IMG/VR virus record: IMGVR_UViG_3300031998_000008
Coordinates: 143,930 to 207,929 of that record
Reading direction: 5' to 3' (one strand)
Source of the DNA: a virus
Lineage: Duplodnaviria; Caudoviricetes
Length of the DNA: 64,000 nt
In this document: in pieces, positions 1-64,000 of the stretch
Position numbering within the stretch: the first letter of the stretch is position 1
Layout of the letters: the number at the start of each line of letters is the position of its first letter
Notes under the pieces: generated by a model
The model's database searches: none
Seen by the model: only the letters and a program-made list of their open reading frames with translations
Told to the model about the DNA's origin: nothing
Program-made: the position numbers and the translations under genes

Positions 1-1606
1 GGATGAAATCAAGAAATATAGGAATTTCATTTTATTCATGGATAATATTGGTGCAATTCTTGCTGATAAAGGTAAGAATGACTATGAAATCTCTTCAATG
101 CTTTCACGTGGTCTTGAAACCGGTGAAATCCAAGTAATCGGTACTTCAGATTTTGCTTCTTATAGAAAGACATTCGATAAAGACCCAAGTTTGGCAAGAC
201 GTTTCCAAAAGATTATTGTTGAATCACCAAGTATTGATGAATCAATTAGAATTTTGGATGGCATTAAGGAATCATATGAGACCTACCATAAGGTTAGATA
301 TGAAGATGGTGTTATCGAAGCATGTGTAAAACTTGCGGATAAGTACATTTCAGAACGTAATTTGCCTGATTCAGCAATTGATATTCTTGATGAAATTGGT
401 TCATTGAATGGTACATCAAACGAGCCTACTGCTCTTAAAGAACTGAAGGCCCGTATTACGTTATTTGAGGATAAGATGGATGAAGCAAAGAGGGAAAAGG
501 ATTATGAAAGTGCTGATGCTATTTCAAAAGAAATTATTTTGTTGAAGAAACAATATAACGAGGAAAAGGATAGTTACGAAAAGGACCGTAACGAAAACCA
601 TATTCCTGTAACTGTTAATGACATTCTTAACCTTATTTCAGTTAAAACAGGTATTCCTGTAAGCAATCTTAATTCAGATGACAAGAAGAAATTGTCAGGA
701 ATGAATGATAGGCTTAAAGAAAGTGTTGTTGGTCAAGATGAGGCAATTGACACTGTTTGCAAGGCGTTGAAACGTAATAGAGTTGGCCTTAGCAATAATG
801 GTTGCATGTATAGTTACATGGCAATTGGTAAAACAGGTACAGGTAAAACCTTGTTGGCAAAGAAACTTGCTAAAGAGTTATTCGGTGATGAAAAGGCCCT
901 TGTTAGATTTGATATGTCTGAATATTCAGATAAGGTTTCAGTAAACAAACTTATTGGCTCAAATCCTGGTTATGTTGGATATGAAGAGGGTGGACAATTG
1001 ACTGAAACAATCAAAAATAAGAAACATTGCGTTCTTTTGCTTGATGAAATTGAAAAGGCTGACCCTGAGGTTTACAACATTTTCTTACAGGTTCTTGATG
1101 AAGGATTCTTAACAGATAACTCTGGCCAGCGTGTGGATTTCAAGAATGTAATCGTGGTATTTACATCAAACGTTGGTGCAAAGGCTGCAAGTGAATTTGG
1201 TAAAGGAATCGGATTTGCTAACGATGAGGAAGAAAATACAAAGAGAATCTTGTTGAAACAACTTAAAAATAGATTTCCACCTGAATTTCTTAACCGTATC
1301 AATGATGTTATATACTTTAACACATTGAATGACGATGACCTTAATTCAATTATTAAGATTGAAATTGGTAAACTTGAGAGCAGGTTAAATGGAATGGGAT
1401 ATTCCATGGAATATGACAACGATGTTGTTCAATACATTCTTAAAGAAATACAAGATGAAAAAGACTTCGGTGCAAGACCTATTATTAGGTGTATTCAAGA
1501 AAACATCGAAGACAAACTAACGGACAAACTTCTTGAGAATGATTACGAAAAAGGATATGTGTTCAAAATTTCTTGTCCTGAATTAAGTGCCGTAACAGTC
1601 GCTTAA
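1..1606 (+). CDS. clpC: ClpC-like AAA+ unfoldase (5' truncated by window)
   Basis: Frame open from window start; DPSLARRFQ, ERNLPDSAID, UVR-like coil (EKDYESAD), NBD2 Walker A GKTGTGKT, LLLDEIEKA, IGF ClpP-docking loop (GKGIGF), GARP. Confidence 0.9.
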   Translation, partial: DEIKKYRNFILFMDNIGAILADKGKNDYEISSMLSRGLETGEIQVIGTSDFASYRKTFDKDPSLARRFQKIIVESPSIDESIRILDGIKESYETYHKVRYEDGVIEACVKLADKYISERNLPDSAIDILDEIGSLNGTSNEPTALKELKARITLFEDKMDEAKREKDYESADAISKEIILLKKQYNEEKDSYEKDRNENHIPVTVNDILNLISVKTGIPVSNLNSDDKKKLSGMNDRLKESVVGQDEAIDTVCKALKRNRVGLSNNGCMYSYMAIGKTGTGKTLLAKKLAKELFGDEKALVRFDMSEYSDKVSVNKLIGSNPGYVGYEEGGQLTETIKNKKHCVLLLDEIEKADPEVYNIFLQVLDEGFLTDNSGQRVDFKNVIVVFTSNVGAKAASEFGKGIGFANDEEENTKRILLKQLKNRFPPEFLNRINDVIYFNTLNDDDLNSIIKIEIGKLESRLNGMGYSMEYDNDVVQYILKEIQDEKDFGARPIIRCIQENIEDKLTDKLLENDYEKGYVFKISCPELSAVTVA

Positions 1607-1608
1607 TA

Positions 1609-1638
1609 AAAAAGCCCGATTTAGTTCGGGCTTTTTTT
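1609..1638. terminator. Bidirectional intrinsic terminator
   Basis: AAAAAGCCCGA-TTTAGT-TCGGGCTTTTTT between convergent genes. Confidence 0.8.
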
Positions 1639-4148
1639 TATTTCATTCTTGCTCTTTTTGGAATTTCAAAACTAAAATTCTTATTTTGAGGAACAAATAA
1701 TGTATTAGTTGATAGAACATTTGTTAATTCCTTGAAAGCTGAAGAATTTGCTGAATGTATATAATACATTGGTATTTGTTCACCATGCTTTTTGCAATAA
1801 TTCACTAAGAATATAGCACAATCTTTTGAACTTTTCCCATCAGTTGATGCAGCGCCTAAATCCCTATCAAATGATATGAATTCAGGAACACCATTTTTCT
1901 GTATGTATTCAACAAACTCAGTGTAATTATGCACACAGTCAAACATTATATTATATTTTTTCATTAGTTCAACAAACGCAATTTGGTTGTTCATTCCAAC
2001 TTTACTTGTTTGTTTTCCTTGTGCGGCTAATTCAAATTGTTTGAATGGCTTTCTTGTATCATCAACCCATAATATTTTTAGGTTTTGCTTTCTCTTGCTG
2101 TATCCATTTACAAACTCTGAGCCGTATTCAATGTTCGTTGACAATTTCTTTATTTCTTGTTCTTCAGGTGAAACTTCACGTCTTGACGGTGATAAAGATG
2201 GGTCGTTTGTAAAATTAAATCCACCTTCAGGTTTAAATAATGGTATTCTTCCAAGAGTCCAACTTTCTGACATTTGTCCAAAAGTTATCGGAAGCATATA
2301 TCTCTTTTCTATTCCTTTTTGCATAAATTGATAGCAAACATCAGATAATGTTGAACCACCGCTTATGTTATCATCAAAAACAATAAATAATGTTCCTTTT
2401 ATTCTTTCCAATTCTTCTTGTACATGCTTTATTGTCTCAGGACTTGTTGTGTGTGGGTCATCATCAAATCTGTATATGTTTCTAAGTCCCATTCTTTCAC
2501 CGTTTGATATTTTTTTGATTTCAAATGGTGATGGCCTCCATTCACATATTTCATATGGGTTTTTCAAATAAGGTTCACCATCAATTTCACTTCTTTCACC
2601 CCATAGGCGTGTTTTAATCATTTCAATAATTTTTCTTGTTCTGTTTTCTATTGATGGGCCTTTTGAATATTTGATAGGTTTAATTATCTTATATAAAGTA
2701 ACTTTTGAGTCTTCATCAGTTATTTCGTTGTGATAATGTGCATCACGTATTATTTGCTTTATGTAATCAGCATAAAGTTTGTAATGTTCTGCAATTCTGT
2801 CTATTGCGGTTTCTTGATTTTTTGCATATTTTAAGTTTTGGATACAATGAAGTATTTTTTTCGTTTGTAAGTTTACTAAATTAATTGTTTGTTGTGCTTT
2901 TTGTATGTTTGTGCTTCTGTTTATATCGTTTTGTAGGAAGTTCATAACAGAAGTTTCTCTCTTTGACCTTGGTGAATCATAAAATCCTTGATTCATTCTA
3001 ACAAAATCTGAGTCAATTTGAAGATTGTTCAAGTCTTTTGTGAGTATATTTGTGTCAATTGCTTGAATTGGCATTCCACATACTTGTAACTTTGATAATT
3101 CTTGTGCCATTTTTACATTAAAGTTGCTTGAACTTTTTATTGGATAAATTGATATGGCCCTAAATTCTGTATCAGGACGCATTCTTAAATCCTTCATATA
3201 ATCTTCAACGACAATTTCAATTTTTCTTTTGAATTGATTCATGAAATCATTAAACTCGTTTGCTTCCATGTCCATTTCATATTCCTTGCCACCAATTTCT
3301 GCTTTTGCCTTTTGTGAATCAAAATAGTGTTTGAAATATTGCATTACGTATTCACCTTTAATTGATGTTATGTTATATGACATCAATCCGCCTTTTAATT
3401 GTACTTTGTATGTGTCGTTGTTTGATTTATCCATTAAGTCGGTTTTAAGTTTTTCACCACTTAAAAGATTTCCTTTTGCACGGTCAGTTCCGTTATCACC
3501 GTTTTTCTCATAATGAATCATTGCTTTTTTACCTTTAATCCTGTCAATATATGCAGATTCATTAAGTTTACTTTCTTCTAATTTTTTCTTTTGGATTTCA
3601 ACGTAGTCAGCGAAAGGTTTTCTTTGCTTATTGCCCCTGTAAAGCCATTTTTTGAATAGTCTTAAAGAAACACCAGTAATAGACCTAAACCCAGTCCAAC
3701 CTTTATTGTAGTTTGATAAATATGCACTTTTTGCTTCTTCTTTTGACTTGAAGCCAATCATAACTTTACTTTCGTCAAATTCACCATCTTTGTTGTTTTG
3801 GTCAATGACATATACTTTATCAAAGTCATCTGGATATGGGCCAATGAAAACATCAACGGCATCACCGTCTTTTCCGTTACCACTTGTGTTCCTAAAGTAT
3901 CCATAGTGATTTTGCATGGTTACTTCACCATATCCTTTATCGTTTTTGTATTTTCTAACTGAGCCTTTGGGGTTTTCTATTGAAATTGGCATGCCTTTAA
4001 CTGAAAAATGACCCATTTTATAGTTTCCGGCTTCTTTTTGCGCATCCGTTGGGGTCAAATTAACATTCTTGCACTCAGCGTCAATTTCTGACGTTGAAAC
4101 TTCAGATATAAGGTGTTTGAACTGTTCTTCTGTCAATATAATTTTCAT
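1638..4148 (-). CDS. Multidomain protein: inorganic-pyrophosphatase-like domain + PRTase-like domain + cyclic-phosphate-processing receiver-like domain
   Basis: ISIENPKGSVR..HYGY..DGDAVDVFIG..FDESKVMIGF; IVFDDNISGGSTL; ILWVDDTR..ISFDRDLG..YIHSAN. Confidence 0.7.
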   Translation of the reverse strand: MKIILTEEQFKHLISEVSTSEIDAECKNVNLTPTDAQKEAGNYKMGHFSVKGMPISIENPKGSVRKYKNDKGYGEVTMQNHYGYFRNTSGNGKDGDAVDVFIGPYPDDFDKVYVIDQNNKDGEFDESKVMIGFKSKEEAKSAYLSNYNKGWTGFRSITGVSLRLFKKWLYRGNKQRKPFADYVEIQKKKLEESKLNESAYIDRIKGKKAMIHYEKNGDNGTDRAKGNLLSGEKLKTDLMDKSNNDTYKVQLKGGLMSYNITSIKGEYVMQYFKHYFDSQKAKAEIGGKEYEMDMEANEFNDFMNQFKRKIEIVVEDYMKDLRMRPDTEFRAISIYPIKSSSNFNVKMAQELSKLQVCGMPIQAIDTNILTKDLNNLQIDSDFVRMNQGFYDSPRSKRETSVMNFLQNDINRSTNIQKAQQTINLVNLQTKKILHCIQNLKYAKNQETAIDRIAEHYKLYADYIKQIIRDAHYHNEITDEDSKVTLYKIIKPIKYSKGPSIENRTRKIIEMIKTRLWGERSEIDGEPYLKNPYEICEWRPSPFEIKKISNGERMGLRNIYRFDDDPHTTSPETIKHVQEELERIKGTLFIVFDDNISGGSTLSDVCYQFMQKGIEKRYMLPITFGQMSESWTLGRIPLFKPEGGFNFTNDPSLSPSRREVSPEEQEIKKLSTNIEYGSEFVNGYSKRKQNLKILWVDDTRKPFKQFELAAQGKQTSKVGMNNQIAFVELMKKYNIMFDCVHNYTEFVEYIQKNGVPEFISFDRDLGAASTDGKSSKDCAIFLVNYCKKHGEQIPMYYIHSANSSAFKELTNVLSTNTLFVPQNKNFSFEIPKRARMK

Positions 4149-4150
4149 TT

Positions 4151-5140
4151 TTACATCAAAAAATTACTGTCAAGCGTTCCATGTACGCCAATTTTATTAT
4201 TCAACCAAGCATCCATGACTTTTGTCAAGAATAACTCACGTTCTGTTTTATCCAAGAACATTTTTTGGAATGTATCAATAAGATAATCTTTCAAATCGTC
4301 AGTGTACATATATTTTAACACATTATCACCATCCATCATACCGACAATTTTGATTTTCTTTTTCTTACCACCTTCCAATGTTGTATAATTGAATTGTCTG
4401 AAGTTGTTATCAAGGTGTTTTTTGACTATAAGAACCTTTTCAGGGTCTATACAATACGGCTTGTTCATTTTTTTATCAACAGGCATTTGCGCTTTTTGTA
4501 TATCTGATTCTTTTAGAAGTTCTATAAGTCTTTTTTCCTGTTCTTCTGATATTATGAGTTTTTTACATTCGTTCATTTGTCTTGCTTGTTGTATTTTTGC
4601 TAACCTTTCTCTGCATTGTTGTAATTCAGCGAACATTTTTTGTGCTGTTTCATTGAAATCAGAACCATTCATTATTTTGTCACCTTGGTTTTCCTTATCA
4701 TTTAAAATGTCAGGTATTTTTTCACCTTGGATTAATATGTCTGTGTCGCTTTTATCGTTTTTTTCTGATATTTGCCAACCGTCTTGGTTAATTTTTTCCG
4801 CCAATTGGTTAAACTCTTGTCCATGTTCTGGAACAATTTTCAAAACGAATAAACAATACATGTGAATCATTTCATGGAGCAATGAGTTTTGTATTGATGA
4901 TTCGGTCCTGTAATATCTGTTTGTAAATGCCATTTCACCTGATGATGTGACGTTGGTGATTTTGTTTCCATTATACTCAGCCGTTTCGTTATTATAACAG
5001 GCCCAATTATTAGCAGGACACCTATAACTAAATTTTGGCATTGGTAATTTACCACCAAAATACTTGGTATTAAATGCCTTGAAATTAGTTACAAGCCACT
5101 GTGTATTTGGGACCATTTTATTTTTATCGTATTGCTCCAT
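4151..5140 (-). CDS. SprT-like zinc metalloprotease domain protein
   Basis: FNTKYFGGKLP, LLHEMIH, HGQEF; start likely at MEQY. Confidence 0.75.
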   Translation of the reverse strand: MEQYDKNKMVPNTQWLVTNFKAFNTKYFGGKLPMPKFSYRCPANNWACYNNETAEYNGNKITNVTSSGEMAFTNRYYRTESSIQNSLLHEMIHMYCLFVLKIVPEHGQEFNQLAEKINQDGWQISEKNDKSDTDILIQGEKIPDILNDKENQGDKIMNGSDFNETAQKMFAELQQCRERLAKIQQARQMNECKKLIISEEQEKRLIELLKESDIQKAQMPVDKKMNKPYCIDPEKVLIVKKHLDNNFRQFNYTTLEGGKKKKIKIVGMMDGDNVLKYMYTDDLKDYLIDTFQKMFLDKTERELFLTKVMDAWLNNKIGVHGTLDSNFLM

Positions 5141-5346
5141 GCAAATTTTCGGTTTTATCTTTAAGTATAAATAGTTTAAGGGCATAAAAAAAGCAGACCG
5201 AAGTCTGCTAAAAACTATTCGAGTAAACGGCGCTCGGTAACATACTTTAATATGCGCTCACTATACTAAATGTTTTGCTATAATTATCATTTACTTTGTA
5301 AAAAGATATTTTTTTTGTATAATTTATATGAAAATTTTTAAAAAGA

Positions 5347-6075
5347 ATGAAATATCAGGGAAATAAGAATAGAATTGTTGATGATATATTGCCTATCTTG
5401 TTGAAAAACAGAAAGGAAGGCCAATGGTATGTTGAGCCTTTTTGTGGAAGTTGTTCTGTGATTCAGCGTGTTAGTGGAAATAGGCTTGCGTCTGATAAGA
5501 ACAAGTATTTGGTTGCTATGTGGAAATCTTTAATTGAAGGAAAAGAAATGCCAACAAACATACCAAAGGAATATTATGATGATGTTAGAGATTGTTTCCA
5601 TGGAAGAAATGATAGGTACACTGATGATATAATCGGATGGGTTGGATATATGGCATCATTTAATGGCAGATTTTTCGATGGAGGATATTCTGGCCACAAT
5701 GTTGTTGGTAAAAACGGAAAGGCGAGAGATTATATTGCTGAGAACATTGCAAACACAATGAAGCAGCCTGAATATCTTAAAGACGTTGTGTTTACAAGTG
5801 GCGATTATGATACAATAGAAATTCCTGATAATTCAATTATATATTGTGACCCACCTTACAGGAACACGAAACAATATCAATTTTCAAGAGATTTTGATTT
5901 TGATAAATTCTATATATGGTTAGTTGAAATGGCAAAGAAAGGACATGAGGTTTATATATCAGAGTATGCAATGCCTGATAATTTTGAATGTATATGGTCA
6001 AAGGAAGTGACTAATGCCATGAATCCAACAATCACAAAACAAACAGTTGAAAAATTATTTATACCAAAAATATAA
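5347..6075 (+). CDS. DNA adenine methyltransferase (Dam/D12 class)
   Basis: MKYQGNK, YVEPFCGSCSV, IYCDPPY. Confidence 0.9.
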   Translation: MKYQGNKNRIVDDILPILLKNRKEGQWYVEPFCGSCSVIQRVSGNRLASDKNKYLVAMWKSLIEGKEMPTNIPKEYYDDVRDCFHGRNDRYTDDIIGWVGYMASFNGRFFDGGYSGHNVVGKNGKARDYIAENIANTMKQPEYLKDVVFTSGDYDTIEIPDNSIIYCDPPYRNTKQYQFSRDFDFDKFYIWLVEMAKKGHEVYISEYAMPDNFECIWSKEVTNAMNPTITKQTVEKLFIPKI

Positions 6076-6077
6076 TA

Positions 6078-7667
6078 ATGGGAGAAATAAAGTTTAGTGA
6101 AGAGCAAAACGCAATATTTGATTTTGCTGAGCATGGTATATTAAACATGATTATTCAGGCAGTTGCAGGTGCAGGAAAAACAACAACACTGGTTGAATGC
6201 GCAAATAGGATTAAGACTGATAAGCGTGTTATGCTTTTGGCCCACAATAGGTCAACAAGAGATACCTTAGTTGAAAAGATTGGGGATAGAAAGAATGTGA
6301 AGGTATATACAATCCATGGACTTGCATATAGAATGTTTGTTGAACATTTTGAATTCAATCCAAATATTGATGATGACAAATACAGGAACTACATAAACAA
6401 AAACATGGATGAACTTGCAAGCGAAGAATATTTGGCAATGCCAAGGAATGCAAGGATGATGTATAAGTCCAATGTTTTTGATTTGATAAATAAGGCCCGC
6501 CATAATCTCAAAAAGTCTGAGCGTGAGTTAAAAAGACTTGCCGAAAAGAAATATGGAATGATATTGCTTGCAGATGAATGTGCATTTGTCAGCAAGATTC
6601 TTGATTGGGGGTATAAAACAACAGACATTGTTGATTTTCAGGATTTGCTTTGGTATCCAAGCCAATATGGATATTATACAAAGAAATATACGGCAGACAT
6701 AATAATGCTTGATGAAGCACAAGATGCTTCTATAGCACAACAAGACGTTATTAGTAGGTGTTTTAAGCGTGAAACAAGAATGTTCTCTTTTGGCGATAGG
6801 GACCAAACAATCAATTCATGGTGCGGAAGTGATACTGCATCATTTGAGCATCTTAAAGATAAGGATTTGTTCAGGCGTGACTCTAAAGAGTTTCCATTGA
6901 CAACAAATTATAGGTGTGGAACGAGAATCATAGATTATGCAAAACAATATACAAATAACAATATCCATGCAAGGGAAGATGCTCCTGAAGGTGAAATAGT
7001 GTTTGGGGCCCATGTAAGCGACATTAAGAATGGCGATATGGTGTTGTGTAGAAACATATCTCCATTGATGGAGTTTTACAGAATGGGCGTTGCAAACGGT
7101 AAAAAGATGTATTTCAAAGGTGAAGAACTTGGTAAATCAATTATCACAGCAATAGACTGTTCATATGGTGATACACCTGCTGAAATATTGGATAGTTTGA
7201 AGCGTAGGCTTATTGCTACATGGGATTTTCTAACTGAGGAAACTGGCCTTGATAAACATGAAACAATGTCAAATCCAATTATAATTTCACTATTGGATAC
7301 GATAAAAACTATAGAAAATTTTCCAAAAACAGTTGAAAATAGAGAAGATATTGAGAAATTTATAAATGAGATATTTTCAAATGAGGAAAATGGCGGTATT
7401 GAATTATCAACCATACACAGGGCAAAGGGACTTGAATCTGAAAATGTATTTATAATATGCCCGTCATTGATTCCAAGTAAACTTGCTGAAAGCGATTGGG
7501 AAATAGAAGAGGAAAAGCATCTTCAATATGTTATGTGTACAAGGGCCAAGAATAGTCTTAATTTTGTATCCGAACAAGAAATAAAGCCAAGAACGTTCTT
7601 TTCAGAAAAGAACATACTATATAAAGAATTAGAAACAATTAGAACAGAAATATCAAAAAATGAGTAA
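6078..7667 (+). CDS. UvrD/Rep-like SF1 helicase
   Basis: AVAGAGKTTT, LDEAQD, GDRDQTI, LTTNYRC, STIHRAKGLE, YVMCTRAK. Confidence 0.9.
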   Translation: MGEIKFSEEQNAIFDFAEHGILNMIIQAVAGAGKTTTLVECANRIKTDKRVMLLAHNRSTRDTLVEKIGDRKNVKVYTIHGLAYRMFVEHFEFNPNIDDDKYRNYINKNMDELASEEYLAMPRNARMMYKSNVFDLINKARHNLKKSERELKRLAEKKYGMILLADECAFVSKILDWGYKTTDIVDFQDLLWYPSQYGYYTKKYTADIIMLDEAQDASIAQQDVISRCFKRETRMFSFGDRDQTINSWCGSDTASFEHLKDKDLFRRDSKEFPLTTNYRCGTRIIDYAKQYTNNNIHAREDAPEGEIVFGAHVSDIKNGDMVLCRNISPLMEFYRMGVANGKKMYFKGEELGKSIITAIDCSYGDTPAEILDSLKRRLIATWDFLTEETGLDKHETMSNPIIISLLDTIKTIENFPKTVENREDIEKFINEIFSNEENGGIELSTIHRAKGLESENVFIICPSLIPSKLAESDWEIEEEKHLQYVMCTRAKNSLNFVSEQEIKPRTFFSEKNILYKELETIRTEISKNE

Positions 7668-7890
7668 GTTAATAAGACGTGCTAAAAAACTAAATTCTGA
7701 CACCGAAAACCATTTTATATATGAAGAAGGTGAGGTTGCAAAGATAGGGCCAGTTCCCTATGATGGCGATTATGATTTTAGTAAAAATGGCGCATCATAT
7801 ATAACTGAAGGCTTGTATTTTTCTGATAATAACTTTTTCCCAAGAAGAAGCTTCGAGGGAAATGACATAAAACATCCATATAAGATATGA
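7660..7890 (+). CDS. hypothetical protein
   Basis: ORF overlapping helicase stop, operon-like. Confidence 0.55.
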   Translation: MSKLIRRAKKLNSDTENHFIYEEGEVAKIGPVPYDGDYDFSKNGASYITEGLYFSDNNFFPRRSFEGNDIKHPYKI

Positions 7891-8111
7891 AATCAAAAAA
7901 AGAGTATGCAATGACCGATAACATGTATTCGGTTTACATGTACGAAGAAAATCATTATCAGTATAAGCATATATTTATGCCGAATGCAATATCTGGGAGA
8001 AATTCAGCAAGTCATATAATAAATGGAAACGGGTTTAATGGCCCACAAAGAGCACGTAGCCTTTTTGATTTAACAAGATGGCTTCTTTATGAATCTTGGG
8101 AAAAAATTTGA
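7887..8111 (+). CDS. hypothetical protein
   Basis: ATGA overlap with previous ORF. Confidence 0.55.
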   Translation: MKSKKEYAMTDNMYSVYMYEENHYQYKHIFMPNAISGRNSASHIINGNGFNGPQRARSLFDLTRWLLYESWEKI

Positions 8112-8316
8112 TAATATGAAATGCGAAAAACTTATAAAAGATTCTCCATGCTATGTTATTACATATGACTTTGTAAAGAATAAACTGAAATGGGGCCCGA
8201 TAAAAAGATTCTCATTTTCAAATGTGAAAAGCTCATTAAAGAATATTCTTGAATATAAGAACTTATATAAGGTACATGGAATTGGGGATTACAATAAAAT
8301 CAATAAAAGATTTTGA
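8089..8316 (+). CDS. hypothetical protein
   Basis: Operon-like packing. Confidence 0.5.
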   Translation: MNLGKKFDNMKCEKLIKDSPCYVITYDFVKNKLKWGPIKRFSFSNVKSSLKNILEYKNLYKVHGIGDYNKINKRF

Positions 8317-8318
8317 CC

Positions 8319-8504
8319 ATGGGAAAATTTGTTAGGGATAACCTCCATTATTCATATAGATTAGGAAAAAGAAAACCTGTCGTGTCAAAATATAGCGGGT
8401 CGTTTTTTCAAATAAGGGATGAAGTATCTTTTGAAAGAAACGGAAACAGATTCTCAATTGAAGATAATTACTACAAAGTGTATAGGATAAGAAAAAGAGT
8501 TTAA
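8319..8504 (+). CDS. hypothetical protein
   Basis: Operon-like packing; ATG at 8319. Confidence 0.45.
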   Translation: MGKFVRDNLHYSYRLGKRKPVVSKYSGSFFQIRDEVSFERNGNRFSIEDNYYKVYRIRKRV

Positions 8505-8562
8505 TTAATTTTGAAAAAATAATTTTTATTTGTATAATATAGTAAATAATTTTGATTAACAC

Positions 8563-9678
8563 ATGATTGAAGGAATTAAAAAGATTGAAAACATCAAATT
8601 ACCATTCGAAAGTTCAGGCAGATATGGCGATGTTGATGGAATTTCATTACAAAACTTATTTTACGCTAAGAATGGCTATTTTCCTGGATGCTATCTATTC
8701 GATTATGAATCAAGAACAAACGGTGACTACAAGTTTGATACCAAGAAAATAGCAAAGTACCTTTTGGAAAATACGCCAAAAGATGAAAACATTGAATTTA
8801 CTCCTTATTTTACAACAGTTCTTGGAAACAAGGAAGATAAGACAAATCTTGGTTTCTGTATTATTTTGAATAAAAGTAACATTTATGCAAGATTTGAAAC
8901 CTCAGTAACGGAATCATATGTTCTTTTTGACAACAAGCACATTGATGAATTGAATTCATTTGTTGAATCAGTTCTTCAATTCTATATTGCTCCTGAGGGT
9001 GAAGAAAACAATATTTGGAGATTGTGCAGTAGTCAATCTGGATATTATCTTGATAAGGGTAAGGTTAAGATTTATCAAAACTTTGATATTAATAAACTTT
9101 ACAACGATGGATTTGAAGTTGAGGATGAAAAAATCCGTAATTTCATTGCTGAAGATGATAAAAGTGGTCTTGTTATTCTCCATGGAGAAAAGGGTACAGG
9201 AAAAACTTCATACATCAAACACCTTGTCAATTTATTCCCGAATAGAAAGTTTGTGTATGTTCCTGCAAGTATGATTAGCCTTTTGGGTGAACCATCATTC
9301 GGCTCATTCCTTATCACATTGAACAACCATGTTATTGTTCTTGAAGACTGTGAGAATGCAATTAGGGATAGAAGAGAAAATGGTAGTGCATCTGCCGTTT
9401 CATTGCTTCTTAACATGACCGATGGATTGCTTTCAGATGACCTTGGAATGAAATTCATCTGCACATTCAACGAAGACATGAAGAATATTGACCCTGCTCT
9501 TTTGAGAAAAGGTAGATTGATGTCAAAATATGAGTTTAAGGAGTTGGCAACAGATAAGGCTGAGGCAATTCTTAGTGAACGTGGAATTGAAACAACACTT
9601 ACAAAACCAATTACTCTTGCAGAAATTTTCCACTATGGAGAAGCTGGCTATGAGACTGTTAAAAAATCAATTATTTAA
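8563..9678 (+). CDS. AAA+ ATPase
   Basis: [35 protein letters not shown]. Confidence 0.85.
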
Positions 9679-9896
9679 TGGGTAAGAAAGATTTAATAGT
9701 ACAGGAAGGATTAGTAATACAAGCATTACCAAATGCCATGTTCAAGGTTGAACTTGATGATAGTGGTATAGTGTTGTTATGTGTTATAAGTGGGAAGATT
9801 AGGCAAAACTATATAAAGATACTTGAAGGTGATAGGGTGAGGGTTGAAATTTCACCCTATGACCTAACAAGAGGTCGTATTGTAACAAGATTATAA
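9678..9896 (+). CDS. infA: Translation initiation factor IF-1
   Basis: [43 protein letters not shown]. Confidence 0.95.
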
Positions 9897-9917
9897 ACTT
9901 TTTTAAATATTAGTACT

Positions 9918-10283
9918 ATGTTAGAAAGATTATTTAATTTACTTCAAAGTAAGTCATTTGAAGATGAAATGGCTTCAATGTTTGACAATGTAAAACTTAT
10001 TGCTCCATTTTGGGGCGTATCAACGTTTAACAATGTTTCAAACTTTGCATTAAAAGATGGCGTTTATGAACTTTCAATGGATGTTGATGACAACGCCACA
10101 GCAGACAATGTTGAAATCAATCTTGACAAGAAAAATGTGTTGAGCATTAAGTATTCAGTTAAGACTGTTTCATCAGAACGCATGGTAAGCGTAAGAGAAT
10201 CACTTCCTGAAGATTGTGATTCAGACACACTTGATGCATCAATTAAAAATGGTAAACTTGTTGTTACTGTAAACCAAAAGTAA
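9918..10283 (+). CDS. Hsp20/alpha-crystallin small heat-shock protein
   Basis: C-terminal LPEDCD..LDASIKNGKLVVTV. Confidence 0.75.
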   Translation: MLERLFNLLQSKSFEDEMASMFDNVKLIAPFWGVSTFNNVSNFALKDGVYELSMDVDDNATADNVEINLDKKNVLSIKYSVKTVSSERMVSVRESLPEDCDSDTLDASIKNGKLVVTVNQK

Positions 10284-10350
10284 TACAGGAATACTTAAAA
10301 TAAAAAAGGAGAGCTTAACAGCCCTCCTTTTTTTATTTAATATAATTATT

Positions 10351-11187
10351 TTATTTCTTTATTGAATCCAAATATTTTATGATTCCATCAACGTGCGTTT
10401 TGATAACGGCTTCTCTACCTTCATCAGATAAAATGTATTTAACATCATCAACATTGTCATAGAAGAAGTTTTCTGTCAAAACAGCAGGACAATATGTCTT
10501 ATATATGATATAGAAGTTTGATTCCCAATCACTATCTCCATCTGTCTTGTCAGTTCTTATTTGATGACCAACGAAGTTCTTTTTTGCCTCATCATATAGG
10601 CATTCAGCAAAAGCATCACTTTTTGTTGTTCCTTTTGTTGTGAATGCACACCAGCCTCTTGCTGATTTCCATTCTCTTCCGTTTCCTGCGGCATTTGCGT
10701 GAATTGAAATTAGTATTACATTTGATGTACCGACTTCATTACATATTGCATTTGCCCTGTTTGCACGTTCCTTTAATGAAATATCAATTTCCTCAGGTAC
10801 AAGTATTCTTGCGTCATATCCAAGGTCTTTTAGCCTTTTATGGACTTCATTTGATATTTCTCTATTCCATTTGTATTCGTAAAATTCTATTTCAGGTTTA
10901 ACACCGTAGCAAGAATATGGGCTTTTCTTCCCTGGCGTGTTATACCCGTGTCCGTTGTCAATTAAAATAACCATCTTACAATCGTTAGATGTTGGTTCTC
11001 CTGATTGGCCTAAATTTGGTTCATCATTTGGCTCATCATTGGGGTCATCAATGGGCTCATAATTAGGCTCATCATCGTTTACAATCGTGTCATTCTCATT
11101 ACTGATAATCTCAGTGTCTTTAGGCTCTTCCTTTTTACCGAATAGAGACTTAAAAAAATTAATAATAGCCATAAAAATTTTTTTCAT
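10351..11187 (-). CDS. N-acetylmuramoyl-L-alanine amidase (Amidase_3; endolysin candidate)
   Basis: LIDNGHG, E.KWN, LKERANRAN, ISIHANA, PAVLTENFF; N-terminal amphipathic helix and DEPN linker. Confidence 0.9.
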   Translation of the reverse strand: MKKIFMAIINFFKSLFGKKEEPKDTEIISNENDTIVNDDEPNYEPIDDPNDEPNDEPNLGQSGEPTSNDCKMVILIDNGHGYNTPGKKSPYSCYGVKPEIEFYEYKWNREISNEVHKRLKDLGYDARILVPEEIDISLKERANRANAICNEVGTSNVILISIHANAAGNGREWKSARGWCAFTTKGTTKSDAFAECLYDEAKKNFVGHQIRTDKTDGDSDWESNFYIIYKTYCPAVLTENFFYDNVDDVKYILSDEGREAVIKTHVDGIIKYLDSIKK

Positions 11188-11214
11188 TTTTTTTACGTTT
11201 TTTAATAAATAGTG

Positions 11215-13758
11215 TTAAAACTTCACATCGTTTATTCTTTTTAACATTGAGTTGAAACTTTCACGTATTTGATTGATTGGTTGAAATTGTTTAAGCCAAT
11301 TTATATCTTGTTCTTGATTATTTCCACTGTATGAGTTTACTGTAAAAACACCATTTTCGTCAACGCTAAAGTTCATTTTGCTACCTGAAGCAAGTACTAT
11401 TACAAATTGATTCTCATACCTGCATTTAAACGATGCAACAGAGGCCCTATCAATACCATTAATAACTATTTTTGGGTCATAACTTGACCAATAATAAGTG
11501 TATATTTTGTTTCCTTTTATAAAGGTAGTGAAATATCTTGAAGAGCCACCATCAACTAATTCATCATATGCTATTTTATGCGTGAAGTCTGGGCCTTCAT
11601 AATCTGCCAATATCATAATCTTCTCGCCATTTACTAATTCAAATTTTGCAATATTTGAATAATCCATTGAAGACATTTCTTTAATACCTGACAATACAAC
11701 TTTTCTTTGTGGTATGTCATATATGAACTTTGTAGTATCAGGCTTTGTCAATAGCAAGTATTTATAAAAGTTTTTCACTGATAATTTTCTTGGAGCAAAA
11801 TAATGTTCGCTCACCTCTTCTATATTCAAAAACTCTTCATCGAATAATGGCGTAAAATCAAAATTAAGAATAATATAATAACCATTTTTTGATGTTGTCA
11901 CAAAGAATTTTCCTTCTTTACTTACAGAGATAACCATGTCAAAATTTTTCATAAAGTCGCCATTCATGTTTAAAACATCAACCTGAGTTCCTTTGTAACA
12001 AAAATACATGTTAAATCCGTTTTCTTTTTGTGCAGGAATAATGTTTTCATACATTGACGAAACAATTTTGTCATATCTAAAGTTAAATAGGGCCTTTTCA
12101 GAATCATTGAATTTAAGAACCCATGTTTCATCTGTTTTTTCAACGACATCTACTTGTTTGAATGGTTTTTTTAGAATCATTTTTTCTTTTTTACCATTGT
12201 AGATGTTATAAAAATCTTCCCATTCACCACTTGTATATTTTACTATTGCGTGAATACCATCTCCATAACTGTAACTGAAAATGTAGTCAGTTGCATTGCT
12301 CTCTATATTTTCTAATTTATGGGTAAAATATGTTCCACGGATTATTTCTTCACCGTTTTTAACAGTTACGACAAATCCACGTTTTTCATCAATTGGGACA
12401 TCAGACTTTACTATTACTTTAAATTCCATTGCCGTTTCATCAAAAGCCAATAATCCATATGCGCTATCTTGCCTTACTGTTAAGAATGGTGTGTCGGTAT
12501 GTAGTATAGCGCCATTTTCTGAAGGTATCCCCATGGTTATATCTATTCCCTCGTTTGAGTTTTTAGCTGTTACTATTTTGGCACAGTCGTTTGTTTTCAA
12601 GTTAAACGCATAAATACTATTTGGGCCGTTTTGTACAAACAATATGTCACCGATTTGCTCTTGATAATACACACTTTCAAGTGTTTGCCAATTACTGCTA
12701 TATCCGTTTTGTTTTTCAACGTATGCTATGACTTTATCAACATCGTTTCCTGCTACATTTAATTCTATAAGAGAACAACTTTCATAATTCTTGCTTATTG
12801 GCTCGTTAATATTGATGTCAACATATGATATTGGGTCTGTTGAATCCATTCCTGTATCATATAGGTAATAATTGTCATTTACATCGAATACATAATCATT
12901 ATTCCATTCAGGCATAAGTTCCAAGTAGCAACCATCATATTCTTTTAGTAGATATGAATGGTTACTTCTTTCTTCGTCATAGCGTTCATACCTTTCTTCA
13001 TCGCTGATTAATGTATTTTCTAATTTATCTTTATAATTCTCGTTTTGTTCTCCGTAAAATTCAAGAACATCGTCAGGCATTTCAATGTCTTCAATTGAAT
13101 TAATGGATTCATCATTAGAATCTCTAAAATCTCCTGATTCAAAACAGAATTGATACCTTGTATATGGATATTCTTTGTTATTTGTTGGCGATGTTTCTCC
13201 TTTTCTCATGTCAAAGTTAATCCATAGCGGGCCTTGCCTTGTATATTGATTATAATAACTAAGCCCGTTTCTATATGCACCTGCTGTACACCATCTACAT
13301 CCTTGTCCTAATTTTTCAGACGCTTCATATGTGTGTGGTACTGCCACTTTCCAATCAGGCGTATCATAAACAATATCATAATCATCTTCAGGTCCACCGT
13401 TTCCGTTTTTTTCTAAAACGGGGTCAAAATCAGGCATCATTTCTATCGCTTCTTTAACACTTCCAATGTTAACCAAATTCAATCCATTATTTTGTCTTGA
13501 TTGAAAGTATTGGAAAAGCCTTGCAACTTCTTGTTTTTGTACCAAATCAACTATTAACTTTTTCTCACTTTCCCAATGGCTGAGTAGCCACCTTGTGTAT
13601 GATTTTTTCTTTGTAGGGTCAGCACCTAATATATAATAAAATATGCTTTCAGGTACGTTTTTACCTTGAACGAATTGATAGTGTAATATCTTTTGAATTT
13701 CTTCTGGAGATTTTGCCTCAAGAATCAGATTATCATAAAATTCATCTAAACCTAACAT
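11215..13758 (-). CDS. Large hypothetical protein, paralog of 13762-16422
   Basis: Shared N-terminal ~250 aa (ADPTKKKSYT.W, VYDTPDWK.AVPH, LGQGC.WCTAGA, YQF). Confidence 0.85.
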   Translation of the reverse strand: MLGLDEFYDNLILEAKSPEEIQKILHYQFVQGKNVPESIFYYILGADPTKKKSYTRWLLSHWESEKKLIVDLVQKQEVARLFQYFQSRQNNGLNLVNIGSVKEAIEMMPDFDPVLEKNGNGGPEDDYDIVYDTPDWKVAVPHTYEASEKLGQGCRWCTAGAYRNGLSYYNQYTRQGPLWINFDMRKGETSPTNNKEYPYTRYQFCFESGDFRDSNDESINSIEDIEMPDDVLEFYGEQNENYKDKLENTLISDEERYERYDEERSNHSYLLKEYDGCYLELMPEWNNDYVFDVNDNYYLYDTGMDSTDPISYVDININEPISKNYESCSLIELNVAGNDVDKVIAYVEKQNGYSSNWQTLESVYYQEQIGDILFVQNGPNSIYAFNLKTNDCAKIVTAKNSNEGIDITMGIPSENGAILHTDTPFLTVRQDSAYGLLAFDETAMEFKVIVKSDVPIDEKRGFVVTVKNGEEIIRGTYFTHKLENIESNATDYIFSYSYGDGIHAIVKYTSGEWEDFYNIYNGKKEKMILKKPFKQVDVVEKTDETWVLKFNDSEKALFNFRYDKIVSSMYENIIPAQKENGFNMYFCYKGTQVDVLNMNGDFMKNFDMVISVSKEGKFFVTTSKNGYYIILNFDFTPLFDEEFLNIEEVSEHYFAPRKLSVKNFYKYLLLTKPDTTKFIYDIPQRKVVLSGIKEMSSMDYSNIAKFELVNGEKIMILADYEGPDFTHKIAYDELVDGGSSRYFTTFIKGNKIYTYYWSSYDPKIVINGIDRASVASFKCRYENQFVIVLASGSKMNFSVDENGVFTVNSYSGNNQEQDINWLKQFQPINQIRESFNSMLKRINDVKF

Positions 13759-13761
13759 ACA

Positions 13762-16422
13762 TTAAAATTTTGTTTTACTTATTTTGTTGTATATTTTGTT
13801 AAAGTTTTCGGCCATTTGTGTTATCTGACTGTTTACTATGGCATCAACTTTTTGTTGGTTTGCTTGTGTATTTGGTGCGGCAGGTGTTGTTATTGCTGTC
13901 AATCTGTTTTTATCTGCATAGAATCTACATTCAATATCATTACCTGTTTCATCGTCTTGTAAGTTCATTGTTACAAGCATTATACCTGCACCCACATGTA
14001 CATCCTTTATATATTCTTTGTTTATACCGTTTGTTGACGGGAATATTATATTTTTGCTTCCAATTAAAAATAGCCTTGTGTTGAAGAACATAACCTTATT
14101 GTCTGTTGTTGTGAATGCAAATGAGTGGTCTGGAAGTTCTGCTATTATTTTATTTGCTGTCTCAGGTATTAAAAGAGCGCCTTTATAGAAAACGTTCACT
14201 TTTTCATCTTTATATATCTTATATGCATATCCATCAGATATTATGTTACAACCATTCATTCTTTTTATGCCTGTCATTATAATTTTTTGGTATTTTGAAT
14301 CATATATGCACATTTGAAGTTCCTCATTCCAAAATACAATGTATTCACCATAATCACCGATAACGCCATATTTTTCAAAATTATATTCAGATGCATATAG
14401 TTTTGCATCATTGGCATCAAATAGACCGAGGTAAGGTTCTTGTTCGTTAATTTTAACCACGAATCTTCCATTGTGTAATGTTTTTTCTATATTAGCAAAA
14501 CTTCCTATTATTTTACCATTTTCCAAGAATATTGATACCCCATTTTGTATATCGCCATTGTTAAGCATCATATTATACCCAACATAAAAGTCAGTTCCGT
14601 TAACAAAGTCAATTTTTTGAAATCTTTCTTTTCTTAATGTTTTGATGTTTAAGAAATCAACGAAACCTTCTCTAAAATAAACCAAAGCAGAATATGCATT
14701 CTTAGATGGTCTTATTTTACTTGGTAGTTTTTCTATATCGCTTGAATCGTATAAGAATTCATTTTTATCTTTTAGATATATGTTATAATATTTACCGTCA
14801 CCCGAATGTCTGTACCTTACGATATAGGCATTGTCTTGTAATTCTTCTTCAAGGTCATATGAATAATTAACAGGTGTTCCCCAGTGATTTGCACTAAGAT
14901 AATGCACACCAAATCTACCTCTAATATAACACATATCTTTTTCTTCGTCATATTCTATTTTATATCCCTCATCATAGAATGGGGCATCTTTTGAAATGAC
15001 TGTTTCAAAATCGTCTTTTTCAATATAGAACAATGCACTATAGCCATTTGAATAATTTACTTGAATGAATGAGCCATCTGAGTAATAATCAAGGTATCCG
15101 TCACCTCTTGATATTTCGCTATATAAAAATTCGGGATTTACAATGACATCATAATCAGACATTGTATTAAGGTCCCCAACCGGTATCATGTAATCACATT
15201 CACTTTTTTCATCACACACAAACAATGTGTTTCTGTCGGTGATAAACCAAGCAAGACTGCCTGTTCCATATGACTGTTCATTTTTAAGTGGTGATGCTGT
15301 CCAATATGACGAATTTCTGCTTCCATTATTTTCTTTATAGCAAGCAAAAAACTCGTTTGCTGTTGTTCTTAATATAATACATGGATAAGCATCTTCTCCA
15401 TAATATTCATTGTAGAATGGCTCAACAACACAGTCTTCTGGATTGTTTGGCACTGGTTTAAGGCAAATTGGGTCTGATTCATCATCACCATCATAAACAA
15501 ACCATTCACCGTCAGGACTATAAACAGGAACTTCATCGTTTGATTTTACCAATAACAATAATTCATGGTAACTATCTTCACTTCCTTTCAATGTATATCC
15601 GTTTTCACGTCTTATTACATAGTAATCATTCCAATCATCTTCTGTGTATTCTCTTTCTCTTTCATATTCACCGTTGATTACTTGTGCGTATCTTTCATCC
15701 TGTTCACCATAGAAATCAACAACCTCTTGCGGCATGTGAATATTTTCAAATTCAACTCTATTATCTCTTGAATCCATTAACTCGCCATAGAAATTTCTAT
15801 ACTCGAAAAGGAATTGATACCTTTTATATGGATATTCTTTTTTATCAACGGGGCATATTTCGCCTCTTCTCATGTCGAAGTTAATCCATAATGGTCCATA
15901 TTCGGTATATCTTCTATAATATCCTGGCCCATCACCAAATGCACCTGCCGTACACCATTTACACCCTTGTCCTAATTTTACTGATGCTTGATATGAATGA
16001 GGTACTGCTATCTTCCAATCTGGGGTGTCATACACAATTTCATAATTATCCTCAGGACCGCCATTTCCAACTTTTGTTAAAACGGGGTCATTTGTTGGGA
16101 GCATTCTTACGGCTTCCTCTATTGAGCCAACACTTGATAGGTTTAATCCACTGTTTTGTCTTGATTGGAAATACTCAAAAATCTCTCTGAATTTATCTTC
16201 TTTAACTAATTTTACAATTAATTTACTTTCAGAATCCCAATGTATTAAAGCCCATTTTGTATATGATTTTTTCTTTGTTGGGTCAGCGTTTAGTATATTT
16301 TCAAATATTTCCTCAGGAACGCCCTTTCCCTCAACAAATTGATAATGTAATATCCTTTTTATTTCTTCGGGTGATTTTGCTTCGTTCAATAAATCATTAT
16401 AATATTCTTCTAATCCAAACAT
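13762..16422 (-). CDS. Large hypothetical protein, paralog of 11215-13758
   Basis: Same conserved N-terminal domain; divergent beta-rich C-terminus. Confidence 0.85.
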   Translation of the reverse strand: MFGLEEYYNDLLNEAKSPEEIKRILHYQFVEGKGVPEEIFENILNADPTKKKSYTKWALIHWDSESKLIVKLVKEDKFREIFEYFQSRQNSGLNLSSVGSIEEAVRMLPTNDPVLTKVGNGGPEDNYEIVYDTPDWKIAVPHSYQASVKLGQGCKWCTAGAFGDGPGYYRRYTEYGPLWINFDMRRGEICPVDKKEYPYKRYQFLFEYRNFYGELMDSRDNRVEFENIHMPQEVVDFYGEQDERYAQVINGEYEREREYTEDDWNDYYVIRRENGYTLKGSEDSYHELLLLVKSNDEVPVYSPDGEWFVYDGDDESDPICLKPVPNNPEDCVVEPFYNEYYGEDAYPCIILRTTANEFFACYKENNGSRNSSYWTASPLKNEQSYGTGSLAWFITDRNTLFVCDEKSECDYMIPVGDLNTMSDYDVIVNPEFLYSEISRGDGYLDYYSDGSFIQVNYSNGYSALFYIEKDDFETVISKDAPFYDEGYKIEYDEEKDMCYIRGRFGVHYLSANHWGTPVNYSYDLEEELQDNAYIVRYRHSGDGKYYNIYLKDKNEFLYDSSDIEKLPSKIRPSKNAYSALVYFREGFVDFLNIKTLRKERFQKIDFVNGTDFYVGYNMMLNNGDIQNGVSIFLENGKIIGSFANIEKTLHNGRFVVKINEQEPYLGLFDANDAKLYASEYNFEKYGVIGDYGEYIVFWNEELQMCIYDSKYQKIIMTGIKRMNGCNIISDGYAYKIYKDEKVNVFYKGALLIPETANKIIAELPDHSFAFTTTDNKVMFFNTRLFLIGSKNIIFPSTNGINKEYIKDVHVGAGIMLVTMNLQDDETGNDIECRFYADKNRLTAITTPAAPNTQANQQKVDAIVNSQITQMAENFNKIYNKISKTKF

Positions 16423-16520
16423 TCCAAATGCTATATTTAATGATAAATAGTTTTGACAAATGAATTGTTTTTTTTTATGTATTTTATTAAAATAAACTAT
16501 TTATAAAAAAATAAAAAAAT

Positions 16521-16892
16521 ATGAAAAAATACTATATAGATTTTATATGCGCATTACATGGATATTCAATAAGAGTTAAAGAAATCCATTGGAATACAAC
16601 AAGTAATGCGGAACATCTTATATGTGATGAAATAAATAATTGTATTTCTGATTTTGAAGACAATTTCACTGAGTGTTGTATGGGTATTGAAGGTAAACAT
16701 TTTCAAATTGGAAAATTACTACCAATGTTACCAAATTCAGAAAGTCTTATTCCATTGTTAAAGGAGTTAGAAAAAGATATTTTAAAAATGAAAAAATTAT
16801 GTAATGATACAACTGAAAGTGGATTGGTAAATATATTAGATGATGCAATGCAAAATATAAGCAAATATAAGTATAGAGCAAGCCAAAAATAA
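16521..16892 (+). CDS. Ferritin/Dps-like four-helix protein (DUF5856-like)
   Basis: KEIHWNT..AEHLICDE..FTE..MG; C-terminal KYKY. Confidence 0.6.
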   Translation: MKKYYIDFICALHGYSIRVKEIHWNTTSNAEHLICDEINNCISDFEDNFTECCMGIEGKHFQIGKLLPMLPNSESLIPLLKELEKDILKMKKLCNDTTESGLVNILDDAMQNISKYKYRASQK

Positions 16893-16910
16893 AAAAAAAA
16901 CAATAATAAA

Positions 16911-17102
16911 ATGTCTAAATATATAAATGACCCAAGAGAAATTGCCATAAGGCCGGAAAGTGGTGTTACTCTTGAAGAAGACAATAGAATTGAAACCATG
17001 TATCATTGGGGTGCTAAAGTTCTTGATTTGTGTGATTTACCTATTGAAGAATATATGAAACCCATGACTGTAAATATAAATGGTATTAATCCAGAAAGCT
17101 GA
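16911..17102 (+). CDS. hypothetical protein (possibly truncated)
   Basis: 63 aa ORF followed by about 330 nt of AT-rich non-coding sequence. Confidence 0.5.
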   Translation: MSKYINDPREIAIRPESGVTLEEDNRIETMYHWGAKVLDLCDLPIEEYMKPMTVNINGINPES

Positions 17103-17510
17103 TAGACTGGTTCAACATTGTTTATTTATTATTCATTTTATCCAAAATCATAAAAGTATTTTTATTCAAAAATATTAAATTTTACATTTGAAAATGCTAA
17201 AGATGAAGAAGGCGTTGAAATTTTATTAAATACAAACATATCAAATGAATATGTTTCTGAAGCAGAAAAATTTGATAATGAAATAGCCCATTATAATGGA
17301 GATAACGCACAAGAATTATTGTATAAATGGATTTATGACTACAAACTTTTAGATAAATATATTTTAAAGACATATATTCCGTATCAAATTGAAGAAAATA
17401 GAGAATTTTAATCATAGTTAATTATTAAAAAGAAATCCCATGACTTTTAGTTGTGGGATTTTTTGTTTTTTAAGGATTTTATTTGTATTATTAAACAAAA
17501 TGTACATTTA

Positions 17511-18557
17511 ATGCAACGAATTTACAAAATGATAACGAATTTGCTTGGTGAAAGCAAACAAGGTTCTTATGATAACGGCATAACTCAATATCAGTTCAAT
17601 TGTCCTAATTGTGCTGAGGAAAAGGGCTATGTTGATAATAAGTACAATTTGGAAATTTCGTTCTCAATTGGAAAGTATCACTGTTGGTCATGCGGAATCT
17701 CAGGTAATTTATCATCTTTGATAAAATCGTTAGGTGGAAAAGAAATGTACAATGAATATTTTAGGATTATTACTGATATTAAAGAAAGTAAGTATTATAA
17801 TCTTGATTTATTCAAAGATAACGGTGATATTTTTGATGAAAGATTCTTAAAATTACCGCCAACATTCACAAAGATTGACTTGAATACCAATATAAATAAA
17901 AATCTTAGAGCATATCTTGAAAAGAGAAAGATAACTCAGGACATAATTGACTTTTATAATATTGGAATAACAAGATGGGATGGAGAAGAATATAAATGGA
18001 GAAACAGAATTGTAATACCTTCATATAACTCAGCAGGTGACTTGAATTACTTTATTGGTAGAACGTATGCTGAAAACGATAAAAGGCGTAAATACATGAA
18101 CTGTGATGCAAATAAAAACGATATAGTTCTCCATGAAGACAAAATTCAATGGGATTGCGACATTTATCTTGTTGAAGGTGCTATTGACTGTATATATTAT
18201 CCTAATTCAATTGGAATGATGGGTAAATTTATAGATGATGATAGTGAGTTATATAAAAAATTAGTACAAAAGGCTAATGCAAATGTAATAATTTGCCTTG
18301 ATAGTGATACTGATATTAATGATACGAAGAGAATTTATTTAACTCTTAATAAAGGCAGATTATATAATAAGATAAGATATATAAGATTGGGAACAGATGA
18401 ATTGCCATGGAAAGACTTTGGTGAAATATATGAAGAATGTGGCAAGGATGGAATAATAAAAGCCATGAGAACAGCCAAACAATTTAGTACAATAGAATTA
18501 ACAGTTAATTATGATAACAAAAATAAAAAATATAGCAAGTATTTTATGAAAAATTAA
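17511..18557 (+). CDS. DNA primase (zinc finger + TOPRIM)
   Basis: CPNC..HCWSC, YLEKRKIT, RIVIPSY, GRT, LVEGAID, CLDSD, KDFGE. Confidence 0.85.
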   Translation: MQRIYKMITNLLGESKQGSYDNGITQYQFNCPNCAEEKGYVDNKYNLEISFSIGKYHCWSCGISGNLSSLIKSLGGKEMYNEYFRIITDIKESKYYNLDLFKDNGDIFDERFLKLPPTFTKIDLNTNINKNLRAYLEKRKITQDIIDFYNIGITRWDGEEYKWRNRIVIPSYNSAGDLNYFIGRTYAENDKRRKYMNCDANKNDIVLHEDKIQWDCDIYLVEGAIDCIYYPNSIGMMGKFIDDDSELYKKLVQKANANVIICLDSDTDINDTKRIYLTLNKGRLYNKIRYIRLGTDELPWKDFGEIYEECGKDGIIKAMRTAKQFSTIELTVNYDNKNKKYSKYFMKN

Positions 18558-18591
18558 AATTACATAACTATTTATAATAAAATACTTATAT

Positions 18592-19509
18592 ATGAAAAAG
18601 CTTTCTAATATTGAATTTATTGAACGTTCAAAAAAAATACATGGTGATAAATATGACTATTCAAAAGTTGAATATGTAAATAATAAAACGAAAGTATGTA
18701 TAATTTGTCCTGAACATGGAGAATTTTGGCAAAAGCCTGAAATTCATTTAATGGGCTGCGGATGTCATGAATGTAAATCAGAAAATATAAAGAAAAGTAA
18801 AACGACTTCATTTTATGAATTTGTTGAAAAAGCAAATAAAGTGCATAAAGGAAAATATGCTTACCATGAAGATTCGTATAGTAAAATCGCTAATAAAACA
18901 AAAATAACATGTCCAATACATGGAGATTTTTGGCAAGAAGCAAGGAGTCATTTAAATGGGTTTGGCTGTAAAAAATGTTCACATTTATATATGGATAAAG
19001 AAATTTTTATTACAAAAGCAAATATAATACATAATAATAAGTATGATTATTCAAAAGTTGAATATGTTAATGCAAAAACAAAAGTATGTATAATTTGTCC
19101 TGAACATGGCGTGTTTTGGCAATCGCCAGATAAACATATCTCAAGAAAACAAGGATGCCCAATGTGTTATCAGAGTCATTTGGAAGAGGAAACAATGCGT
19201 TTTTTAATTGAAAACAATATAAAATATGAATTTCAAAAAAAATTTGAATGGCTTGGTAAACAAAGTTTAGATTTTTATTTACCTGATTATAATTTAGGTA
19301 TTGAATGCCAAGGAATTCAACATTTTGAGCCTATTGACTTTGCAAATAAAGGGATTGAATGGAGTAAAAATAATTTTGAAAAAATAAAAAATTTTGATAA
19401 ATTAAAAAAAGAAAAATTAAAAGAAAATAATATTAATTTAGAATATATTGATTATAGAGATAATGTTCAAAATAAATTATTAAACATAATAAAAAAATAT
19501 GATAACTAA
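18592..19509 (+). CDS. Putative homing endonuclease (zinc-ribbon repeats + PD-(D/E)XK/Vsr-like domain)
   Basis: Three repeats of KYDYSKVEY..KVCIICPEHGEFWQ..H..GC; LDFYLPDYNLGIECQGIQH. Confidence 0.8.
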   Translation: MKKLSNIEFIERSKKIHGDKYDYSKVEYVNNKTKVCIICPEHGEFWQKPEIHLMGCGCHECKSENIKKSKTTSFYEFVEKANKVHKGKYAYHEDSYSKIANKTKITCPIHGDFWQEARSHLNGFGCKKCSHLYMDKEIFITKANIIHNNKYDYSKVEYVNAKTKVCIICPEHGVFWQSPDKHISRKQGCPMCYQSHLEEETMRFLIENNIKYEFQKKFEWLGKQSLDFYLPDYNLGIECQGIQHFEPIDFANKGIEWSKNNFEKIKNFDKLKKEKLKENNINLEYIDYRDNVQNKLLNIIKKYDN

Positions 19510-20356
19510 AATAATTGCTTGTGCTGATATTCATATTCCTGCTGTTAAGGGAATTGATGAATTAAAGGAAATTTTATCAAATTTCATTGAACAATGTAGA
19601 AAAATTGTTAATGAGGAAGGAAGTAATTGTGTTAGGATTGTTATAGCTGGCGATATACTTCATAATAAAATTTCTATTACAAACGAATCAATTCTTGCGG
19701 CACATTGGTTTTTTTCACAATTGGACCAAATATGTAAAACATATGTTATAATTGGAAATCACGATTTTTTGATGAATAATATGGATAGGGTTGATTCTTT
19801 AAGTCCTCTTTTTAGTATTGCTGGATATAAACAGGTAGTTTTCTTGGATAAAGAATTGGGCTGTCAATCAGGAATCTATGACGATGAAAATGTGTCATGG
19901 TGTCTCTATTCATCATTTAATGGTTTTAATAGGCCCGATATAGACGCACACAAGGTACTTAATGCTGAAACTGATAAAAAGGATAACTTTTATGTCGGAA
20001 TCATCCACGGTGAAGTAAATGGGGCTATAACGGTAACTAATTACGTTTCCGAAACAGGAGTTTCACAGGATATGTTCGATGGATGCGATTTTGTTATTGC
20101 CGGCCATATACACAAGAGACAGGAACTAAAGAAAAACGATGTGAAAATAGTTTATTGTTCAAGCATTAATCAAAAAGAATATGGTGAATCAATTACTGGC
20201 CATGGATTTGTTCTTTGGGATATTGATGTTGATGATAAACTTGATATATCATATAAATATGTTGATGTGCCAAATCCAAATGGTGGGTTCTATAAATTTG
20301 AAATTAACGACATTTCCGATTTGGAAAAAGACGAAGAAGAATTAATAAATTATTAA
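19499..20356 (+). CDS. SbcD/Mre11-like metallophosphoesterase nuclease
   Basis: ADIH, AGDILH, GNHD, IIHG, AGHIH. Confidence 0.85.
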   Translation: MITKIIACADIHIPAVKGIDELKEILSNFIEQCRKIVNEEGSNCVRIVIAGDILHNKISITNESILAAHWFFSQLDQICKTYVIIGNHDFLMNNMDRVDSLSPLFSIAGYKQVVFLDKELGCQSGIYDDENVSWCLYSSFNGFNRPDIDAHKVLNAETDKKDNFYVGIIHGEVNGAITVTNYVSETGVSQDMFDGCDFVIAGHIHKRQELKKNDVKIVYCSSINQKEYGESITGHGFVLWDIDVDDKLDISYKYVDVPNPNGGFYKFEINDISDLEKDEEELINY

Positions 20357-20366
20357 AATTTACAAT

Positions 20367-21032
20367 ATGAACGAAGATTTTAGAAAATTTGCAGTTAGCC
20401 AAGGTATTAACGGAAATACCTTTGATGCCTATAAAAAGGCTACAAACGGAATTATAAGTCCAACAATTCTTGAGGAAAGACATCTCAATGTTGCAACAAT
20501 GGACATCTTTTCAAGATTAATGTTCGATAGAATTATTGTTCTTGGTACTGAAATTAATGAAGATGTTGCTAACATTGTAACTTCTCAATTAATGTATTTG
20601 AATTCAGTTGATTCTGATTCAGATATTAAGTTGTTCATCAATTCTCCTGGCGGAAGTGTTATTGATGGCCTTGCAATCTATGACATTATGAACTGGGTTG
20701 AGCCTGATGTTGCAACATACACAATGGGTATGGCTGCTTCTATGGGTTCTATTTTGCTTTCTTCAGGTGCAAAAGGTAAAAGATATTCCTTACCGCACAG
20801 CAAAATTATGATTCACCAAGTAAGCGGTTACGCAGGTGGTCAATATTCAGACATTAAGATTTGGGCTGAAGAAATTAAGAAGCACCAAAGCGAACTTTAC
20901 AACATCCTTGCTGAAAACACAGGAAAATCATTTGAGCAAATTGAAAAGGATGCTGACCGTGACCATTGGTTCACAGCAAAAGAGGCTCTTGAATATGGCC
21001 TTATTGACGAAATAATTGAGAAAAAGAAATGA
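20367..21032 (+). CDS. clpP: ATP-dependent Clp protease proteolytic subunit
   Basis: DIFSRLMFDRII, INSPGGSV, GMAASMGS, IMIHQ, ADRDHWF. Confidence 0.95.
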   Translation: MNEDFRKFAVSQGINGNTFDAYKKATNGIISPTILEERHLNVATMDIFSRLMFDRIIVLGTEINEDVANIVTSQLMYLNSVDSDSDIKLFINSPGGSVIDGLAIYDIMNWVEPDVATYTMGMAASMGSILLSSGAKGKRYSLPHSKIMIHQVSGYAGGQYSDIKIWAEEIKKHQSELYNILAENTGKSFEQIEKDADRDHWFTAKEALEYGLIDEIIEKKK

Positions 21033-21036
21033 TTGA

Positions 21037-22050
21037 ATGAATTTAATTGAACCAAAGGCTGAATATATTTCACAAGGATATAGCCTTGAAGACATTTATA
21101 AAAAAATAGAATTTTGCGGAAGAACTTGTTATAAATCAGAAGATAAAATAACAGACACATCATCAACTGATTTTGTCAATAGAATGATTAAATCAGGACA
21201 TGGAGCAATGCTTGAACATGGAACAATTTACTTGAAGTGTGATGACATGGGTCCTGATGAATATGGTCATGTTAATTGTATAATACCGTTAAAGGGAAAT
21301 TATTCAAAGAATCCATATTCAAAAGTTAATTTTGTTAATTGGGAACAAGAGCCTGATGAATTACAAAAAGAGTTCTGTAAGGTAATTCCAAGAACAACAT
21401 TATATATTACTACAAACTTCCGTGTTATTGTTGAAAACGGATGGGAAGAAGACTTGAAATACATTTGTGAGCCAACGGAATTCCATGAAAAGAGATACAC
21501 AGTAAAATTAACTACCGACATTGGCGTAACAAGAGAAGGAAACAGGCATAGAAAAAATTCAATTGCTGAAGAATCAACAAGGTATTGTAATTATACTAAG
21601 GAAAAATTCGGCGGAGAAATAAAAGTTGCAAAACACGCTTGGTTTACTGATGAAGATGTTGATTTCTTGACATCAGAAGATAGAGACTCTATAAAAGATT
21701 TGGAAAATTATTTCAGAATTGTTCTTGAAGAAATTAGAACAGAGAAAACTTTAATGCACCCAATAGATTATTGGTATTTCTCAATGCTTGTTTCAAATTA
21801 CAATTACAACAAACTCATTGAAACCGGGTGGATTGCACAACAAGCACGTACCGTATTAACATTATCAACTAAGTCTGATATTGTTTATACAGCATTTGCA
21901 TCAGATTGGAAGCATTTCTTTAATTTAAGATTGTATGGTACGACTGGAAAACCGCATCCTGATATGTTAGCATTGGCTGAAAAAATGAAGGATGAGTTTG
22001 AAAAGAATGGTGTGTTTGATGACATTATCAATGGCTTCAAATGCCAATGA
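21037..22050 (+). CDS. thyX: Flavin-dependent thymidylate synthase
   Basis: GRTCYKS, GHGAMLEH, RE.NRHR..S..EESTRY, QARTVL, HPDM. Confidence 0.9.
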   Translation: MNLIEPKAEYISQGYSLEDIYKKIEFCGRTCYKSEDKITDTSSTDFVNRMIKSGHGAMLEHGTIYLKCDDMGPDEYGHVNCIIPLKGNYSKNPYSKVNFVNWEQEPDELQKEFCKVIPRTTLYITTNFRVIVENGWEEDLKYICEPTEFHEKRYTVKLTTDIGVTREGNRHRKNSIAEESTRYCNYTKEKFGGEIKVAKHAWFTDEDVDFLTSEDRDSIKDLENYFRIVLEEIRTEKTLMHPIDYWYFSMLVSNYNYNKLIETGWIAQQARTVLTLSTKSDIVYTAFASDWKHFFNLRLYGTTGKPHPDMLALAEKMKDEFEKNGVFDDIINGFKCQ

Positions 22051-22051
22051 A

Positions 22052-22201
22052 TTACATGTGAGACTTAAAAACTATTTGTCTCTTTTGTGTTCTTGAACCT
22101 CTTCTTGTACCATTTGAATAGGTTTGTGCAGGTTTCTTTACAATCTGTTTAACAGATGTAACCTGTCTTGATGATGAAGTATTTCCTTTACATGCGCACA
22201 T
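22052..22201 (-). CDS. Small basic protein (MCACKGNT..., 49 aa)
   Basis: ORF read by eye; preceded by the ACTATTTAT motif seen before other genes. Confidence 0.5.
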   Translation of the reverse strand: MCACKGNTSSSRQVTSVKQIVKKPAQTYSNGTRRGSRTQKRQIVFKSHM

Positions 22202-22347
22202 AATTTAATAATTTTAATTATAAATAGTGTATGTGCTTGATTTTTTGGAAGAAAATTTGTATATTATGATAAAATCAAGGTAATTCCTTGCGTTGCTTTG
22301 GTTTTTGACATTAGCAAGGTAATAATAATTTAATAATTTTTAAAGTT

Positions 22348-22377
22348 ATGAGATACTAGGTTTTGTGGCCCCCTTAA
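22348..22377 (+). promoter_or_regulatory. Putative amber-containing leader ORF MRY(TAG)VLWPP
   Basis: ATG AGA TAC TAG GTT TTG TGG CCC CCT TAA after an A/T-rich leader, upstream of the Pth-like gene and suppressor tRNA. Confidence 0.45.
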
Positions 22378-22452
22378 TCGTTAATTCTTATTATGTTGGG
22401 TTAAAAAATATGTGAAAACAAAAAATAATAATTACAAATAAAAAGATTAACG

Positions 22453-22857
22453 ATGAAAGAAGAAGTAAAACAATTAAGAGAAGAAATTGCAGCCTTGGAA
22501 AAAGAACAAATCAACATGAAGGCTCAAAGAAAGACCGTCAATTTGAAAGTTGAAAGAACGGTCAACCCATTTGAAGCAGCAGATAACGTAAGATACAATA
22601 GAGGTAAATTAAGAGTTATGTATGCTGCATACGGACTGATGAGAGGTAAACGATTCGAGCAAATCGAAAACCACTATGACAAAGAAAATAACGAGATTCA
22701 CCCATTATACGGGCTTGCATCTAACATAAACGACATATTGAAGAAGTATGGCTACACGATGGAGTACGAAGAAGTACAGACATGGTACGGTAAGAGGAAA
22801 GAATTTAAAAAAGATTGCGATGAAAAGATTGTACGTATTGGTGAACAGGAGGCTTAA
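22453..22857 (+). CDS. hypothetical protein
   Basis: 134 aa ORF; LR..Y.AYGLMRGK.F.QIE. Confidence 0.75.
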   Translation: MKEEVKQLREEIAALEKEQINMKAQRKTVNLKVERTVNPFEAADNVRYNRGKLRVMYAAYGLMRGKRFEQIENHYDKENNEIHPLYGLASNINDILKKYGYTMEYEEVQTWYGKRKEFKKDCDEKIVRIGEQEA

Positions 22858-23107
22858 TCCTGTTTATGGATGTGTACAAGGCGGTCATGCAGTCGCTCAG
22901 TTTATGATAGACAACCCTAATCAGGATTGGGGAAACGAGTTTTTGATTTATTTGTACGCAGACGTTGATAGGTGGGCTGATAAATTGAAGAATATGGGTG
23001 TTAAACATTCAATCTTCAAAGAGCCTGATTTGAACAATTCCATAACAGCAATCGCTTGTCAAGATGATTCTGGGGAGTTATTCAAAAATTTAAGCGTAGT
23101 TAAATAA
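22820..23107 (+). CDS. Peptidyl-tRNA hydrolase 2-like protein
   Basis: LYVLV...L.....VQGGHAVAQF..F.EPDLNNSITAIA resembles the Pth2 fold. Confidence 0.65.
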   Translation: MKRLYVLVNRRLNPVYGCVQGGHAVAQFMIDNPNQDWGNEFLIYLYADVDRWADKLKNMGVKHSIFKEPDLNNSITAIACQDDSGELFKNLSVVK

Positions 23108-23146
23108 CTTAAAAAAGGTATATGGGGAACCTATAATCCCCATAAT

Positions 23147-23217
23147 GGTTCATTGGGCCATCGGTTGGCCAGGCGTCTCTAAAACGCTAAAGAAGGGTTC
23201 GACTCCCTTATGAGCCG
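23147..23217 (+). tRNA. Amber suppressor tRNA, anticodon CTA
   Basis: Acceptor GGTTCAT/ATGAGCC, D stem GGCC/GGCC, anticodon GGCGT-CTCTAAA-ACGCT, T arm AAGGG-TTCGACT-CCCTT. Confidence 0.9.
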
Positions 23218-23247
23218 CTACCAATAAGATTAAACAAATACTATGAA

Positions 23248-23655
23248 ATGGGTAGAGCGTGTAAGAAAACTGCTTCAAAAAAGCAAGTTGTAGATGATGA
23301 TTATGAAGATTATGATGACTATGAAGATGATGACAAATTAAAGGATTATAGTTGTTATAATGAAGAAGATGCAAAGAACAAACATGGTATTGAATTCAAT
23401 ATTTCTGTAAATTCTAAAGACGCTGACGCTGTTCGTAATGCGCTTATTAAGGCTGGCCATGTTAAAATAGCAGACAAACTCGAAATAAAACGTGAACTTT
23501 CAATAATGCATGAAGTTATGGCTTGTGAAGGTAGTAATATCTTGCAAAAGGCCGATAATTGCATTGAAAAGTGGAGAAAAGCAAACGATTATAACGTTTC
23601 AACAGACACAAGAGAGCCAAAATATAAAATGGTACATAAGGTTCTTGCAAAATAA
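23248..23655 (+). CDS. hypothetical protein
   Basis: 135 aa ORF with acidic tract. Confidence 0.7.
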   Translation: MGRACKKTASKKQVVDDDYEDYDDYEDDDKLKDYSCYNEEDAKNKHGIEFNISVNSKDADAVRNALIKAGHVKIADKLEIKRELSIMHEVMACEGSNILQKADNCIEKWRKANDYNVSTDTREPKYKMVHKVLAK

Positions 23656-24242
23656 TGAAACATCAAGGGACTACATCAAATGACTATTGGTATGCGCCCG
23701 ATGGAGATAGATATAATTTTGTTAGAATGAAAACCTTACCAGGATACGAATCAAATGATTGTTTTGGCGATTTTGATTTATACAGAGCAAATCCTTATGT
23801 CGGGCCTGTTATTGTAAGTGATATAACATGCGATTATGCTGCACATTCACCTTATGTTGCATCACTTGACTATGATGACTATTTCTATACAAGAGAACAT
23901 TATGGTCCATGTTATAATATGACATTGACTTGCAACAATCCACTTATATTAAGACGAATTCTTGAATTGATAAGAGAATATGATTTTTCAGATTGTGGAA
24001 TTGATTATAAAAAATGTCTAAATACAACTTTAACATATGTTGGTAAAGTTGATAAAGAAGAAGATTTGCCAAAAATTGCAAAACTCGGAGAGGTTTGTAT
24101 TGCAGACAATAAAATGTTTGTTTACGGAGGTGATGGATGGGAAATGATAACTGATATGGTCCAAGAGGAAGAAGAAACTGAATGTAAAATGGAAATCTGT
24201 AAATATAAGAGAAGACATAGAGTTTTGTATGGAGCAATGTAA
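23655..24242 (+). CDS. hypothetical protein
   Basis: TAATG coupling to previous ORF. Confidence 0.7.
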   Translation: MKHQGTTSNDYWYAPDGDRYNFVRMKTLPGYESNDCFGDFDLYRANPYVGPVIVSDITCDYAAHSPYVASLDYDDYFYTREHYGPCYNMTLTCNNPLILRRILELIREYDFSDCGIDYKKCLNTTLTYVGKVDKEEDLPKIAKLGEVCIADNKMFVYGGDGWEMITDMVQEEEETECKMEICKYKRRHRVLYGAM

Positions 24243-24385
24243 ATATTCAATTGGAAAGCCTGAAATAAAAAAGGAAGAAAAAGAAGCATATGACAAAATA
24301 GTATCAGACCTTTCACATTACGTTGATGGCGAGATATTAAAAGAAATAAAAGAATACTATAATAATTATTAAAACACAATTAACT

Positions 24386-24706
24386 ATGAGTAAATTTAAC
24401 AAAATGTTGACCACAACTGGTTCTGACCTTATCGAAAAAAGAGCGCAAAACAGAACCAAGGATGCACAAGAGGCATTTAACGCTGAAAAGCAAGAAACTG
24501 AAAGAAGAATCAGAGAAATCGAAACTGAAGTTTCAGAAATGGAAGACATGGCAGTCCGTTCAACAGATGCACTTGTCGTTGGTGAAAACATCAATATGGT
24601 AGAGTGGACAAGAAAAAGAATCAACCATGAACTTGAATTGAATGACTTGAGAGTTGAACTTGAAATCATCAACAAACTCATCAAGGAATATTTTGAAGAG
24701 GATTAA
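24386..24706 (+). CDS. Coiled-coil hypothetical protein
   Basis: 106 aa, heptad-like and charged. Confidence 0.75.
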   Translation: MSKFNKMLTTTGSDLIEKRAQNRTKDAQEAFNAEKQETERRIREIETEVSEMEDMAVRSTDALVVGENINMVEWTRKRINHELELNDLRVELEIINKLIKEYFEED

Positions 24707-24710
24707 TTTG

Positions 24711-24968
24711 ATGGATTCAGAGAAAGAAATAAAGGAAAATGTGAGCCTCACGTATTTATTCCATGAGGCTCCTGAAATCCTACCACACTTGGCTTGTCAT
24801 CCAGATTACGATGGGACAATTCCATGCTTAGTGCAAAGAGAAGGTTGCAAATTCTACGAAATATTGTACTATGATTGCCATTATAAATGTTGGAATGATG
24901 CTGAAGATGATGACTATGCATATGGCAATGATATAAAATTGAAATATATACAACTTATCGAAGATTAA
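24711..24968 (+). CDS. hypothetical protein
   Basis: ATG at 24711 just after the previous stop. Confidence 0.6.
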   Translation: MDSEKEIKENVSLTYLFHEAPEILPHLACHPDYDGTIPCLVQREGCKFYEILYYDCHYKCWNDAEDDDYAYGNDIKLKYIQLIED

Positions 24969-25038
24969 AATTTTTGAAAAATATTTGCTTTTTTGAAATA
25001 AAGTTTGTATATTAGAATGTGAAACAAAGGTTTCTGAT

Positions 25039-25139
25039 GCCCGCACGATGCGAAGGCGGCAGGTAAAACTGCTAACCCTACGGAGTACAACATGCCACGT
25101 TGAAGTGGAGGTTCTCAGGTTCGAATCCTGATACGGGCA
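25039..25139 (+). ncRNA. tRNA-like element (aberrant D and anticodon region)
   Basis: GCCCGCA/TACGGGC acceptor, TCAGG-TTCGAAT-CCTGA T arm. Confidence 0.55.
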
Positions 25140-25329
25140 CAAGGGAAATGCGGTCCATGAAGCAAGCCGTATTCGTGTGTTAATGAACGAGACAACTCAT
25201 AGGTGAACACGAATTAGTTTAATAGCGAAGAAAAAACGCCCTTTTTTAAAATTTTTTTATTGGTTTTTGAATTTTTTTAAAAAAAAGTATATTTATAAGT
25301 GTAAAATATCGAAAAATTAAAAAGGATTT

Positions 25330-25562
25330 ATGCAAATGATGAGTAAACATATTAATTTGACAGAAAATACATGCGGTAATCTCAAAGGCTACGGCAAGGG
25401 CTCATCATATGCATGCTCACCAAGAGAAGATTGGCACTTTAGGAGTAAAGGGAAACGAGCGATAGGAAGTTGAAAATAAAAAGCACATAGGTTTCTAACC
25501 ACAACATATTCCCGACCTCTGAAAAGTTTCCCAATCAACAAAAACTACTCAGAGGTTTTTTT
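25330..25562 (+). promoter_or_regulatory. Putative leader peptide (47 aa) and attenuator
   Basis: ORF 25330-25473, then ACCTCTGA..TCAGAGGT-T7; GGGAAAC in the ORF complementary to GTTTCCC in the loop. Confidence 0.4.
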
Positions 25563-25598
25563 ATTGCTCAAAATAATAAAAAAATAATCCGAAAATCA

Positions 25599-25844
25599 AT
25601 GAAAGACACATTAAAACAAATCGTAACAGGTAGCGCAAAACTTGACTGCATGAGAAGTGGCGGAATCGCAGAGTATATAATTACTTCAAGCACAGGCAAC
25701 AGATACCTATTGGAGATTGACTTGTCAGACAAATTTGATTGTGGAGAAACGGCAACTTTTAGTCCATACTACGAAAAGGCTATTATATTAATGAGGTGGA
25801 TTAGAAGGGCCATGGAAAAAGAAAATTTGATAGAATTATCATAA
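25599..25844 (+). CDS. hypothetical protein
   Basis: 81 aa ORF. Confidence 0.7.
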   Translation: MKDTLKQIVTGSAKLDCMRSGGIAEYIITSSTGNRYLLEIDLSDKFDCGETATFSPYYEKAIILMRWIRRAMEKENLIELS

Positions 25845-25887
25845 TTTTGAAAGTTTGGCACGATATTTGATAAGTTTCATCACAAAT

Positions 25888-25959
25888 GGGTTTGTAGCTC
25901 AAAGGCAGAGCAACGGTCTGTTAAACCGTAGGTTGAGATTTCGAAATTCTCCATTCCCT
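25888..25959 (+). tRNA. tRNA-Asn(GTT), mismatched acceptor
   Basis: ACGGT-CTGTTAA-ACCGT. Confidence 0.65.
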
Positions 25960-25984
25960 CAATGTTAAACTAAAAATTAAAAAA

Positions 25985-26218
25985 ATGGGAGTGAGAAACA
26001 GAACATATCGGTCACACTACAAAATAGGAATAAATGGTGAATACGAAGAAAAGAAATCGTATGAGACCGAAAAAGAGGCCCTGAAAGTGGCAAGATTCTT
26101 GAATACAAGAGAAAACATAATCCACAAGATGGTAGCCTACAAATGCGTAAAATGCGGCAAGTGGCACGTTGGAAGCAACAACACCGTGCTTGATGAAGAG
26201 GAAAGAAAAAAAATATAA
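25985..26218 (+). CDS. Small zinc-ribbon-like protein
   Basis: K.SY.T..EA...AYKC.KCGKWHVG. Confidence 0.7.
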   Translation: MGVRNRTYRSHYKIGINGEYEEKKSYETEKEALKVARFLNTRENIIHKMVAYKCVKCGKWHVGSNNTVLDEEERKKI

Positions 26219-26289
26219 AAAAAAGTTGCAGAAAAATTTGTGATATTCAAAAATAGTTTGTATATTCACAATGTTCTTTGAAAACAAAT

Positions 26290-26400
26290 GGGCTGTAAAT
26301 CCGAACAAAATAGCGGAGTGACCTGCTGGTCGAAGTATTATGCATAAGAAGACCATACGGTGGCAATGCGGCCACTGGGGTTCGAGTCCCCAACAGTCCA
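26290..26400 (+). ncRNA. tRNA-like element with G3:U70/A73 acceptor
   Basis: GGGCTGT/ACAGTCC-A, TGGGG-TTCGAGT-CCCCA; no normal anticodon arm. Confidence 0.55.
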
Positions 26401-26405
26401 CATAT

Positions 26406-26476
26406 AGGTGGTTGGTGTAACGGTAACATAGCGGTCTCCAAAACCGTTGTTGAGGGTTCGAATCCTTCACCACCTG
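26406..26476 (+). tRNA. tRNA-Trp(CCA)
   Basis: GCGGT-CTCCAAA-ACCGT; full cloverleaf. Confidence 0.92.
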
Positions 26477-26594
26477 CAAATACTGAAGAGTGCTCTTCGG
26501 TACAGAGTGGATAGTTTAAAAGAAGCACTTGGAAAAACATATGGAGTCCAATCCGTAAGATACAAGTTCGAGTCTTGTTCTGCTTGCAAATAAC

Positions 26595-26675
26595 GCTCGT
26601 TAGGTCGTATAGGGGATTAGTACACTATAAGCGGGACGCTAAGAAACACTGGTTCGAAACCAGTCCAAACGAGCA
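26595..26675 (+). ncRNA. tRNA-like element
   Basis: GCTCGTT/AACGAGC with T arm ACTGG-TTCGAAA-CCAGT; no anticodon arm. Confidence 0.45.
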
Positions 26676-26680
26676 AAAAT

Positions 26681-26755
26681 GCACCTGTGGTCGAGTGGTC
26701 AAAGGCAATGGTCTGCAAAACCATACAATCGTTGGTTCGAATCCAACCAGGTGCT
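26681..26755 (+). tRNA. tRNA-Cys(GCA)
   Basis: ATGGT-CTGCAAA-ACCAT. Confidence 0.92.
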
Positions 26756-26764
26756 CAAGAATAT

Positions 26765-26864
26765 GGAGGATGTGATGTAATGGTAGGCATAGCAGGGTAG
26801 ACCTGTCGGGTGTAATAAATTGGCCATGAATAAGCCCGTGAAAGTTCGAATCTTTCCGCCTCCG
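26765..26864 (+). ncRNA. tRNA-like element (Ser/Tyr-type body, 5-nt anticodon loop)
   Basis: GGAGG/CCTCC-G, GCAGG-GTAGA-CCTGT, T arm. Confidence 0.45.
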
Positions 26865-26887
26865 CAAAGAAGTTCTTTGAAAAACAT

Positions 26888-27023
26888 TGAAGCGTGGTGA
26901 AATGGTAGACACGGCGGTAGTAAACAAAACGCTTACAGTGTATGTAAGTTAACAGCAGTTGGTATTACGTTTCAGGTAGAACCGCTGCCAGTGGCGTTGG
27001 AGGTTCGAATCCTTCCGCTTCAA
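26888..27023 (+). tRNA. tRNA-Leu-type gene with ACAGCA-module insert in the anticodon arm (anticodon uncertain, CAG or TAG)
   Basis: Leu D arm GTGAAATGGTAGACAC, long variable arm, GCGGT/ACCGC stem around a ~60 nt insert with GCTTACA/TGTAAGT-TAACAGCAG. Confidence 0.7.
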
Positions 27024-27075
27024 CAAAAAAGTTTGGCACGATTTTTGATATAGTGCTTATGTTCTTTGAAATTAT

Positions 27076-27148
27076 CGGGATGTAGTTCAGTTGGTAGAAC
27101 GCATGGTTTGGGACCACGAGGTCGCAGGTTCGAGTCCTGTCATCCCGA
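27076..27148 (+). tRNA. tRNA-Pro(TGG)
   Basis: CATGG-TTTGGGA-CCACG. Confidence 0.9.
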
Positions 27149-27262
27149 CAGAAAGATGAAGGCAACTGCATGGACATAATCAATGCCACTATGTTGAGCA
27201 CTAGAAAATATGGCAGATAAAGGTCCTTGGACAAACTCAACTACGGTTAAACTTCATCAAAT

Positions 27263-27432
27263 GGTGCTCTGGCAGATATGGTATATGCACCGGACTGAAT
27301 ACAGAATAAACTGTAAATTAAACTTCGTGTTGGCGAAGAGGAAAACGCAAGACGCTAATCGTCTAACTCATCGGTTCAAATCCGATACACGGAGCAAATC
27401 CGGCTAAGGTGGTTCGAGTCCACTGGGCACCA
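27263..27432 (+). tRNA. tRNA-Phe(GAA) with 97-nt anticodon-loop insert containing a nested tRNA-like gene
   Basis: CCGGA-CTGAA[27300-27396]AA-TCCGG; acceptor GGTGCTC/GGGCACC-A. Confidence 0.75.
27324..27394 (+). ncRNA. Nested tRNA-like element (5-nt anticodon loop CTAAT)
   Basis: TTCGTGT/ACACGGA, GCG/CGC D stem, AGACG/CGTCT, ATCGG-TTCAAAT-CCGAT. Confidence 0.7.
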
Positions 27433-27483
27433 CAGAAAATTTGATAATAAAATAGAAATTAAAATAAAAAAATAGGTAATACG

Positions 27484-27519
27484 ATGACACGATTTAAGAA
27501 ACACATAAAACGACTGTAA
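27484..27519 (+). promoter_or_regulatory. Mini-ORF MTRFKKHIKRL followed by a 10-bp hairpin
   Basis: A-rich leader then ATG; hairpin AATGATGGTA/TACCATCATT at 27522-27554. Confidence 0.4.
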
Positions 27520-27566
27520 GTAATGATGGTACACCTTGTAGTTTTACCATCATTCGGGAAGACTAT

Positions 27567-27639
27567 GGGGATGTAGCAGACACGGTTGTTGCGTGTGACT
27601 GAAAATCACAAGAAGTTGGGTCAGCACCAACCATCCCCA
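27567..27639 (+). tRNA. tRNA-Phe(GAA), atypical T loop
   Basis: TGTGA-CTGAAAA-TCACA; T loop GTCAGCA. Confidence 0.75.
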
Positions 27640-27645
27640 CAATAG

Positions 27646-27719
27646 GGGCTCATAGCATAATTGGTAGTTGCACCTGACTTTTAATCAGGGGGTTCTGGGT
27701 TCGAGTCCCAGTGGGCCCA
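27646..27719 (+). tRNA. tRNA-Lys(TTT)
   Basis: CCTGA-CTTTTAA-TCAGG. Confidence 0.92.
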
Positions 27720-27728
27720 CAAGCAAAT

Positions 27729-27804
27729 GCGCTTGTAACTCAGTGGTTTTCAGAGTACTTGACTTTTAATCAAGGAGTCGTGGGTTCGAGTCCCACCAGG
27801 CGCA
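27729..27804 (+). tRNA. tRNA-Lys(TTT)
   Basis: CTTGA-CTTTTAA-TCAAG. Confidence 0.92.
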
Positions 27805-27810
27805 CTAAAT

Positions 27811-27882
27811 GCCCCAATGGTGTAATGGATAGCACTAAAGTCCACGGAACTTTCAGTGAGGGTTCGAATCCTTCTTGGGGTA
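27811..27882 (+). tRNA. tRNA-Arg(ACG), C33
   Basis: AAAGT-CCACGGA-ACTTT. Confidence 0.85.
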
Positions 27883-27894
27883 CTTTTGACAAAC

Positions 27895-27965
27895 GTCCCT
27901 GTAGGTCAACGGTAGACTAGGTGACTCTTAATCATCGGATTTGGGTTCGAATCCCAGCGGGGGCA
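27895..27965 (+). tRNA. tRNA-Lys(CTT)
   Basis: GGTGA-CTCTTAA-TCATC. Confidence 0.9.
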
Positions 27966-28015
27966 CAAAACTTGGCACGGTTTTTGATAATGTGCAAACG
28001 TTCTTTGAAAAACAT

Positions 28016-28087
28016 GGCTCCATAGTTCAAGGGATAGAACGAGTGCCTTCTAAGCACCAAATCTAGGTTCGAGTCCTAGTGGGGCTA
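28016..28087 (+). tRNA. tRNA-Arg(TCT)
   Basis: AGTGC-CTTCTAA-GCACC. Confidence 0.9.
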
Positions 28088-28095
28088 CAAAACAT

Positions 28096-28167
28096 GCTCC
28101 TATAGTTCAAGGGAGAGAATAGAAGTTTCCTAAACTTTTGATTTAGGTTCGAGTCCTAATAGGAGTA
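28096..28167 (+). tRNA. tRNA-Arg(CCT)
   Basis: GAAGT-TTCCTAA-ACTTT. Confidence 0.9.
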
Positions 28168-28188
28168 CAAACTTAAATTAAATAGAAT

Positions 28189-28359
28189 ATGGGACTTACA
28201 TATGGCGAAGAGCCTGAACCTTGGATGAATAGCGATGCCCATAACAGGCATTGTTCACGTAAAAAAATTAAACGTGAGAGACATAAAAAACTCAGAAGAA
28301 TACCTCTTGACAAAGATGTCAGGTCAATGTTAAAAAGGTACTCAGGCTGGGAATGGTAA
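28189..28359 (+). CDS. Small basic hypothetical protein (56 aa)
   Basis: MGLTYGEEPEPW...RYSGWEW read by eye. Confidence 0.5.
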   Translation: MGLTYGEEPEPWMNSDAHNRHCSRKKIKRERHKKLRRIPLDKDVRSMLKRYSGWEW

Positions 28360-28363
28360 ATAT

Positions 28364-28435
28364 GCGGCGTTAGTACAACGGTTAGTATATCAGCTTGCCA
28401 TGCTGAAGATGTCGGTTCGATTCCGATACGCCGCT
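28364..28435 (+). tRNA. tRNA-Gly(GCC)
   Basis: TCAGC-TTGCCAT-GCTGA. Confidence 0.92.
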
Positions 28436-28557
28436 CTAAGGTAACTTTAGATTACCTGAAGGTGATATGTGGCATCCTCAAGTACAAGGGACACACCATA
28501 CTTTAGATGGTTATCGCTTTCCCTAGGGCGATTTTAAAATAGCACAGTAGGGGTGTA

Positions 28558-28628
28558 GGCGATGTAGTCTAACGGTAGAACGGGGCTCTCATAAGGCCCA
28601 TACGGAAGTTCAACTCTTCCCATCGCCA
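28558..28628 (+). tRNA. tRNA-Met/Ile2(CAT)
   Basis: GGGCT-CTCATAA-GGCCC. Confidence 0.85.
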
Positions 28629-28951
28629 CAAAAAAAAATAAAAAAAAAAGATTTGCTTTTTACAAATTCAATTTGTATATTTGCAATATCAAAAGTTCTT
28701 TGAAAGAATATATCAAGCCGCCCAGTCGGTAGTCGCAGATTACGGTTTGCGATAAAAGTGGTACTTGGAAGCTAATCCGCTCAGTCGGTAAAAGGTAAGG
28801 TGAGAGAGGTCATCTTTAAAACGTCAATTCGTAAGCCTGAAAAGTGATACTTAGCGTTTTCTCAAAAGGACAGAGTTCTTTGACATATTGTGAAATCTGA
28901 ATAAATACAACTTCTAAAGGTTGTCTGTAGTGATACACGCAACCTTCTTAC

Positions 28952-29038
28952 GGAGGCGTGGCTGAGTGGTTTAAGGCGGCGGTCTTGAAAACCGTTGGCC
29001 TCGTAAGGGGCCCGCAGGTTCGAATCCTGCCGCCTCCG
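28952..29038 (+). tRNA. tRNA-Ser(TGA)
   Basis: GCGGT-CTTGAAA-ACCGT, long variable arm. Confidence 0.93.
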
Positions 29039-29105
29039 CAAAAAAAATCTATAACGAGAATACGACATCCTGTAGTAGAGCACTTAGTATTTAAGTTATA
29101 GTAAT

Positions 29106-29233
29106 GCTGGAATCGTCTAATGGATTAGGACACGTAGCAAACAAAATGATTTCAGTCGGAAATGAAATTTAACAGCAGAATTTAGCAATGAAATTCCAAT
29201 TCCGAAATGGGGGTTCGAATCCCTCTTCCAGCT
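29106..29233 (+). tRNA. tRNA-Gly(TCC) with 55-nt ACAGCA-module insert (29135-29189)
   Basis: Removing the insert gives CGGAA-ATTCCAA-TTCCG; acceptor GCTGGAA/TTCCAGC-T. Confidence 0.8.
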
Positions 29234-29235
29234 CT

Positions 29236-29361
29236 TGCAAGTTGGTGTAGTGGCAGCACACGTAGCGACTAATTAGATTTCAGACATGGAATTAGACAGC
29301 AATATTTAAAATGCGATGAAACCATAATTCCGTGACAGAGGTTCGATTCCTCTACTTGCAA
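29236..29361 (+). tRNA. tRNA-Met/Ile2(CAT) with 55-nt ACAGCA-module insert (29263-29317)
   Basis: Removing the insert gives CGGAA-ACCATAA-TTCCG. Confidence 0.78.
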
Positions 29362-29373
29362 CTATTTAAGATT

Positions 29374-29495
29374 TGGGATGTGGTGTAACGGTAGCACACG
29401 TAGCACTTTATGATTTCAGACACGGAATTTTACAGCAATTATTTTAGCGATGAATTTGGGTTTCCGTGGTTTTGGTTCGACTCCAGACGTCCCGA
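29374..29495 (+). tRNA. tRNA-Pro(TGG) with 51-nt ACAGCA-module insert (29401-29451)
   Basis: Removing the insert gives CGGAA-TTTGGGT-TTCCG. Confidence 0.8.
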
Positions 29496-29517
29496 CATGT
29501 TTTTCAGGTTAAGGTAA

Positions 29518-30029
29518 TGAAATCCCAAGTGGGGCCCAATATATAACAGTCCTTGCTATATGGCGTGAGGATAAAGTTGGGAAAATATAGGTAAAAAATG
29601 CATTCTTACGCCCTAATGGTTGATATATTGTGGTATCAATGGTGTGTTTTTATGTGTGTGACTACGCAAATCACACAGATTTCAATCTAATGAAATACCA
29701 AGTGGGTCCTGATATAGCATATTCACAAAAAATGGTTTGTGAAGAAGTCAGGAAAATAGTGGTGAAGATGATTATTCAGTTAATCCTTAACGTTGGCATA
29801 TCGTGGAGCCAACTGTTCGTCTTTGTGTGCGTGACTACGCAAGTCGCACATATTTCGTCATAATGAAACCCCAAGTGGGACCCAATATACAATAGCCTTT
29901 GCTATATGGCGTAAAGGTAAAGTTGGGGTAATATAGGTAAAAATGCTTGGTTGCGCCCTAATGGTTGATATATCGTGGTATCAACAGTGTGTTTTTATGT
30001 GTGTGACTCCGCAAATCACACAGGTTTCA
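29518..30029 (+). ncRNA. Three tandem copies of a ~167-nt structured RNA (29518-29684, 29691-29857, 29864-30029)
   Basis: 173-nt period; closing stems TGAAATC/GATTTCA, TGAAATA/TATTTCG, TGAAACC/GGTTTCA; conserved CCAAGTGGG and GTGACT(A/C)CGCAA. Confidence 0.8.
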
Positions 30030-30116
30030 TTTTTTTTTGGTACACGTTAAAATGTTTTTTTTTATTCGCCTTTACTAATTTTTAAATTTCATTATATTTA
30101 TATAAAAATATTTATA

Positions 30117-30686
30117 ATGAAAAAGAATTTTAGAACAAAAGAAGAATATATTGAGGCTGCAAAGATGGCTCATAGTGTTGCTGAAATGTGCAGATTACTT
30201 GGTAGAAATCCATGTGGCGCTGGATATTATATTATGAAAAAGAAAATCAAAGAATATGATATAGATATAAGTCATTTTCTTGGGCAAGGATGGAATAAGG
30301 GTTTAAAGATGAACCCTAATGAGGGAAAAATTAAAAAATTAGAAGAAATATTAGTAGAAAATTCCACATATGCTAATTGTAATTGTTTAAAAAAAAGGTT
30401 ATTAAAAGAAGGTGTTAAAGAATATAGGTGTGAGTGTTGTGGGTTGACTGAGTGGAACGGTAAAGAAATTCCTTTAGAAATACATCACATAAATGGTGTT
30501 AGAAATGATAACAGGATTGAAAATCTTCAATTATTATGCCCAAATTGCCATGCTCAAACAGATAATTATTGTTCTAAAAATATGAAGAATGGCGGAGTGG
30601 TGGAATTGGTAGACACGACTGTCCCAAAAGCAGTTGCCGAGAGGCGTGTGGGTCCGACTCCCACCTCCGCTACAGAACTTAAATAA
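30117..30686 (+). CDS. HNH homing endonuclease
   Basis: CECCG..EWNG..LEIHHING..NDNRIENLQLLCPNCH. Confidence 0.9.
   Translation: MKKNFRTKEEYIEAAKMAHSVAEMCRLLGRNPCGAGYYIMKKKIKEYDIDISHFLGQGWNKGLKMNPNEGKIKKLEEILVENSTYANCNCLKKRLLKEGVKEYRCECCGLTEWNGKEIPLEIHHINGVRNDNRIENLQLLCPNCHAQTDNYCSKNMKNGGVVELVDTTVPKAVAERRVGPTPTSATELK
30591..30672 (+). tRNA. tRNA-Leu(CAA), C33, T loop TCCGA; lies inside the HNH ORF 3' end
   Basis: ACTGT-CCCAAAA-GCAGT; Leu D and variable arms. Confidence 0.85.
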
Positions 30687-30704
30687 TAATTAAAAATTAA
30701 CAAA

Positions 30705-31340
30705 ATGAAGAAAGTATTTATTTTATTGATGGCAATTTCTTTGATGTTTTCATTCAATTCTTGCGATTGGTTTAACAAGAACAAGGATAATGAGAAAAAA
30801 GAAATTATCGTGGAAAACGTAGTTAAAGCAGACAGAGACTACATGACAGAAAATTATGGTAATACCTACGTATGGTATGAAACACAAATTTCTTTGAATG
30901 ACTATCTTGATGAAGAATGCGATGGCTCATTCTCAGAGATTGTAGATGTGTTCCAAGTTATCACTACAACTGACAGTGTAACATTTGATACCAAAGTAAT
31001 TAAGATGTACCATGTTGCTGATTCTTCATACATTGAAGAAATTGAAGGTTTCTGGGTTGAAGACATGAATATGAACGATGAAATCATTTCAGTCACTTAC
31101 AAACAAGCATTCCAACTTATTAATGAAGTAAACTTCCCAAAACCACATTCAAAGAATTGTGTTTTGAGAAAAGAAGTTGGCCCAATTGAAGCTAATCCTC
31201 AGTATATCTTTGGCAACATTGAATCACAATTGTATGTTGATGCATTGACAGGTGATGTAACTGATGAAAGCCCAAGTTTCTGTGACGAAGTTATTGAAAA
31301 CGACAGCATCGAAGATGTAAACACTCAATTTGGTGAGTAG
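30705..31340 (+). CDS. Putative lipoprotein
   Basis: MKK + hydrophobic stretch + FNSC lipobox; acidic mature part. Confidence 0.75.
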   Translation: MKKVFILLMAISLMFSFNSCDWFNKNKDNEKKEIIVENVVKADRDYMTENYGNTYVWYETQISLNDYLDEECDGSFSEIVDVFQVITTTDSVTFDTKVIKMYHVADSSYIEEIEGFWVEDMNMNDEIISVTYKQAFQLINEVNFPKPHSKNCVLRKEVGPIEANPQYIFGNIESQLYVDALTGDVTDESPSFCDEVIENDSIEDVNTQFGE

Positions 31341-31372
31341 CCGTAATTAAATAAAAAAAGATATAAAAATTA

Positions 31373-31439
31373 GAAAACCTAACAGCAACTTTTAGTAATA
31401 ATCAGGACTTTCATTCCCGACAATAAACTAATGGTTTTC
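31373..31439 (+). ncRNA. ACAGCA-stem RNA displaying a Glu(TTC) anticodon arm
   Basis: GAAAACC-TAACAGCAA ... CAGGA-CTTTCAT-TCCCG ... GGTTTTC. Confidence 0.7.
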
Positions 31440-31458
31440 GTTTTTTAGAACCCATATA

Positions 31459-31529
31459 AGTAATCCTACAGCAACATTTCAACAAAACCTTTGATTGCAA
31501 TTCAAAACCATGTTAACAAACGGATTACT
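31459..31529 (+). ncRNA. ACAGCA-stem RNA displaying a Cys(GCA) anticodon arm
   Basis: AGTAATCC-TACAGCAA ... TTTGA-TTGCAAT-TCAAA ... GGATTACT. Confidence 0.75.
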
Positions 31530-31535
31530 GTAAAT

Positions 31536-31607
31536 GCCTCCTTAGTATAACGGTTATTATATCGGCTTTGTAACCCGAAGATGGCAGTCCGATTCTGCCA
31601 GGGGGCT
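31536..31607 (+). tRNA. tRNA-Thr(TGT), T loop TCCGA
   Basis: TCGGC-TTTGTAA-CCCGA. Confidence 0.82.
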
Positions 31608-31729
31608 CAAAACATTCGAGGGATTGAGGCTTGGTTTCCTATTCTGACCTTTTGACGAATTGTGTTGGAATACGAATAAGGAGCAAGAGGCTTGCATGCA
31701 CCTGGCTTGCTGTGTAGAGTGTTTTTAAT

Positions 31730-31813
31730 GGGAGCGTAACCGGTAATTGGTAGCCGCACGGACTGTAAATCCGTTCCCTTTTGGGACTGGTGGTTCGAGT
31801 CCACCCGCTCCCA
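31730..31813 (+). tRNA. tRNA-Tyr(GTA)
   Basis: ACGGA-CTGTAAA-TCCGT. Confidence 0.92.
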
Positions 31814-31905
31814 CAACAAGCACAAGTCTTTAGGCCCCCACACACATGGCAGCATAAGACTATATAAGTGGGAATACAAGCAAGAATTCTAAAGTGTTTG
31901 TTAAT

Positions 31906-31976
31906 GCGTTGTTAGTACAACGGCAGTATATTGGCTTCCCAAGCCGAAGATGTCAGTTCGATTCTGATACAGCGCT
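31906..31976 (+). tRNA. tRNA-Gly(CCC)
   Basis: TTGGC-TTCCCAA-GCCGA. Confidence 0.9.
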
Positions 31977-31984
31977 CATGTTTT

Positions 31985-32066
31985 CGGCTTGTGGTGGAAC
32001 TGGTAGACACGCATGTCTTAGGAACATGTGCCGAAAGGCGTGTGGGTTCGACTCCCACCTTGCCGA
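31985..32066 (+). tRNA. tRNA-Leu(TAG)
   Basis: CATGT-CTTAGGA-ACATG; two T-T mismatches in acceptor. Confidence 0.85.
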
Positions 32067-32192
32067 CTGAAAATATATCAACGAAGCTTTGACTAATGAA
32101 GCCATGGATTTTACTGTGAGAAGTCCTATTGTGGACCGTTGATTTTTTAGATTATACTTTTTAGTTGATTATACTTTTTAGTTGAAAATATA

Positions 32193-32283
32193 AGGAAACT
32201 TGCAGCAAATTTAATTAGGTTCAATAAATTTAACTTCCAATTAGATTTTAGATGGTTCGAGTCCATTACAAACAAGGTTTCCT
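32193..32283 (+). ncRNA. GCAGCA-stem RNA with Gly(TCC) anticodon arm and T arm
   Basis: AGGAAACTT-GCAGCAA ... TTTAA-CTTCCAA-TTAGA ... GATGG-TTCGAGT-CCATT ... AGGTTTCCT. Confidence 0.75.
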
Positions 32284-32289
32284 GAGTTT

Positions 32290-32363
32290 GGGAGAGTAGC
32301 GTAGCTGGTTAGCGCAACGGACTGTTAATCCGTGGGTCGTGGGTTCGATTCCCACCTCTCCCG
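32290..32363 (+). tRNA. tRNA-Asn(GTT)
   Basis: ACGGA-CTGTTAA-TCCGT. Confidence 0.92.
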
Positions 32364-32368
32364 CACAA

Positions 32369-32511
32369 AGTAAGCTTGCAGCAATAATTCAGTTTATTTT
32401 CGCAGATACCGAAGAGATGTCGGTTCGATTCCGGCCCCCCATACAAATTTAACTTTCTTATCATATGGGGGTAGTTTAATGGTAGAATATTACAAACAAC
32501 AAAGGCTTACT
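32369..32511 (+). ncRNA. Circularly permuted tRNA mimic (GAT loop) on a GCAGCA stem
   Basis: Order: stem, anticodon arm, T arm, CCCCCAT, linker, ATGGGGG, D arm, stem (AGTAAGCT/GGCTTACT). Confidence 0.8.
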
Positions 32512-32527
32512 GTCAATACAAAGCAAA

Positions 32528-32620
32528 AGAAATCTTACAGCAAATATCAACTTGATTAGTTCGATTCTAATATTAGCCGCCATAAACAGGCTGATTGCAA
32601 AGGTGCAGTTAATGATTTCT
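32528..32620 (+). ncRNA. Permuted tRNA mimic (T arm, closed acceptor, D-like arm; no anticodon) on an ACAGCA stem
   Basis: AGAAATC/GATTTCT; ATTAG-TTCGATT-CTAAT; ATTAGCC-GCCA..GGCTGAT; TGCA/TGCA. Confidence 0.75.
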
Positions 32621-32635
32621 GAATGCTTTTTTTAT

Positions 32636-32709
32636 AGGGGTATGGTTGAATTGGTTACAAGTACCGGCCTGTCACGCCGGTGGTGCGGGTTCGAGTCCCG
32701 TTATCCCTG
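32636..32709 (+). tRNA. tRNA-Asp(GTC)
   Basis: CCGGC-CTGTCAC-GCCGG. Confidence 0.92.
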
Positions 32710-32719
32710 CAATAGATAA

Positions 32720-32849
32720 AGGAATTCAACAGCAACTTTTAATTTCGTTTGACTGTAAATCAAAAGGTTATTGGTTCGAATCCAGTTGTTGCATTAGAGA
32801 AATCGAAGGCGACATAGCTCAATTGGTAGAGTAAGAAAAAGTGATTCCT
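32720..32849 (+). ncRNA. Circularly permuted tRNA-Tyr(GTA) mimic on an ACAGCA stem
   Basis: AGGAATT/GATTCCT; TTTGA-CTGTAAA-TCAAA; T arm; TGTTGC..GCGACA; TAGCTCAATTGGTAGAGT. Confidence 0.82.
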
Positions 32850-32866
32850 GTGCATCTATTTTTTAT

Positions 32867-32940
32867 GGGCCTGTGGTTGAATGGTTTACAATGCCGCCCT
32901 GTCACGGCGTGTGGTGCGGGTTCGAATCCCGTCAGGCCCG
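32867..32940 (+). tRNA. tRNA-Asp(GTC)
   Basis: CGCC-CTGTCAC-GGCG. Confidence 0.9.
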
Positions 32941-32951
32941 CATAGATTGAA

Positions 32952-33106
32952 AGAAATTTAACAGCAAGAGACTTTATGGTAAACACATTTCTCTGCAAAA
33001 GAAAGATTGTTGGTTCGAGTCCAACTGTAGCATTGAAGACGGAGCCCTCATTTAGCGAGGTGCGAGTTTTTGGCTGCATAGTGAAATTGGAAAAAGAATG
33101 ATTTCT
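32952..33106 (+). ncRNA. Circularly permuted tRNA-Cys(GCA) mimic on an ACAGCA stem (break in the D loop)
   Basis: AGAAATT/GATTTCT; TGGTAAACAC; TTTCT-CTGCAAA-AGAAA; T arm; TGTAGC..GCTGCA-TAGTG. Confidence 0.8.
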
Positions 33107-33234
33107 GTAAATCTATAACATAGGAAACAAAGGACACACGTACCTTAAACAAGTACGAAAAGTTAGTGCAAGCCGAATAAAGTCGCCAAGCGTCTCAGGT
33201 CGGTAGCATGATAGTGAAATGTAAATTTCTTAAT

Positions 33235-33307
33235 GGGGAGTTCATTTAGCGGTTTAGGATGCAGGTTCGACAGACCTGTCACTATGGTTCGATTCCATAA
33301 CACCCCA
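33235..33307 (+). tRNA. tRNA-Val(GAC), C33
   Basis: CAGGT-TCGACAG-ACCTG. Confidence 0.7.
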
Positions 33308-33310
33308 CAA

Positions 33311-33661
33311 TCGGATGTTGTTGATATTCAAAGAAAAGTCCGTAAGACGAGGGTTCGACTCCCTCCGGGTCCACCATATTGGGTGCGCCATGTTGAGTAC
33401 CAACCATACTAGTTATACGGTTCTTATGATTCATGGTACAATACCAAGTAATTTGAAAAACTTGGTTCGGGTTTAAAATTGGGGTTCAACTCCCTGGCAT
33501 CCAACAACTTTCAAACATGGGCCCGCTTGGATTTGATTGCGAATGAATACAATGGAAGGAGATATTCGAGAAGCCAATAAATGGCAATGAAAATTATGCA
33601 TATGCAGTTGCAGCCTAAGCTAGGTTAGCAAATGCAGGTTGGCAGCGAACCAAATCGCTGC
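33311..33661 (+). ncRNA. ssrA: Two-piece (circularly permuted) tmRNA
   Basis: Acceptor piece ends T arm-CGGGTCC-ACCA at 33376; coding piece starts GGGCCCG..GGATTTGA at 33519 (G3:U70); tag GNENYAYAVAA-stop at 33583-33618. Confidence 0.88.
33380..33504 (+). ncRNA. tRNA-like element in the tmRNA intervening segment
   Basis: TGGGTGC/GCATCCA-A, TGGGG-TTCAACT-CCCTG, ACCAAGT/ACTTGGT hairpin. Confidence 0.55.
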
Positions 33662-33665
33662 AAAT

Positions 33666-33738
33666 GGCGGGTTCGTATAATAGGTTAGTACGCCACCCTC
33701 TCAAGGTGGAAATAGAGGTTCGAACCCACTACTCGCTA
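33666..33738 (+). tRNA. tRNA-Glu(CTC)
   Basis: CCACC-CTCTCAA-GGTGG. Confidence 0.82.
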
Positions 33739-33748
33739 CAAAATACAT

Positions 33749-33820
33749 CGTGCCATCGAATAATGGTTAGTTCGCTGCCCTTTCACGGCAGTAATACGGG
33801 TTCGAGTCCCGTTGGCACGA
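33749..33820 (+). tRNA. tRNA-Glu(TTC)
   Basis: CTGCC-CTTTCAC-GGCAG. Confidence 0.92.
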
Positions 33821-33894
33821 CTCTCGCCGAGTTAGTTTCTAATCCGGAGCGCTTAACGTACACACGTTAGTAAGTAGGAAACAAGGCGAGTTTT

Positions 33895-33969
33895 CGGCTA
33901 GTGGTGTAATTGGTTAGCACGTCACCCTGATAAGGTGAAAGTTTGGTGGTTCGAGTCCACCCTAGCCGA
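33895..33969 (+). tRNA. tRNA-Ile(GAT)
   Basis: TCACC-CTGATAA-GGTGA. Confidence 0.92.
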
Positions 33970-34167
33970 CAAAATATGCAAAAATTTGTGAAATAATTTA
34001 TTTTTTTGTATATTTATAAAACAAGAAAGTAGTATTCCTGTCAAGGGCGAAACAATTGATGGGTTAGAGCCATACCGTTAGAAACACGGTCATAATGTTA
34101 GGGTACAAGTCGGGTAAAACTGACACCAGTCGGAATGACAAGTTAAATTATGGTTCACTTTCTAAAT

Positions 34168-34242
34168 GGGGCGTTAGCTCAGTCTGGCTAGAGCGGTAGC
34201 TTTGCAAGCTTCAGGTCGTGGGTTCGAATCCCACACGCTCCA
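34168..34242 (+). tRNA. tRNA-Ala(TGC)
   Basis: GGGGCGT/ACGCTCC (G3:U70), loop TTTGCAA. Confidence 0.9.
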
Positions 34243-34608
34243 CAAAACATATTCAGGTATAGAAGACGCAAATTCTAAGAGACTGCTCTGTGTTTTGGAC
34301 GATATATGTGTACCAAACCAATGTTCAAGTTGCGTATTGAACTGAGGGCATGTATAATCGAAAAAAAGTGTCTATGGTGTAAGTGGTGAGCACACCCAAT
34401 GGAGGGAGGTACGGTTCGAGTCCGTGGATTACTTCAATTTTTTTCTTATTATTTAAAAGGATGAAGTTGGTAGCGCCACAACGTAATGTAACAAGTCCCT
34501 GAAATGGTCATTTCAAACTGTGTTCCTTATCGTAGTTAAGGGAAAGTCTTTTACGGTTTCTATAATGCGAAAGCCAAAATGTATCAAAGGAAGCAAACCG
34601 TTTTATTT

Positions 34609-34735
34609 GGAGGTATAGTTTAGTGGTAGAATGACGTAAAATGAAAATAGCATTTTGGTCATTTAAAAATGTTAACAGCATATGAGTTCAATGCCTTTCC
34701 CGCCGTTGATGTAGGTTCGATTCCTGCTGCCTCCG
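34609..34735 (+). tRNA. tRNA (TTC, Glu) with 56-nt ACAGCA-module insert (34637-34692)
   Basis: Removing the insert gives ACGGC-CTTTCCC-GCCGT. Confidence 0.75.
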
Positions 34736-34889
34736 CTATGAGATACCAATAGGTTTACTTAATCATATGTCAGAAGTACAATGACGTTAGAGTATGGGAT
34801 TGCCGGAAGCTAACGGTGTGATACATAACTTCGCACAATTGGTAACAATTCATGTTAGTTGCAAATGACATGATGCTCATTTTTTTTAT

Positions 34890-35021
34890 TGGCCAGTAGC
34901 TCAGTTGGCAGAGCAACGGAATGAAAAGAAAACGCATTTTGGCCTAAAGATGTTAACAGCAATGAAAAATTTTCGACTGTTAATCCGTGGGCCGCAGGTT
35001 CGAGTCCTGCCTGACCAGCCA
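34890..35021 (+). tRNA. tRNA-Asn(GTT) with 56-nt ACAGCA-module insert (34920-34975)
   Basis: Removing the insert gives ACGGA-CTGTTAA-TCCGT; encoded GCCA end. Confidence 0.82.
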
Positions 35022-35131
35022 ATATGTCTTGTGTTGGTGCGTAACCATCGGGCACTAAATGTTGAAACAAACAGGATTAAGTTCCTCGAAAGCCATTAAT
35101 CAGTTCAACTCTGATGGGACATATTTTTTAT

Positions 35132-35207
35132 GCATGTATGAAGCAGATTGGATGTGCTACCAGCGTGATAAGGCTGGGCTATGTTGGTTCGAATCCAACT
35201 GCATGCG
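35132..35207 (+). tRNA. Atypical tRNA-Ile(GAT)-like, 8-nt anticodon loop
   Basis: CCAGC-GTGATAAG-GCTGG; GCATGTA/TGCATGC. Confidence 0.55.
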
Positions 35208-35248
35208 CAAATTACCTGAACACATAGGGTGATTTATCTGTACAGATT

Positions 35249-35402
35249 GGGTGTGTAGACTGAATGGGAAAATTGGTATCAAAAGTACATTCGGATATGA
35301 CTGAAATGCAGATAGGTCATATTGACGGGATGCAACTTGAGAAGATTTGAAGATGCGCCCGGTAAGCTCCGGGAGATACGGGTTCGAATCCCGTCACACT
35401 TA
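35249..35402 (+). ncRNA. tRNA-like element with a large D-arm insertion
   Basis: GGGTGTG/CACACTT, CCCGG-TAAGCT-CCGGG, ACGGG-TTCGAAT-CCCGT. Confidence 0.5.
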
Positions 35403-35407
35403 CAATA

Positions 35408-35474
35408 GGAAAACATACAGCAACTTTAATTCAGTTACAATCTTTTAAATTGTGGGACTAAAATTTCGTTTTCC
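35408..35474 (+). ncRNA. ACAGCA-stem RNA displaying a Lys(TTT) anticodon arm
   Basis: GGAAAAC-ATACAGCAA ... ACAAT-CTTTTAA-ATTGT ... GTTTTCC. Confidence 0.78.
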
Positions 35475-35561
35475 GTTTAATATATGGTTGGCAAAGATGA
35501 GTTAGCTAGCAAACATTACCCCAAAAGTTATTCATACTTAGGTTATAACGCCAATCATTAT

Positions 35562-35643
35562 GGGGAAGTGGTGGAACTGGTAGACACGTATGCCCAAGGA
35601 GCATATGCCGAAAGGCGTGTGGGTTCGACTCCCACCTTCCCTA
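35562..35643 (+). tRNA. tRNA-Leu(AAG), C33
   Basis: TATGC-CCAAGGA-GCATA; Leu D and variable arms. Confidence 0.85.
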
Positions 35644-35793
35644 CTTAATATGCCCTGTAGTCAAAGTTGTAGAACAACTATTACGTATGTCGTTGTTTCT
35701 GTAATTTCTGGTGATTTATTTGACCGTACTTTGTTAATACATGTTAATACGAAGTATGAAGGTTCGATTCCTTTACTGAGGCGCAAGGAGAAA

Positions 35794-35864
35794 GCCTTGT
35801 TAGTTTAGTGGTAGAATGATACCCTCGTAAAGTATAGACGATGGTTCGATTCCATCACTTGGCT
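35794..35864 (+). tRNA. tRNA-Thr(CGT)
   Basis: ATACC-CTCGTAA-AGTAT. Confidence 0.72.
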
Positions 35865-35896
35865 CAATATTTATTAAAGAACAAAAAAGATTATTT

Positions 35897-36157
35897 ATGA
35901 AAAAGTTATTTTTAACAATTACTATTGTTTTTGCATTGCTTACAAGTTGCATTGCACAAAATGGAGGAGGATTATTCCAAAGGGGTGAAAATCCTGAAAG
36001 TGAAAAAACCCAAGTTATTTATAACAGAGAAGGGGGATTTCCTGGTCTTCCGCCACACGGAGAAGAAGGCGACCAACCTGCACCTGTAGGCGCAGGAACT
36101 GTTTTACTTATTGGCTTTGGTGCTGCTTATGCAATGTACAAGAAAAACAAAAAGTAA
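35897..36157 (+). CDS. Small secreted protein with PID-CTERM-like C-terminal sorting signal
   Basis: Signal peptide; PVGAGTVLLIGFGAAYAMYKKNKK. Confidence 0.7.
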   Translation: MKKLFLTITIVFALLTSCIAQNGGGLFQRGENPESEKTQVIYNREGGFPGLPPHGEEGDQPAPVGAGTVLLIGFGAAYAMYKKNKK

Positions 36158-36455
36158 AGAAAACTCAACGCTGATGAGTATAAATAAGACAGCCGTACAG
36201 CCATCGTGAACGGTAGCAGTACTGGACTAAACTGTTAAAATAAAGGCCCTAAGGGAGAGGTAACGTTACTCCTTAAAACTAGCGAATTTCAAGTAGATTC
36301 ATGGGTTATCGAAAGGCTTTAGAAATGTTAAGTAAAAAGACCTTATGCCAGCGATTGACACTCTACACGGGGAGTGTAGGCCACGAAAAATGTGGTGGTT
36401 GAAAAAGTACCAGGGTTCGACTCCTATATCAATCAAGGAAATCCATTTTTCAGAT

Positions 36456-36533
36456 GGTGTCTATAGTGTTAGTGGTCGAGCACGCAAGTTTGTGGCACTT
36501 GTAGCCTCAGTTCGAATCTGAGTAGACACCCCA
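36456..36533 (+). tRNA. tRNA-His(GTG) with G-1
   Basis: CAAGT-TTGTGGC-ACTTG; C73-CCA encoded. Confidence 0.92.
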
Positions 36534-36534
36534 A

Positions 36535-36838
36535 TAGCAAGTACGGACCACATAGTAGTGTTCAGGGTAAGCCGTAAAGGTATCAGCTGTAGGGTTACGG
36601 TGTAGTCAGGGACCCATGTCCCCCAGCCTGATGAAGGAGTGTTGGTAATTTGCGAATCTCGTAAATTAAAGGTGAACTGCAACCGATTCCGTGAGGGGCC
36701 ATAAGATGACAAGCAACAGGAGCGTAAAAGTAGAGAAAAATGTGCAATCTGCATCAAGGTCTAGGTTAGCCCTCTCCCCATTGCACACTTACCACATAGT
36801 GGTTGTTCTCGCCTTGTCTCGTGAATTTACCTTGCTAT
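36535..36838 (+). ncRNA. Unidentified ~300-nt structured RNA
   Basis: GC-rich spacer closed by ATAGCAAG/CTTGCTAT, with internal hairpins. Confidence 0.45.
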
Positions 36839-36843
36839 TTTAT

Positions 36844-36929
36844 GGAGATGTGGCCGAGTGGTTTAAGGCGGCTCTCTGCTAAGGAGTTGGGCCCATAAAG
36901 CCCCGCAGGTTCGAATCCTGCCATCTCCG
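36844..36929 (+). tRNA. tRNA-Ser(GCT)
   Basis: GCTCT-CTGCTAA-GGAGT, long variable arm. Confidence 0.92.
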
Positions 36930-37059
36930 CAGAACGTGGCCAAAGCACGTTTTTAACACAAAAATTAAAGTGTTGGAGTATAATAAAGTGAAAATGTGGT
37001 CTGCAAGCCCATCGGTAAGCCAACGTGCTTTGAAAGTTCTTTGCCTTTGCAGGGGCAAT

Positions 37060-37132
37060 TTGTTTATGGTGTAACAGGGAGCATGCCTGTCGTGAAGACA
37101 GGAGGAGTCGGGTTCGAGACCCACTGAGCAGC
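37060..37132 (+). ncRNA. Atypical tRNA-like element
   Basis: CCTGT-CGTGAAG-ACAGG, GGGTTCGAGACCC. Confidence 0.45.
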
Positions 37133-37312
37133 TAAATAATTGAGAGGGAGTTGTCTGTTGAGAATCAAGCTTACTCAGTGGAAACGGATAGCGGGAAAAT
37201 GGTTACTACCGAAACTTCATTACGGGGTGTGTGACAAAGGAGTATTAGGTGTATGAAGGAAACTAATACGTGTATCAATTATTTTTTATTTCAGATTTCA
37301 CGATGTCAAAAA

Positions 37313-37344
37313 TAAAGGTCGCTGAGTTTTCAACGACCTTTTTT
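37313..37344. terminator. Terminator closing the RNA array
   Basis: AAAGGTCG..CGACCTTTTTT. Confidence 0.7.
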
Positions 37345-37345
37345 G

Positions 37346-39406
37346 TTATTCTATTGTGTTAAGTATCCGAGCAAGTTCACATGAATACATTCCCGTTGCT
37401 TCAGGAAACATATATTCGCCAAATTCTTCACAAAGTTCTTCCTCGTTTATTTCTCCATCATTATAATCGTGTATAAATTCTTCTATTTCTCCATTATCTT
37501 CATCGAAATAGTCAATCAGATAATCAACTAATCCATGGGCTATCTCATGGCCTATAGAAATCCTCGCCTGAGCCTTTATATTGAAATCATCGGTATCTAT
37601 ACCATTTTTAACCATTAATGCGTGTATGAGCCCCAAATTGACCCCTATTGGGATAATTTTCTCACCTATTAAGTTTCTTGAACGCTCGTAAACGGCAAGC
37701 CAATTTTTATCACCAAAATTATAATTGTAATCAAGTTCAACCGAAATACCCAATCTTCTCAAAAATTCATTCTCCAAATCATTAACACACTCATAGGCAT
37801 GTTCCATGAATTTACGTTTCCAAATGTCAAATGAATTAACTGATTCGTTCAATTCTTCTTTACCTTCAAGTCTATCTGCCAAAGTTTGTATGCTGACACA
37901 ATTTTTGTCTTGAAGTGTAAAGTGGCTTCTTTCTATATAGAAATAAATCGGCACTCTTTGGGCAAATTCACTCTTTGATATTTTCAATAATGCCTTTTTG
38001 TCTGCATCAAATTGTTTGAAACCCATCATCAAAGAATCATAATCAGGATAGTATATATCAACACGGTTCAAATAAGCGCTGACGTGAGTAAGGTTATCTC
38101 TATATGGTAGTTGTAATCCTTCTTCTGCTTGGTTTTGGTATTCATGTCTTTGAAGTGAACCAAGATTAAGTTCTTTTGGTAGCCCCAACTTAACAGGTGC
38201 TAAACCCATTCTTCTTTGCTTTTCGTAATAATATTCTTTGTCTTGGTATCTTGACTTGCTTGATTCGTTACCAGGAATTTGTCTGTTGAATGCGGCATCG
38301 TATCTATCTCTCTTTGGAGAATAGTATTCCATTGGCTTAACATTCAATACATCGTGATTTGAATTGAGTTTATCTGTGTTAAATTCAAGCCTTACAAATG
38401 GATGCATTCTATAATATGATGCATTGGCAAATCCCTCAAAGTCACTTCTATGTCTTGTCAATGATATGTGTGAATTACCATCCCAATATTTAGTGTTATA
38501 AAATGCCGAATACAGTTCATCAGATTCAGCAATAAGACTAAATCTGTATAAGGTTGTGAAATGATACAAAGATTTCATGTTTGTGTGCTCGTTCAATGTA
38601 CACTCTTCCAAATCATTTATGTTTCCTAAAAATTTTTCAAACCTCTTTCCATGGATGTCTTTTATGCTTCCATAAGTGTTATTTAGGAATTCAAGCATAT
38701 CTTTTAGTTTTACACAATGCTTGTCCTGCAAAGCAAAATTCCTTGCATTGGTGTAAACAAATATAGGCACGTAATTTGCAAATACGCTATCACCTATTTC
38801 TTGATATTCGGATAATAAGTTATTCCATCCATCGTAATCTTTAAGTACTTCGTTAAATTCTTTAAACAAAATATCTATTCTGTCAATATACTTGTGTATA
38901 TTTTTTAACTTTGGCCTGTATTTATCATTCTTAATTTGCAACCCTTCTTCAGCCTGATTGTGAAACTCAATCCTGTCGCCATTTTCTTCCCTATAAAACG
39001 GGTTCTGATAATGGGCCTTTGACGTTGTGTAATGAGAAAACATATAAGCGCCATGTCTTTTTGGAGAATAAAACTCCATTGGCTTTATGTTCAAAACATC
39101 ATGCTTTGAATTTAATTTTTCTATGTTAAATTGTATCCTTACATTGTTGTTTCTTTCGTTGGCAAAAGCAAACCCCTCAAAATTGCTTTTATGCCTTGTC
39201 AATGATATGTGGCTATTGTTATCCCAATAATCCTTCAGGTAGTTTGCACCCAACAATTCATCAGTGTTAACAATTTCACGTAAACTGTATATTGACGTGA
39301 AATGATACAAAGATTTCATGTTAGTGTGCTCATCAATTATATTCTTAACACACTCGCTTACTATCTTTTCAATGTCTTCTATTGTGTATTCAATCAATTT
39401 TTCCAT
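37346..39406 (-). CDS. Two tandem ADP-ribosyltransferase-like domains + C-terminal HEXXH domain
   Basis: Duplicated NMKSLYHFT..HISLTRH..FN..KLNS.H..NQAEE; GHEIAH. Confidence 0.55.
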   Translation of the reverse strand: MEKLIEYTIEDIEKIVSECVKNIIDEHTNMKSLYHFTSIYSLREIVNTDELLGANYLKDYWDNNSHISLTRHKSNFEGFAFANERNNNVRIQFNIEKLNSKHDVLNIKPMEFYSPKRHGAYMFSHYTTSKAHYQNPFYREENGDRIEFHNQAEEGLQIKNDKYRPKLKNIHKYIDRIDILFKEFNEVLKDYDGWNNLLSEYQEIGDSVFANYVPIFVYTNARNFALQDKHCVKLKDMLEFLNNTYGSIKDIHGKRFEKFLGNINDLEECTLNEHTNMKSLYHFTTLYRFSLIAESDELYSAFYNTKYWDGNSHISLTRHRSDFEGFANASYYRMHPFVRLEFNTDKLNSNHDVLNVKPMEYYSPKRDRYDAAFNRQIPGNESSKSRYQDKEYYYEKQRRMGLAPVKLGLPKELNLGSLQRHEYQNQAEEGLQLPYRDNLTHVSAYLNRVDIYYPDYDSLMMGFKQFDADKKALLKISKSEFAQRVPIYFYIERSHFTLQDKNCVSIQTLADRLEGKEELNESVNSFDIWKRKFMEHAYECVNDLENEFLRRLGISVELDYNYNFGDKNWLAVYERSRNLIGEKIIPIGVNLGLIHALMVKNGIDTDDFNIKAQARISIGHEIAHGLVDYLIDYFDEDNGEIEEFIHDYNDGEINEEELCEEFGEYMFPEATGMYSCELARILNTIE

Positions 39407-39407
39407 A

Positions 39408-40370
39408 TTAAACCTTCAATGGGTCATAATCTACTATTTCATCAAATGAGTTTGATAATTCTTTTTTTGCAATTTCAACCAAGTCGTTTGAACTTACAAA
39501 CAATCCAGAATCTTTCTTGACTTCAACTTTTGCCATGTCGTTTATATAGTAATATGGTTTTCCGTTAACTGTTGCAACAATTGACAATATCTTGTCCAAA
39601 TTGAATGCTTTTCCTTGGAATGTCTTATCCAATTCTGCCTTTTCTTTCATGTATAGTTCAAGTGCTTCACCTGACAACACATCGGTAACGGCTTTTTCAG
39701 GCTTTGGCGCTTGGAAAGGTGTGCTCATTGCATTTACAACGCTTGATGGTATTTCACCAATTACTTGTCCATTTGTTCCGATTACATAGAATTTTGATTT
39801 TGATGCTGGACTACCTGCTGCATTGAAACGCTTTTCAACATCACCTCTTGTGTTTGTTACAACATTTGATGATGCATCGTTCTTTTCTACTTGATGCATT
39901 GGGTCCCCTAAAATACCTGCTGTTTGAATACCAACTCCGTTTCTCATTCTCAAATCACGTAATTTGTCGGCATATGCTCCATATGCTTTTCCATAGTTCT
40001 TTTCTGTTGTCCAATGCAAAACATATCTTGTAACCATGATAATACCTGCAATTCCTTGAAGTTTCTTAATTTTGCCTTCAGCATCGTCATTGAATTGCTT
40101 TATTTGTGGATACCAATGCTCGTTGCCTTCTTCACCATATCCATTAAGTGCTTTTGTCATATCGTCAGTTCTCCAACTTCTCTTTGTTCCATAGAATGAC
40201 TTACCTGTTACATATGTTAATGAAACATAACATCCTGCATTTGTTTCATCTTGTGCATCCAAAATATCTATAATATCGTTCCTGCCGACTTGCTTTCTTT
40301 CAATTTTAACCCCCTCATATAAGTTCATTCTATTCATGAGACTTAGGGCTTCATTCAACTGTTTATCCAT
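39408..40370 (-). CDS. hypothetical protein (probably virion-associated)
   Basis: 320 aa; ACTATTTAT upstream; QLNE N-terminus. Confidence 0.8.
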   Translation of the reverse strand: MDKQLNEALSLMNRMNLYEGVKIERKQVGRNDIIDILDAQDETNAGCYVSLTYVTGKSFYGTKRSWRTDDMTKALNGYGEEGNEHWYPQIKQFNDDAEGKIKKLQGIAGIIMVTRYVLHWTTEKNYGKAYGAYADKLRDLRMRNGVGIQTAGILGDPMHQVEKNDASSNVVTNTRGDVEKRFNAAGSPASKSKFYVIGTNGQVIGEIPSSVVNAMSTPFQAPKPEKAVTDVLSGEALELYMKEKAELDKTFQGKAFNLDKILSIVATVNGKPYYYINDMAKVEVKKDSGLFVSSNDLVEIAKKELSNSFDEIVDYDPLKV

Positions 40371-40465
40371 AATCTACTCTATATTTTAAAATAAATAGTT
40401 TGAAAGTTTTGTTATTACATTTTTTATTTGTATATTCAACATGTTAAATGATAAAATTTTAATAA

Positions 40466-40711
40466 ATGATTACATTCCATTTTGTGTTCATGTCAACAAT
40501 TCAATTGTTCTTCTTATTCATTGTATTCGTTGCCATAGTCTATATAACGAAATGTATTGACTTATGGCTTGATTCAAGGAAGAAAGAACATTTTACCATT
40601 AGGTTTATTAACTTATTGATTTGTGACATGGCATCAAACCTTGCAATCATTATGCCTTTCTTAATAGTTGCGTATATTTTGATAATGACAGTAGTATTAA
40701 TTTGTTTGTAA
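40466..40711 (+). CDS. Small membrane protein
   Basis: Two hydrophobic segments. Confidence 0.6.
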   Translation: MITFHFVFMSTIQLFFLFIVFVAIVYITKCIDLWLDSRKKEHFTIRFINLLICDMASNLAIIMPFLIVAYILIMTVVLICL

Positions 40712-40712
40712 T

Positions 40713-41234
40713 ATGTGTTTATACAGTAAAACGGGAAAACTTGAAGTAGCAGAAAAAGACCTTGACTGCTACAAAGTAGTATGTAAATCAAAGTTTGTTG
40801 AATTCGATGAATTTGGCTTAGGAATTATTCCATGGATTAGCCCAATAAAAAAGTTCTTTAAAAGGCTAAGAAGGTCAAGGTACTTTACACCGTATCAACA
40901 AAAGAGAATAACAAATTCAGTTATTAAAGGTAATGAAAATCTAATTGCAGAAGGTAACGAGGTAATTGAAGACCCAAGATATAGTTGGAACAACACTTAC
41001 AGCGTATCAGAAGGCTTTATCCACTCATTTAGGGGCCTTTCAGTAATACTAAAACACTTTGAAAACGCAAGTTTATTCATGTCAAGAGACGATAAGTCAT
41101 ATGAACTGTATAAATGTGTAATTCCTAAAGGAACAACATATATTTCAGGCGTTGATAATGATGGAGTTACTTGTTATGCATCCAAAGAAATTAAGTTTGT
41201 TGAAAAAATTGCAGAAAGATTAATCGAAAAATAA
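40713..41234 (+). CDS. Paralog 1 of MC..IPKGT family
   Basis: MCL..CYK..TP..GFIHS..KCVIPKGT.Y..YAS. Confidence 0.8.
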   Translation: MCLYSKTGKLEVAEKDLDCYKVVCKSKFVEFDEFGLGIIPWISPIKKFFKRLRRSRYFTPYQQKRITNSVIKGNENLIAEGNEVIEDPRYSWNNTYSVSEGFIHSFRGLSVILKHFENASLFMSRDDKSYELYKCVIPKGTTYISGVDNDGVTCYASKEIKFVEKIAERLIEK

Positions 41235-41240
41235 AATACC

Positions 41241-41678
41241 ATGTGTACAATTGTTAAAAGCAGAATTTCAAAACGTAGTGAAGGAGATTTAGTATGCTAC
41301 AAAATTCTTGAAATTGAGTTTGGAAATAGAGTTTATCAAACTCCTTTCACTTATTTTCCTGTTTCAACGGATATTATTAATGGTAAAGAGCCTTTAATTG
41401 CCAAAAATAAGAAGCCATTAAGAAAGTGTCAGTTTGAAAATGGAGCATATTGGAGTGTTAATAGCGGATATATCCACACATATATGGATTTGGAATGTGC
41501 TAAAAACAAAATCTTATCATTAAGAGAAACATATGACACCTCAATATTCACTTTGTTCAAATGTGTCATTCCAAAAGGAACAAAATACTATGTTGGATTT
41601 AATGATGGATTCCTGCTTGAAGAAGCGGAAACATATGCATCTGAGAAAATTTCATTTGTTGAGCAAGTAGATTTTTAA
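41241..41678 (+). CDS. Paralog 2 of MC..IPKGT family
   Basis: Same motifs. Confidence 0.8.
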   Translation: MCTIVKSRISKRSEGDLVCYKILEIEFGNRVYQTPFTYFPVSTDIINGKEPLIAKNKKPLRKCQFENGAYWSVNSGYIHTYMDLECAKNKILSLRETYDTSIFTLFKCVIPKGTKYYVGFNDGFLLEEAETYASEKISFVEQVDF

Positions 41679-41680
41679 TT

Positions 41681-42112
41681 ATGTGCTTATTTTCAAGAAT
41701 TAAAACAAACGCAAAAAAAGATTTGATTTGCTATAAAATTATTGAACGTTACAAGAATTTTTATGGCGAATATTGCTATAAAACGCCATTCCAAGGCACT
41801 CCTGTTTCCATTAAAGTGATAGAGGGTCAAGAATTTAAGCCTGACCCATTTATATCTATAGGTGCTGATAGAAAATCAGATGGTCATTATGAGGTTTATG
41901 ATGGATTTATCCACTCATATAAAACAAGATGGAAAGCAAGAAAAATGGCAAAATACATACGAGAAACCCTTTTTAAAGGTGAAGATAGATGGTATGACGT
42001 GTATAAATGCATTATTCCAAAAGGAACTGAATATTTTGATGGCGTTGATGAAAACGGGTTCGGTGCTTATGCTTCAAAATCAATTAAAATTATCAAAAAG
42101 ACATGTGCTTAA
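41681..42112 (+). CDS. Paralog 3 of MC..IPKGT family
   Basis: Same motifs. Confidence 0.8.
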   Translation: MCLFSRIKTNAKKDLICYKIIERYKNFYGEYCYKTPFQGTPVSIKVIEGQEFKPDPFISIGADRKSDGHYEVYDGFIHSYKTRWKARKMAKYIRETLFKGEDRWYDVYKCIIPKGTEYFDGVDENGFGAYASKSIKIIKKTCA

Positions 42113-42591
42113 TTTGTACTGATTCAATAAGAAGAGAAGCGTTTGAAGACATTATGTGCTTCAAAGTGCTTAAACTGTCATCAATTGGCTACATGACACC
42201 TTGTGTAGAGGCTGTAATTTATGATGAAGACAATGTTTTGCACCATAAAAAGCCATTTGTCGCATCTGACGAAGTTGAAATAGTACACACACAAAATGGC
42301 CTTGAAATAAATAACGGATATATCCATGTATTCCGAAAATTGGAAGATGCTGCCGTATATTCAAAGTATCTTGAAAGTATTGATGACACCAATTCGCCAA
42401 TGAGAGTGTTCAGGTGTATGATTCCGAAAGGAACTGTATATTTCCAAGGATATTATGAACACTATGGACCAAGAGATTCATTTGCAGCAAAGCAGATTGT
42501 ATTTATTGAGCAAATGCAATTGAATTTTTTAAACTGTGATGAATTTGGGTATAACCTAAATATGCCACGAAGAGATTTCTATTATAACTAA
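42103..42591 (+). CDS. Paralog 4 of MC..IPKGT family
   Basis: Same motifs. Confidence 0.8.
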   Translation: MCLICTDSIRREAFEDIMCFKVLKLSSIGYMTPCVEAVIYDEDNVLHHKKPFVASDEVEIVHTQNGLEINNGYIHVFRKLEDAAVYSKYLESIDDTNSPMRVFRCMIPKGTVYFQGYYEHYGPRDSFAAKQIVFIEQMQLNFLNCDEFGYNLNMPRRDFYYN

Positions 42592-42695
42592 AAAGGCAAC
42601 TAACAATTGCCTTTCTTTTTTTTAAATAAGGTGCTATTTAATTGCGCTTAATTAGATATTTATATAAAAAATAAGATTAAAACAAAAAGATAAAT

Positions 42696-44177
42696 ATGCC
42701 AGGATTTGTAAGAAGAGGATGGGGACAAGGCGCTCAACAAAAGCCAGCCGGTGCTCCACAAGATGACAGATGGTCTTTAAACGCAAAATTTGCACAATAT
42801 ACAGATAAAGGAAACCTTGTATTCAAATTATCAGGTTTCAAATACGAAGACATTGAAAAAGTAAACAAAATCAAGCCTGATGTTTTCAAGGTTTTGAAGA
42901 ACGAAAAGACAGGTTCAATTTGCTTAATTGTAAAACCAACGGCACTTGAAGATTTCAAGAACGTATTGCCTACATTGGTTGATGAATTGAGAAAGTTCAA
43001 TCACTATAACGACAAGTCTCTTGATGAGTTTGAAGAAAAGATTCTTTCAATTATTGAAAAAACTCCTACACAAGAAGAACTTGCAGCAAACGAAAAGACA
43101 GTTATTTCCAACTGGAAACAATTGCTTGAAACATTGAATGACCCTGAAACTAAAAAGAAATTCTTGGCATTCCAAACAACTTATATTTGCCAAAACTCAT
43201 TCAGTGATGCTGCTTTGTCACCATCAAACGTTGTTGAAGTTAGATTGGCAGACCCACAAGCATCATTCGTTACAGATGCTGCTACATGGAAAAACAGATT
43301 TAACCGTGTAATCACACCAGGTTCACCTTTTGTTATTATTACAAAGCCTGAGCAATCAATCCCGCCAATTAAGTTATTGGAAGCAGACCCTGTTGTAAGA
43401 GGTAAAGGTGGATGGAACAAATTGTGTAAAGATTCAGGTGGTCCATGGTACGGTGAAGCATGGGCAGCAATCAAGCGTGTTAGAATCAAGAACAACTTGA
43501 GAACAACTTACTATAAATCAAAAGTTTATGACGTTAGATTCACACAGCCTATTGACCCTAATAATGACCCGTTCTTGAAAGTTGCTAACTTGGTCAATAA
43601 CTTGACAGGTGAACTTAACCAAGTTGCTAAGGAAATGATGATGAAGAACGCTGCACTTACTGGTCAAGAAAAGCCTGACTTTGAAGCAAAGAAAGAAGGT
43701 CTTCAAACAAGTGATGAATTGATGAAATATAAACAATATATTTTGGCAAAATGTAAGTCAAAGAAAATTGATATTCCTGAAGTCGGTTCAGACAATGAAA
43801 TCATTGCAAGCGCAATTTATGCATACGCATACAAGATTGCTGAGGAATACAATGTTTTGTCACCAAAGGCTAAAGGTGCTTTCGCATCAGCAGTTCTTTA
43901 CAGTGTCGCTTACAGCATCGGCCTTGAATCATCAAAGGTTTCACAAGCAGCTGACATCTTCGGAAAGATTAGTCCTGAAGAAGGTGAGGAATTAATTCAA
44001 AAGACTTTTGAAATATACAAACAATTGGCAACACACCAAGTAAATGAATCAATGGGTAATGGCATCATGTCATTTGAACAATACCATGAACTTATGTCTA
44101 AGTTATTGCCAAGCAGAGAAACCATCAAACAAAGATTTGATGAAATGAATGACAGATTAAACAACGTTGAATTTTAA
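42696..44177 (+). CDS. hypothetical protein (possible ArdC-like ssDNA-binding segment)
   Basis: 493 aa; S.SN....LADPQASFV....WKNRFNRVI..G. Confidence 0.75.
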   Translation: MPGFVRRGWGQGAQQKPAGAPQDDRWSLNAKFAQYTDKGNLVFKLSGFKYEDIEKVNKIKPDVFKVLKNEKTGSICLIVKPTALEDFKNVLPTLVDELRKFNHYNDKSLDEFEEKILSIIEKTPTQEELAANEKTVISNWKQLLETLNDPETKKKFLAFQTTYICQNSFSDAALSPSNVVEVRLADPQASFVTDAATWKNRFNRVITPGSPFVIITKPEQSIPPIKLLEADPVVRGKGGWNKLCKDSGGPWYGEAWAAIKRVRIKNNLRTTYYKSKVYDVRFTQPIDPNNDPFLKVANLVNNLTGELNQVAKEMMMKNAALTGQEKPDFEAKKEGLQTSDELMKYKQYILAKCKSKKIDIPEVGSDNEIIASAIYAYAYKIAEEYNVLSPKAKGAFASAVLYSVAYSIGLESSKVSQAADIFGKISPEEGEELIQKTFEIYKQLATHQVNESMGNGIMSFEQYHELMSKLLPSRETIKQRFDEMNDRLNNVEF

Positions 44178-46177
44178 TGTACACATATACAGTAGGTAAG
44201 AAAAGTCAAATAGATAGCGTATTCACTAATGGTTATAGCAGACAATTCGCAGGTGAGGCTGAAGGAGTTGACTATGGCATTGGTGTATATTGCAATATTT
44301 CCTACAATGACAAAGAAACGCCTGTTGAATCTTTAGCAAGGTACAGAAGAGACCCACAAAACAACTGCATATTCAGAAATGAATTGAAAGGTGGTCTTGA
44401 CAGATTCTTGATTTTCGATGAAAGATTTGCAAGAAAAGTATATGGAGAACATTATCTTATAAAGGACCAAGTATTTGCTTTGTTCCCTGAGAATGTGGCT
44501 AAAAATTTATGGAATGACATGAAATATTACATGTCTCTTGATACGTCACCTGAAGGTAATGGAAACCATATGAAAGGCAGAACAGCAGGATTGCTTCAAT
44601 TCATGATGTCAAAACACCTTAGAGGAAATGTTGCAAACCCAAAGAAATACGAAAGCATCTTTGGACAATACAATGTAAGAGGCGCTATCTATAGAGGTAG
44701 GGGTGATGGTTTCTGCATGGTTGTTTATAACTATGATGAAATCGTTCCTGTTGGATATTCTCTTGACGGTGGTAGAACCTACAAAATGAAAACCGTTCAA
44801 TATACATATCCTGATGTCGTAAGGAAATTAAGGCATAAATACAGAAAAGTAGATTATCCAATTGCATTGCAAGGCGATGATAGGGTATATTATTTTGCAA
44901 AAGTCCAAAAAGAAAACGGCAAATGGAATTACATTGACGCATCAACTGGCCAGGAAATATCAGTTGTTGATTTTGATTCTTGTACGTCAATAAATCCAAA
45001 TGATGGAATGTTCCAAGTTGAATATAAAGGAAAATTCTACCAAGCATGCCCTGATGGTTTTTTCGATGAGAACGATGAGGGCCATACATGGGATGAGTTA
45101 CCAATGTTCGATGAAGAATTTTTAGGTGATATTGATGAAGAGACAAAACAATATGATAAGATGCTAACAGAAAGCATTAAAAATGTTCTTGGAGAATTTT
45201 CCATGTATTATAATATGTTAAATGAAGATATTGACGAAAATATGGAAGATGAAATAGCATATTATCATTATGACGTTCCGGATAAGTCATATTTCGATTC
45301 GCCAAAAATTCCATCTATCTACCATGTAACAGAATCAAACGTAGTGAATGACATCTTCAGAAATGGACTTGACAGAGAGTTTTTGAGAACATTCGTATAT
45401 GGTAAAGGCGTTTATGCCGCATACAGTGTCGAAGATTCTAAGAACCAATTAGGGCCTTACGGAAATGTAATTCTTCAATTGAAATTAATCGGTGGCTATG
45501 ACAGATTCATAATATTCCCAAATAGCGAACAGACAAAGAGAATTGCTATGAAATATTATGGCCATAACATTGATATATTCGACCAACTCAAATCATTCTT
45601 GCCATATAAAGAAGCAAAGGATTTGTACGAAAGATGTGGTAATAGAATTGAAGCATATTCACACTATGCATCAAAATACCATCTAAGAGGCGCAATATAT
45701 CAATGGGGACCAACCGTTGCTGTATTGCCTTATGACTTTTCTTCAGTTGTCCCATATGCGGTATCAATGGATAGAGGAATGACTTTCAAAAAGAAATTCG
45801 ATGAAAGAACTTGGGAAAGATTCCTTACAAACGTTGATGTTGAATGGAGATACGGAAGAAAGTACAAGAAAGTGGAAAAGCCAATTCTTGGATATAACGC
45901 TGATGGACAAAAGACAGGCTATTCAAGAGCCCAAAAACATAACGGAAAATGGAATATCATAGACATACAGACAGGAAATGAAGAATTGCCATTTGACTTC
46001 GATTCATTAACAACCATGAATCCAAACAACGGTGAATTCCAAGCAGAATACAACGGAGAAATATTCAATGCATGCCTTGACGGTTTCTATGACAATAACG
46101 GTGATGGACACCCATGGGATGAACTTGAAGAATACTTGGCGAACAACAAAGAAGATTTTAGCGACATAGATTTCTAA
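44177..46177 (+). CDS. Internally duplicated protein: (ART-like domain + WG-like repeat) x2
   Basis: YHVT..IF.NG..YGKGVY / YGIGVY; GKWN.ID..TG.E...DFDS.T..NP..G.FQ.EY.G. Confidence 0.6.
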   Translation: MYTYTVGKKSQIDSVFTNGYSRQFAGEAEGVDYGIGVYCNISYNDKETPVESLARYRRDPQNNCIFRNELKGGLDRFLIFDERFARKVYGEHYLIKDQVFALFPENVAKNLWNDMKYYMSLDTSPEGNGNHMKGRTAGLLQFMMSKHLRGNVANPKKYESIFGQYNVRGAIYRGRGDGFCMVVYNYDEIVPVGYSLDGGRTYKMKTVQYTYPDVVRKLRHKYRKVDYPIALQGDDRVYYFAKVQKENGKWNYIDASTGQEISVVDFDSCTSINPNDGMFQVEYKGKFYQACPDGFFDENDEGHTWDELPMFDEEFLGDIDEETKQYDKMLTESIKNVLGEFSMYYNMLNEDIDENMEDEIAYYHYDVPDKSYFDSPKIPSIYHVTESNVVNDIFRNGLDREFLRTFVYGKGVYAAYSVEDSKNQLGPYGNVILQLKLIGGYDRFIIFPNSEQTKRIAMKYYGHNIDIFDQLKSFLPYKEAKDLYERCGNRIEAYSHYASKYHLRGAIYQWGPTVAVLPYDFSSVVPYAVSMDRGMTFKKKFDERTWERFLTNVDVEWRYGRKYKKVEKPILGYNADGQKTGYSRAQKHNGKWNIIDIQTGNEELPFDFDSLTTMNPNNGEFQAEYNGEIFNACLDGFYDNNGDGHPWDELEEYLANNKEDFSDIDF

Positions 46178-46274
46178 CATGTATATTATAAATGTAAGGT
46201 CAGTCTTGTAAAAGGCTGACTTTTTTTTGTTTTATTCAAATTTGTTTTGTATATTAAAAGCAAATATGTGAATT

Positions 46275-46478
46275 ATGACAATAGAATTCAGGAATAGAGA
46301 CGATGATTATATCAAGCAGTGGCCAAATTGGACAGGAGCAATTCCGCTTAAAGGCGATACAGTTGTCATTCACTTTGGAGATTATGCTGAGGCATCATAT
46401 TCATACGAGGTAGAAGAACGAATCATTGACGGAACAAATCCTGATAAGGTAGTTCTTATTATTAATTATGAAATTTAA
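46275..46478 (+). CDS. hypothetical protein
   Basis: 67 aa after TTTGTATATT motif. Confidence 0.6.
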   Translation: MTIEFRNRDDDYIKQWPNWTGAIPLKGDTVVIHFGDYAEASYSYEVEERIIDGTNPDKVVLIINYEI

Positions 46479-46512
46479 TAAATTATTTTTTAATATTAAA
46501 AATTTTAATAGA

Positions 46513-47073
46513 ATGAAAAATGTTTTAGATTCAAAATTTGAAGAACTTCATCGCCTTATTATTAAAGAAGGCAAAAAAGACAGCAAAATTGAAAAAAAGC
46601 AAATTGAGATTTTATCTACTATTCTTGGTAAACTAAAATCTTATTATGGAAGAAAAGTTGAAATTGATTACACTAGATTCAACACTAAACTTAAAGAAAA
46701 TTGGTATAGAATTGACCAAAATGGAGTTATTAAGCAAGGTGACTACAAAGATTGTGGAAACAAATGGTATGATTCAAAAACATTTGATGCAATTATTGAT
46801 TTAATAATTGGAAACAAAGAATATTCATTATTTTTTGTTTTAAAAAGCGCACAAGAAGCAGGTGGCACACAAGATTATGCAATTAAAGAAATTGGACAAT
46901 ATTCAAAATCAATGCAAAAAAACACAGATGAAAACTTACATTTTGTTTTTGTACTTGATGGCGAGTACATAAATTCAGAAATAGACAAACTGGATAAAAG
47001 CAATAAATACGAAACTTGTACTTCTGAAACATTAGAGAATTCACTTAAATCATTCATCAACTCAAAACTTTAA
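46513..47073 (+). CDS. Putative PD-(D/E)XK restriction-like endonuclease
   Basis: SKTFD....LK...EAGGTQD...E...FVLDG. Confidence 0.5.
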   Translation: MKNVLDSKFEELHRLIIKEGKKDSKIEKKQIEILSTILGKLKSYYGRKVEIDYTRFNTKLKENWYRIDQNGVIKQGDYKDCGNKWYDSKTFDAIIDLIIGNKEYSLFFVLKSAQEAGGTQDYAIKEIGQYSKSMQKNTDENLHFVFVLDGEYINSEIDKLDKSNKYETCTSETLENSLKSFINSKL

Positions 47074-47078
47074 TCACA

Positions 47079-48380
47079 ATGGCAAAAATTAAAAATAAGC
47101 TTGAAAACGATAATAGCCATTATTTTACACAATGGGGCTCTAGAAATGTAAAACTTACATTTAACGAAGAAATGGACAATATACTTGGCGCAAAGCCTAC
47201 CATTGCAGGTGTGTCATTTAAAGAAGAAATTGTTGGAAATACGAATACAATGGAAACATTTAATGACGGGATGATTCCAAGCCATACTAGAGTTAGAGAT
47301 ATGTACAAAATTGGACGAACCATGTCTGATAATCATGGCGTTTCAATTTGCGGTGTTGGACAAATTGAGTCAATTGTGGCCGGTAGAAAATCGGCAAAGG
47401 CAATTGGAACTTTAACAGTAAAAGTTGTGTATAATGGCGAATATAGCGTTTTTACTTGCATAGCAAATGGAAAAGATTTTTCAATTAACTGTGAATATGA
47501 TGAGCCAAAACCATGTGACGAACCGAATTGCATAAAGAAAACATTCGAAGGCCAAAAAAAACTTACAAAAAAAGAATTGGAAGAATTAAAAATAATTGCT
47601 GCGATAAAAATTTATCCATATTCTTTAGAAAATCCAAATTTTAAATTTTATTTTAATAACGAACTACTTGACCCATTTGATGTTATGTATGGTGATGTTG
47701 TTGATGACAGATTGAAAAGGTTCAAAAAGGATTATAATCTTAAATTTCATAACAAAACAATATCTTGTAAACTACATATGATTGATTGTGCAAGATATGT
47801 AAAACCAAACGGGTTTGAAATTGACGAAGATAACGCAAACGATTTTGACAAATTTTATAGAATGTCAAGTGATTGCACCGGCGCTTTTGTTAACTATGAC
47901 AATAATCTTGTTATGTATGGCGGTGAATCTTCGTGGGGGTTCTTTGGAGATAAATACCATTCAACACACAACGGGCAAAAAGTAATGCTTACTTTTGGAT
48001 GTAATAATGACTTAAAATCTGAAATATTTTCAGAAAGTCCCGACAAGAAAAATGTAAAATTCGGAATTCAAGATGTTGTTGATTACGATGGAACAAAAAT
48101 CTTTGAAGAGGTTATTTCAGATATTAACGAACATATTGAACAATGGACAGAAGAACGTTCAAAAGTTGATGAAAATGGTGAAAAAATAGATAGTGAAAGT
48201 GAAAAGAAAATATACGAAAGCATTTTACAAGATGAAAAAATTGCAAATTTATTAAAAAATTTGTACACTTCTTTAAGTAAAGAACAGTTTTTCGTTTTTT
48301 CAAAGAAAAAAATGAACACCATTTTCAATGATACAGGGTGTACTAAAAATAAGTGTGTACAATGCAAATTAAATGTCTAA
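47079..48380 (+). CDS. GHKL/MORC-like ATPase-fold protein (degenerate)
   Basis: FNEEMDNI, FNDGM, HGVSICGVG. Confidence 0.45.
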   Translation: MAKIKNKLENDNSHYFTQWGSRNVKLTFNEEMDNILGAKPTIAGVSFKEEIVGNTNTMETFNDGMIPSHTRVRDMYKIGRTMSDNHGVSICGVGQIESIVAGRKSAKAIGTLTVKVVYNGEYSVFTCIANGKDFSINCEYDEPKPCDEPNCIKKTFEGQKKLTKKELEELKIIAAIKIYPYSLENPNFKFYFNNELLDPFDVMYGDVVDDRLKRFKKDYNLKFHNKTISCKLHMIDCARYVKPNGFEIDEDNANDFDKFYRMSSDCTGAFVNYDNNLVMYGGESSWGFFGDKYHSTHNGQKVMLTFGCNNDLKSEIFSESPDKKNVKFGIQDVVDYDGTKIFEEVISDINEHIEQWTEERSKVDENGEKIDSESEKKIYESILQDEKIANLLKNLYTSLSKEQFFVFSKKKMNTIFNDTGCTKNKCVQCKLNV

Positions 48381-49353
48381 TAAACGTGAATTAGGACAAT
48401 ACTATACAATAGAAAATCCATTTAACCATCCACTCTTTCATGAATGGATGGATTTTGTGGATAAAAACATTCAAATATTGGAACCGTTTGCTGGTGCAAA
48501 CAATATTTTGAAACTTGTTGAAGAAAGTGGATATAATTTAAATTGGTCATGTTATGACATTAGTCCATCAGACAAACCTGTATATGAATGTAACATAACA
48601 AAACAAGACACAATAGAGAATTTTCCATTAGGATATGAAACTTGTATAACAAATCCACCATATCTTGGAAAAAGTTCAGCAAGAAGAAGGCACATAGATT
48701 ATCCATGGGAAGAAGATGACCTATATAAAGTATGCATGAATCTTATTTTGGACAATTGCAATTATGCTGCATTAATCATACCTGAAAGTTTCATAACATC
48801 AGACATTCATCACAAGACTGAAAACACAAAAAGACTATGGGGAGTTATATCACTTACAAACAAAATGTTTAATGACACTAATTGCCCTGTTTGCCTTGCA
48901 ATGTTTACACCTGAAGGAACTGATAACGTAAAAGTATATTCAAATGACATTTTTCTTGGAACGTTGTCAGAATTGCAAAATATTGATGTAACAGGATGTA
49001 CAACTTCAAATCAGTGGGTGTTCAATGATAAAGAAGGAAATATAGGAGTTAAAACAGTTGACGGTCAAATAGAATCTGATTGCAAATTTTTCCATGGAGA
49101 AGAAATAGACCCATCATTGATTAAAATATCAAGTAGAGCATTCTCAAGAATATCCGGCCTACCATCAAACATTGACCGTGATGAATTTATCCATGAATGT
49201 AACAATATACTCAACGAATACAGGGAACAGACAAAAGACGTAATGCTTACATCATTCAAGGGCCTTAGAAAAGATGGAAAATATAGAAGAAGACTTGACT
49301 TCAAAACAGTTAAATGCATAATGAATAAAGCATTAATAAATTTGAAAAAGTAA
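48373..49353 (+). CDS. N6-adenine DNA methyltransferase
   Basis: LGQYYT, LEPFAGAN, ITNPPY, IIPESF. Confidence 0.85.
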   Translation: MSNKRELGQYYTIENPFNHPLFHEWMDFVDKNIQILEPFAGANNILKLVEESGYNLNWSCYDISPSDKPVYECNITKQDTIENFPLGYETCITNPPYLGKSSARRRHIDYPWEEDDLYKVCMNLILDNCNYAALIIPESFITSDIHHKTENTKRLWGVISLTNKMFNDTNCPVCLAMFTPEGTDNVKVYSNDIFLGTLSELQNIDVTGCTTSNQWVFNDKEGNIGVKTVDGQIESDCKFFHGEEIDPSLIKISSRAFSRISGLPSNIDRDEFIHECNNILNEYREQTKDVMLTSFKGLRKDGKYRRRLDFKTVKCIMNKALINLKK

Positions 49354-49411
49354 AAACAATAATCCCTAATAGAGTACTGTTAATTCAGTTTTTCTATTAG
49401 GGATTTTTTCT

Positions 49412-50554
49412 TTATTGAAGCGGTGAGTATAAACCTAAATTCATATCAGGTGTAATCTCGGCATCACCATTCATTTCCATGTTCTTCATACCCTCGTTGG
49501 CAATAAACTCATCTATGACTTCGTTTATTATGCTTTTCATGTCTTTTTTGCCCTCGCTGACATAATTTGACGGGTTGCTTATAATCCTACTAACTGTTTC
49601 GTCACTCATCTTTGGAAAACGTTCCTTAATTTTGCTTATTAATTCGCTCTCAGACGTGAATTCACATTCAAATGACCCATTAGTCGTTTTTATCACAAAA
49701 ATGCGTCTGGGGGCCATTTCTGCGTCTATATCGGCATTATTATCATTATCATTTCCATCATCTTCTCCAATATTCAATAATTTTTTCAATTCATCTATCC
49801 AAGGCTTGTCTGTAATATCCCAATATCTCCATGTTCTCATTATTTTAGTATAGCCTTTTGAAAACAAAAAATCAATTACATCTGAATTGTTTGTAACAAT
49901 ACTTGGTTCACCTTTTTTTGAATGATGAAGACTTATTGAATTAACCAAATTTTGGTCCTTTGAAATTGTCAAACGTATTTCTCCATTTTTAAGGAACGTA
50001 ACAACAGCATATGATGCTGATTTCTTATTTGCAAGCCTCTTTTCTTTTCTTGCTTTCATTTCATCGTTCAATTCCAATTCTGACATCTGTTCGGCGCTTG
50101 CAAGCCTTTGTATGGTAAACAAGCCATTGGACCTTGCTGATACAATTTGGCCTATCTCCCTAAATTCCCTACCATGGGCTTGTGTAGGAGCCCAACCATA
50201 CATATATGTATAATAGTGGCACATCTCATGGGCCAAAGTACAAAGGAATCCATGTTCAGTACCTGAATAATTTCCATTCAATTCAATTTTAGGAATACAT
50301 ATATTAACAAAATTATCTTTGTCAATATATTCCCTATTGTAATAATTGTCTTGGTACATTCTCCTTGTACGCCTGTCTATCCTAATTCTGCTTCCTGTAA
50401 TCTTAAACCAACCAAGAACACCACCACCTGAGCCTCTTCCTGTTGTGAATATTCCAAATTTACACTCCATCAAACGCCCATTGAATAATGTGGCATTTAA
50501 TTCATCATACTTCTCAGACATCCATTGCTCGTTTGGAACAAAATTCTTTTCCAT
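49412..50554 (-). CDS. SprT-like zinc metalloprotease domain protein
   Basis: LNATLFNGRL, TLAHEMCH, AHGREF. Confidence 0.8.
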   Translation of the reverse strand: MEKNFVPNEQWMSEKYDELNATLFNGRLMECKFGIFTTGRGSGGGVLGWFKITGSRIRIDRRTRRMYQDNYYNREYIDKDNFVNICIPKIELNGNYSGTEHGFLCTLAHEMCHYYTYMYGWAPTQAHGREFREIGQIVSARSNGLFTIQRLASAEQMSELELNDEMKARKEKRLANKKSASYAVVTFLKNGEIRLTISKDQNLVNSISLHHSKKGEPSIVTNNSDVIDFLFSKGYTKIMRTWRYWDITDKPWIDELKKLLNIGEDDGNDNDNNADIDAEMAPRRIFVIKTTNGSFECEFTSESELISKIKERFPKMSDETVSRIISNPSNYVSEGKKDMKSIINEVIDEFIANEGMKNMEMNGDAEITPDMNLGLYSPLQ

Positions 50555-50563
50555 ATAAAAATT

Positions 50564-50884
50564 TTATTTATTCAATCCATTATATTTTTCACCTAACATA
50601 TCAGATACTATAGTTTCACAATATTCCTTGAATCCACCAGGATATTGTGATTTATATTCGTCATCCAAATCATTTTCCCATTCCTCTAATAAATGACGAT
50701 AGAACTGAAATATTTCTTCCTCATCATCCCTGTACCTGTCTTCTATCTCTCTGTACATAGACAAAAAATCTTCAGGAGAATAATCATCATCATTATCATT
50801 GTTAAAATAGTTCTCATTTAACAATTTAATAACAGACCCTGAAATAACACGTGCCAATCGTGATTCATTTATATTAATTTTCAT
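50564..50884 (-). CDS. hypothetical acidic protein (probably virion-associated)
   Basis: MKININESRL...KLLNE leader; ACTATTTAT upstream. Confidence 0.7.
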   Translation of the reverse strand: MKININESRLARVISGSVIKLLNENYFNNDNDDDYSPEDFLSMYREIEDRYRDDEEEIFQFYRHLLEEWENDLDDEYKSQYPGGFKEYCETIVSDMLGEKYNGLNK

Positions 50885-51350
50885 TATATTTCATTTTCAC
50901 ATAAATAGTCTAATTTTACACTAAAAAAATATATGGAAAAATTTTTTCGAAAAGTAGTACCTACTGAAAAAAAAGACCCCCCCCTCATGGAAAATCGTTT
51001 TTTTTAGGTGTTATCCGTGGAATTTTTTTTGAATTTTAATTTTAATTGGTCTTACCCTACGTTTGGCCGAAATTTCCGGAAAAAATTTTCACACGCAATT
51101 GTGCGGGCCTATTTGAAAAAAGTGCCGTGGGGGACTCGGTGAGGGGGATAACGCCACCACATAGCCCCCATATAGCCCCCACAAGTATATTTTTTTCTTC
51201 CATATTGTTGCAGTTTGGCACGATTGTTGCAGTGTATTGTAGTGTTCATTCTGTTCTTGATTAAGGAAACAAAAAAAAAGTTTCAAGCCGTGAGCAGTTT
51301 GGCACAATTATTGTAAGAGTAATAGTATAACCAATTAAAATTAAAAAGTC

Positions 51351-51932
51351 ATGGAAACAACCGCAAGAAAGTACAAGAAAGAAACCTTCATTGAATATGC
51401 CAAGCACATTGTAGAAGGATATAAGACAATCATTGCAGCCTACGGAGTAATTTCGAAGGTTGGCTTGACGATGCACGGAAAAGTTTTCAACAAGCGTTTT
51501 GAAAGTGAGATTGAAAAACACTGCAAGGAAGAAGGTATCAATGTTTCTATTTGGGTGAACGACCAATATAATATGGGGTATAAAGATTTGAAGATTTACC
51601 TCCAAGACAGGTCTTTCAATGGCGGCGATTGTTGGATTTACTTCGACAATGACATCTACCACAACAACATTCACAACTGCAACAATGCCTTCGTTGATGG
51701 CGACAATAGAATCATTGGCGTTAAGGTTGCCGAAACTTGCAATGAATATATTGAACTTTGCAAGAAAGACATGACAAAGTGGCAGGATGCGGCAGACAAC
51801 TATGACAAATATGCAGAGCAGGTGACAGCCGCTTTGAAGCAGTTGAATGAAGCCTTTGAAGGTCTTAACTCACTTTTCAAGCCTTACACCATTTCCCAAT
51901 ATGATTGGGAGAATGAAGCGAAGAAAAAATAA
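51351..51932 (+). CDS. hypothetical protein
   Basis: Follows promoter motif and A-rich leader. Confidence 0.8.
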   Translation: METTARKYKKETFIEYAKHIVEGYKTIIAAYGVISKVGLTMHGKVFNKRFESEIEKHCKEEGINVSIWVNDQYNMGYKDLKIYLQDRSFNGGDCWIYFDNDIYHNNIHNCNNAFVDGDNRIIGVKVAETCNEYIELCKKDMTKWQDAADNYDKYAEQVTAALKQLNEAFEGLNSLFKPYTISQYDWENEAKKK

Positions 51933-52073
51933 TATACGCAAATGCGTACTTTGGCACGGAATTTGTAAGTAGTAATATCGAAACAATCAATAACCCAAAA
52001 CACTGACGGAGGCGGTTGGTGTCCACAAACAAAGTGGTTTAATTACCTTGAAGGAAGGATAGCCTAAAACAAC

Positions 52074-52403
52074 ATGGTTAAAATGATTCTCGTTGCTATG
52101 GTTGGAAAACTCGCTCAAACCATTATGAACATGATGGGCGTTCCGAACTCCACTGAAAACACCGAAAAAGCCCTCGCCATTGCCGAATGCGTTGTTTCGG
52201 TTGAAATGGGTGAAAAGAAAACGAAGGCAATCTCAAAACTCTATCGTGACCTCGGCTTGAATGGTTGGCGCAACGAAGCCATGACACACGCCACCATCGA
52301 AGCCTACGAGAATGTCAAAAAGTCAGGCGGTGACGAATTGGCAGTTTTGCTCGAAGTTGAGCGATTGAGAACGGGAGCCGACTTTGTGGGTCTTGAACTC
52401 TAA
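52074..52403 (+). CDS. hypothetical protein
   Basis: Follows promoter motif; terminator after. Confidence 0.75.
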   Translation: MVKMILVAMVGKLAQTIMNMMGVPNSTENTEKALAIAECVVSVEMGEKKTKAISKLYRDLGLNGWRNEAMTHATIEAYENVKKSGGDELAVLLEVERLRTGADFVGLEL

Positions 52404-52528
52404 ACGAACAAGGGAAAAGGGGAAGCAAAAAAAAGTTTCCCCTTTTTTCGTTTTTTGAAAATCCTGGCACAATTATTGCTTATATTGTAGTGAACATTAT
52501 TTATTAACCCAATTAAAAACACAAAACT

Positions 52529-52804
52529 ATGAAAATGAAAGCCACTTTTTTCGTAATGTCAATGACTGAATTTGTTGATGGAGTTGAATACCACAACAAG
52601 CCGACAGCGCACAGCAACGAACAAGAAGCCGAAGCAGCCATGAACAAAAAGGCTGATGAATGGATTTCAACATTCAAGGGGATTGATGATTTCAAGCCGA
52701 AAGATGCAAGAACTTGCGACACCATCGAAGTCAAAGATGAAAACGCACCCGACACCTACATCAAGATTTGGATTGACAAGGTGAGTTTGGAAGTTGAAAT
52801 TTAA
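52529..52804 (+). CDS. hypothetical protein
   Basis: Follows promoter motif; terminator after. Confidence 0.75.
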   Translation: MKMKATFFVMSMTEFVDGVEYHNKPTAHSNEQEAEAAMNKKADEWISTFKGIDDFKPKDARTCDTIEVKDENAPDTYIKIWIDKVSLEVEI

Positions 52805-52907
52805 TCAACAAAAAAAAATAATGGCGGTGCTAAAAAAAGTGCCGCCATTTTTCATTTTTGGAATGGTTTTTGTATTCTATTGTAGTGAACACTAAAACAC
52901 AAATGCT

Positions 52908-53195
52908 ATGTTTACGAAGTATCGCAAAAGAAACAATCAAAGACTTCTATTCATTGACAACACAATAATGATTGAAGAGGGCAGTACTATCATTGCCATT
53001 GGCAGAGAGAACAAAATGTTTTCAACTGAAAAGACCATTGCCTTTGACATTGCCACCATTGAGGGAGCAGACAAGAATATGATAAAAAGGTTTGTCAAGA
53101 CCGCATTACTTTACAATAACGATAAACGGATTTTAAATTATAATTTTTTGGAAGAAAAAGAATTAAATTACAAGCCAAAACTTACATTTTCGTGA
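52908..53195 (+). CDS. hypothetical protein
   Basis: Follows variant promoter motif. Confidence 0.7.
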   Translation: MFTKYRKRNNQRLLFIDNTIMIEEGSTIIAIGRENKMFSTEKTIAFDIATIEGADKNMIKRFVKTALLYNNDKRILNYNFLEEKELNYKPKLTFS

Positions 53196-53243
53196 ATTTT
53201 TGGCATGATATTTGTGTATTATTATAGTGAACATTAAAAACGA

Positions 53244-53480
53244 ATGACTATGAACTACGAAGAACTTGTTTCCAAAGTTGGCGAAGAGAACGTACATTGC
53301 TGCAACATTTGTGGCAAACCGCTTGAATGGGACGATAACATTTGGATAAATTCCAATTTTGGAGTTTGTGAAGATTGTTACAACAAAATTCCCCAAAGGA
53401 TTCAAGATAAGATAGAAGAAGAATTGTACGAGGAGGAAGAGGTGAAAAATTATCTTGATTCAGTTGGCGCAATCTATTAG
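53244..53480 (+). CDS. Small zinc-finger-like protein
   Basis: CCNICG..VCEDC; TAG stop. Confidence 0.7.
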   Translation: MTMNYEELVSKVGEENVHCCNICGKPLEWDDNIWINSNFGVCEDCYNKIPQRIQDKIEEELYEEEEVKNYLDSVGAIY

Positions 53481-53530
53481 TTTGGCACGATTATTGATGT
53501 ATATTAAAGTGAACGTAAAAACACAAAACC

Positions 53531-53764
53531 ATGAGTAAATTAGTCAATGGCACTTGCCCCGAAAACGAAAAGCGTTTTGCTATCATTAACCCTACATCAT
53601 ATAATTGTGATGGTAATTGGGCGGTCACTATCTGCGAAAGCAATGAACTTGGCGACCTCGGTCTTGACGATGACGAAATCAAGCAGGTTGAGCAGTTGGA
53701 AGTTGGCGAAAGATGGGCGGAATCTTTTTATGGATTGAACGCACAAATTGTTAGGTTGGGATAG
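53531..53764 (+). CDS. hypothetical protein
   Basis: Follows promoter motif; TAG stop. Confidence 0.7.
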   Translation: MSKLVNGTCPENEKRFAIINPTSYNCDGNWAVTICESNELGDLGLDDDEIKQVEQLEVGERWAESFYGLNAQIVRLG

Positions 53765-53956
53765 CAGTTTGGCACGATTGTTGCTTATTATTTCAGTGAA
53801 CAATTAAATAACAAAAGCAATGGGAGAGTTTATACTTGGTTTTTTAGTTGGATTTATGGCAATGTTCTTGATTGCTTGCAAGATGGATGAACCTACAAAA
53901 TAGTTTTGGCACGATTATTGTAAGTAATATAGTGTAACCAATTAAAATTAAATACC

Positions 53957-54133
53957 ATGAGTAAAGTTTATATGAAGGTCACGCTCAACTTGATTGTTGA
54001 TACTGACATTCCCGAAACGGCAGACATTATGGAAGGTCTTGATTTTGAAGTCACTCCTAATGGTGAGGCTGACGATGACATTGAAGTTTACGATGTGGAA
54101 GTGGAAGATTACGAAGTAACCGATTCAAAATAA
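53957..54133 (+). CDS. hypothetical acidic protein (58 aa)
   Basis: MSKVYMKV...VTDSK read by eye after promoter motif. Confidence 0.65.
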   Translation: MSKVYMKVTLNLIVDTDIPETADIMEGLDFEVTPNGEADDDIEVYDVEVEDYEVTDSK

Positions 54134-54139
54134 AAAGCC

Positions 54140-54334
54140 ATGAGACTTAAAATAATAGAATTGATTTGGTCAGCCATTTTGGTAATTGCTTGCATTTCAA
54201 TTTTGATTTGGCAGATTATCATTAAGTCACCGATTTTCGTAATTGGAATGTTCGCTTTCATGGCAATTATGGCCTTGATTATTCTTGTCCATATCATCAA
54301 AGAAATAAAGGAGGAAAAACATGGGAAACAATAG
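54140..54334 (+). CDS. Small membrane protein
   Basis: Two hydrophobic segments. Confidence 0.65.
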   Translation: MRLKIIELIWSAILVIACISILIWQIIIKSPIFVIGMFAFMAIMALIILVHIIKEIKEEKHGKQ

Positions 54335-54593
54335 CCTTTGGATTGTGAAGTTTGCAAGTGAGAAACGGGAGCAGCCGAATTTCCCCAATTTTACGAATCT
54401 CAATGCAGCCAAAACGTACTGCAATTCAGTCCTTTCCGATTACGGCAAGAAAAAGCATTTGGACGGAGGCGAAATTCTCCACGTTGTAAATGGCGAAATC
54501 ATTTCAAAGGTTGCTGTGGACTACGTTGGATTTGATGAATTGTATTACAGCGATGTTCACATTCTCCATAAAAAAATCCCATACAAAGGATAA
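54321..54593 (+). CDS. hypothetical protein
   Basis: Overlaps previous stop. Confidence 0.65.
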   Translation: MGNNSLWIVKFASEKREQPNFPNFTNLNAAKTYCNSVLSDYGKKKHLDGGEILHVVNGEIISKVAVDYVGFDELYYSDVHILHKKIPYKG

Positions 54594-54668
54594 TATATAC
54601 GCAATTGCGTACTACTTTGGCACGATATTTGATTATAATTAAAGTGAAATCATTAAATAATTAGAATT

Positions 54669-54869
54669 ATGACTTTTGTAGCAGCCATTCAATTAATTTT
54701 ATTGTGCATCCAACTAACGTTCTTGGCAGGAACGATTTACTCAACCACTAAAAAGGGCGAGGAACAAATCAAGAAAGAATTTAAAATGGAAACCCAAAAG
54801 TTCAGAAACATTTGCCTATACGGAAACTTGGGTTGCATGGCAATCATTTTGTTGCTGAATCTTTTCTAA
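54669..54869 (+). CDS. Small membrane protein
   Basis: Follows promoter motif. Confidence 0.65.
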   Translation: MTFVAAIQLILLCIQLTFLAGTIYSTTKKGEEQIKKEFKMETQKFRNICLYGNLGCMAIILLLNLF

Positions 54870-55070
54870 AAGTTTGGCACGATATTTGATAAAGAAACAA
54901 TGACGATGTTATCGGGAATGGTAAGTTCGCCCTATGCGAAGGGAGGTCTTTGGTGAGATTCCAAAGGGTAGCGCTAATCGTCATGCTTGCGCAAGCCCCC
55001 CATGTGTCCCTTGGTCGCAATACAAGGGACACCCTTGGGGAATAGAAAACAACAACAAAAACATAAAACT

Positions 55071-55394
55071 ATGAGAATCAATTTCAACATCAAGCCATAC
55101 TCCGATTTTACGGGAATTGGCACTAAAAAAGAAGCACTTGCACGTCTTGAAAGCCGATGGGGACTTCGTGCGGTTCCTAATTGCTTTTCGACTTATGGAG
55201 ATTTCCAACATCGTGGACTTGACAATGATACCGCTTGGCTCTACACCATTCAAGTGTATAAGCACGGCAAGCATCGCAAATGCAAGAATTATCATGTTTG
55301 GGTCTATCGTGTTCCGATTAAGACTTTGGAAGTTCTTGGAATCAAGATGAGCCAAATGCGCAACGGAATCAAGATTGAAAAACTCAATAAGTAA
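55071..55394 (+). CDS. hypothetical basic protein
   Basis: ATG after A-rich leader at 55071. Confidence 0.65.
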   Translation: MRINFNIKPYSDFTGIGTKKEALARLESRWGLRAVPNCFSTYGDFQHRGLDNDTAWLYTIQVYKHGKHRKCKNYHVWVYRVPIKTLEVLGIKMSQMRNGIKIEKLNK

Positions 55395-56014
55395 ACCATG
55401 TTGTTTGCAGGGGAGGGACAAAAAAGTTTCTCCCCTTGCCCATTTTGGCACGATTCTTGTGTATTATTGTAGTGACAATTAAAATTAAAAGCCATGACAA
55501 AAGCAGAATGTATTTCAAGAGGTTGCCCGATGCTCATCAAAAAGAGAGACAAGGTTACGATGTTGCCTTATTGGGTCTGCGGTGTAACCAACCAAGACGT
55601 TAAGAAAGTCCATAACTGCGTAAACAAGCCACATTAAACCATGAACAAAGAAAGATTTATTGAAATTCTATCCAAGCCGATGAGCGAGGTAATGAATGAC
55701 CCAACTATCTCCGATGAAGAGTTTTCATTTTGCATGGAAAACTGCGAAAAAAATATTGACGAAATCGAATTTGACGAATAGTTTGGCATAGATTTTGATT
55801 ATTATTTTAGTGAACATTAAAACAAAACAACATGGGAACAAAGACTTACAAAGTAAACCGAAAAAAGGCAATCGAACTTGCCATGAATCATAACAATGTG
55901 ACAAGGGAGGTTGCTGAACGTTACACCGATAGCGAACTGAAGGAAGTGCTTGCTCATCTTTCGGGCAGATTCTTTAAGATGGAAGCCGATTTCTAACCAT
56001 TAAAACAATTAGCC

Positions 56015-56320
56015 ATGCAATTCAGCGAATTAAGAGAAAACATCATCACCAATCTTTGCACCGACATCATCAATAAGCAATTAGCGGCAATGTTAGCCAT
56101 GAATATTGACATGGAAACTTCGTTTGAAGAAAGCAAGGAGGAAATTGTAATCTTTACCAATTCCCATGTTGGATTTATCGGTGTTTCTTTCATTGAAGGA
56201 AATCTGCGCTTCATCAAAGGCGATGGTACAACCGTGTTGGCAAAAGATTATATTTCAAACGAATATTATTACGAAACCGTACTTCAAATTTGGTATGCTT
56301 TTCGGCACGATAGCAAATAG
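56015..56320 (+). CDS. hypothetical protein
   Basis: 101 aa; TAG stop. Confidence 0.7.
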   Translation: MQFSELRENIITNLCTDIINKQLAAMLAMNIDMETSFEESKEEIVIFTNSHVGFIGVSFIEGNLRFIKGDGTTVLAKDYISNEYYYETVLQIWYAFRHDSK

Positions 56321-56370
56321 TTTGGCATGATTATTGCTATAATTGAAGTGTAACAATTAAAATTATAATT

Positions 56371-56592
56371 ATGGCTACACAATCCGACATTGCGCTGATT
56401 AGTTCTAATCCATTTGTCATTAAAAAGGAGCATGGAACGAGACCTTCATATTTGAAGTCATTGCCGAATCATTTTACCGATGACATTTCGGAAGCGAGAA
56501 AGTTTGCGACTGAAACGGCAGCAAAGAACAATATGCTCAAAATCACAACCTATTCACTGAATCCAAACCATTATTCAATCATTAGGCTATGA
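56371..56592 (+). CDS. hypothetical protein
   Basis: Follows promoter motif. Confidence 0.65.
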   Translation: MATQSDIALISSNPFVIKKEHGTRPSYLKSLPNHFTDDISEARKFATETAAKNNMLKITTYSLNPNHYSIIRL

Positions 56593-56783
56593 GCAAAGAA
56601 AGAGACTTTAAGGGTGAACTGAAAGCCCTTCTTGAAGATGTTGCAAAAAGCGGATGGGAGGCAGCAATCCCCTCATTGATTGCAGAGTGCTTGAAAGACG
56701 GAAAGTTTGAAAATATCTCAAATTGGGATTTGTTGGACTGCACGGCTTATCAATGCCATAAGTATAAAAAGCAAATAAAATAA
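56589..56783 (+). CDS. hypothetical protein
   Basis: ATGA overlap. Confidence 0.65.
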   Translation: MSKERDFKGELKALLEDVAKSGWEAAIPSLIAECLKDGKFENISNWDLLDCTAYQCHKYKKQIK

Positions 56784-57194
56784 GTGTTCATATCTTTTGT
56801 GTTTTTGGCCGGAAATTTCTTGTAAGTTTCCGACTTTTTTTTATTACTTTGGCATGGTTTTTGTGTATTATTGTAGTGTATATTAAAACGAATCACCATG
56901 AACGACACACAAAAGATTGAAGCAATCAAAAAAGAGATTGAAAGCACTCACTTGAATACATTGGAGGATATGGGCGAAATGCTTGATAGCATCATCCGTA
57001 TTGTCTATGGAGTTGAAAAGACAAAACCATTATTTGAAAAGAAAGGGATTTGATTATGGAAATTTTATGTGCTTTTTTGCTTTTGTGTGTTATTGCAATG
57101 ACAATTACCTGCATTTATGTATCAAACAAAAGTCAAAAGGAAAATGATGAATTGAGGAAAGAACTCAATGAATTAAAATCTCAAATAGATAGTT

Positions 57195-57473
57195 ATGGTA
57201 ACGATAGATAGTTTGTTTCACTTGGTAAAGCATTATCATTTGGACGATGATGAAAATTGCTTTGACAAGGCGATAGAAATGGCAAGCAACCAACTTTCCG
57301 ATGTGTTGGAAAAGGAAAGGGAATATCCACCATTTATTTACTATTTGTGCTTGGAGCAAATGGAGAAGAATCCAAAGTACAAGTTTGGCAAAACATTTCA
57401 TTCAATGAATGATGAAGAAAAAACTTGTGTATTCAATGAAACAATTTCAGCATTGAAAGCACTTTTGGCATAG
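57195..57473 (+). CDS. hypothetical protein
   Basis: 92 aa; TAG stop. Confidence 0.65.
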   Translation: MVTIDSLFHLVKHYHLDDDENCFDKAIEMASNQLSDVLEKEREYPPFIYYLCLEQMEKNPKYKFGKTFHSMNDEEKTCVFNETISALKALLA

Positions 57474-57530
57474 TTTTTGATTATAATTTGAGTACAAACA
57501 AACACATTATTAACTTAAATCTAAATTACA

Positions 57531-58040
57531 ATGAAGAAAATCTTTTTTGCTATCGCCATTATTTTTGCCACTACACTTGTTGGCTTCGCACAATCAACGG
57601 CTATCCATTTTGATAATGGAAAATATGACATGATGCTTCACCCGAAAAACCCAACGGGTCAAAACATCGAAGTTGTCACTTTCATTGGCTATGATGCAAT
57701 TTCGCAAACTCGTTCAACGAAGAAAATCGAAGTTGATTACGAAGTTATTGATGGCGTTCAATATGCTTTGGAGAACTCAAAAAGAATGAAAAAGTTTGCT
57801 ACTACTGAACTAATAGGTCTTGGCGTTTGCCTTGCAGGTGGAGAACTAATGCACTATTCATACAAACAATTTGGCAAGCACCCGAATGACCATTATAAAA
57901 ATTTAGCCTATGTTGGAGGTGCGGTTGCTATGGCAGGTGCTTTGACTTGTATTTTAGGCTATATTCCGCTATTGAATGACCATGTTTATGTTACAAACAA
58001 TGGGATTGGAATACGATACAAGATTAAAAGTTTGAATTGA
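57531..58040 (+). CDS. Secreted/membrane protein
   Basis: MKKIFF..GFAQ signal peptide; two C-terminal hydrophobic segments. Confidence 0.75.
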   Translation: MKKIFFAIAIIFATTLVGFAQSTAIHFDNGKYDMMLHPKNPTGQNIEVVTFIGYDAISQTRSTKKIEVDYEVIDGVQYALENSKRMKKFATTELIGLGVCLAGGELMHYSYKQFGKHPNDHYKNLAYVGGAVAMAGALTCILGYIPLLNDHVYVTNNGIGIRYKIKSLN

Positions 58041-58151
58041 CCCCATGCGAGAATGTAAATATTTGTAAAAAAGTCACTTTTCGGAGTGGCTTTTTTCATT
58101 TTTGGCATGGTATTTGTATTATATTGAAGTGAACACTAAACACAAAAGACT

Positions 58152-58457
58152 ATGGCTAATAACATTGAAAATTACCAAAAGTGCCAATGCGGTGCAATAA
58201 CTTTCTACTTTGAAGATGGAAGTTCAAGCAGTATGCGCCAACGCACTGCAAAGAAGATGGGAATTGATTTGAGGCACTATAAGAGCCTTAGACCAACTTG
58301 GAATTGCAATCATTGTGTTAATCATTGGGGAACTGACATCTGCGAATGTGGCAGTGGTGAAAAGGTTGGAAAATGTTCTTGCGGCTCCAATAGACCAATG
58401 CAAGAGTTTGGCATAAATTTTGATTCATTTAGCCGTATAATTCAAAACTTTTGCTAA
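58152..58457 (+). CDS. Cys-rich zinc-binding protein
   Basis: CQCG, CNHCVNH, CECGSG, CSCG. Confidence 0.75.
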   Translation: MANNIENYQKCQCGAITFYFEDGSSSSMRQRTAKKMGIDLRHYKSLRPTWNCNHCVNHWGTDICECGSGEKVGKCSCGSNRPMQEFGINFDSFSRIIQNFC

Positions 58458-58458
58458 C

Positions 58459-58869
58459 ATGGAATTGAACGAGATAAGGAATAAAATGGCTCAACTTTTG
58501 GAAGAGCATAAAGCCCTTGAAGAAGAGTTGAAGAACGCTATGGTGGCTATCATCAATGAGACAGCAGAAGAAAGCCCGAATAAGAAAAAGAGAATAGCCA
58601 AGCATATTTTTATTCTTAATGCTTCTGACATCATGGGTAATCCGTGGAATGTAGAGTTTTACGATTGGGAGGCTTCTGCAAAGGTTGTCTTGGATTATCT
58701 TGAATTGAAACCTATCTACGATTGGAAAGCATTGTTGGAAAAGAAGTTAGAAGAAGCCAAACGTAATGTGGTAGAGTTTAAGAAAATATCATCTTGCATG
58801 GGTTACAAAACTACCTATGTAATTCCAATTAGCAAAGAATTTGTTGAAAAAATTGTAGCCAAAATGTAA
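58459..58869 (+). CDS. hypothetical protein
   Basis: 136 aa. Confidence 0.7.
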   Translation: MELNEIRNKMAQLLEEHKALEEELKNAMVAIINETAEESPNKKKRIAKHIFILNASDIMGNPWNVEFYDWEASAKVVLDYLELKPIYDWKALLEKKLEEAKRNVVEFKKISSCMGYKTTYVIPISKEFVEKIVAKM

Positions 58870-58923
58870 TGTTTTGGCACGATTATTGTTTATTATTATA
58901 GTGTAATCTAAAAACGCAAAAAA

Positions 58924-59259
58924 ATGATACACGCAACTTTTAAAACGATTGATGATATAATCAATAATTTTAATTTGGTTGGTGGAATGAGTTTGTCGTT
59001 TGGTGATAACAGCAAATTTTCCACTTCCCATTTTGACATCAATGCAAATAATGATTCAATTCCATTTAAGGAGGGTTGGATTAAAAACATTAGTCTTTAC
59101 TATGCGGAGAACGAGGAAACGGGTAAAACTGAACTGCGAACTGACATCAAAATTGAACTTAAACTATATTGTTCTTGTGCTGAAAGACCTACAATGATAG
59201 TCAATAAATCTTGGTTTGATAAAAATGTATCAAACATTAGTGTTTGGGGCATCAAATGA
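58924..59259 (+). CDS. hypothetical protein
   Basis: Follows promoter motif. Confidence 0.7.
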   Translation: MIHATFKTIDDIINNFNLVGGMSLSFGDNSKFSTSHFDINANNDSIPFKEGWIKNISLYYAENEETGKTELRTDIKIELKLYCSCAERPTMIVNKSWFDKNVSNISVWGIK

Positions 59260-59316
59260 TTTATTTTGGCATGATTTTTGTGTATTATTTTCAACGTAAA
59301 TTAAAACCAAAATACA

Positions 59317-59628
59317 ATGAGCAAAGTAAGAGAATTAGAAGATAATGTTTCGCAAGACAATTTGTTTACCATTGGTAAGCAACTTATTCAGTGTATTGGG
59401 TTTATGGATTGGTGCTATTGTCAATACAACACCGATAAAAGAACAACCGAGGATTTAGTCCTGCACAATGAAAATGCAAGGTACGATAGTCCCGATAGAT
59501 GGTGGAGGTATCGCTTTTTCCGCCTTTGCCGACTGCCTTTCAAGGTCAAATACAAGTGGGTTGGCTATGACCACGTTTTCAAAGTAAGACCCGAAATTTG
59601 GATTAGGCTTTATCACATCAAAGACTGA
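59317..59628 (+). CDS. hypothetical protein
   Basis: Follows promoter motif. Confidence 0.7.
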   Translation: MSKVRELEDNVSQDNLFTIGKQLIQCIGFMDWCYCQYNTDKRTTEDLVLHNENARYDSPDRWWRYRFFRLCRLPFKVKYKWVGYDHVFKVRPEIWIRLYHIKD

Positions 59629-59679
59629 TTTGGCACGATTCTTGTAGTATATTGTAGTGACAATTAAAATTAAAATACC

Positions 59680-59886
59680 ATGAAAGGAATAGACATTATT
59701 AATTATATCAAAGAGAACAACCTTGAAGATGCAGAGGTAAGTGTGACCGCTACAATCTACCGACAAGGCGACCACGATTGCAGAACAACAACAAATGTTT
59801 CCGTTATGGAATCGTCAGTCTATGACGATGAACAAAGGAAATATGTTCCTGCCATTGATTTCTATGTGGATGATGAATTGTATTGA
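59680..59886 (+). CDS. hypothetical protein
   Basis: Follows promoter motif. Confidence 0.7.
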   Translation: MKGIDIINYIKENNLEDAEVSVTATIYRQGDHDCRTTTNVSVMESSVYDDEQRKYVPAIDFYVDDELY

Positions 59887-59938
59887 GTTTGGCACAAAAT
59901 TTGTAGTAATTGAAGTGTAACCTTAAAAACATCGAACT

Positions 59939-60211
59939 ATGAAAAAGACAGCAAGGATTTCAAGAATCAACGCAATGTTGGATAGTCATTTCAAGTCCAA
60001 TCATGGCGCATGGTGGGTTTCCAACAGCAACGGCTATAAGGAAATGATTGAATTGCACCGAGGTCAAGGTGGCGACAAAATCAATCCCGTTTGGATAGCC
60101 AAATACATTTTCCGCCACGAAGCAAGTGTAAACATCATTCACTTTGCAGGTTGTTGCATGGTCTATACGAGAGAGAGCGTAAAACTTTACGATAGAGCCG
60201 TGAAAAAGTAA
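59939..60211 (+). CDS. hypothetical protein
   Basis: Follows promoter motif. Confidence 0.7.
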   Translation: MKKTARISRINAMLDSHFKSNHGAWWVSNSNGYKEMIELHRGQGGDKINPVWIAKYIFRHEASVNIIHFAGCCMVYTRESVKLYDRAVKK

Positions 60212-60264
60212 AAATTGGCACGATTTTTGATTATAATTGTAGTGTAACCTAAAAACATCGAACT

Positions 60265-60690
60265 ATGAGAAACGAAGTCGTAACCATCCAAGTCCCTAAT
60301 GTTGGAACTATCAACGTTTCCTCCACAATGAGAGGCGAATGTAAGGGAACTAAAATGTTTGACCTGCGCCACTACGTTTATAGGCTGCGCATTTGGAGCG
60401 AACACGATAAAATGACCTGCAATTTCCATGACTGCGCCTTCAATTATCCGAGAGTTAAGAAACTCAATAGGGAGGCTTTGCTCAACGCTTTAGATTGTGT
60501 TTTGTCCGATATTTCCATGTATCTTAACGATGAAATCAAATGGAATTATGACGATGAGGATGCAGCCCTTATGAGAATTGCCGAAAAGGGATGCAAGCGT
60601 GAATCCGAGGCATTTTCAAAAGTCGTTGGCGGTGACGATAATCTTTGGACTGCCATAGAATTTTTGACAGATTACATCAACAACCATTGA
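60265..60690 (+). CDS. hypothetical protein
   Basis: Follows promoter motif. Confidence 0.75.
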   Translation: MRNEVVTIQVPNVGTINVSSTMRGECKGTKMFDLRHYVYRLRIWSEHDKMTCNFHDCAFNYPRVKKLNREALLNALDCVLSDISMYLNDEIKWNYDDEDAALMRIAEKGCKRESEAFSKVVGGDDNLWTAIEFLTDYINNH

Positions 60691-61223
60691 TTTTGGCATA
60701 GTTTTTGTTTATATTTGTAGTGTAAATAAAACTCAAAATTATAGATGAAAAAGAAAAATTAAACGCAATTAGAACTGAAATAGACAAGTGGTTTTCCGAT
60801 GAAGAAAAGTCAGCAGTTGACACCTTGAAAAGAATCTCCAACATTCTCAAAAGGAATGATTTCGATATGGATGAATACTGCGAACAACTTCACGATTCAG
60901 TAAATGTGTAACAATGAAAAAAGAAGAAATCATCAAAATGGCTAAAAGCCTTGCGGAGCGTCATTTGATTGACCCCTATATCCCCGATGTGCTAACTGAT
61001 GGCTCAACGTATGCGGAGGAATTTCTTGCAAAGTTGTCAGTAGCCGAAACCGAAGATGGATTGCTGAAAAGAATCCAAGAGGTAATGAGTTAGAGAATTA
61101 TCATAGTCGAGTTTTTAATATGCGGTTGGGTGTGGAAACTTTCTCCTTTCAATTCCACACCCACGCTGTAAGGTTTGGCACGATTATTGCTTATATTGTA
61201 GTGAACAATTAAAATTAAATACT

Positions 61224-61463
61224 ATGGGTTGGGTAAAAAAAGAAACCATTAAAGATGAAAAACTTTTGAAAGAATTAAAAGAAGTTTTTCCCGACAAATT
61301 TTCCATTTTAAGAGGTGTTACAAGAAGTTGCAGCAGTTCAGTCTATGAGTATCTTACGGACTATATTCGTGACTATTACGATGTAACGTTGGCTCAATGT
61401 GACCGAGTTTCCAAGCGGATTGCTCAACATTACGAAATCAAGCAGTTTTACCATAAACACTAA
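61224..61463 (+). CDS. hypothetical protein
   Basis: Follows promoter motif. Confidence 0.7.
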   Translation: MGWVKKETIKDEKLLKELKEVFPDKFSILRGVTRSCSSSVYEYLTDYIRDYYDVTLAQCDRVSKRIAQHYEIKQFYHKH

Positions 61464-61648
61464 AAAAACGGCTGTAAGTATTCCTATCAAATAAATGAAA
61501 AAGCGGTGCAACAATGTACCGCTTTTTTTGTGCATAAGATTCACAACAATACACCACAATATCCGTGCCAAAGTGGTGAAAATCTTGAAAAAAGTTTGGC
61601 ATGGTTTTTGATGTATATTGTAATGCAAACCAATTAAAATTATAATCC

Positions 61649-61912
61649 ATGAGCAAAACCACCGATGAACTTATCCAAGATAGGATAGACAGCGCAAATA
61701 AAGATTTTAGAGAAAACGAAACAAGCATGATTGCCGAAATCTACGACCTTCAAACAATGGTAGTTTGTATTGTAATTGAATGGGGAGATTGGAAGCATGA
61801 GCATGGCTATGCTGATTATATCATGGAACAGCATGGATTCAAGAAATTAAAGGAAGATGTGACGGAGGAAGATGGAAGCGATTGTTATTCCTCAATTCAT
61901 TATTATAAATGA
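61649..61912 (+). CDS. hypothetical protein
   Basis: WGDWKHEH..EEDGSDCYS. Confidence 0.75.
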   Translation: MSKTTDELIQDRIDSANKDFRENETSMIAEIYDLQTMVVCIVIEWGDWKHEHGYADYIMEQHGFKKLKEDVTEEDGSDCYSSIHYYK

Positions 61913-61967
61913 AAAGTTTGGCATAATTTTTGATATAATAATAGAGTAATCAATTAAAATTAAAGAT

Positions 61968-62327
61968 ATGAAAAACTTTATTCAAAATGAACTTGTTTGC
62001 CTTCGTGCGTTAGAGCCGATTGGCTGCGATAGATACGAGGAACTTTCAAAGGCTATTCAATGGCTTGACGAAAACACCTTGAAAGAGGGAGAGAAAAAAG
62101 AAGAGGTTAATAAGCCCCAATACGCCCATACTACAATCCGTTGGAAAGATGACAATAGCGAAGAGGAAACCATCATTGCCATTGGTTGCCCTTACATTGA
62201 AAAGTACGATGAGCAAATTCTTTTCTACTGCGAAAACCAAGAAGATTTTGAAAACTTGAAGCACTACGAAAACGGACAAGATTTCTACATTGATGGCTGC
62301 ACCATGTTCACTGAAACATTGGATTAG
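61968..62327 (+). CDS. hypothetical acidic protein
   Basis: Follows promoter motif; TAG stop. Confidence 0.75.
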   Translation: MKNFIQNELVCLRALEPIGCDRYEELSKAIQWLDENTLKEGEKKEEVNKPQYAHTTIRWKDDNSEEETIIAIGCPYIEKYDEQILFYCENQEDFENLKHYENGQDFYIDGCTMFTETLD

Positions 62328-62379
62328 TTTGGCACGAAATTTGATGTAGTAAGAGAGTAACCAATTAAAATTAAAAACT

Positions 62380-62829
62380 ATGACTATTGAACTTCAAAAT
62401 CAATTAAAGCCTTTTGAGATTTTCATGGAAAAAATGGAAGTCATTGTTGAGGCTATTAAGAATAATGAAGAGAATATCAAGAATGGTTGGGGAGTTGAAA
62501 GATTTGATTTGAGAGACGATGCAATCGGCATGGTTGGTAGTATTCCAACAACGATTAAAGAATATGCTGAACTTTGGGATTATGTTCAAGAAAGATACAA
62601 AGAATATCTTGCAGGTTGCGAAAATCCGCTTATGCCAAATGAAATGTTCTTTGATGTCTATTGGAATGACCCCGAAGCAAATAGGGCAGAATACGATGAT
62701 TTGACCCTTTGGGTTTTCTTTGACTACGAATATGGCATCTACTATTTGGAAGATGATGAAATCTTGGAAAAGATTAAAAAGAGAGACGAAGAATTAGCAA
62801 AGGCTGAAAATGCCACAAGAGGCTACTAA
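62380..62829 (+). CDS. hypothetical acidic protein
   Basis: Follows promoter motif. Confidence 0.75.
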   Translation: MTIELQNQLKPFEIFMEKMEVIVEAIKNNEENIKNGWGVERFDLRDDAIGMVGSIPTTIKEYAELWDYVQERYKEYLAGCENPLMPNEMFFDVYWNDPEANRAEYDDLTLWVFFDYEYGIYYLEDDEILEKIKKRDEELAKAENATRGY

Positions 62830-62903
62830 TATATACGCAAATGCGTACTGATTTGGCACGATATTTGTAAGATAGTAAGCATAACAAATTAAAATTAAAA
62901 TCC

Positions 62904-63332
62904 ATGAATCAATCCGAGTACAATAGAATTAACGAAGGCAACGTTCTCATTAGTGGTATTATGAGAGATATTCACAGCATGGAGGGCAAGTTGCGCAATA
63001 AGATGGAAACATCTATTTTCGACATGGTTACTGCTATGGGCGGTAGGCTTGAAGTTGATGTTGACAATGACGATATTCCTATCGTAACTTACGATGGCGG
63101 CAGACACCCCGAATATAACGCCACGCCTTGCGCCCAAGTCCAAGTTATTGAGCCATTGGAAAAGAACGGCTTCAAACGTTTTCGTGTGGACATGGACGTT
63201 TGCGAAGAGTACGAATCGGATAGATTTGACATTGAATCAGTCGAAGTCATTTTTGACTATGTTTATTGGAAGTTTGACGATTACTGCGAACAATTAGGTC
63301 TTGCTGTGGAAGTTATCAAAGAGTTTACCTAA
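62904..63332 (+). CDS. hypothetical acidic protein
   Basis: Follows promoter motif. Confidence 0.75.
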   Translation: MNQSEYNRINEGNVLISGIMRDIHSMEGKLRNKMETSIFDMVTAMGGRLEVDVDNDDIPIVTYDGGRHPEYNATPCAQVQVIEPLEKNGFKRFRVDMDVCEEYESDRFDIESVEVIFDYVYWKFDDYCEQLGLAVEVIKEFT

Positions 63333-63396
63333 TAGACCAACTTTGGCACGATTTTTGTTAGTATTATAGTTGTCTAACCAATTAAAAACACGCACT

Positions 63397-63750
63397 ATGA
63401 ATTACATTACCAATTCAAAAGAAGTCCCCTTCACGCTCAATGACTTTTACAATCACACGCATTTTTCCCTTCGTTCAAGCGGAAACGGCTATAAGATTTG
63501 CCATGTATTGCTCAACGACTACAATACAGACCAACAAGGTATTACTACAATGTCAGTAACGATTTGGGAAAGCCTACGCCAACGTGGAAGGCATACTTTA
63601 ACCATCGAAGAGATTTCAAGCAAAATCAACATGAGGGATTTGCTTATGGAAATTTCGGCAAAGTTAGCCCACAATGAATTTGAAGATGGGGATTGCTACA
63701 TTGAAGTAGATATGCCCACATCAAGCGGAAAAAGAAGTTTCACATTCTAA
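63397..63750 (+). CDS. hypothetical protein
   Basis: ATG at 63397 after promoter motif. Confidence 0.7.
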   Translation: MNYITNSKEVPFTLNDFYNHTHFSLRSSGNGYKICHVLLNDYNTDQQGITTMSVTIWESLRQRGRHTLTIEEISSKINMRDLLMEISAKLAHNEFEDGDCYIEVDMPTSSGKRSFTF

Positions 63751-63802
63751 CATTTTGGCACGATTCTTGTACTAATAGACATAACCATTAAAAATTAAAA
63801 TT

Positions 63803-64000
63803 ATGGAAAAAGCAAAAATCCAAGAAATCAAAGACAAGTTAGGTAAGTTTATCAAAGTTGAGCCTATCCTTTCACCCCGAAGTGGTGAAGCAGTCCGTAA
63901 TCAGTACGAAGTTCGTTTTGAAAACGGCAACCTTTTTCAGTCATTCGATACCTTGATTGGTATTCGGACAGGCGGCAAACTCTATCTTACGAGAAGCCAT
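63803..64000 (+). CDS. hypothetical protein (3' truncated)
   Basis: MEKAKIQE... open to the window end. Confidence 0.65.
   Translation, partial: MEKAKIQEIKDKLGKFIKVEPILSPRSGEAVRNQYEVRFENGNLFQSFDTLIGIRTGGKLYLTRSH

What the first reader, a model, noticed from the sequence alone, without database searches (positions are those of the whole stretch)
23147..23217. Amber suppressor tRNA with region-specific TAG avoidance but no visible recoding
Seen: a clean cloverleaf with anticodon CTA. Long genes have no internal TAG. Among the called genes in 1-51 kb the stops are TAA/TGA except 30705-31340, where TAG is backed by TAA two codons later. In the 51-64 kb small-gene zone TAG stops are common (53478, 53762, 56318, 57471, 62325). 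Known: Lak and some crAss-like gut phages recode TAG and carry such tRNAs. Inference: suppression is switched on after early transcription, either as an incipient code change or with recoded genes elsewhere in the genome.
Basis: partly seen in the sequence, partly recalled or inferred. Interest (0 to 1): 0.75.

Follow-up and report, generated by a model that had tools for sequence, protein, structure and literature searches.

The report
Amber tRNA with read-through-gated operon
A giant cattle-rumen phage that uses the normal genetic code carries a genuine UAG-reading tRNA. Its only visible target is one UAG in a tiny leader at the head of its own small operon, which looks like a natural sensor of stop-codon read-through. 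The uneven spread of TAG stops that prompted the finding is a by-product of genes overlapping promoters.

Summary
The tRNA(CUA) at 23147-23217 is real, and its family is conserved with many compensatory changes. The genome is not recoded. The 208-kb contig is about 56% complete and reads densely under table 11. So do two near-complete relatives (393 kb and 376 kb) that carry the same tRNA. TAG stops really are enriched in the 51-64 kb small-gene zone, but 7 of 8 lie inside or against a repeated sigma-54-like promoter motif.

The tRNA does have a target. It ends an operon: a leader mini-ORF (22348-22377, M-R-Y-UAG-V-L-W-P-P-UAA), an unknown ORF (22453-22857), a Pth2-fold hydrolase (22820-23107), then the tRNA. 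This UAG-then-Pro-Pro-stop leader occurs once per genome, at the cassette. It recurs in 11 of 12 related tRNA(CUA) loci. In 9 of 10 loci the Pro-Pro-stop region pairs with the next gene's start codon.

I infer that read-through stalls a ribosome that unmasks that start codon. Two metatranscriptomes hold an abundant RNA contig set that ends at the tRNA's 5' end.

This scan has noted the same design on other phage DNA. I found no paper describing it.

The parts
22321..22347 (+). Approximate 5' end of the cassette transcript, with a conserved AT-rich block (TAATAATAA...AAAGTT) ahead of the leader. The promoter is not identified.
   Evidence: RNA contigs of two metatranscriptome studies begin at 22321 and 22328 while DNA contigs run on. 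The block is conserved in L047 and L048. No sigma-54-like motif lies between 17 and 25.8 kb.
22348..22377 (+). Leader mini-ORF AUG AGA UAC UAG GUU UUG UGG CCC CCU UAA, read as M R Y [UAG] V L W P P stop. The UAG is at 22357-22359, Pro-Pro at 22369-22374 and UAA at 22375-22377.
   Evidence: Read from the sequence. The pattern M-x(1-8)-UAG-x(1-12)-P-P-stop stands upstream of the Pth2-like gene in 11 of 12 tRNA(CUA) loci. It occurs once in all of G000 and once in G007, each time at the cassette, against 0.45 and 0.25 in shuffles. Binomial p is 9e-33, treating loci as independent.
22377..22386 (+). 5' arm of the masking helix, AUCGUUAAUU. It starts at the last base of the leader's UAA.
   Evidence: It pairs base for base with 22445-22454, read. 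RNAduplex gives -12.4 kcal/mol against a shuffled mean of -5.1 (3 of 1000 shuffles as good). Equivalent helices with different sequences occur in 9 of 10 loci.
22445..22454 (+). 3' arm of the masking helix, GAUUAACGAU. It includes the A and U of the ORF-X start codon.
22453..22857 (+). ORF-X, 134 aa, function unknown. It has an N-terminal helical hairpin and a small C-terminal sheet. It is conserved in the cassette and ends TAA.
   Evidence: ORF list. Homologues stand between leader and Pth2-like gene in all 11 loci. AlphaFold2 gives pLDDT 89.5. There is no Pfam family and no convincing PDB match.
22820..23107 (+). Pth2-fold (peptidyl-tRNA hydrolase 2-like) protein, 95 aa. Its start overlaps the end of ORF-X by 38 nt. 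It has no in-frame TAG and ends TAA.
   Evidence: PHROG 3668 'hydrolase', E 1e-10. AlphaFold2 pLDDT 94.6. The nine Foldseek hits with E <= 0.001 are all Pth2 proteins (2zv3, 3erj, 1q7s, 1xty; TM 0.66-0.78, probability 1.0). The best profile hit in the PDB is 2zv3, E 0.36, full length. The start was set.
23121..23144 (+). Hairpin TATGGGG-N10-CCCCATA, two bases before the tRNA. A GGGGA...TCCCC hairpin stands at the same place in L048.
   Evidence: Sequence. RNA contigs end at 23126 and 23145.
23147..23217 (+). tRNA with anticodon CUA (amber-reading) and discriminator G73. No CCA is encoded.
   Evidence: In the family alignment of 17 tRNAs, 16 of 18 pairs show compensatory changes.
53478..62327 (+). 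TAG stops of small early-type genes that are embedded in or abut the next sigma-54-like promoter motif, starting at 53478, 53762, 53901, 55779, 56318, 57471 and 62325. They explain the regional TAG excess and are not part of the cassette.

Best explanation
The tRNA(CUA) is the last gene of a self-monitoring operon in a phage that otherwise uses the standard code. The operon has four parts: a leader mini-ORF, ORF-X, a Pth2-like hydrolase and the tRNA.

Shown:
- The operon layout and its conservation.
- The single UAG at codon 4 of the leader, followed in frame by Pro-Pro-UAA.
- A helix joining the Pro-Pro-stop region to the ORF-X start codon, kept in 9 of 10 loci by different sequences.
- The 38-nt overlap of ORF-X with the Pth2-like gene.
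- Abundant RNA contigs that span 22.32-23.145 kb and stop at the tRNA's 5' end.

Inferred mechanism:
1. The primary transcript is cut at the tRNA's 5' end, as RNase P would cut it, and this releases the tRNA.
2. If release factor 1 wins at the leader's UAG, the ribosome leaves about 18 nt before the helix. The ORF-X start codon stays paired and the genes stay off.
3. If charged tRNA(CUA) reads the UAG, the ribosome runs on to Pro-Pro-UAA, a context known for slow peptide-bond formation and slow termination.
4. The paused ribosome covers 22377-22386 and melts the helix. ORF-X is translated, and by coupling so is the Pth2-like enzyme.

The two proteins are therefore made only when suppression is actually working. 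Their job is probably to process or limit the products of suppression, such as peptidyl- or aminoacyl-tRNA(CUA).

The phage's own genes need no UAG decoding. TAG is simply its rarest stop, as in other low-GC phages.
For: tRNA: it is genuine and its family shows compensatory changes in 16 of 18 pairs.

Standard code: the 208-kb contig reads as table 11, as do relatives G007 (100% complete) and G004 (98% complete). Both relatives carry tRNA(CUA).

Linkage: 19 of 22 loci found with the Pth2-like protein have a stop-anticodon tRNA within 0.7 kb. That is 14 of 17 after merging identical loci.

Leader: it is present in 11 of 12 CUA loci with diverged peptides (MRY#VLWPP, MTH#VLNPP, MTY#VLINAPP, MKH#INLIPP, MTKH#LIRPP, MT#VNQQRPP, MH#VHKPP and others). 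It is unique in each whole genome.

Masking helix: -12 to -23 kcal/mol against -4 to -6 for shuffles in 9 of 10 loci.

Pth2 fold.

Same logic by another route: in G004 the only TAG in 376 kb with coding potential on both sides lies inside the Pth2-like gene.

RNA: contigs from two studies cover 22321/22328-23126/23145 at word depth 23-325, against 0-7 in the flanks.
Against: - Nothing here shows that the tRNA is charged, that it reads the leader's UAG, or that a ribosome stalls at W-P-P-UAA.
- The leader lacks the Arg of the characterised R-A/G-P-P arrest motif.
- RNAalifold on a MAFFT alignment found no consensus structure. The helix rests on pairwise duplex calculations.
- One of the 10 loci (L055) shows no helix. 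ORF-X starts in the relatives were set by a simple longest-ORF rule.
- Contig depths are a poor measure of expression, and contig ends are only a weak hint of RNA ends.
- The model does not say what suppression is for, since a loop that only reads its own leader has no evident benefit.
- The relatives with UCA or UUA tRNAs, and G004, lack the Pro-Pro-stop leader.
Confidence: 0.62

Rival explanations
1. One reading: suppression is switched on after early transcription as part of a real or incipient code change. Early genes may use TAG stops, and recoded (TAG-containing) genes lie elsewhere in the genome.
For: The contig is only about 56% complete by CheckV. The tRNA lies outside the sigma-54-like promoter class. 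TAG is rare as a stop, 6.6% overall. Borges et al. propose stop-codon depletion, then gain of a suppressor tRNA, as the route to recoding (bioRxiv 10.1101/2021.08.26.457843). TAG-recoded Lak phages share the Pth2-like gene next to a stop-reading tRNA.
Against: Seven of the 8 TAG stops in the early zone are explained by promoter overlap, and the remainder is uniform. The contig already holds structural and replication genes in the standard code, including tail sheath, prohead protease and DNA polymerase. The 100%- and 98%-complete relatives with the same cassette show no gain under code 15. They have none, or just one, TAG-interrupted gene.
Confidence: 0.07
2. The tRNA's main job is general read-through of UAG stops in the infected cell, on host transcripts or on the few phage genes ending in TAG. 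The aim would be to damage host proteins or to make extended phage isoforms. The leader, ORF-X and Pth2-like genes would be only a safety or feedback device.
For: The cassette must have some output beyond its own leader. The phage keeps TAG rare, and 4 of its 7 non-early TAG stops have a second stop within two codons. Cultured standard-code jumbo phages also carry suppressor tRNAs without known targets, such as XacN1 (PMC5852040) and Atu_ph07 (PMC6102473).
Against: The backup-stop excess is not significant, p = 0.22. TAG rarity is ordinary for low-GC phages and varies among relatives that carry the cassette: 4.9% in G004 and 8.8% in G007. No read-through extension with coding potential was found. 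Early genes ending in TAG would gain 5-41 residues with no sign of selection against it.
Confidence: 0.18
3. The leader senses release-factor-1 activity and not the tRNA. The tRNA would be a constant probe, and the operon would switch on when UAG termination fails. That could happen when a host defence or a co-infecting TAG-recoded phage disables RF1.
For: The outcome at the leader's UAG depends on competition between RF1 and the tRNA, so either partner could be the variable. TAG-recoded Lak and crAss-like phages infect related gut Bacteroidota hosts. The phage also encodes its own tmRNA.
Against: No sequence evidence bears on RF1. The tRNA is made from the same transcript, so its level is not constant. 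No release-factor gene was found in the contig.
Confidence: 0.08
4. The tRNA is a neutral or decaying relic, for example a mutated sense tRNA, and the leader is coincidence.
For: No TAG-interrupted protein gene exists in the contig. The tRNA has no close paralogue among the other 33 tRNAs (best 63% identity). Its discriminator, G73, differs from the A73 of most of the family.
Against: The cloverleaf and CUA anticodon are conserved with compensatory changes across loci whose Pth2-like proteins are only 38-75% identical. The operon position is fixed. The leader's recurrence has p about 1e-32. The cassette RNA is abundant in two metatranscriptomes.
Confidence: 0.03

Closest known systems
Orphan suppressor tRNAs of standard-code jumbo phages: Xanthomonas phage XacN1 with two tRNA(CUA) (PMC5852040) and Agrobacterium phage Atu_ph07 with tRNA(UCA) (PMC6102473)
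   Same: A large phage with a big tRNA set and the standard code carries a stop-reading tRNA and a peptidyl-tRNA hydrolase gene. In-silico read-through of its stops finds no hidden coding sequence.
   Different: Those papers report no target and no link between the tRNA and the hydrolase. Here the tRNA is operonic with the hydrolase and has a candidate target in the operon's leader.
Stop-codon-recoded phages with suppressor tRNAs (code 15 in Lak and crAss-like phages; Borges et al., bioRxiv 10.1101/2021.08.26.457843; Peters et al., PMC9523058)
   Same: A phage-encoded tRNA(CUA), a low-GC genome with few TAG stops, and gut Bacteroidota hosts. Lak phages hold a 46-50% identical homologue of the cassette's Pth2-like gene, with a stop-reading tRNA 0.65 kb away.
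   Different: No protein gene here contains TAG, and coding density does not rise under code 15. The Lak-type loci rise from 0.61-0.66 to 0.87-0.90. They carry anticodon UUA and lack the Pro-Pro-stop leader.
Regulatory arrest-peptide leaders that unmask a downstream start site (SecM-secA, MifM-yidC2, ErmCL-ermC, and the R-A-P-G/P class ApcA, ApdA and ApdP; Sakiyama et al. 2021, PMC7897499)
   Same: A short upstream ORF ends in a proline-rich stalling context. The mRNA under the stalled ribosome pairs with the next gene's start region.
   Different: The stalling context can be reached only by reading through a stop codon with a tRNA encoded in the same operon. The motif here is W-P-P-stop, without the Arg that is essential in the characterised class. 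Stalling is untested.
Archaeal and eukaryotic peptidyl-tRNA hydrolase 2 (Pth2; PDB 2zv3, 3erj, 1xty, 1q7s)
   Same: The same fold (TM 0.66-0.78) and matching motif positions: Q-x-G-H-A in helix 1, and D...T-A in the last strand region.
   Different: Only 10-17% identity, and no Pfam hit at E <= 0.001. It is shorter, at 95 aa. The substrate is unknown.

Membership tests
Canonical elongator tRNA | Cloverleaf with 7-bp acceptor, 4-bp D, 5-bp anticodon and 5-bp T stems, plus U8, G18G19, U33 and T-loop TTCRA | tested here: met
   ARAGORN. Rfam RF00005 at 50.9 bits against a gathering score of 29. Hand fold. The family shows compensatory changes in 16 of 18 pairs.
Functional amber suppressor tRNA | Anticodon CUA in a 7-nt loop with U33 and a purine at 37 | tested here: met
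   The loop is C-U-C-U-A-A-A. CUA is kept in 13 related loci.
Functional amber suppressor tRNA | Aminoacylated in the host and inserts a residue at UAG | not testable with these tools
   G73 and U35 would suit GlnRS, and the A73 of most relatives would suit LysRS. That rests on E. coli identity rules recalled from memory, not on a test. Aligning TAG codons of Lak-type loci to standard-code homologues gave no alignments.
TAG-recoded (code 15) phage | Many genes with in-frame TAG, and coding density that rises clearly when TAG is read as sense | tested here: not met
   Coverage is 0.910 under table 11 and 0.926 with TAG as sense, no more than with TGA (0.928) or TAA (0.920) as sense. No TAG has coding potential on both sides inside a gene. 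The same holds in G007 and G004.
TAG-recoded (code 15) phage | Phage-encoded tRNA(CUA), often with a release factor or tRNA synthetase | tested here: inconclusive
   The tRNA is present. No RF-1 domain was found in the 208 kb, and the contig is only 56% complete. Synthetases were not searched.
Pth2 (PF01981) peptidyl-tRNA hydrolase | Pth2 alpha/beta fold | tested here: met
   The AlphaFold2 model has pLDDT 94.6. The nine Foldseek hits with E <= 0.001 are all Pth2 proteins, E down to 3e-5, TM 0.66-0.78.
Pth2 (PF01981) peptidyl-tRNA hydrolase | Sequence match to the Pfam family above its cut-off | tested here: not met
   The 119-aa reading frame gave no Pfam family at E <= 0.001. The profile against PDB sequences reaches only E 0.36 for 2zv3. 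I therefore call it 'Pth2-like fold'.
Pth2 (PF01981) peptidyl-tRNA hydrolase | Hydrolysis of the peptidyl-tRNA ester bond | not testable with these tools
   The invariant residues Q20, G22, H23, E68, P69, D70, T76 and A77 align with conserved Pth2 positions. Activity is untested.
R-A/G-P-P regulatory arrest peptides | An R-A-P-G/P (or R-G-P-P) motif at the arrest site | tested here: not met
   The window's leader ends V-L-W-P-P. Relatives end NPP, APP, IPP, RPP or KPP, and none has R-A/G-P-P. Only Pro-Pro is shared.
R-A/G-P-P regulatory arrest peptides | A short upstream ORF whose stalled ribosome frees the start site of the next gene | tested here: met
   This is the geometry only. The helix 22377-22386 / 22445-22454 lies within reach of a ribosome with UAA in its A site, and 9 of 10 loci keep such a helix. 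Stalling itself cannot be tested here.

The most novel reading that the evidence does not exclude
Phages carry a natural sensor that asks whether stop-codon read-through is working. A suppressor tRNA, by reading one UAG in a leader, drives a ribosome onto a Pro-Pro-stop pause. That pause unmasks the genes for an unknown protein and a Pth2-like tRNA hydrolase in the tRNA's own operon. This regulated suppression module, present in standard-code megaphages and in altered form in TAG-recoded Lak phages, would be the platform from which phage stop-codon recoding evolves.
Probability: 0.5. Interest if true: 0.82.

Novelty: new variant of a known kind. Interest (0 to 1): 0.68.

Why it matters
Suppressor tRNAs in phages that do not recode have been an open puzzle since at least the XacN1 paper, which found no targets. 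This window gives a concrete, testable target (one UAG at 22357-22359) and a mechanism that can be tested with a reporter and a toeprint.

If it holds, three things follow:
- It is a new kind of translational switch, a stop codon gating an arrest-type leader.
- It ties a Pth2-like hydrolase and an unknown protein to the control of suppression.
- It offers a regulated intermediate on the road from the standard code to code 15 in gut phages. It could also serve as a compact natural part for controlling amber suppression in engineered systems.

The check also shows that a striking regional pattern of TAG stops can arise purely from genes overlapping promoters.

Tried and rejected
- Identifying the phage: megablast of 6 kb and tblastn of an 886-aa protein against GenBank phages found nothing.
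- Recoding: table 11 compared with TAG, TGA or TAA read as sense gave no specific gain.
- Genes with an early in-frame TAG after a short ATG leader: all 31 stop-to-stop candidates, and the 28 predicted genes bounded upstream by TAG, were overlaps with the end of the preceding gene or non-coding.
- TAG with coding potential on both sides: two candidates in G000. One is an out-of-frame neighbour and the other runs through a promoter.
- A TAG inside or just before the window's Pth2-like gene, as earlier notes describe for other phages: absent here. The in-frame TAG upstream in L047 and L048 lies inside the overlapping ORF-X.
- Paralogue origin: the best match among the phage's own tRNAs is 63%. 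Reciprocal best hits with G004's tRNA set are ambiguous.
- Identity of the inserted residue, by aligning TAG codons of Lak-type loci to standard-code homologues: no alignments.
- Consensus RNA structure of the leader region by RNAalifold: none. The single-sequence fold is not better than shuffles, z = -1.2. The helix appeared only in targeted duplex calculations.
- ORF-X function: no Pfam family and no Foldseek match. VIA-align best Z of 8.5 covers only the N-terminal helical hairpin, which is within the noise for helical models.
- Sigma-54 DNA-binding domain and RF-1 domain in the contig: none found.
- A T4-type late promoter TATAAATA ahead of the cassette: the copy at 22219 faces the other way and fits a small minus-strand ORF.
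- Cultured phages with the full cassette: the Aeromonas (Aeh1) and Stenotrophomonas (RAS14) homologues have no tRNA nearby.
- Pro-Pro-stop leaders in the loci with UCA or UUA tRNAs, L053 and G004: none within 2.3 kb.
- Theta or HDV-like ribozyme next to the tRNA: no Rfam match at E <= 10.

Full report
WHAT THE WINDOW IS. The window is the last 64 kb of a single 207,929-bp IMG/VR contig. The contig is linear and CheckV rates it 56% complete. It has 33% GC and belongs to a large myovirus. The contig encodes a tail sheath, a prohead protease, a DNA polymerase, a primase and an anaerobic ribonucleotide reductase. Near-identical DNA occurs in cattle, sheep and goat gut metagenomes from many studies. 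All 34 ARAGORN tRNAs of the contig lie in the window.

THE OBSERVATION. The tRNA at 23147-23217 is genuine. ARAGORN finds it and Rfam's tRNA model scores it at 50.9 bits. It folds by hand into a regular cloverleaf with anticodon loop CUCUAAA. It stands 2.7 kb before the main tRNA island and has no close paralogue there. My gene set for the contig gives TAA 155, TGA 30 and TAG 13. That is one TAG stop in window 1-51 kb and six in 51-64 kb, Fisher p 5e-4. Two further TAG stops end small ORFs outside that set.

WHY TAG STOPS CLUSTER. The 51-64 kb zone holds about 33 plus-strand copies of the motif TT-TGGCAYGAT-N-TTG, against 3 expected by chance. Each copy stands about 50 nt before a small gene. 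The motif matches the -24/-12 layout of sigma-54 promoters, and three more copies lie in the tRNA island. Half of the genes there end within a few bases of the next motif. The two bases before TTTGGCA are A in 24 of 33 copies and G in 15 of 33, whether or not a stop is present. A stop placed there therefore tends to be TAG. Seven of the eight TAG stops are TAG-TTTGGCA, TAG-cag-TTTGGCA or TTGGCA-TAG-TTTTTG. Among promoter-anchored genes, stops abutting the next motif are TGA 5, TAG 4 and TAA 4. The others are TAA 8, TGA 5 and TAG 0. With the five motif-embedded stops of my gene set removed, 1 of 15 against 7 of 178 is left. With all six zone TAG stops of that set removed, it is 0/14 against 7/178, p = 1.

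NO RECODING. Table-11 ORFs cover 0.94-0.99 of each 20-kb bin outside the tRNA island and the small-gene zone. Reading TAG as sense adds no more than reading TGA or TAA as sense. Three separate scans found no gene interrupted by TAG. Because the contig is incomplete, I fetched two relatives that share the gene order ThyX-like ... Pth2-like ... tRNA(CUA). G007 is 392,823 bp and 100% complete. G004 is 376,291 bp and 98% complete. Both use the standard code, with TAG at 8.8% and 4.9% of stops. G007 has no TAG-interrupted gene above background. G004 has exactly one TAG with coding potential on both sides, inside its Pth2-like gene 1.8 kb from its tRNA(CUA). Recoded genes in the missing part of this genome are therefore unlikely.

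THE tRNA'S NEIGHBOUR. Earlier notes of this scan, made on other genomes, gave the lead, and I tested it here. The gene ending 40 nt before the tRNA starts at ATG 22820 and encodes 95 residues. Its AlphaFold2 model has pLDDT 94.6, and the nine Foldseek hits with E <= 0.001 are all peptidyl-tRNA hydrolase 2 structures. It has no Pfam hit. Searching IMG/VR with this protein gave 22 loci. Nineteen have a stop-anticodon tRNA within 0.7 kb, which is 14 of 17 after merging identical loci. The tRNA is CUA just downstream in eleven loci. It is UCA in one, UCA plus CUA in one, and UUA in seven. The seven UUA loci are Lak-type megaphages, and their loci read far better with TAG as sense. The 17 tRNAs align without gaps in the acceptor and T arms, and compensatory changes occur in 16 of 18 pairs. 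The tRNA and the hydrolase gene are thus inherited together and kept by selection.

THE TARGET. Aligning the region upstream of the cassette with its closest relatives showed a conserved block, AAAGTT-ATG-NNN-NAC-TAG-RT...CCY-CCN-TAA. It reads as a mini-ORF. In the window it is AUG AGA UAC UAG GUU UUG UGG CCC CCU UAA at 22348-22377. The pattern of Met, 1-8 codons, UAG, 1-12 codons, Pro-Pro and a stop is found upstream of the Pth2-like gene in 11 of the 12 loci that have tRNA(CUA), with clearly diverged peptides. It occurs once in the whole of G000 and once in G007, each time at the cassette. Shuffled genomes give 0.45 and 0.25. Treating loci as independent, p is 9e-33. Between the leader and the hydrolase gene every locus has an ORF of 90-170 residues, which I call ORF-X. 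Its end overlaps the hydrolase start by 23-38 nt in most loci. ORF-X folds confidently but matches nothing known.

THE SWITCH. In the window, 22377-22386 (AUCGUUAAUU) begins at the last base of the leader's UAA. It pairs with 22445-22454 (GAUUAACGAU), which includes the first two bases of the ORF-X start codon. In 9 of 10 loci the stretch from the Pro-Pro codons to 16 nt past the stop forms a duplex with the 30 nt around the ORF-X start. The energies are -12 to -23 kcal/mol, against -4 to -6 for shuffles, and the sequences differ from locus to locus. In several loci CCA-UAA pairs directly with UU-AUG-G. A ribosome ending at UAG (A site at 22357) reaches only to about 22371, so the helix stays closed. 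A ribosome with UAA in its A site covers about 22388 and must open the helix. Pro-Pro followed by a stop is a context of slow peptide-bond formation and slow termination. That comes from established work on C-terminal proline and on TnaC, which I cite from memory. The R-A-P-P class is documented in PMC7897499. I therefore infer a read-through-gated arrest leader: ORF-X, and by coupling the hydrolase, are translated only when tRNA(CUA) beats release factor 1 at the leader. G004 reaches the same end by placing the TAG inside the hydrolase gene itself.

EXPRESSION. Contigs from two metatranscriptomes of separate studies, one cattle and one sheep, cover 22321/22328 to 23126/23145. Their word depth is 23-325, against 0-7 for the flanking contigs, and DNA contigs run on across both ends. 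The 3' end coincides with the tRNA's 5' end at 23147. This fits one transcript that carries the leader, both genes and the tRNA and is cut as RNase P would cut it. The evidence is weak, because contigs show neither true ends nor levels.

WHAT REMAINS OPEN. These points are untested or unknown:
- Whether the tRNA is charged, and which residue it inserts.
- Whether a ribosome stalls at the Pro-Pro-stop.
- The promoter class and timing of the cassette.
- The purpose of suppression beyond the leader.

The hydrolase may recycle or limit suppressor-tRNA products. Alternatively, the leader may report on release factor 1. Both ideas are speculative.

LITERATURE AND EARLIER NOTES. Orphan suppressor tRNAs in standard-code jumbo phages are published. 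So is the idea that suppressor acquisition precedes recoding. I found no paper that combines Pth2, suppressor tRNA and bacteriophage. Several earlier notes of this scan describe the same stop-gated leader with a Pth2-like gene and a suppressor tRNA on other phage DNA. My tests here agree with them, with two differences. This clade uses x-P-P-stop where those notes describe R-G-P-P. The window's hydrolase gene also carries no TAG of its own.

Noticed in passing
window 51214-63772, plus 25854, 27032 and 27971: About 36 plus-strand copies of TT-TGGCAYGAT-N-TTG, a sigma-54-like -24/-12 layout. Each stands about 50 nt before a small gene or, in three cases, before tRNA genes. No sigma-54 DNA-binding domain is encoded in the contig.
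   Followed up: partly
window 33314-33618: A permuted (two-piece) tmRNA inside the tRNA island. Rfam RF04321 scores 63.4 bits, and ARAGORN gives the tag GNENYAYAVAA. With the Pth2-like gene and the suppressor tRNA, the phage carries three elements that act at stalled or terminating ribosomes.
   Followed up: no
window 34609-34735, 34890-35018 and 32732-32793: Rfam tRNA hits of 127-129 nt (tRNAs with inserts of about 55 nt) and one short 62-nt hit. ARAGORN does not call any of them. No tRNA-Gln is among the 34 ARAGORN tRNAs. Earlier notes of this scan treat the inserts.
   Followed up: no
window 22328 and 23145 (RNA run X16): One 311-nt RNA contig at depth 71 joins 23145 to 22328 through the letters CCT. 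This links the 3' end of the cassette RNA to its 5' end (tables 5 and 5c). It could be an assembly loop in a very abundant RNA or a circularised or ligated molecule. It is unexplained.
   Followed up: no
L057-L063 (Lak-type contigs) and GenBank MK250015-MK250029: TAG-recoded Lak phages carry the Pth2-like homologue (46-50% identity) with a tRNA of anticodon UUA (ochre-reading) 0.65 kb upstream. Yet TAA ends that very gene, and TAG is the recoded codon. How a UUA tRNA is tolerated, or whether it mainly reads UAG by wobble, was not examined.
   Followed up: partly
L051:4001-4279 and L053:2381-2653: The Pth2-like genes of these two relatives have in-frame TGA at positions where all others have Trp. 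L053 also carries a tRNA(UCA). Either the gene is opal-gated or the phages read TGA as Trp.
   Followed up: no
L050:3250-3455: This relative has two copies of the leader (MTY#VLINAPP*) about 170 nt apart ahead of its cassette.
   Followed up: no
L090 (Stenotrophomonas phage RAS14, OP752703) 2015-2800: In this cultured jumbo phage the Pth2-like domain is fused to an N-terminal HD-domain phosphohydrolase, next to a valyl-tRNA synthetase gene, with no tRNA nearby. The fusion points to a role at tRNA 3' ends.
   Followed up: partly
window 22064-22213 (minus strand) and genome-wide: TATAAATAG lies in many intergenic regions but faces away from the gene it precedes, so the gene strand reads CTATTTATA 25-35 nt before the start codon. 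Examples are the tail sheath gene and a basic ORF of about 50 aa at 22064-22213. This may be the late-promoter element of the phage.
   Followed up: no
window 1638-4148 (minus strand): An 836-aa protein with an N-terminal InPase (inorganic pyrophosphatase, PF18823) domain and a C-terminal cREC_REC (cyclic-phosphate processing receiver, PF20274) domain.
   Followed up: no

Follow-up and report, generated by a model that had tools for sequence, protein, structure and literature searches.

A putative Lak-type intron shaped like a tRNA splits a tRNA-Phe(GAA) gene in a huge phage unrelated to Lak

The tRNA genes of Lak megaphages carry introns that have been called 'enigmatic', one of which 'may encode a tRNA' (Devoto et al. 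2019, PMC6784885). According to Table S6 of that study, the Lak Tyr, Phe, Thr, and Gly introns follow a common layout—i.e. one base, a UACA-type hairpin closed by the loop A(A/G)UAAA, an AAAUUAAA-type linker, and then an element that resembles a tRNA. In the same table, the inner elements begin with C (mostly CU) and end with G (mostly AG), and an unpaired C then leads into exon 2. Of four Lak introns listed in that table (PMC6784885 Table S6), three have no match in Rfam and the fourth is matched as a tRNA only. A 2026 survey likewise reports that introns of jumbo-phage tRNAs 'could encode another tRNA' (PMC13037316). Group I introns also sit in the anticodon loops of bacterial and phage tRNAs, e.g. 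in cyanobacterial tRNA-Leu(UAA) (review PMC3984707).

Here, we analyze a window of 64 kb—i.e. the final 64 kb of a 207,929-bp IMG/VR virus record (33% GC; CheckV completeness 56%)—and coordinates without a contig name refer to this window. Its + strand holds a dense tRNA array at 23.1–37.2 kb, with tRNA genes spanning 23147–37132. ARAGORN finds 34 tRNAs and a permuted tmRNA in this array, with Rfam in agreement. Seven interrupted tRNA genes are detected by intron-aware ARAGORN, and an eighth is detected by Rfam. Because proteins of its clade are found on contigs of 367–410 kb, we regard the source as a huge phage. A megablast search of the whole array against 50,697 phage records returned no match.

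The array contains several other features. A suppressor-type tRNA with the anticodon CUA is located at 23147–23218. Under the standard code, the two strands of the 208-kb record together contain ~175 kb of ORFs of at least 150 codons; when TAG is read as sense this sum rises by only ~6%, and TAG terminates 10 of 151 long ORFs. The permuted tmRNA is of the two-piece type (33314–33618; Rfam tmRNA_permuted, 63.4 bits), encodes the tag GNENYAYAVAA, and is conserved in a 395-kb relative of the phage, L045. An ORF of 211 aa inside the array (30705–31340) has 458 homologues, many of them on phage contigs of 290–410 kb, and matches no Pfam or PHROG family. A contig of 367 kb encodes an identical 211-aa protein. 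In one relative, 1.3 to 3.5 kb separate the homologue of this ORF from an RtcB gene that is split, and in another, ~7 kb separate it from a protein that matches TROVE (Ro60-like) faintly. The small ORFs of the array receive no functional assignment from PHROGs or Pfam.

Positions 27263–27432 hold a tRNA-Phe(GAA) gene whose anticodon loop is split just 3′ of the anticodon by 97 nt. The initial annotation had described this arrangement, and it is borne out by the sequence, ARAGORN, Rfam, and the predicted fold. Exon 1 (27263..27298, + strand) comprises the acceptor 5′ strand, the D arm, CCGGA, and the loop bases CUGA, and is delimited by ARAGORN and by an intronless orthologue in L045. Exon 2 (27396..27433, + strand) comprises AAA, UCCGG, the variable loop, the T arm, the acceptor 3′ strand, A73, and an encoded C74. 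The boundary between exon 1 and the intron lies in a run of A and is ambiguous by one base. All seven acceptor pairs form between 27263–27269 and 27425–27431, including one G.U, and the anticodon stem CCGGA (27290–27294) pairs with TCCGG (27399–27403) at 5/5 positions. The T arm (27408–27424) is canonical, and the discriminator A73 is located at 27432.

The intron itself (27299..27395, + strand) is 100% identical in G002:C259, a contig of a Bacteroidales MAG bin, and absent from the L045 orthologue. Sequence and predicted fold place a 5′ hairpin, UACAG/CUGUA with the A-rich loop AAUAAA, at 27300..27315 (+ strand). An A-rich linker, AAUUAAA, follows at 27316..27322 (+ strand); when the A just before it is included, the sequence is AAAUUAAA, which is the leader that family members have in common (alignments A3 and A6). 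The remaining 73 nt (27323..27395, + strand) form an inner tRNA-like element, which is supported by Rfam tRNA, an MFE cloverleaf, scores of 85.7 bits with R1 and 52.2 bits with R2, and covariation. This element has an 8-bp acceptor (27323–27330 with 27387–27394), a D arm with GG, a stem AGACG/CGUCU closed by the 5-nt loop CUAAU (27355–27359), a T arm (27370–27386) with the loop UUCAAAU, and an unpaired C at 27395. Against the Rfam tRNA model it scores 41.3 bits (E = 4e-7), with 3 anticodon-loop positions missing. In ViennaRNA, the 97-nt intron alone folds into the hairpin plus the cloverleaf (z = −3.2), and the spliced 73-mer folds into a perfect cloverleaf that ARAGORN labels tRNA-Phe(GAA). 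As such, two further statements of the initial annotation stand: the insert is a TACAG/CTGTA hairpin plus a cloverleaf with the 5-nt loop CTAAT (seen in the sequence, Rfam, and ViennaRNA), and its excision gives CCGGA-CTGAAAA-TCCGG, which agrees with the spliced fold and with the loop CTGAAAA in L045.

Standard tRNA finders miss or mislabel such nested genes. For example, ARAGORN in its default mode reports the inner element only, as 'Leu(TAA)', and with introns allowed it reports a single gene at 27263–27433 with a 97-nt intron, labeled Cys(GCA). The Cys label places the boundary one base to the left and is rejected on the basis of A73, the intronless orthologue, and the splice rule derived from Lak (below). 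Specifically, the array tRNA-Cys carries U73, whereas the outer nested gene carries A73, and the intronless L045 orthologue together with the intronless Lak-C1 allele fix the boundary, which makes the outer gene Phe and not Cys. With its GAA anticodon, class I cloverleaf, and A73, it has the features of a tRNA-Phe.

A second, uninterrupted tRNA-Phe(GAA) is found at 27567..27640 (+ strand; 49.2 bits), outside the nested unit. The intact Phe gene noted there initially is thus real, though its T loop is unusual (GUCAGCA, with G54 and G58). Because this non-canonical loop is conserved in L045 (6732–6807), we regard it as a selected variant and not as decay. The presence of a second Phe(GAA) gene in the genome means that the nested copy is not strictly needed.

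Pattern scans and covariance models place the intron in a family of eight nested members, located in Phe, Met, Gly, Thr, Phe, Tyr/Asn, Pro, and Arg genes, plus one stand-alone member. Those recovered by these scans include Met(CAT) on a metagenome contig of 26% GC (L009), Pro(UGG) on a Lak-like contig (L002), and Arg(CCU) in L045; the Lak intron loci were taken from GenBank Lak-A1. The stand-alone member (L004:1899–1993, − strand; IMGVR_UViG_3300043436_004480) scores 71 bits and lies outside any tRNA gene. It retains the AAAUUAAA leader, the 13-bp stack, and the C-AA tail, and is located ~0.9 kb upstream of a permuted tmRNA gene. A strict pattern of hairpin, leader, and T loop retrieved the Lak Gly intron and one chance match only, and the leader pattern of the Lak Tyr, Phe, and Thr introns is absent from the Lak record G001. 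Among 185,579 prokaryote species genomes, a relaxed hairpin-plus-leader pattern found none, and another pattern found one real match (the contig binned with a Bacteroidales MAG) and two chance ones. Neither the exact 31-nt junction pattern nor the neighboring 195-aa protein has a match in IMG/VR.

The nested members share a 5′ N-WUA start, a hairpin, and a linker, and every member has a 13-bp stack followed by C. Specifically, after one base the intron reads (A/U)UA in 8/8 nested members, and a 5′ module is predicted in all eight (a 4–6-bp hairpin with a 6–7-nt A-rich loop, then the A-rich linker), with stem sequences that differ from one member to the next. The leader varies at only one position among members (alignments A3 and A6). 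The insert always lies directly 3′ of the anticodon, and its excision rebuilds a 7-nt loop in all eight nested members, which represent seven tRNA species. Base 37 is then the expected one each time (A in seven members, G in Pro).

The acceptor/T stack always measures 13 bp, as either 8+5 or 7+6, and both its first pair (C-G) and the T-stem pair G53-C61 are invariant across the family. In two alignments that take in leader, mimic, and tail (6 and 7 distinct sequences), these 13 pairs are 100% and 98.9% paired, with compensatory changes at 9 and 10 of 13 pairs, respectively; sliding the partner by one to three columns as a control gives 25–56% pairing. R2, a leave-one-out covariance model, scores the studied copy at 52.2 bits (E = 3e-8), making it the top match in the window, and gives ordinary tRNAs of the window no more than 32.5 bits. 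Chance is excluded by the conservation of the unit in relatives and by the covariation across the family, and we consider it nearly certain that the insert is real, selected, and of an intron type.

The anticodon region follows a different course. It consists of a 5-nt loop here and of a tetraloop on a 9-bp stem in Lak Thr; the arm is absent from the inner elements of L009, Lak Gly, and Lak Phe. A decoding tRNA would have a 7-nt loop with U33 and a purine at 37, whereas the inner element has the 5-nt loop CUAAU. Because only the acceptor/T half is conserved while the anticodon part is variable or absent, the inner element mimics the top half and the elbow of a tRNA and does not decode. The earlier idea of a tRNA serving as an intron therefore holds for the tRNA shape of the intron, but not for an inner tRNA able to decode, given the 5-nt loop and the members without the arm.

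Other tRNA-like sequences were encountered during these scans. One of them, a tRNA-like element located directly upstream of tRNA-Cys (26588–26676), has a canonical T arm, a terminal helix of ~10 bp, and AGCAAAA as its tail. The family model gives this element 31 bits, and the string GACGCUAA is common to it and the nested inner element. A YrlA/Y-RNA identity was rejected, as Rfam gives only a 23-bit sub-threshold match, located elsewhere (32766–32832). For the published intron-bearing tRNA-Tyr(GTA) of Lak-A1 (L005:8185–8348, − strand), the splice rule gives the loop CUGUUAA. Bacterial-type tRNA-Tyr has a long variable arm, and the variable loop of this gene is short, so it may be a tRNA-Asn(GUU).

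The splice rule derives from the Thr genes of two Lak phages. Lak-A1 and Lak-C1 differ at this gene by a 114-nt intron only, the DNA being otherwise identical. This pair places the 5′ splice site one base ahead of the UACA hairpin, and the 3′ splice site directly after the unpaired C behind the 13-bp stack. Applied to the studied gene, the rule gives CUGA|A-UACAG...GGAGC|AAA, and hence the mature loop CUGAAAA.

In the standard 7-bp register, the end of the inner element reads G73-C74|AA. Among the uninterrupted tRNA genes of the array, 33 of 34 read N73-C74, mostly followed by AA, and in none of the 34 does a complete CCA end follow N73 directly. The 3′ splice site therefore has the same position and context as the 3′ boundaries of the array tRNAs, which is our strongest indication that a generic tRNA 3′ endonuclease makes it. 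For CCA-less tRNA genes, this endonuclease is normally RNase Z. In control runs, the RNase Z, RNase E/G, and RtcB families are all present in Bacteroides thetaiotaomicron. We also observe that the N73-C-A pattern occurs in Lak tRNA genes, and that the base before +1 in array tRNA genes is usually U, preceded by A.

The initial annotation proposed that processing of the inner tRNA would split the outer one into halves that need a ligase. The 3′ side agrees with this, since the 3′ splice site coincides with the inner 3′ processing position. The 5′ side does not, because end cuts alone leave the 24-nt hairpin and linker on exon 1, and a further cut or a trimming step is needed. That is, the predicted RNase P site does not match the 5′ splice site. 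The stack of 13 bp, rather than the canonical 12 bp, could also shift the positions at which RNase P and RNase Z cut.

Group I self-splicers are, to our knowledge, the only introns known in bacterial and phage tRNA anticodon loops, and this speaks for a small self-splicing or self-cleaving ribozyme in the studied gene. However, 97 nt is far below the group I size (typically >200 nt), and no group I, hammerhead, twister, pistol, or other ribozyme is matched in Rfam (E up to 10; up to 5). The intron also has no U.G pair at its 5′ splice site and no terminal G, its ends being A/U...C. We consider a ribozyme intron extremely improbable. Since the intron has neither a ribozyme core nor such a match in Rfam, its removal would have to depend on proteins.

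Comparisons with related phages show that the nested unit is conserved, and that the same gene also exists without it. The 170-nt unit is 100% identical on C259, although the 211-aa array ORF shows only 56% protein identity between that contig and the studied phage, and neighboring array DNA is 68–98% identical. Two closer relatives (L052 and L053) also retain it. By contrast, L045 has an uninterrupted tRNA-Phe(GAA) at the same array position (L045:6523–6598). It shares the D arm of the studied gene, its anticodon stem is compensated (CTGGA/TCCAG), and its loop reads CTGAAAA. The reverse holds for tRNA-Arg(CCU), i.e. the L045 gene bears the same intron type, whereas its orthologue in the window (28096–28168) is uninterrupted. 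Together with the conserved unit, such presence and absence alleles are what one would expect if a mobile intron resided in working genes. The comparison with related phages thus favors the intron, and the insertion scar that had been offered as an alternative is disfavored, as the interrupted gene is intact in relatives and exact intron-plus and intron-minus alleles exist. Judged from these sequences, the nested unit is not a scar.

A related explanation is that the gene is never spliced. Here, a mobile mimic cassette would have inactivated the tRNA gene, the released mimic would be the product (e.g. a decoy for tRNA-targeting defenses or a Y-RNA-like effector), the outer gene would be transcribed and offer a safe place to land, and decoding would be left to the second Phe gene. 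The second Phe(GAA) gene, the stand-alone mimic of L004 with its identical leader and C-AA tail, the endonuclease genes that adjoin nested genes in relatives, and the intronless L045 allele are all compatible with this. Against it, the exons are flawless, with stems intact and identical across phages that differ by up to 44% in a neighboring protein, and all eight nested members rebuild a 7-nt loop with the expected base 37. Moreover, the C259 array has a canonical Cys but no other Phe, and the 27567-type Phe gene is absent from both this contig and the rest of its bin. Finally, the Lak-A1 exons are identical to the intronless Lak-C1 gene. We find an unspliced cassette quite improbable, and the intron is probably removed from RNA to give tRNA-Phe.

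The array also contains a second, unrelated class of introns (38–60 nt), with homologues in C259 and L045. These interrupt tRNA genes at 26888–27024, 29106–29496 (three genes), 34609–34736, and 34890–35021. They have paired ends, an internal loop with UUAACAGCA, and a distal hairpin capped by G..A. Rather than 3′ of the anticodon, they are inserted inside or beside the anticodon stem (e.g. between nt 28 and 29). The second-class motif also flanks tRNA fragments. Homology between this class (helix plus ACAGCA) and the 5′ UACAG hairpin of the nested intron was considered and is unconvincing, as the layout and insertion sites differ. Excision of two of these introns in silico yields canonical tRNA-Gly(TCC) and tRNA-Asn(GTT). 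Given at least seven further interrupted tRNA genes in the same array as the nested Phe gene, two of which give canonical tRNAs in silico, the sequences suggest that RNA joining takes place in infected cells.

How the halves could be cut and joined was approached through the enzymes encoded by the phage and its relatives. No RtcB, Rnl1, Rnl2, or PNK-type kinase gene is found in the 208-kb record, which at 56% completeness makes this a weak negative. The same record (56% complete) has no gene for EndA (PF01974), RNase Z, a CCA-adding enzyme, or a TROVE protein. The search for RtcB or Rnl genes that the proposed ligation calls for is thus negative in this fragment, and finds Rnl2-family ligases in Lak and RtcB in a distant relative. 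Specifically, a complete Lak genome has 4 to 5 matches to the RNA-ligase family PF09414 (Rnl2 family) and no RtcB. In the distant relative, of 380 kb, a LAGLIDADG gene interrupts the RtcB gene, which is located 1.3 to 3.5 kb from the homologue of the array ORF.

These enzymes bear on another explanation, i.e. that a dedicated endonuclease of the phage or host, leaving 2′,3′-cyclic phosphate and 5′-OH ends, would splice the intron together with a phage or host RtcB. Such an enzyme would recognize the three-way junction or measure its distance from the body of the outer tRNA, and the mimic would have another role, e.g. in folding or mobility or as a released by-product. Both splice sites lie at fixed positions of the outer anticodon loop in all members, and tRNA-end enzymes could not explain the second intron class of the array. 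RtcB is also available, both near the array-ORF homologue of the 380-kb relative and in Bacteroides thetaiotaomicron. However, this explanation accounts neither for the conservation of the acceptor/T half nor for a 3′ site directly after the first unpaired base. The 208-kb record has neither RtcB nor EndA, the complete Lak genome has no RtcB but Rnl-type ligases instead, and inspection of the junctions reveals no bulge-helix-bulge motif. We regard a dedicated endonuclease with RtcB as unlikely.

The reading that we prefer, to which we give about even credence, is that of a functional tRNA-Phe(GAA) gene with a mobile, protein-dependent Lak-type intron in which the mimic acts as a processing handle. 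We infer splicing, and each enzymatic step that follows, from the sequence comparisons above. The mimic would keep only those features that tRNA end-processing enzymes read—i.e. the 13-bp stack, the T loop, and the GG of the D loop. The 3′ cut, after the unpaired C, would be made by the endonuclease that produces the CCA-less tRNA 3′ ends of the phage, most likely the host RNase Z, and would generate the 5′ end of exon 2. RNase P would cut at the 5′ end of the mimic, before C27323. The hairpin and linker would then be removed from exon 1 by a further cut at the conserved N|WUA, for which an RNase E/G-type enzyme or a phage nuclease are candidates. RNase E/G is named here only as a suggestion, because the N|WUA site resembles its AU-rich sites flanked by stem-loops. 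Lastly, an RNA ligase would close the anticodon loop to CUGAAAA. RtcB needs 2′,3′-cyclic phosphate and 5′-OH ends, unlike those that RNase P and RNase Z produce.

Confidence in this route differs among its parts. That tRNA end-processing enzymes make at least one of the cuts may well be the case and may equally well not be, and the full route as proposed is doubtful. The released mimic could receive a CCA end, and it might have a function of its own, e.g. as a decoy for tRNA-targeting defenses.

At the DNA level, the intron would move among tRNA genes, possibly aided by adjoining free-standing homing endonuclease genes. In C259, a 290-aa DUF559/Vsr-like ORF ends 3 nt upstream of the nested unit (L027:8793–9665, − strand). 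In L045, an HNH ORF (7860–8480) overlaps the start of the nested Arg gene, and in L052 (2971–3489) and L053 (2147–2665) an HNH ORF is located just downstream of the nested unit. The studied window has no endonuclease gene beside the nested copy. Collaborative homing between an intron and a neighboring endonuclease occurs in T4-like phages and cyanophages, and the association seen here fits this process, but it is only suggestive, as these arrays often contain such endonuclease genes. An IS200/IS605-type DNA element was rejected, as the insertions have no common fixed target tetranucleotide. Taken as a whole, these observations could reflect a third route of tRNA splicing, in which a mobile mimic borrows RNase P and RNase Z, a ligase reseals the tRNA, and homing endonucleases aid its spread among unrelated huge phages of gut Bacteroidales; we put this forward tentatively, as somewhat less probable than the alternative that it is not so.

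Bacteria and phages have been thought limited to self-splicing tRNA introns, and the studied intron resembles group I introns in its anticodon-loop site, its mobility, and its association with homing endonucleases. It differs from them in being 97 nt long, without a ribozyme core, and without an Rfam family match as an intron. The tRNA introns of archaea and eukaryotes (EndA/Sen with RtcB or Trl1) are similarly located near 37/38, and they are spliced by proteins and depend on a ligase, as is predicted here. By inspection, however, the studied gene has no BHB (3-4-3) and no 4-bp helix pairing the junctions, its intron is a tRNA mimic, and no EndA gene is found in the 208-kb record (56% complete).

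Non-decoding tRNA mimics that recruit RNase P and RNase Z, so that longer RNAs are cut at fixed positions, are known from MALAT1/mascRNA, the tRNA punctuation of mitochondria, and plant t-elements. In those cases the flanking RNAs are not rejoined, whereas the RNAs on either side of the studied mimic are halves of one tRNA. Resealing of a cut anticodon loop occurs in phage T4, where Pnkp and Rnl1 repair the loop cut by PrrC. That process repairs damage, whereas the insert studied here is encoded, and neither Rnl1 nor Pnkp is found in the 208-kb record (56% complete). If true, a protein-dependent intron made of a tRNA mimic would amount to a novel logic of splicing in which RNase P and RNase Z serve as the endonucleases.

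The closest resemblance is to the introns of other large phages. The inserts reported in jumbo-phage tRNAs, which 'could encode another tRNA' (PMC13037316), would likewise be shaped like tRNAs and located in the anticodon loop. With the Lak introns, the studied copy shares the insertion point 3′ of the anticodon, the order of parts, and precise intron-plus and intron-minus alleles. By contrast, its phage belongs to a different lineage (~370–410 kb, 33% GC) without nucleotide similarity to Lak, and its inner core is a full cloverleaf, whereas most Lak copies are reduced to D-like and T arms. Judged by these features, the studied intron belongs to the Lak-type kind, already described, in a lineage unrelated to Lak. 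The study that described the Lak introns gives no family definition, splice rule, or mechanism for them (PMC6784885). The copy analyzed here links two unrelated phage groups and supplies natural intron-plus and intron-minus alleles in close relatives, and it yields a simple splice rule, a covariance model, a sharper definition of the family, and a mechanism that can be tested. If that mechanism is true, the 'enigmatic' introns of Lak would be explained as well.

What the first reader, a model, noticed from the sequence alone, without database searches (positions are those of the whole stretch)
29106..29495. Three adjacent tRNAs with same-site 51-55 nt inserts at position 28/29
Seen: Gly(TCC), CAT and Pro(TGG) genes all read ...CACG|TAGC...GATTTCAG...(T/G)GAA(A/T)T...ACAGCA...GC(A/G)AT|GAA-loop-TTCCG. 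Exact excision restores the same perfect CGGAA/TTCCG anticodon stem although acceptors and anticodons differ. Known: bacterial tRNA introns are group I or II and far longer. Inference: either a new small-intron class needing a protein endonuclease and ligase, or an unspliced fifth arm. Similar 56-nt inserts occur at 29/30 (34637-34692) and 30/31 (34920-34975).
Basis: partly seen in the sequence, partly recalled or inferred. Interest (0 to 1): 0.85.

Follow-up and report, generated by a model that had tools for sequence, protein, structure and literature searches.

The report
Ro60-type RNA handle grafted into tRNAs
The 51-56-base inserts in tRNA genes of this giant phage are copies of a widespread small-RNA "handle" (a 7-bp stem beside ACAGCAA) that in other phages travels with a Ro60-like ring protein. 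They are therefore more likely a retained protein-docking arm on tRNA look-alikes than a new kind of intron, though splicing is not excluded.

Summary
Gly(TCC), CAT and Pro(TGG) tRNA genes carry 55, 55 and 51 nt between nt 28 and 29. Two more carry 56 nt at 29/30 and 30/31, and exact excision gives canonical tRNAs.

The inserts are not a private oddity. Each is a "handle": an A-rich strand, a covarying 7-bp helix, two bases, then ACAGCA(A). I found 14 handles in the window's tRNA array. Six are capped by a loop and grafted into tRNAs. Eight are open-ended and enclose rotated tRNA look-alikes or tiny hairpins.

- **Spread:** the module recurs in more than 116 IMG/VR phage contigs and in gut bacteria.
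- **Partner:** a DUF2828 gene occurs in 39/50 handle-bearing phage records (19/20 near-complete ones) against 0/31 controls. It lies directly beside handles in 12/12 loci.
- **Fold:** a DUF2828 model matches Ro60 structures.
- **Mimicry:** handles also close RNAs that cannot be tRNAs.

The best reading is a Y-RNA-like particle, with the insert kept as a fifth arm. A true splicing system remains possible (about 0.2). No RNA data could be obtained, and the partner gene is absent from the 56%-complete record.

This scan has met the same handle/DUF2828 system before on other genomes. I found no paper describing it.

The parts
26888..27024 (+). tRNA-like gene (long variable arm, irregular GTA-containing loop) carrying a capped handle: helix 26931-26937 / 26943-26949, then TA, then ACAGCA at 26952-26957
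   Evidence: ARAGORN intron mode. Helix search. Covariance model R1 hit 26921-26970, E 1e-5. The exact junction is uncertain.
29106..29233 (+). tRNA-Gly(TCC)-like gene with an insert between nt 28 and 29
   Evidence: Read by hand. ARAGORN after excision. Conserved with its insert in relative G001 at 87% identity.
29135..29189 (+). 55-nt insert, a capped handle: A-rich strand, helix 29148-29154 / 29163-29169, TA, ACAGCA at 29172-29177, then a 12-nt linker
   Evidence: R1 hit 29138-29190, E 2e-4.
29236..29361 (+). tRNA(CAT)-like gene (loop ACCATAA, C at position 33) with an insert between nt 28 and 29
   Evidence: In relative G001 a normal tRNA-Gln occupies this slot.
29263..29317 (+). 55-nt insert, a capped handle variant: helix 29276-29282 / 29287-29293, AG, ACAGCA at 29296-29301
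   Evidence: Not reached by R1 at E<=10. Paralogous to the Gly insert.
29374..29495 (+). tRNA-Pro(TGG)-like gene with an insert between nt 28 and 29
   Evidence: 96% identical, insert included, in G001.
29401..29451 (+). 51-nt insert, a capped handle variant: helix 29412-29417 / 29424-29429, TT, ACAGCA at 29432-29437
   Evidence: R1 scores only E 5.7.
34609..34735 (+). tRNA-Glu(TTC)-like gene (C at position 37) with a 56-nt capped handle at 34637-34692 (29/30): helix 34650-34656 / 34666-34672, TA, ACAGCA at 34675
   Evidence: Rfam tRNA 43.7 bits.. R1 E 0.014.
34891..35018 (+). tRNA-Asn(GTT)-like gene with a 56-nt capped handle at 34920-34975 (30/31): helix 34934-34940 / 34947-34953, TA, ACAGCA at 34956
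   Evidence: Rfam tRNA 49.3 bits.. R1 E 5e-8. The orthologue in G001 scores R1 E 2e-11.
31373..31439 (+). Open mini handle RNA: GAAAACC, TA, ACAGCAA, about 44 nt of cargo, then GGTTTTC. There is no tRNA part.
   Evidence: Weak R1 hit at 31361-31400.
31460..31528 (+). Open mini handle RNA: GTAATCC, T, ACAGCAA, an anticodon-arm-like hairpin, then GGATTAC followed by TGT
32193..32283 (+). Open handle RNA, GCAGCAA variant: AGGAAAC ... GTTTCCT. The cargo holds a T-arm.
   Evidence: R1 hit 32180-32220, E 0.29.
32369..32511 (+). Open handle RNA, GCAGCAA variant: AGTAAGC ... GCTTACT followed by GT. The cargo is a rotated (circularly permuted) tRNA look-alike whose acceptor stem is closed by a loop.
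32528..32620 (+). Open handle RNA: AGAAATC, TT, ACAGCAA ... GATTTCT. The cargo has a T-arm and a 7-bp acceptor stem closed by G-CCA-TAAACA.
32720..32849 (+). Open handle RNA: AGGAATT, CA, ACAGCAA ... GATTCCT followed by GT. The cargo is a rotated tRNA look-alike with a GTA anticodon arm.
   Evidence: Weak Rfam tRNA hit (31.6 bits, 32732-32793) and YrlA hit (23 bits, 32766-32832).
32952..33106 (+). Open handle RNA: AGAAATT, TA, ACAGCAA ... GATTTCT followed by GT. The cargo is a rotated tRNA look-alike with a GCA anticodon arm.
   Evidence: The orthologue in G001 has compensatory changes in the helix and in the anticodon stem.
35408..35474 (+). Open mini handle RNA: GGAAAAC, AT, ACAGCAA, about 44 nt of cargo, then GTTTTCC

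Best explanation
Each insert is a capped copy of a conserved RNA "handle". Its parts, in order, are an A-rich strand, a 7-bp helix of free sequence, two bases, then ACAGCA(A).

I propose that the handle is the docking site of a Ro60-like ring protein of family DUF2828. I further propose that it stays in the mature RNA as an extra arm leaving the 5' strand of the anticodon stem.

On this reading the insert-bearing genes are one-piece members of a family of handle-tagged tRNA mimics. The rest of the family are open-ended handle RNAs in the same array. These enclose rotated tRNA look-alikes, single hairpins or almost nothing. Such RNAs would act as YrlA-type Y RNAs do: the handle holds the ring protein, and the tRNA-like body engages tRNA-binding enzymes or nucleases.

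Shown here:
- The inserts belong to the handle family.
- The helix covaries.
- Across phages the handle co-occurs with DUF2828 genes and lies beside them.
- DUF2828 has a Ro60-like fold.

Inferred, not shown:
- Physical binding of the handle by DUF2828.
- Retention of the arm in the mature RNA.
- The biological role.
For: 1. Family membership.
- A model built only from 34 capped handles of other phages and bacteria finds four of the six window inserts at E 5e-8 to 0.014.
- It also finds the orthologues in relative G001.

2. One module, two topologies.
- In more than 116 IMG/VR contigs the same helix plus TAACAGCAA either sits inside a tRNA or closes a rotated tRNA look-alike. In the second case the helix forms between leader and trailer.
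- 76 of 105 distinct hits have a perfect 7-bp partner, against 24 of 105 for a reversed decoy.
- All 7 helix pairs show double changes.

3. Handles close RNAs that cannot be tRNAs.
- Three mini cassettes lie in the window.
- Three mini RNAs lie between a promoter and the DUF2828 gene of Listeria phage LMTA-94.
- Mycobacteriophage Finnry also carries a mini RNA and an anticodon-arm-only RNA.

4. Partner protein.
- PF11443 occurs in 39/50 handle-bearing phage records and in 19/20 of those at least 90% complete. It occurs in 0/31 control records.
- In 12/12 loci, ACAGCAA motifs lie on the gene's own strand, mostly just upstream of it.
- In KVP40 and a Felix O1-like phage the gene abuts the tRNA array and open handles.

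5. Fold.
- The AF2 model (pLDDT 83.6) matches Ro60/Rsr/TROVE structures in its top hits, all twelve with E <= 0.001, over its whole length (TM 0.36-0.59).
- It has an invariant D-x-S-x-S MIDAS motif.

6. Precedent.
- YrlA Y RNAs are rotated tRNA mimics held by the Ro60-binding stem.
- M. smegmatis YrlA is cut by RNase P and gains CCA while it stays bound to Rsr (PMC4201824).
- The middle handle RNA of Finnry matches Rfam YrlA in its tRNA-like part at 39.5 bits.

7. The cargo behaves like interchangeable mimicry.
- Lachnospiraceae capped-handle tRNAs keep the D arm, the T arm and, in most, the anticodon stem, but swap anticodon loops (GAT, GTC, TCT, TTT) and acceptor stems.
- In the window, six of the eight handle-borne anticodons duplicate normal tRNAs of the same array.
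- Several anticodon loops break the U33/R37 rule.

8. No splicing machinery.
- No splicing endonuclease, RtcB or Rnl2-type ligase is in the record.
- RtcB is in only 3/50 handle phages.
Against: - No DUF2828 or TROVE gene is found in this record or in relative G001 by Pfam, by a phage-specific profile or by hhalign. The records are only 56% and 29% complete, so the partner is unproven for this phage. One complete handle-bearing phage also lacks it (G016).
- Exact excision restores a perfect 5-bp anticodon stem in every case, and the bodies are otherwise good tRNAs. That is what an intron would require.
- Gly(TCC), and possibly CAT, are not supplied by any normal tRNA of the array in either phage. 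That would make sense if they mature into working tRNAs.
- Many rotated forms place N-CCA exactly after the acceptor 3' strand.
- An arm at 28/29 should clash with the ribosome, so a retained arm implies that these RNAs do not decode. This rests on general knowledge of tRNA-ribosome contacts and was not tested.
- No RNA evidence of any kind is available.
Confidence: 0.6

Rival explanations
1. True intron and permuted-tRNA system. The handle marks sequence to be removed. A handle-recognising factor, perhaps DUF2828, positions an endonuclease at the base of the arm, and a host or phage ligase reseals the nick in the anticodon stem. Capped forms would yield normal tRNAs. Open forms would yield circles that RNase P then opens. 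This would be a bacterial counterpart of the archaeal bulge-helix-bulge system.
For: - Exact excisability at 28/29, 29/30 and 30/31, giving canonical tRNAs.
- In the other phages and bacteria parsed, junctions cluster at nt 27-31 whatever the insert length, 39-56 nt.
- The same module serves both the intron-like and the rotated gene order, as the bulge-helix-bulge motif does in archaea and algae.
- N-CCA is encoded in many acceptor loops.
- Gly(TCC) exists only in handle form in both related phages.
Against: - Handles also enclose cargo far too small to be a tRNA.
- The associated protein has an RNA-binding Ro60 fold with no nuclease or ligase domain.
- RtcB is rare in handle phages.
- No endonuclease or ligase is found in this record.
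- No bulge-helix-bulge motif and no ribozyme match.
- The linker between ACAGCAA and the junction varies from 4 to 15 nt, so the cut could not be measured from the motif.
- Anticodons are mostly redundant with normal tRNAs, and hypervariable among orthologues.
Confidence: 0.2
2. Selfish or decaying insertions. The handle spreads by recombination or tandem duplication within tRNA arrays. The interrupted genes are inactive pseudo-tRNAs with no role of their own.
For: - The array is a mosaic containing an HNH endonuclease ORF, degenerate tRNA-like pieces and tandem handle genes sharing one D-arm and anticodon-stem segment.
- Some loops are irregular: C33, C37 and G33.
- Tandem duplication converts the capped and open forms into each other. 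This is an inference.
Against: - The Gly and Pro genes are kept with their inserts at 87-96% identity in a diverged relative, with pair-preserving changes in the T stem and the handle helix.
- Cloverleaf pairing stays intact across dozens of phyla-spanning examples.
- The handle shows strong sequence conservation and helix covariation.
- It is tightly linked to one protein family.
Confidence: 0.1
3. Working five-armed tRNAs. The RNAs are charged and decode with the arm in place, which the ribosome tolerates as it tolerates a long variable arm.
For: Intact acceptor, D, T and anticodon arms. Gly(TCC) fills a gap in the tRNA set.
Against: - Position 28/29 lies in the part of the anticodon stem that the 30S subunit grips. 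This is general knowledge and was not tested here.
- Open forms have closed acceptor stems.
- The mini forms have no tRNA body.
Confidence: 0.05

Closest known systems
YrlA-type Y RNAs with Ro60/Rsr (Rfam RF02553; Chen et al. 2014, PMC4201824), and Thermus phage phiLo Ro60 with Yrl1/Yrl2 (PMC12135203)
   Same: - A small RNA whose protein-binding stem is joined to a tRNA-like body at the anticodon-stem position.
- The gene order is rotated, with the acceptor stem closed by a loop.
- The RNA genes lie beside the gene for a ring protein made of HEAT repeats plus a vWA domain.
- Both occur in phages.
[quoted passage not shown]
- The tRNA-like part of one handle RNA scores 39.5 bits on RF02553.
   Different: - The binding motif is ACAGCAA beside a 7-bp helix, not GNCGAA/CGAA in a bulged stem.
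- The protein is DUF2828. No Pfam TROVE match was found in this record, and a DUF2828 sequence profile did not reach any Ro60 chain in the PDB.
- Here the handle can be capped and inserted into an otherwise complete tRNA that keeps its own anticodon arm and free acceptor end. I did not find this described for Y RNAs.
- No window RNA reaches the RF02553 threshold.
Class I RNAs of dictyostelid amoebae (PMC7919456)
   Same: - A 6-7-bp stem of free sequence joins the 5' and 3' ends.
- A conserved 11-nt motif lies right after the 5' stem strand.
- The interior is variable.
- The RNAs start AAG and end CUGU. The open phage handles start (A)AGG/AAG and end C(T)TGT.
- From my own memory and earlier scan notes the motif reads CCUUACAGCAA. 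The text I could read does not print its letters.
   Different: - These are eukaryotic, 42-65 nt long, carry no tRNA cargo and are reported to bind an RRM protein.
- The authors found no relatives outside Dictyostelia.
- A link to DUF2828 was not tested here.
Archaeal/eukaryal bulge-helix-bulge tRNA introns, and the permuted tRNA genes of Cyanidioschyzon
   Same: One short RNA module appears both as an intron-like insert, including at positions 29/30 and 30/31, and at the junction of rotated tRNA genes. Exact excision restores the tRNA.
   Different: - There are no 3-nt bulges flanking a 4-bp helix.
- No EndA-family endonuclease is present.
- The host range is bacterial and phage.
- The module carries a conserved sequence and also encloses non-tRNA cargo.
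Group I introns of bacterial and phage tRNA genes (Rfam RF00028)
   Same: They interrupt the anticodon arm of tRNA genes in bacteria and phages.
   Different: They are 200 nt or longer, sit in the anticodon loop and self-splice. No RF00028 or other ribozyme match was found here at E <= 1, and 51-56 nt is too short.

Membership tests
Handle RNAs (7-bp helix + ACAGCAA; uncatalogued, defined here and in earlier scan notes) | A helix of free sequence, followed by two bases and then ACAGCA(A), with an A-rich strand 5' of the other helix strand | tested here: met
   All six capped and eight open copies in the window. The helix covaries in the reference set.
Handle RNAs (7-bp helix + ACAGCAA; uncatalogued, defined here and in earlier scan notes) | A significant hit to a covariance model built from other genomes' capped handles | tested here: inconclusive
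   Met for four inserts (E 5e-8 to 0.014). The Pro insert scores E 5.7 and the CAT insert is not hit, because both vary the TA before ACAGCA.
Handle RNAs (7-bp helix + ACAGCAA; uncatalogued, defined here and in earlier scan notes) | A DUF2828 (Ro60-like) gene in the same genome | tested here: inconclusive
   None in the 207,929-bp record (56% complete) or in relative G001 (29% complete) by Pfam, a phage profile or hhalign. Present in 19/20 near-complete handle-bearing phages.
YrlA Y RNA (RF02553) | A Ro60-binding motif GNCGAAN0-1G near the 5' end | tested here: not met
   The handles carry ACAGCAA instead. Motif definition taken from PMC4201824.
YrlA Y RNA (RF02553) | A tRNA-like domain (T, D and acceptor arms) attached to the protein-binding stem, scoring above the Rfam threshold | tested here: inconclusive
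   The architecture is the same. The best window hit is 23.1 bits and the best phage hit 39.5 bits, against a threshold of 69.
Bulge-helix-bulge tRNA introns | Two 3-nt bulges around a 4-bp helix at the splice sites | tested here: not met
   Neither possible register pairs when checked by hand, and the predicted folds show no such motif.
Bulge-helix-bulge tRNA introns | An EndA-family splicing endonuclease and an RtcB-type ligase | tested here: not met
   PF01974 and PF01139 are absent from the incomplete record. RtcB is in 3/50 handle phages. Host enzymes were not testable.
Group I / group II introns and small self-cleaving ribozymes | A match to the catalytic core | tested here: not met
   There is no Rfam match other than tRNA, tmRNA and weak noise in 22000-38500 at E <= 1. 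Self-cleavage itself is not testable with these tools.
Functional tRNA | A canonical cloverleaf with a 7-nt loop, U33 and purine 37 after excision | tested here: inconclusive
   The cloverleaf is met for five genes. U33/R37 is met for Gly, Pro and Asn. The CAT gene has C33, the TTC gene has C37, and the gene at 26888 has an irregular loop.

The most novel reading that the evidence does not exclude
The handle plus its Ro60-like protein is the recognition half of a bacterial and phage tRNA splicing and permuted-tRNA maturation pathway. The arm would be cut off at its base and the nicked anticodon stem resealed. Phages and gut bacteria would then possess a protein-dependent tRNA intron system analogous to, but unrelated to, the archaeal bulge-helix-bulge system.
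Probability: 0.18. Interest if true: 0.95.

Novelty: new variant of a known kind. Interest (0 to 1): 0.72.

Why it matters
- **A large blind spot in annotation.** Gene finders miss these genes or call them "tRNA-Undet" or pseudo-tRNAs. Yet the module is present in hundreds of phages, including KVP40, Felix O1-like, Listeria A511-like, mycobacteriophages and a cyanophage, and in gut bacteria.
- **A second, uncatalogued Ro60/Y-RNA-type system.** It has its own RNA motif. Its mimicry of tRNA goes as far as a complete tRNA with a docking arm. That points to a phage strategy aimed at tRNA-handling enzymes, such as PNPase, tRNA repair enzymes or anticodon nucleases.
- **A possible link to an old puzzle.** The system may connect to the unexplained Class I RNAs of social amoebae.
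- **If the minority reading is right,** this would be the first protein-dependent tRNA splicing system in bacteria.
- **Either outcome is directly testable** in cultured phages.

Tried and rejected
- **Bulge-helix-bulge motif.** I checked both possible registers by hand and inspected the predicted folds. There is no such motif.
- **Known ribozymes and introns.** The Rfam scan at E <= 1 finds nothing in the inserts.
- **Over-loose patterns.** Two first patterns on IMG/VR gave only chance hits in coding DNA.
- **Relatives via flanking proteins.** The 686-aa neighbour found nothing. The 211-aa ORF found a locus without an array.
- **BLAST of the trio against GenBank phages.** It hit only the neighbouring tRNA-Ser.
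- **A second helix between the two linkers.** It is convincing in some phages, for example a 7-bp pairing in L122, but it is not general in alignment A2. I dropped it as a defining feature.
- **Automated excision parser.** It placed junctions mostly at nt 28-29, but it mis-called several genes, including the window's Gly gene. I use it only for the junction and length ranges, not for U33/R37 statistics.
- **"Open" helix calls.** These have a high chance rate (22/105 with a decoy). Window copies were accepted only with the flanking A-rich and GT signatures.
- **Sequence-profile search of DUF2828 against PDB.** It reached only a vWA-like stretch. The Ro60 likeness rests on the predicted fold.
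- **RtcB as a consistent partner.** Rejected, at 3/50.
- **The 686-aa array neighbour and all 45 ORFs of 330-900 aa.** None resembles DUF2828.
Full report
**Setting.** The window is the last 64 kb of a 207,929-bp IMG/VR phage record that CheckV rates 56% complete. Bases 23.1-37.1 kb hold an array of 34 ordinary tRNA genes, all on the + strand. The array also holds a permuted tmRNA and a CTA suppressor tRNA.

**The observation.**
- Gly(TCC) is at 29106-29233, CAT at 29236-29361 and Pro(TGG) at 29374-29495.
- They carry 55, 55 and 51 nt between nt 28 and 29. The boundary cannot slide.
- All three share the D-arm and anticodon-stem segment GCACACG ... GAA-loop-TTCCG.
- The two further genes carry 56 nt at 34637-34692 (29/30) and 34920-34975 (30/31).
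- After in-silico excision, ARAGORN calls five standard tRNAs.
- The Rfam tRNA model bridges the inserts of the last two genes at 43.7 and 49.3 bits.
- A sixth case lies at 26888-27024.

**What the inserts are.** All six share one core: an A-rich strand, a 7-bp helix closed by a 4-8-nt loop, two bases (mostly TA), then ACAGCA(A).
- ACAGCA occurs 14 times on the + strand of the array and once on the - strand.
- The extra copies lie outside tRNA inserts. There, the seven bases before the motif pair with a strand 50-140 nt downstream. That strand is preceded by an A-rich run and followed by GT.
- These eight open cassettes enclose rotated tRNA look-alikes at 32369-32511, 32528-32620, 32720-32849 and 32952-33106. 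A fifth, at 32193-32283, holds only a T-arm.
- In the rotated forms the order is 3' half, acceptor stem closed by a loop, then 5' half. One loop reads G-CCA.
- The other three open cassettes enclose only about 44 nt, at 31373-31439, 31460-31528 and 35408-35474.

- Reading the hits showed the same two topologies.
- The helix covaries freely, for example AGGATAC/GTATCCT, GGAAAC/GTTTCC and AGACTC/GAGTCT.
- Of 105 distinct hits, 76 have a perfect partner, against 24 for a reversed decoy. Capped forms account for 21 real against 2 decoy.
- In an alignment of 34 capped handles, all seven pairs show double changes. This set was selected for pairing, so the diversity of pair types is the informative measure, not the percentage paired.
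- A covariance model from this set, which holds no window sequence, finds four window inserts at E 5e-8 to 0.014. It also finds the orthologues in a related phage.
- The same scan of bacterial genomes found capped-handle tRNAs in Lachnospiraceae, Oscillospiraceae and others.

**A related phage.** Record G001 (106 kb, 29% complete) has a syntenic array.
- It keeps the Gly and Pro genes with their inserts at 87% and 96% identity.
- The changes preserve pairing: G.U to A-U in the handle helix and U.G to U-A in the T stem. Small indels fall in the linkers.
- The CAT gene is replaced there by a normal tRNA-Gln.

**The partner protein.** Earlier notes of this scan on other genomes said the handle tracks DUF2828, a Ro60-shaped protein. 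I tested this myself.
- PF11443 is present in 39 of 50 handle-bearing phage records, and in 19 of the 20 that are at least 90% complete.
- It is present in none of 31 control records taken from chance hits. The controls are on average smaller.
- In 12 of 12 loci around the gene, one to seven ACAGCAA motifs lie on the gene's strand, in 11 of them just upstream of the gene.
- An AlphaFold model built from nine phage sequences (pLDDT 83.6) has Ro60, Rsr or TROVE structures as all twelve hits with E <= 0.001, over the full length (TM 0.36-0.59).
- The C-terminal half has an invariant MIDAS motif.
- The family occurs in 711 GenBank phage records.

In cultured phages the gene sits next to handle RNAs:

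| Phage | What lies beside the DUF2828 gene |
|---|---|
| KVP40, Felix O1-like AYO145A | the tRNA array and open handles |
| Listeria phage LMTA-94 | three mini handle RNAs between a promoter and the gene |
| Mycobacteriophage Finnry | three open handle RNAs downstream of the "Ro-like RNA binding protein" gene; the middle one matches Rfam YrlA in its tRNA-like part (39.5 bits) |
| Synechococcus phage B23 | a capped handle inside an annotated "tRNA-Undet" |

**Intron or arm?**

For splicing:
- Every insert is exactly excisable.
- Junctions cluster at nt 27-31.
- The module serves two gene orders, as the bulge-helix-bulge motif does.
- CCA is encoded in many closed acceptor loops.
- Gly(TCC) exists only in handle form in both phages.

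Against splicing:
- Handles enclose cargo that cannot be a tRNA.
- The partner is an RNA-binding ring without a nuclease or ligase domain.
- RtcB is rare, at 3/50.
- This record has no EndA, RtcB or Rnl2-type gene.
- There is no bulge-helix-bulge motif and no ribozyme match.
- The distance from ACAGCAA to the junction varies.
- Orthologous bacterial handle tRNAs swap anticodon loops and acceptor stems while keeping the rest. That is the behaviour of a mimic, not of a decoder.
- Most handle-borne anticodons in the window duplicate normal tRNAs.
- M. smegmatis YrlA is a rotated tRNA mimic that RNase P cuts and that receives CCA while it stays bound to Rsr (PMC4201824). The CCA loops therefore need no splicing to explain them.

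I put the retained-arm, Y-RNA-like reading at about 0.6 and splicing at about 0.2.

**Limits.**
- No RNA data could be obtained.
- The partner gene is absent from the available 56% of this genome and from the relative.
- Binding, retention of the arm and function are all inferred.

**Literature.** Full-text searches found no description of permuted or handle-bearing tRNA genes in phages. They found no functional study of DUF2828.
- Known Ro60 partners use a GNCGAA/CGAA motif.
- The stem plus 11-nt-motif architecture, the AAG start and the CUGU end of dictyostelid Class I RNAs match the open handles closely.
- The motif letters of those Class I RNAs come from my memory and from earlier scan notes. 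I did not see them in text I could read.

Noticed in passing
window 33314-33618 (+): Circularly permuted (two-piece) tmRNA gene inside the tRNA array. Rfam tmRNA_permuted scores 63.4 bits. ARAGORN gives the tag GNENYAYAVAA.
   Followed up: no
window 23147-23218 (+): tRNA with a CTA anticodon (an amber suppressor, which ARAGORN labels Pyl) at the start of the array. ORFs are nevertheless long under code 11, so TAG recoding is not obvious.
   Followed up: no
window 30117-30686 (+): An HNH endonuclease ORF (Pfam HNH_3/HNH) inside the tRNA array. Its 3' end overlaps tRNA-Leu(CAA) at 30591-30673.
   Followed up: no
window 35249-35403 (+) and 35130-35210 (+): Two further tRNA-like genes with good T-arms but no ACAGCA motif. 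The first has about 64-80 extra nt, and ARAGORN in intron mode calls it Gln(ttg). The nature of these genes is unexplained.
   Followed up: partly
window 26505-26586 (+), 32732-32793 (+), 32970-33032 (+): Weak Rfam tRNA hits (28.6-33.5 bits). The last two are the D-arm-poor cargo of open handle RNAs. The first is an unassigned tRNA-like piece.
   Followed up: partly
window 29106-29495 (+): The three tandem handle tRNAs share one D-arm and anticodon-stem segment although their acceptor stems, T arms and anticodons differ. This suggests segmental copying (gene conversion) of the handle with its flanks.
   Followed up: partly
L291, L361, L365, L372, L347, L366, L344 (Lachnospiraceae genomes): Orthologous capped-handle tRNAs in a conserved genomic context. 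They have near-identical D and T arms and, in most, the same anticodon stem, but different anticodon loops (GAT, GTC, TCT, TTT) and acceptor stems.
   Followed up: partly
G016 (record of L147, 401 kb, 100% complete): A complete handle-bearing phage with no DUF2828 hit but with an RtcB gene. It is the one exception among 20 near-complete records.
   Followed up: no
L400 3230-3470 (Synechococcus phage B23): Cyanophage handles use variant motifs: TCAGCAA and TCAGCCA in open forms, and TAACTGCAA in the capped tRNA. The motif therefore tolerates lineage-specific changes that a strict ACAGCA search misses.
   Followed up: partly
window 20367-22050 (+): Phage-encoded ClpP protease (246 bits) and ThyX-like thymidylate synthase just upstream of the array. 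A calcineurin-like phosphoesterase lies at 19499-20356.
   Followed up: no
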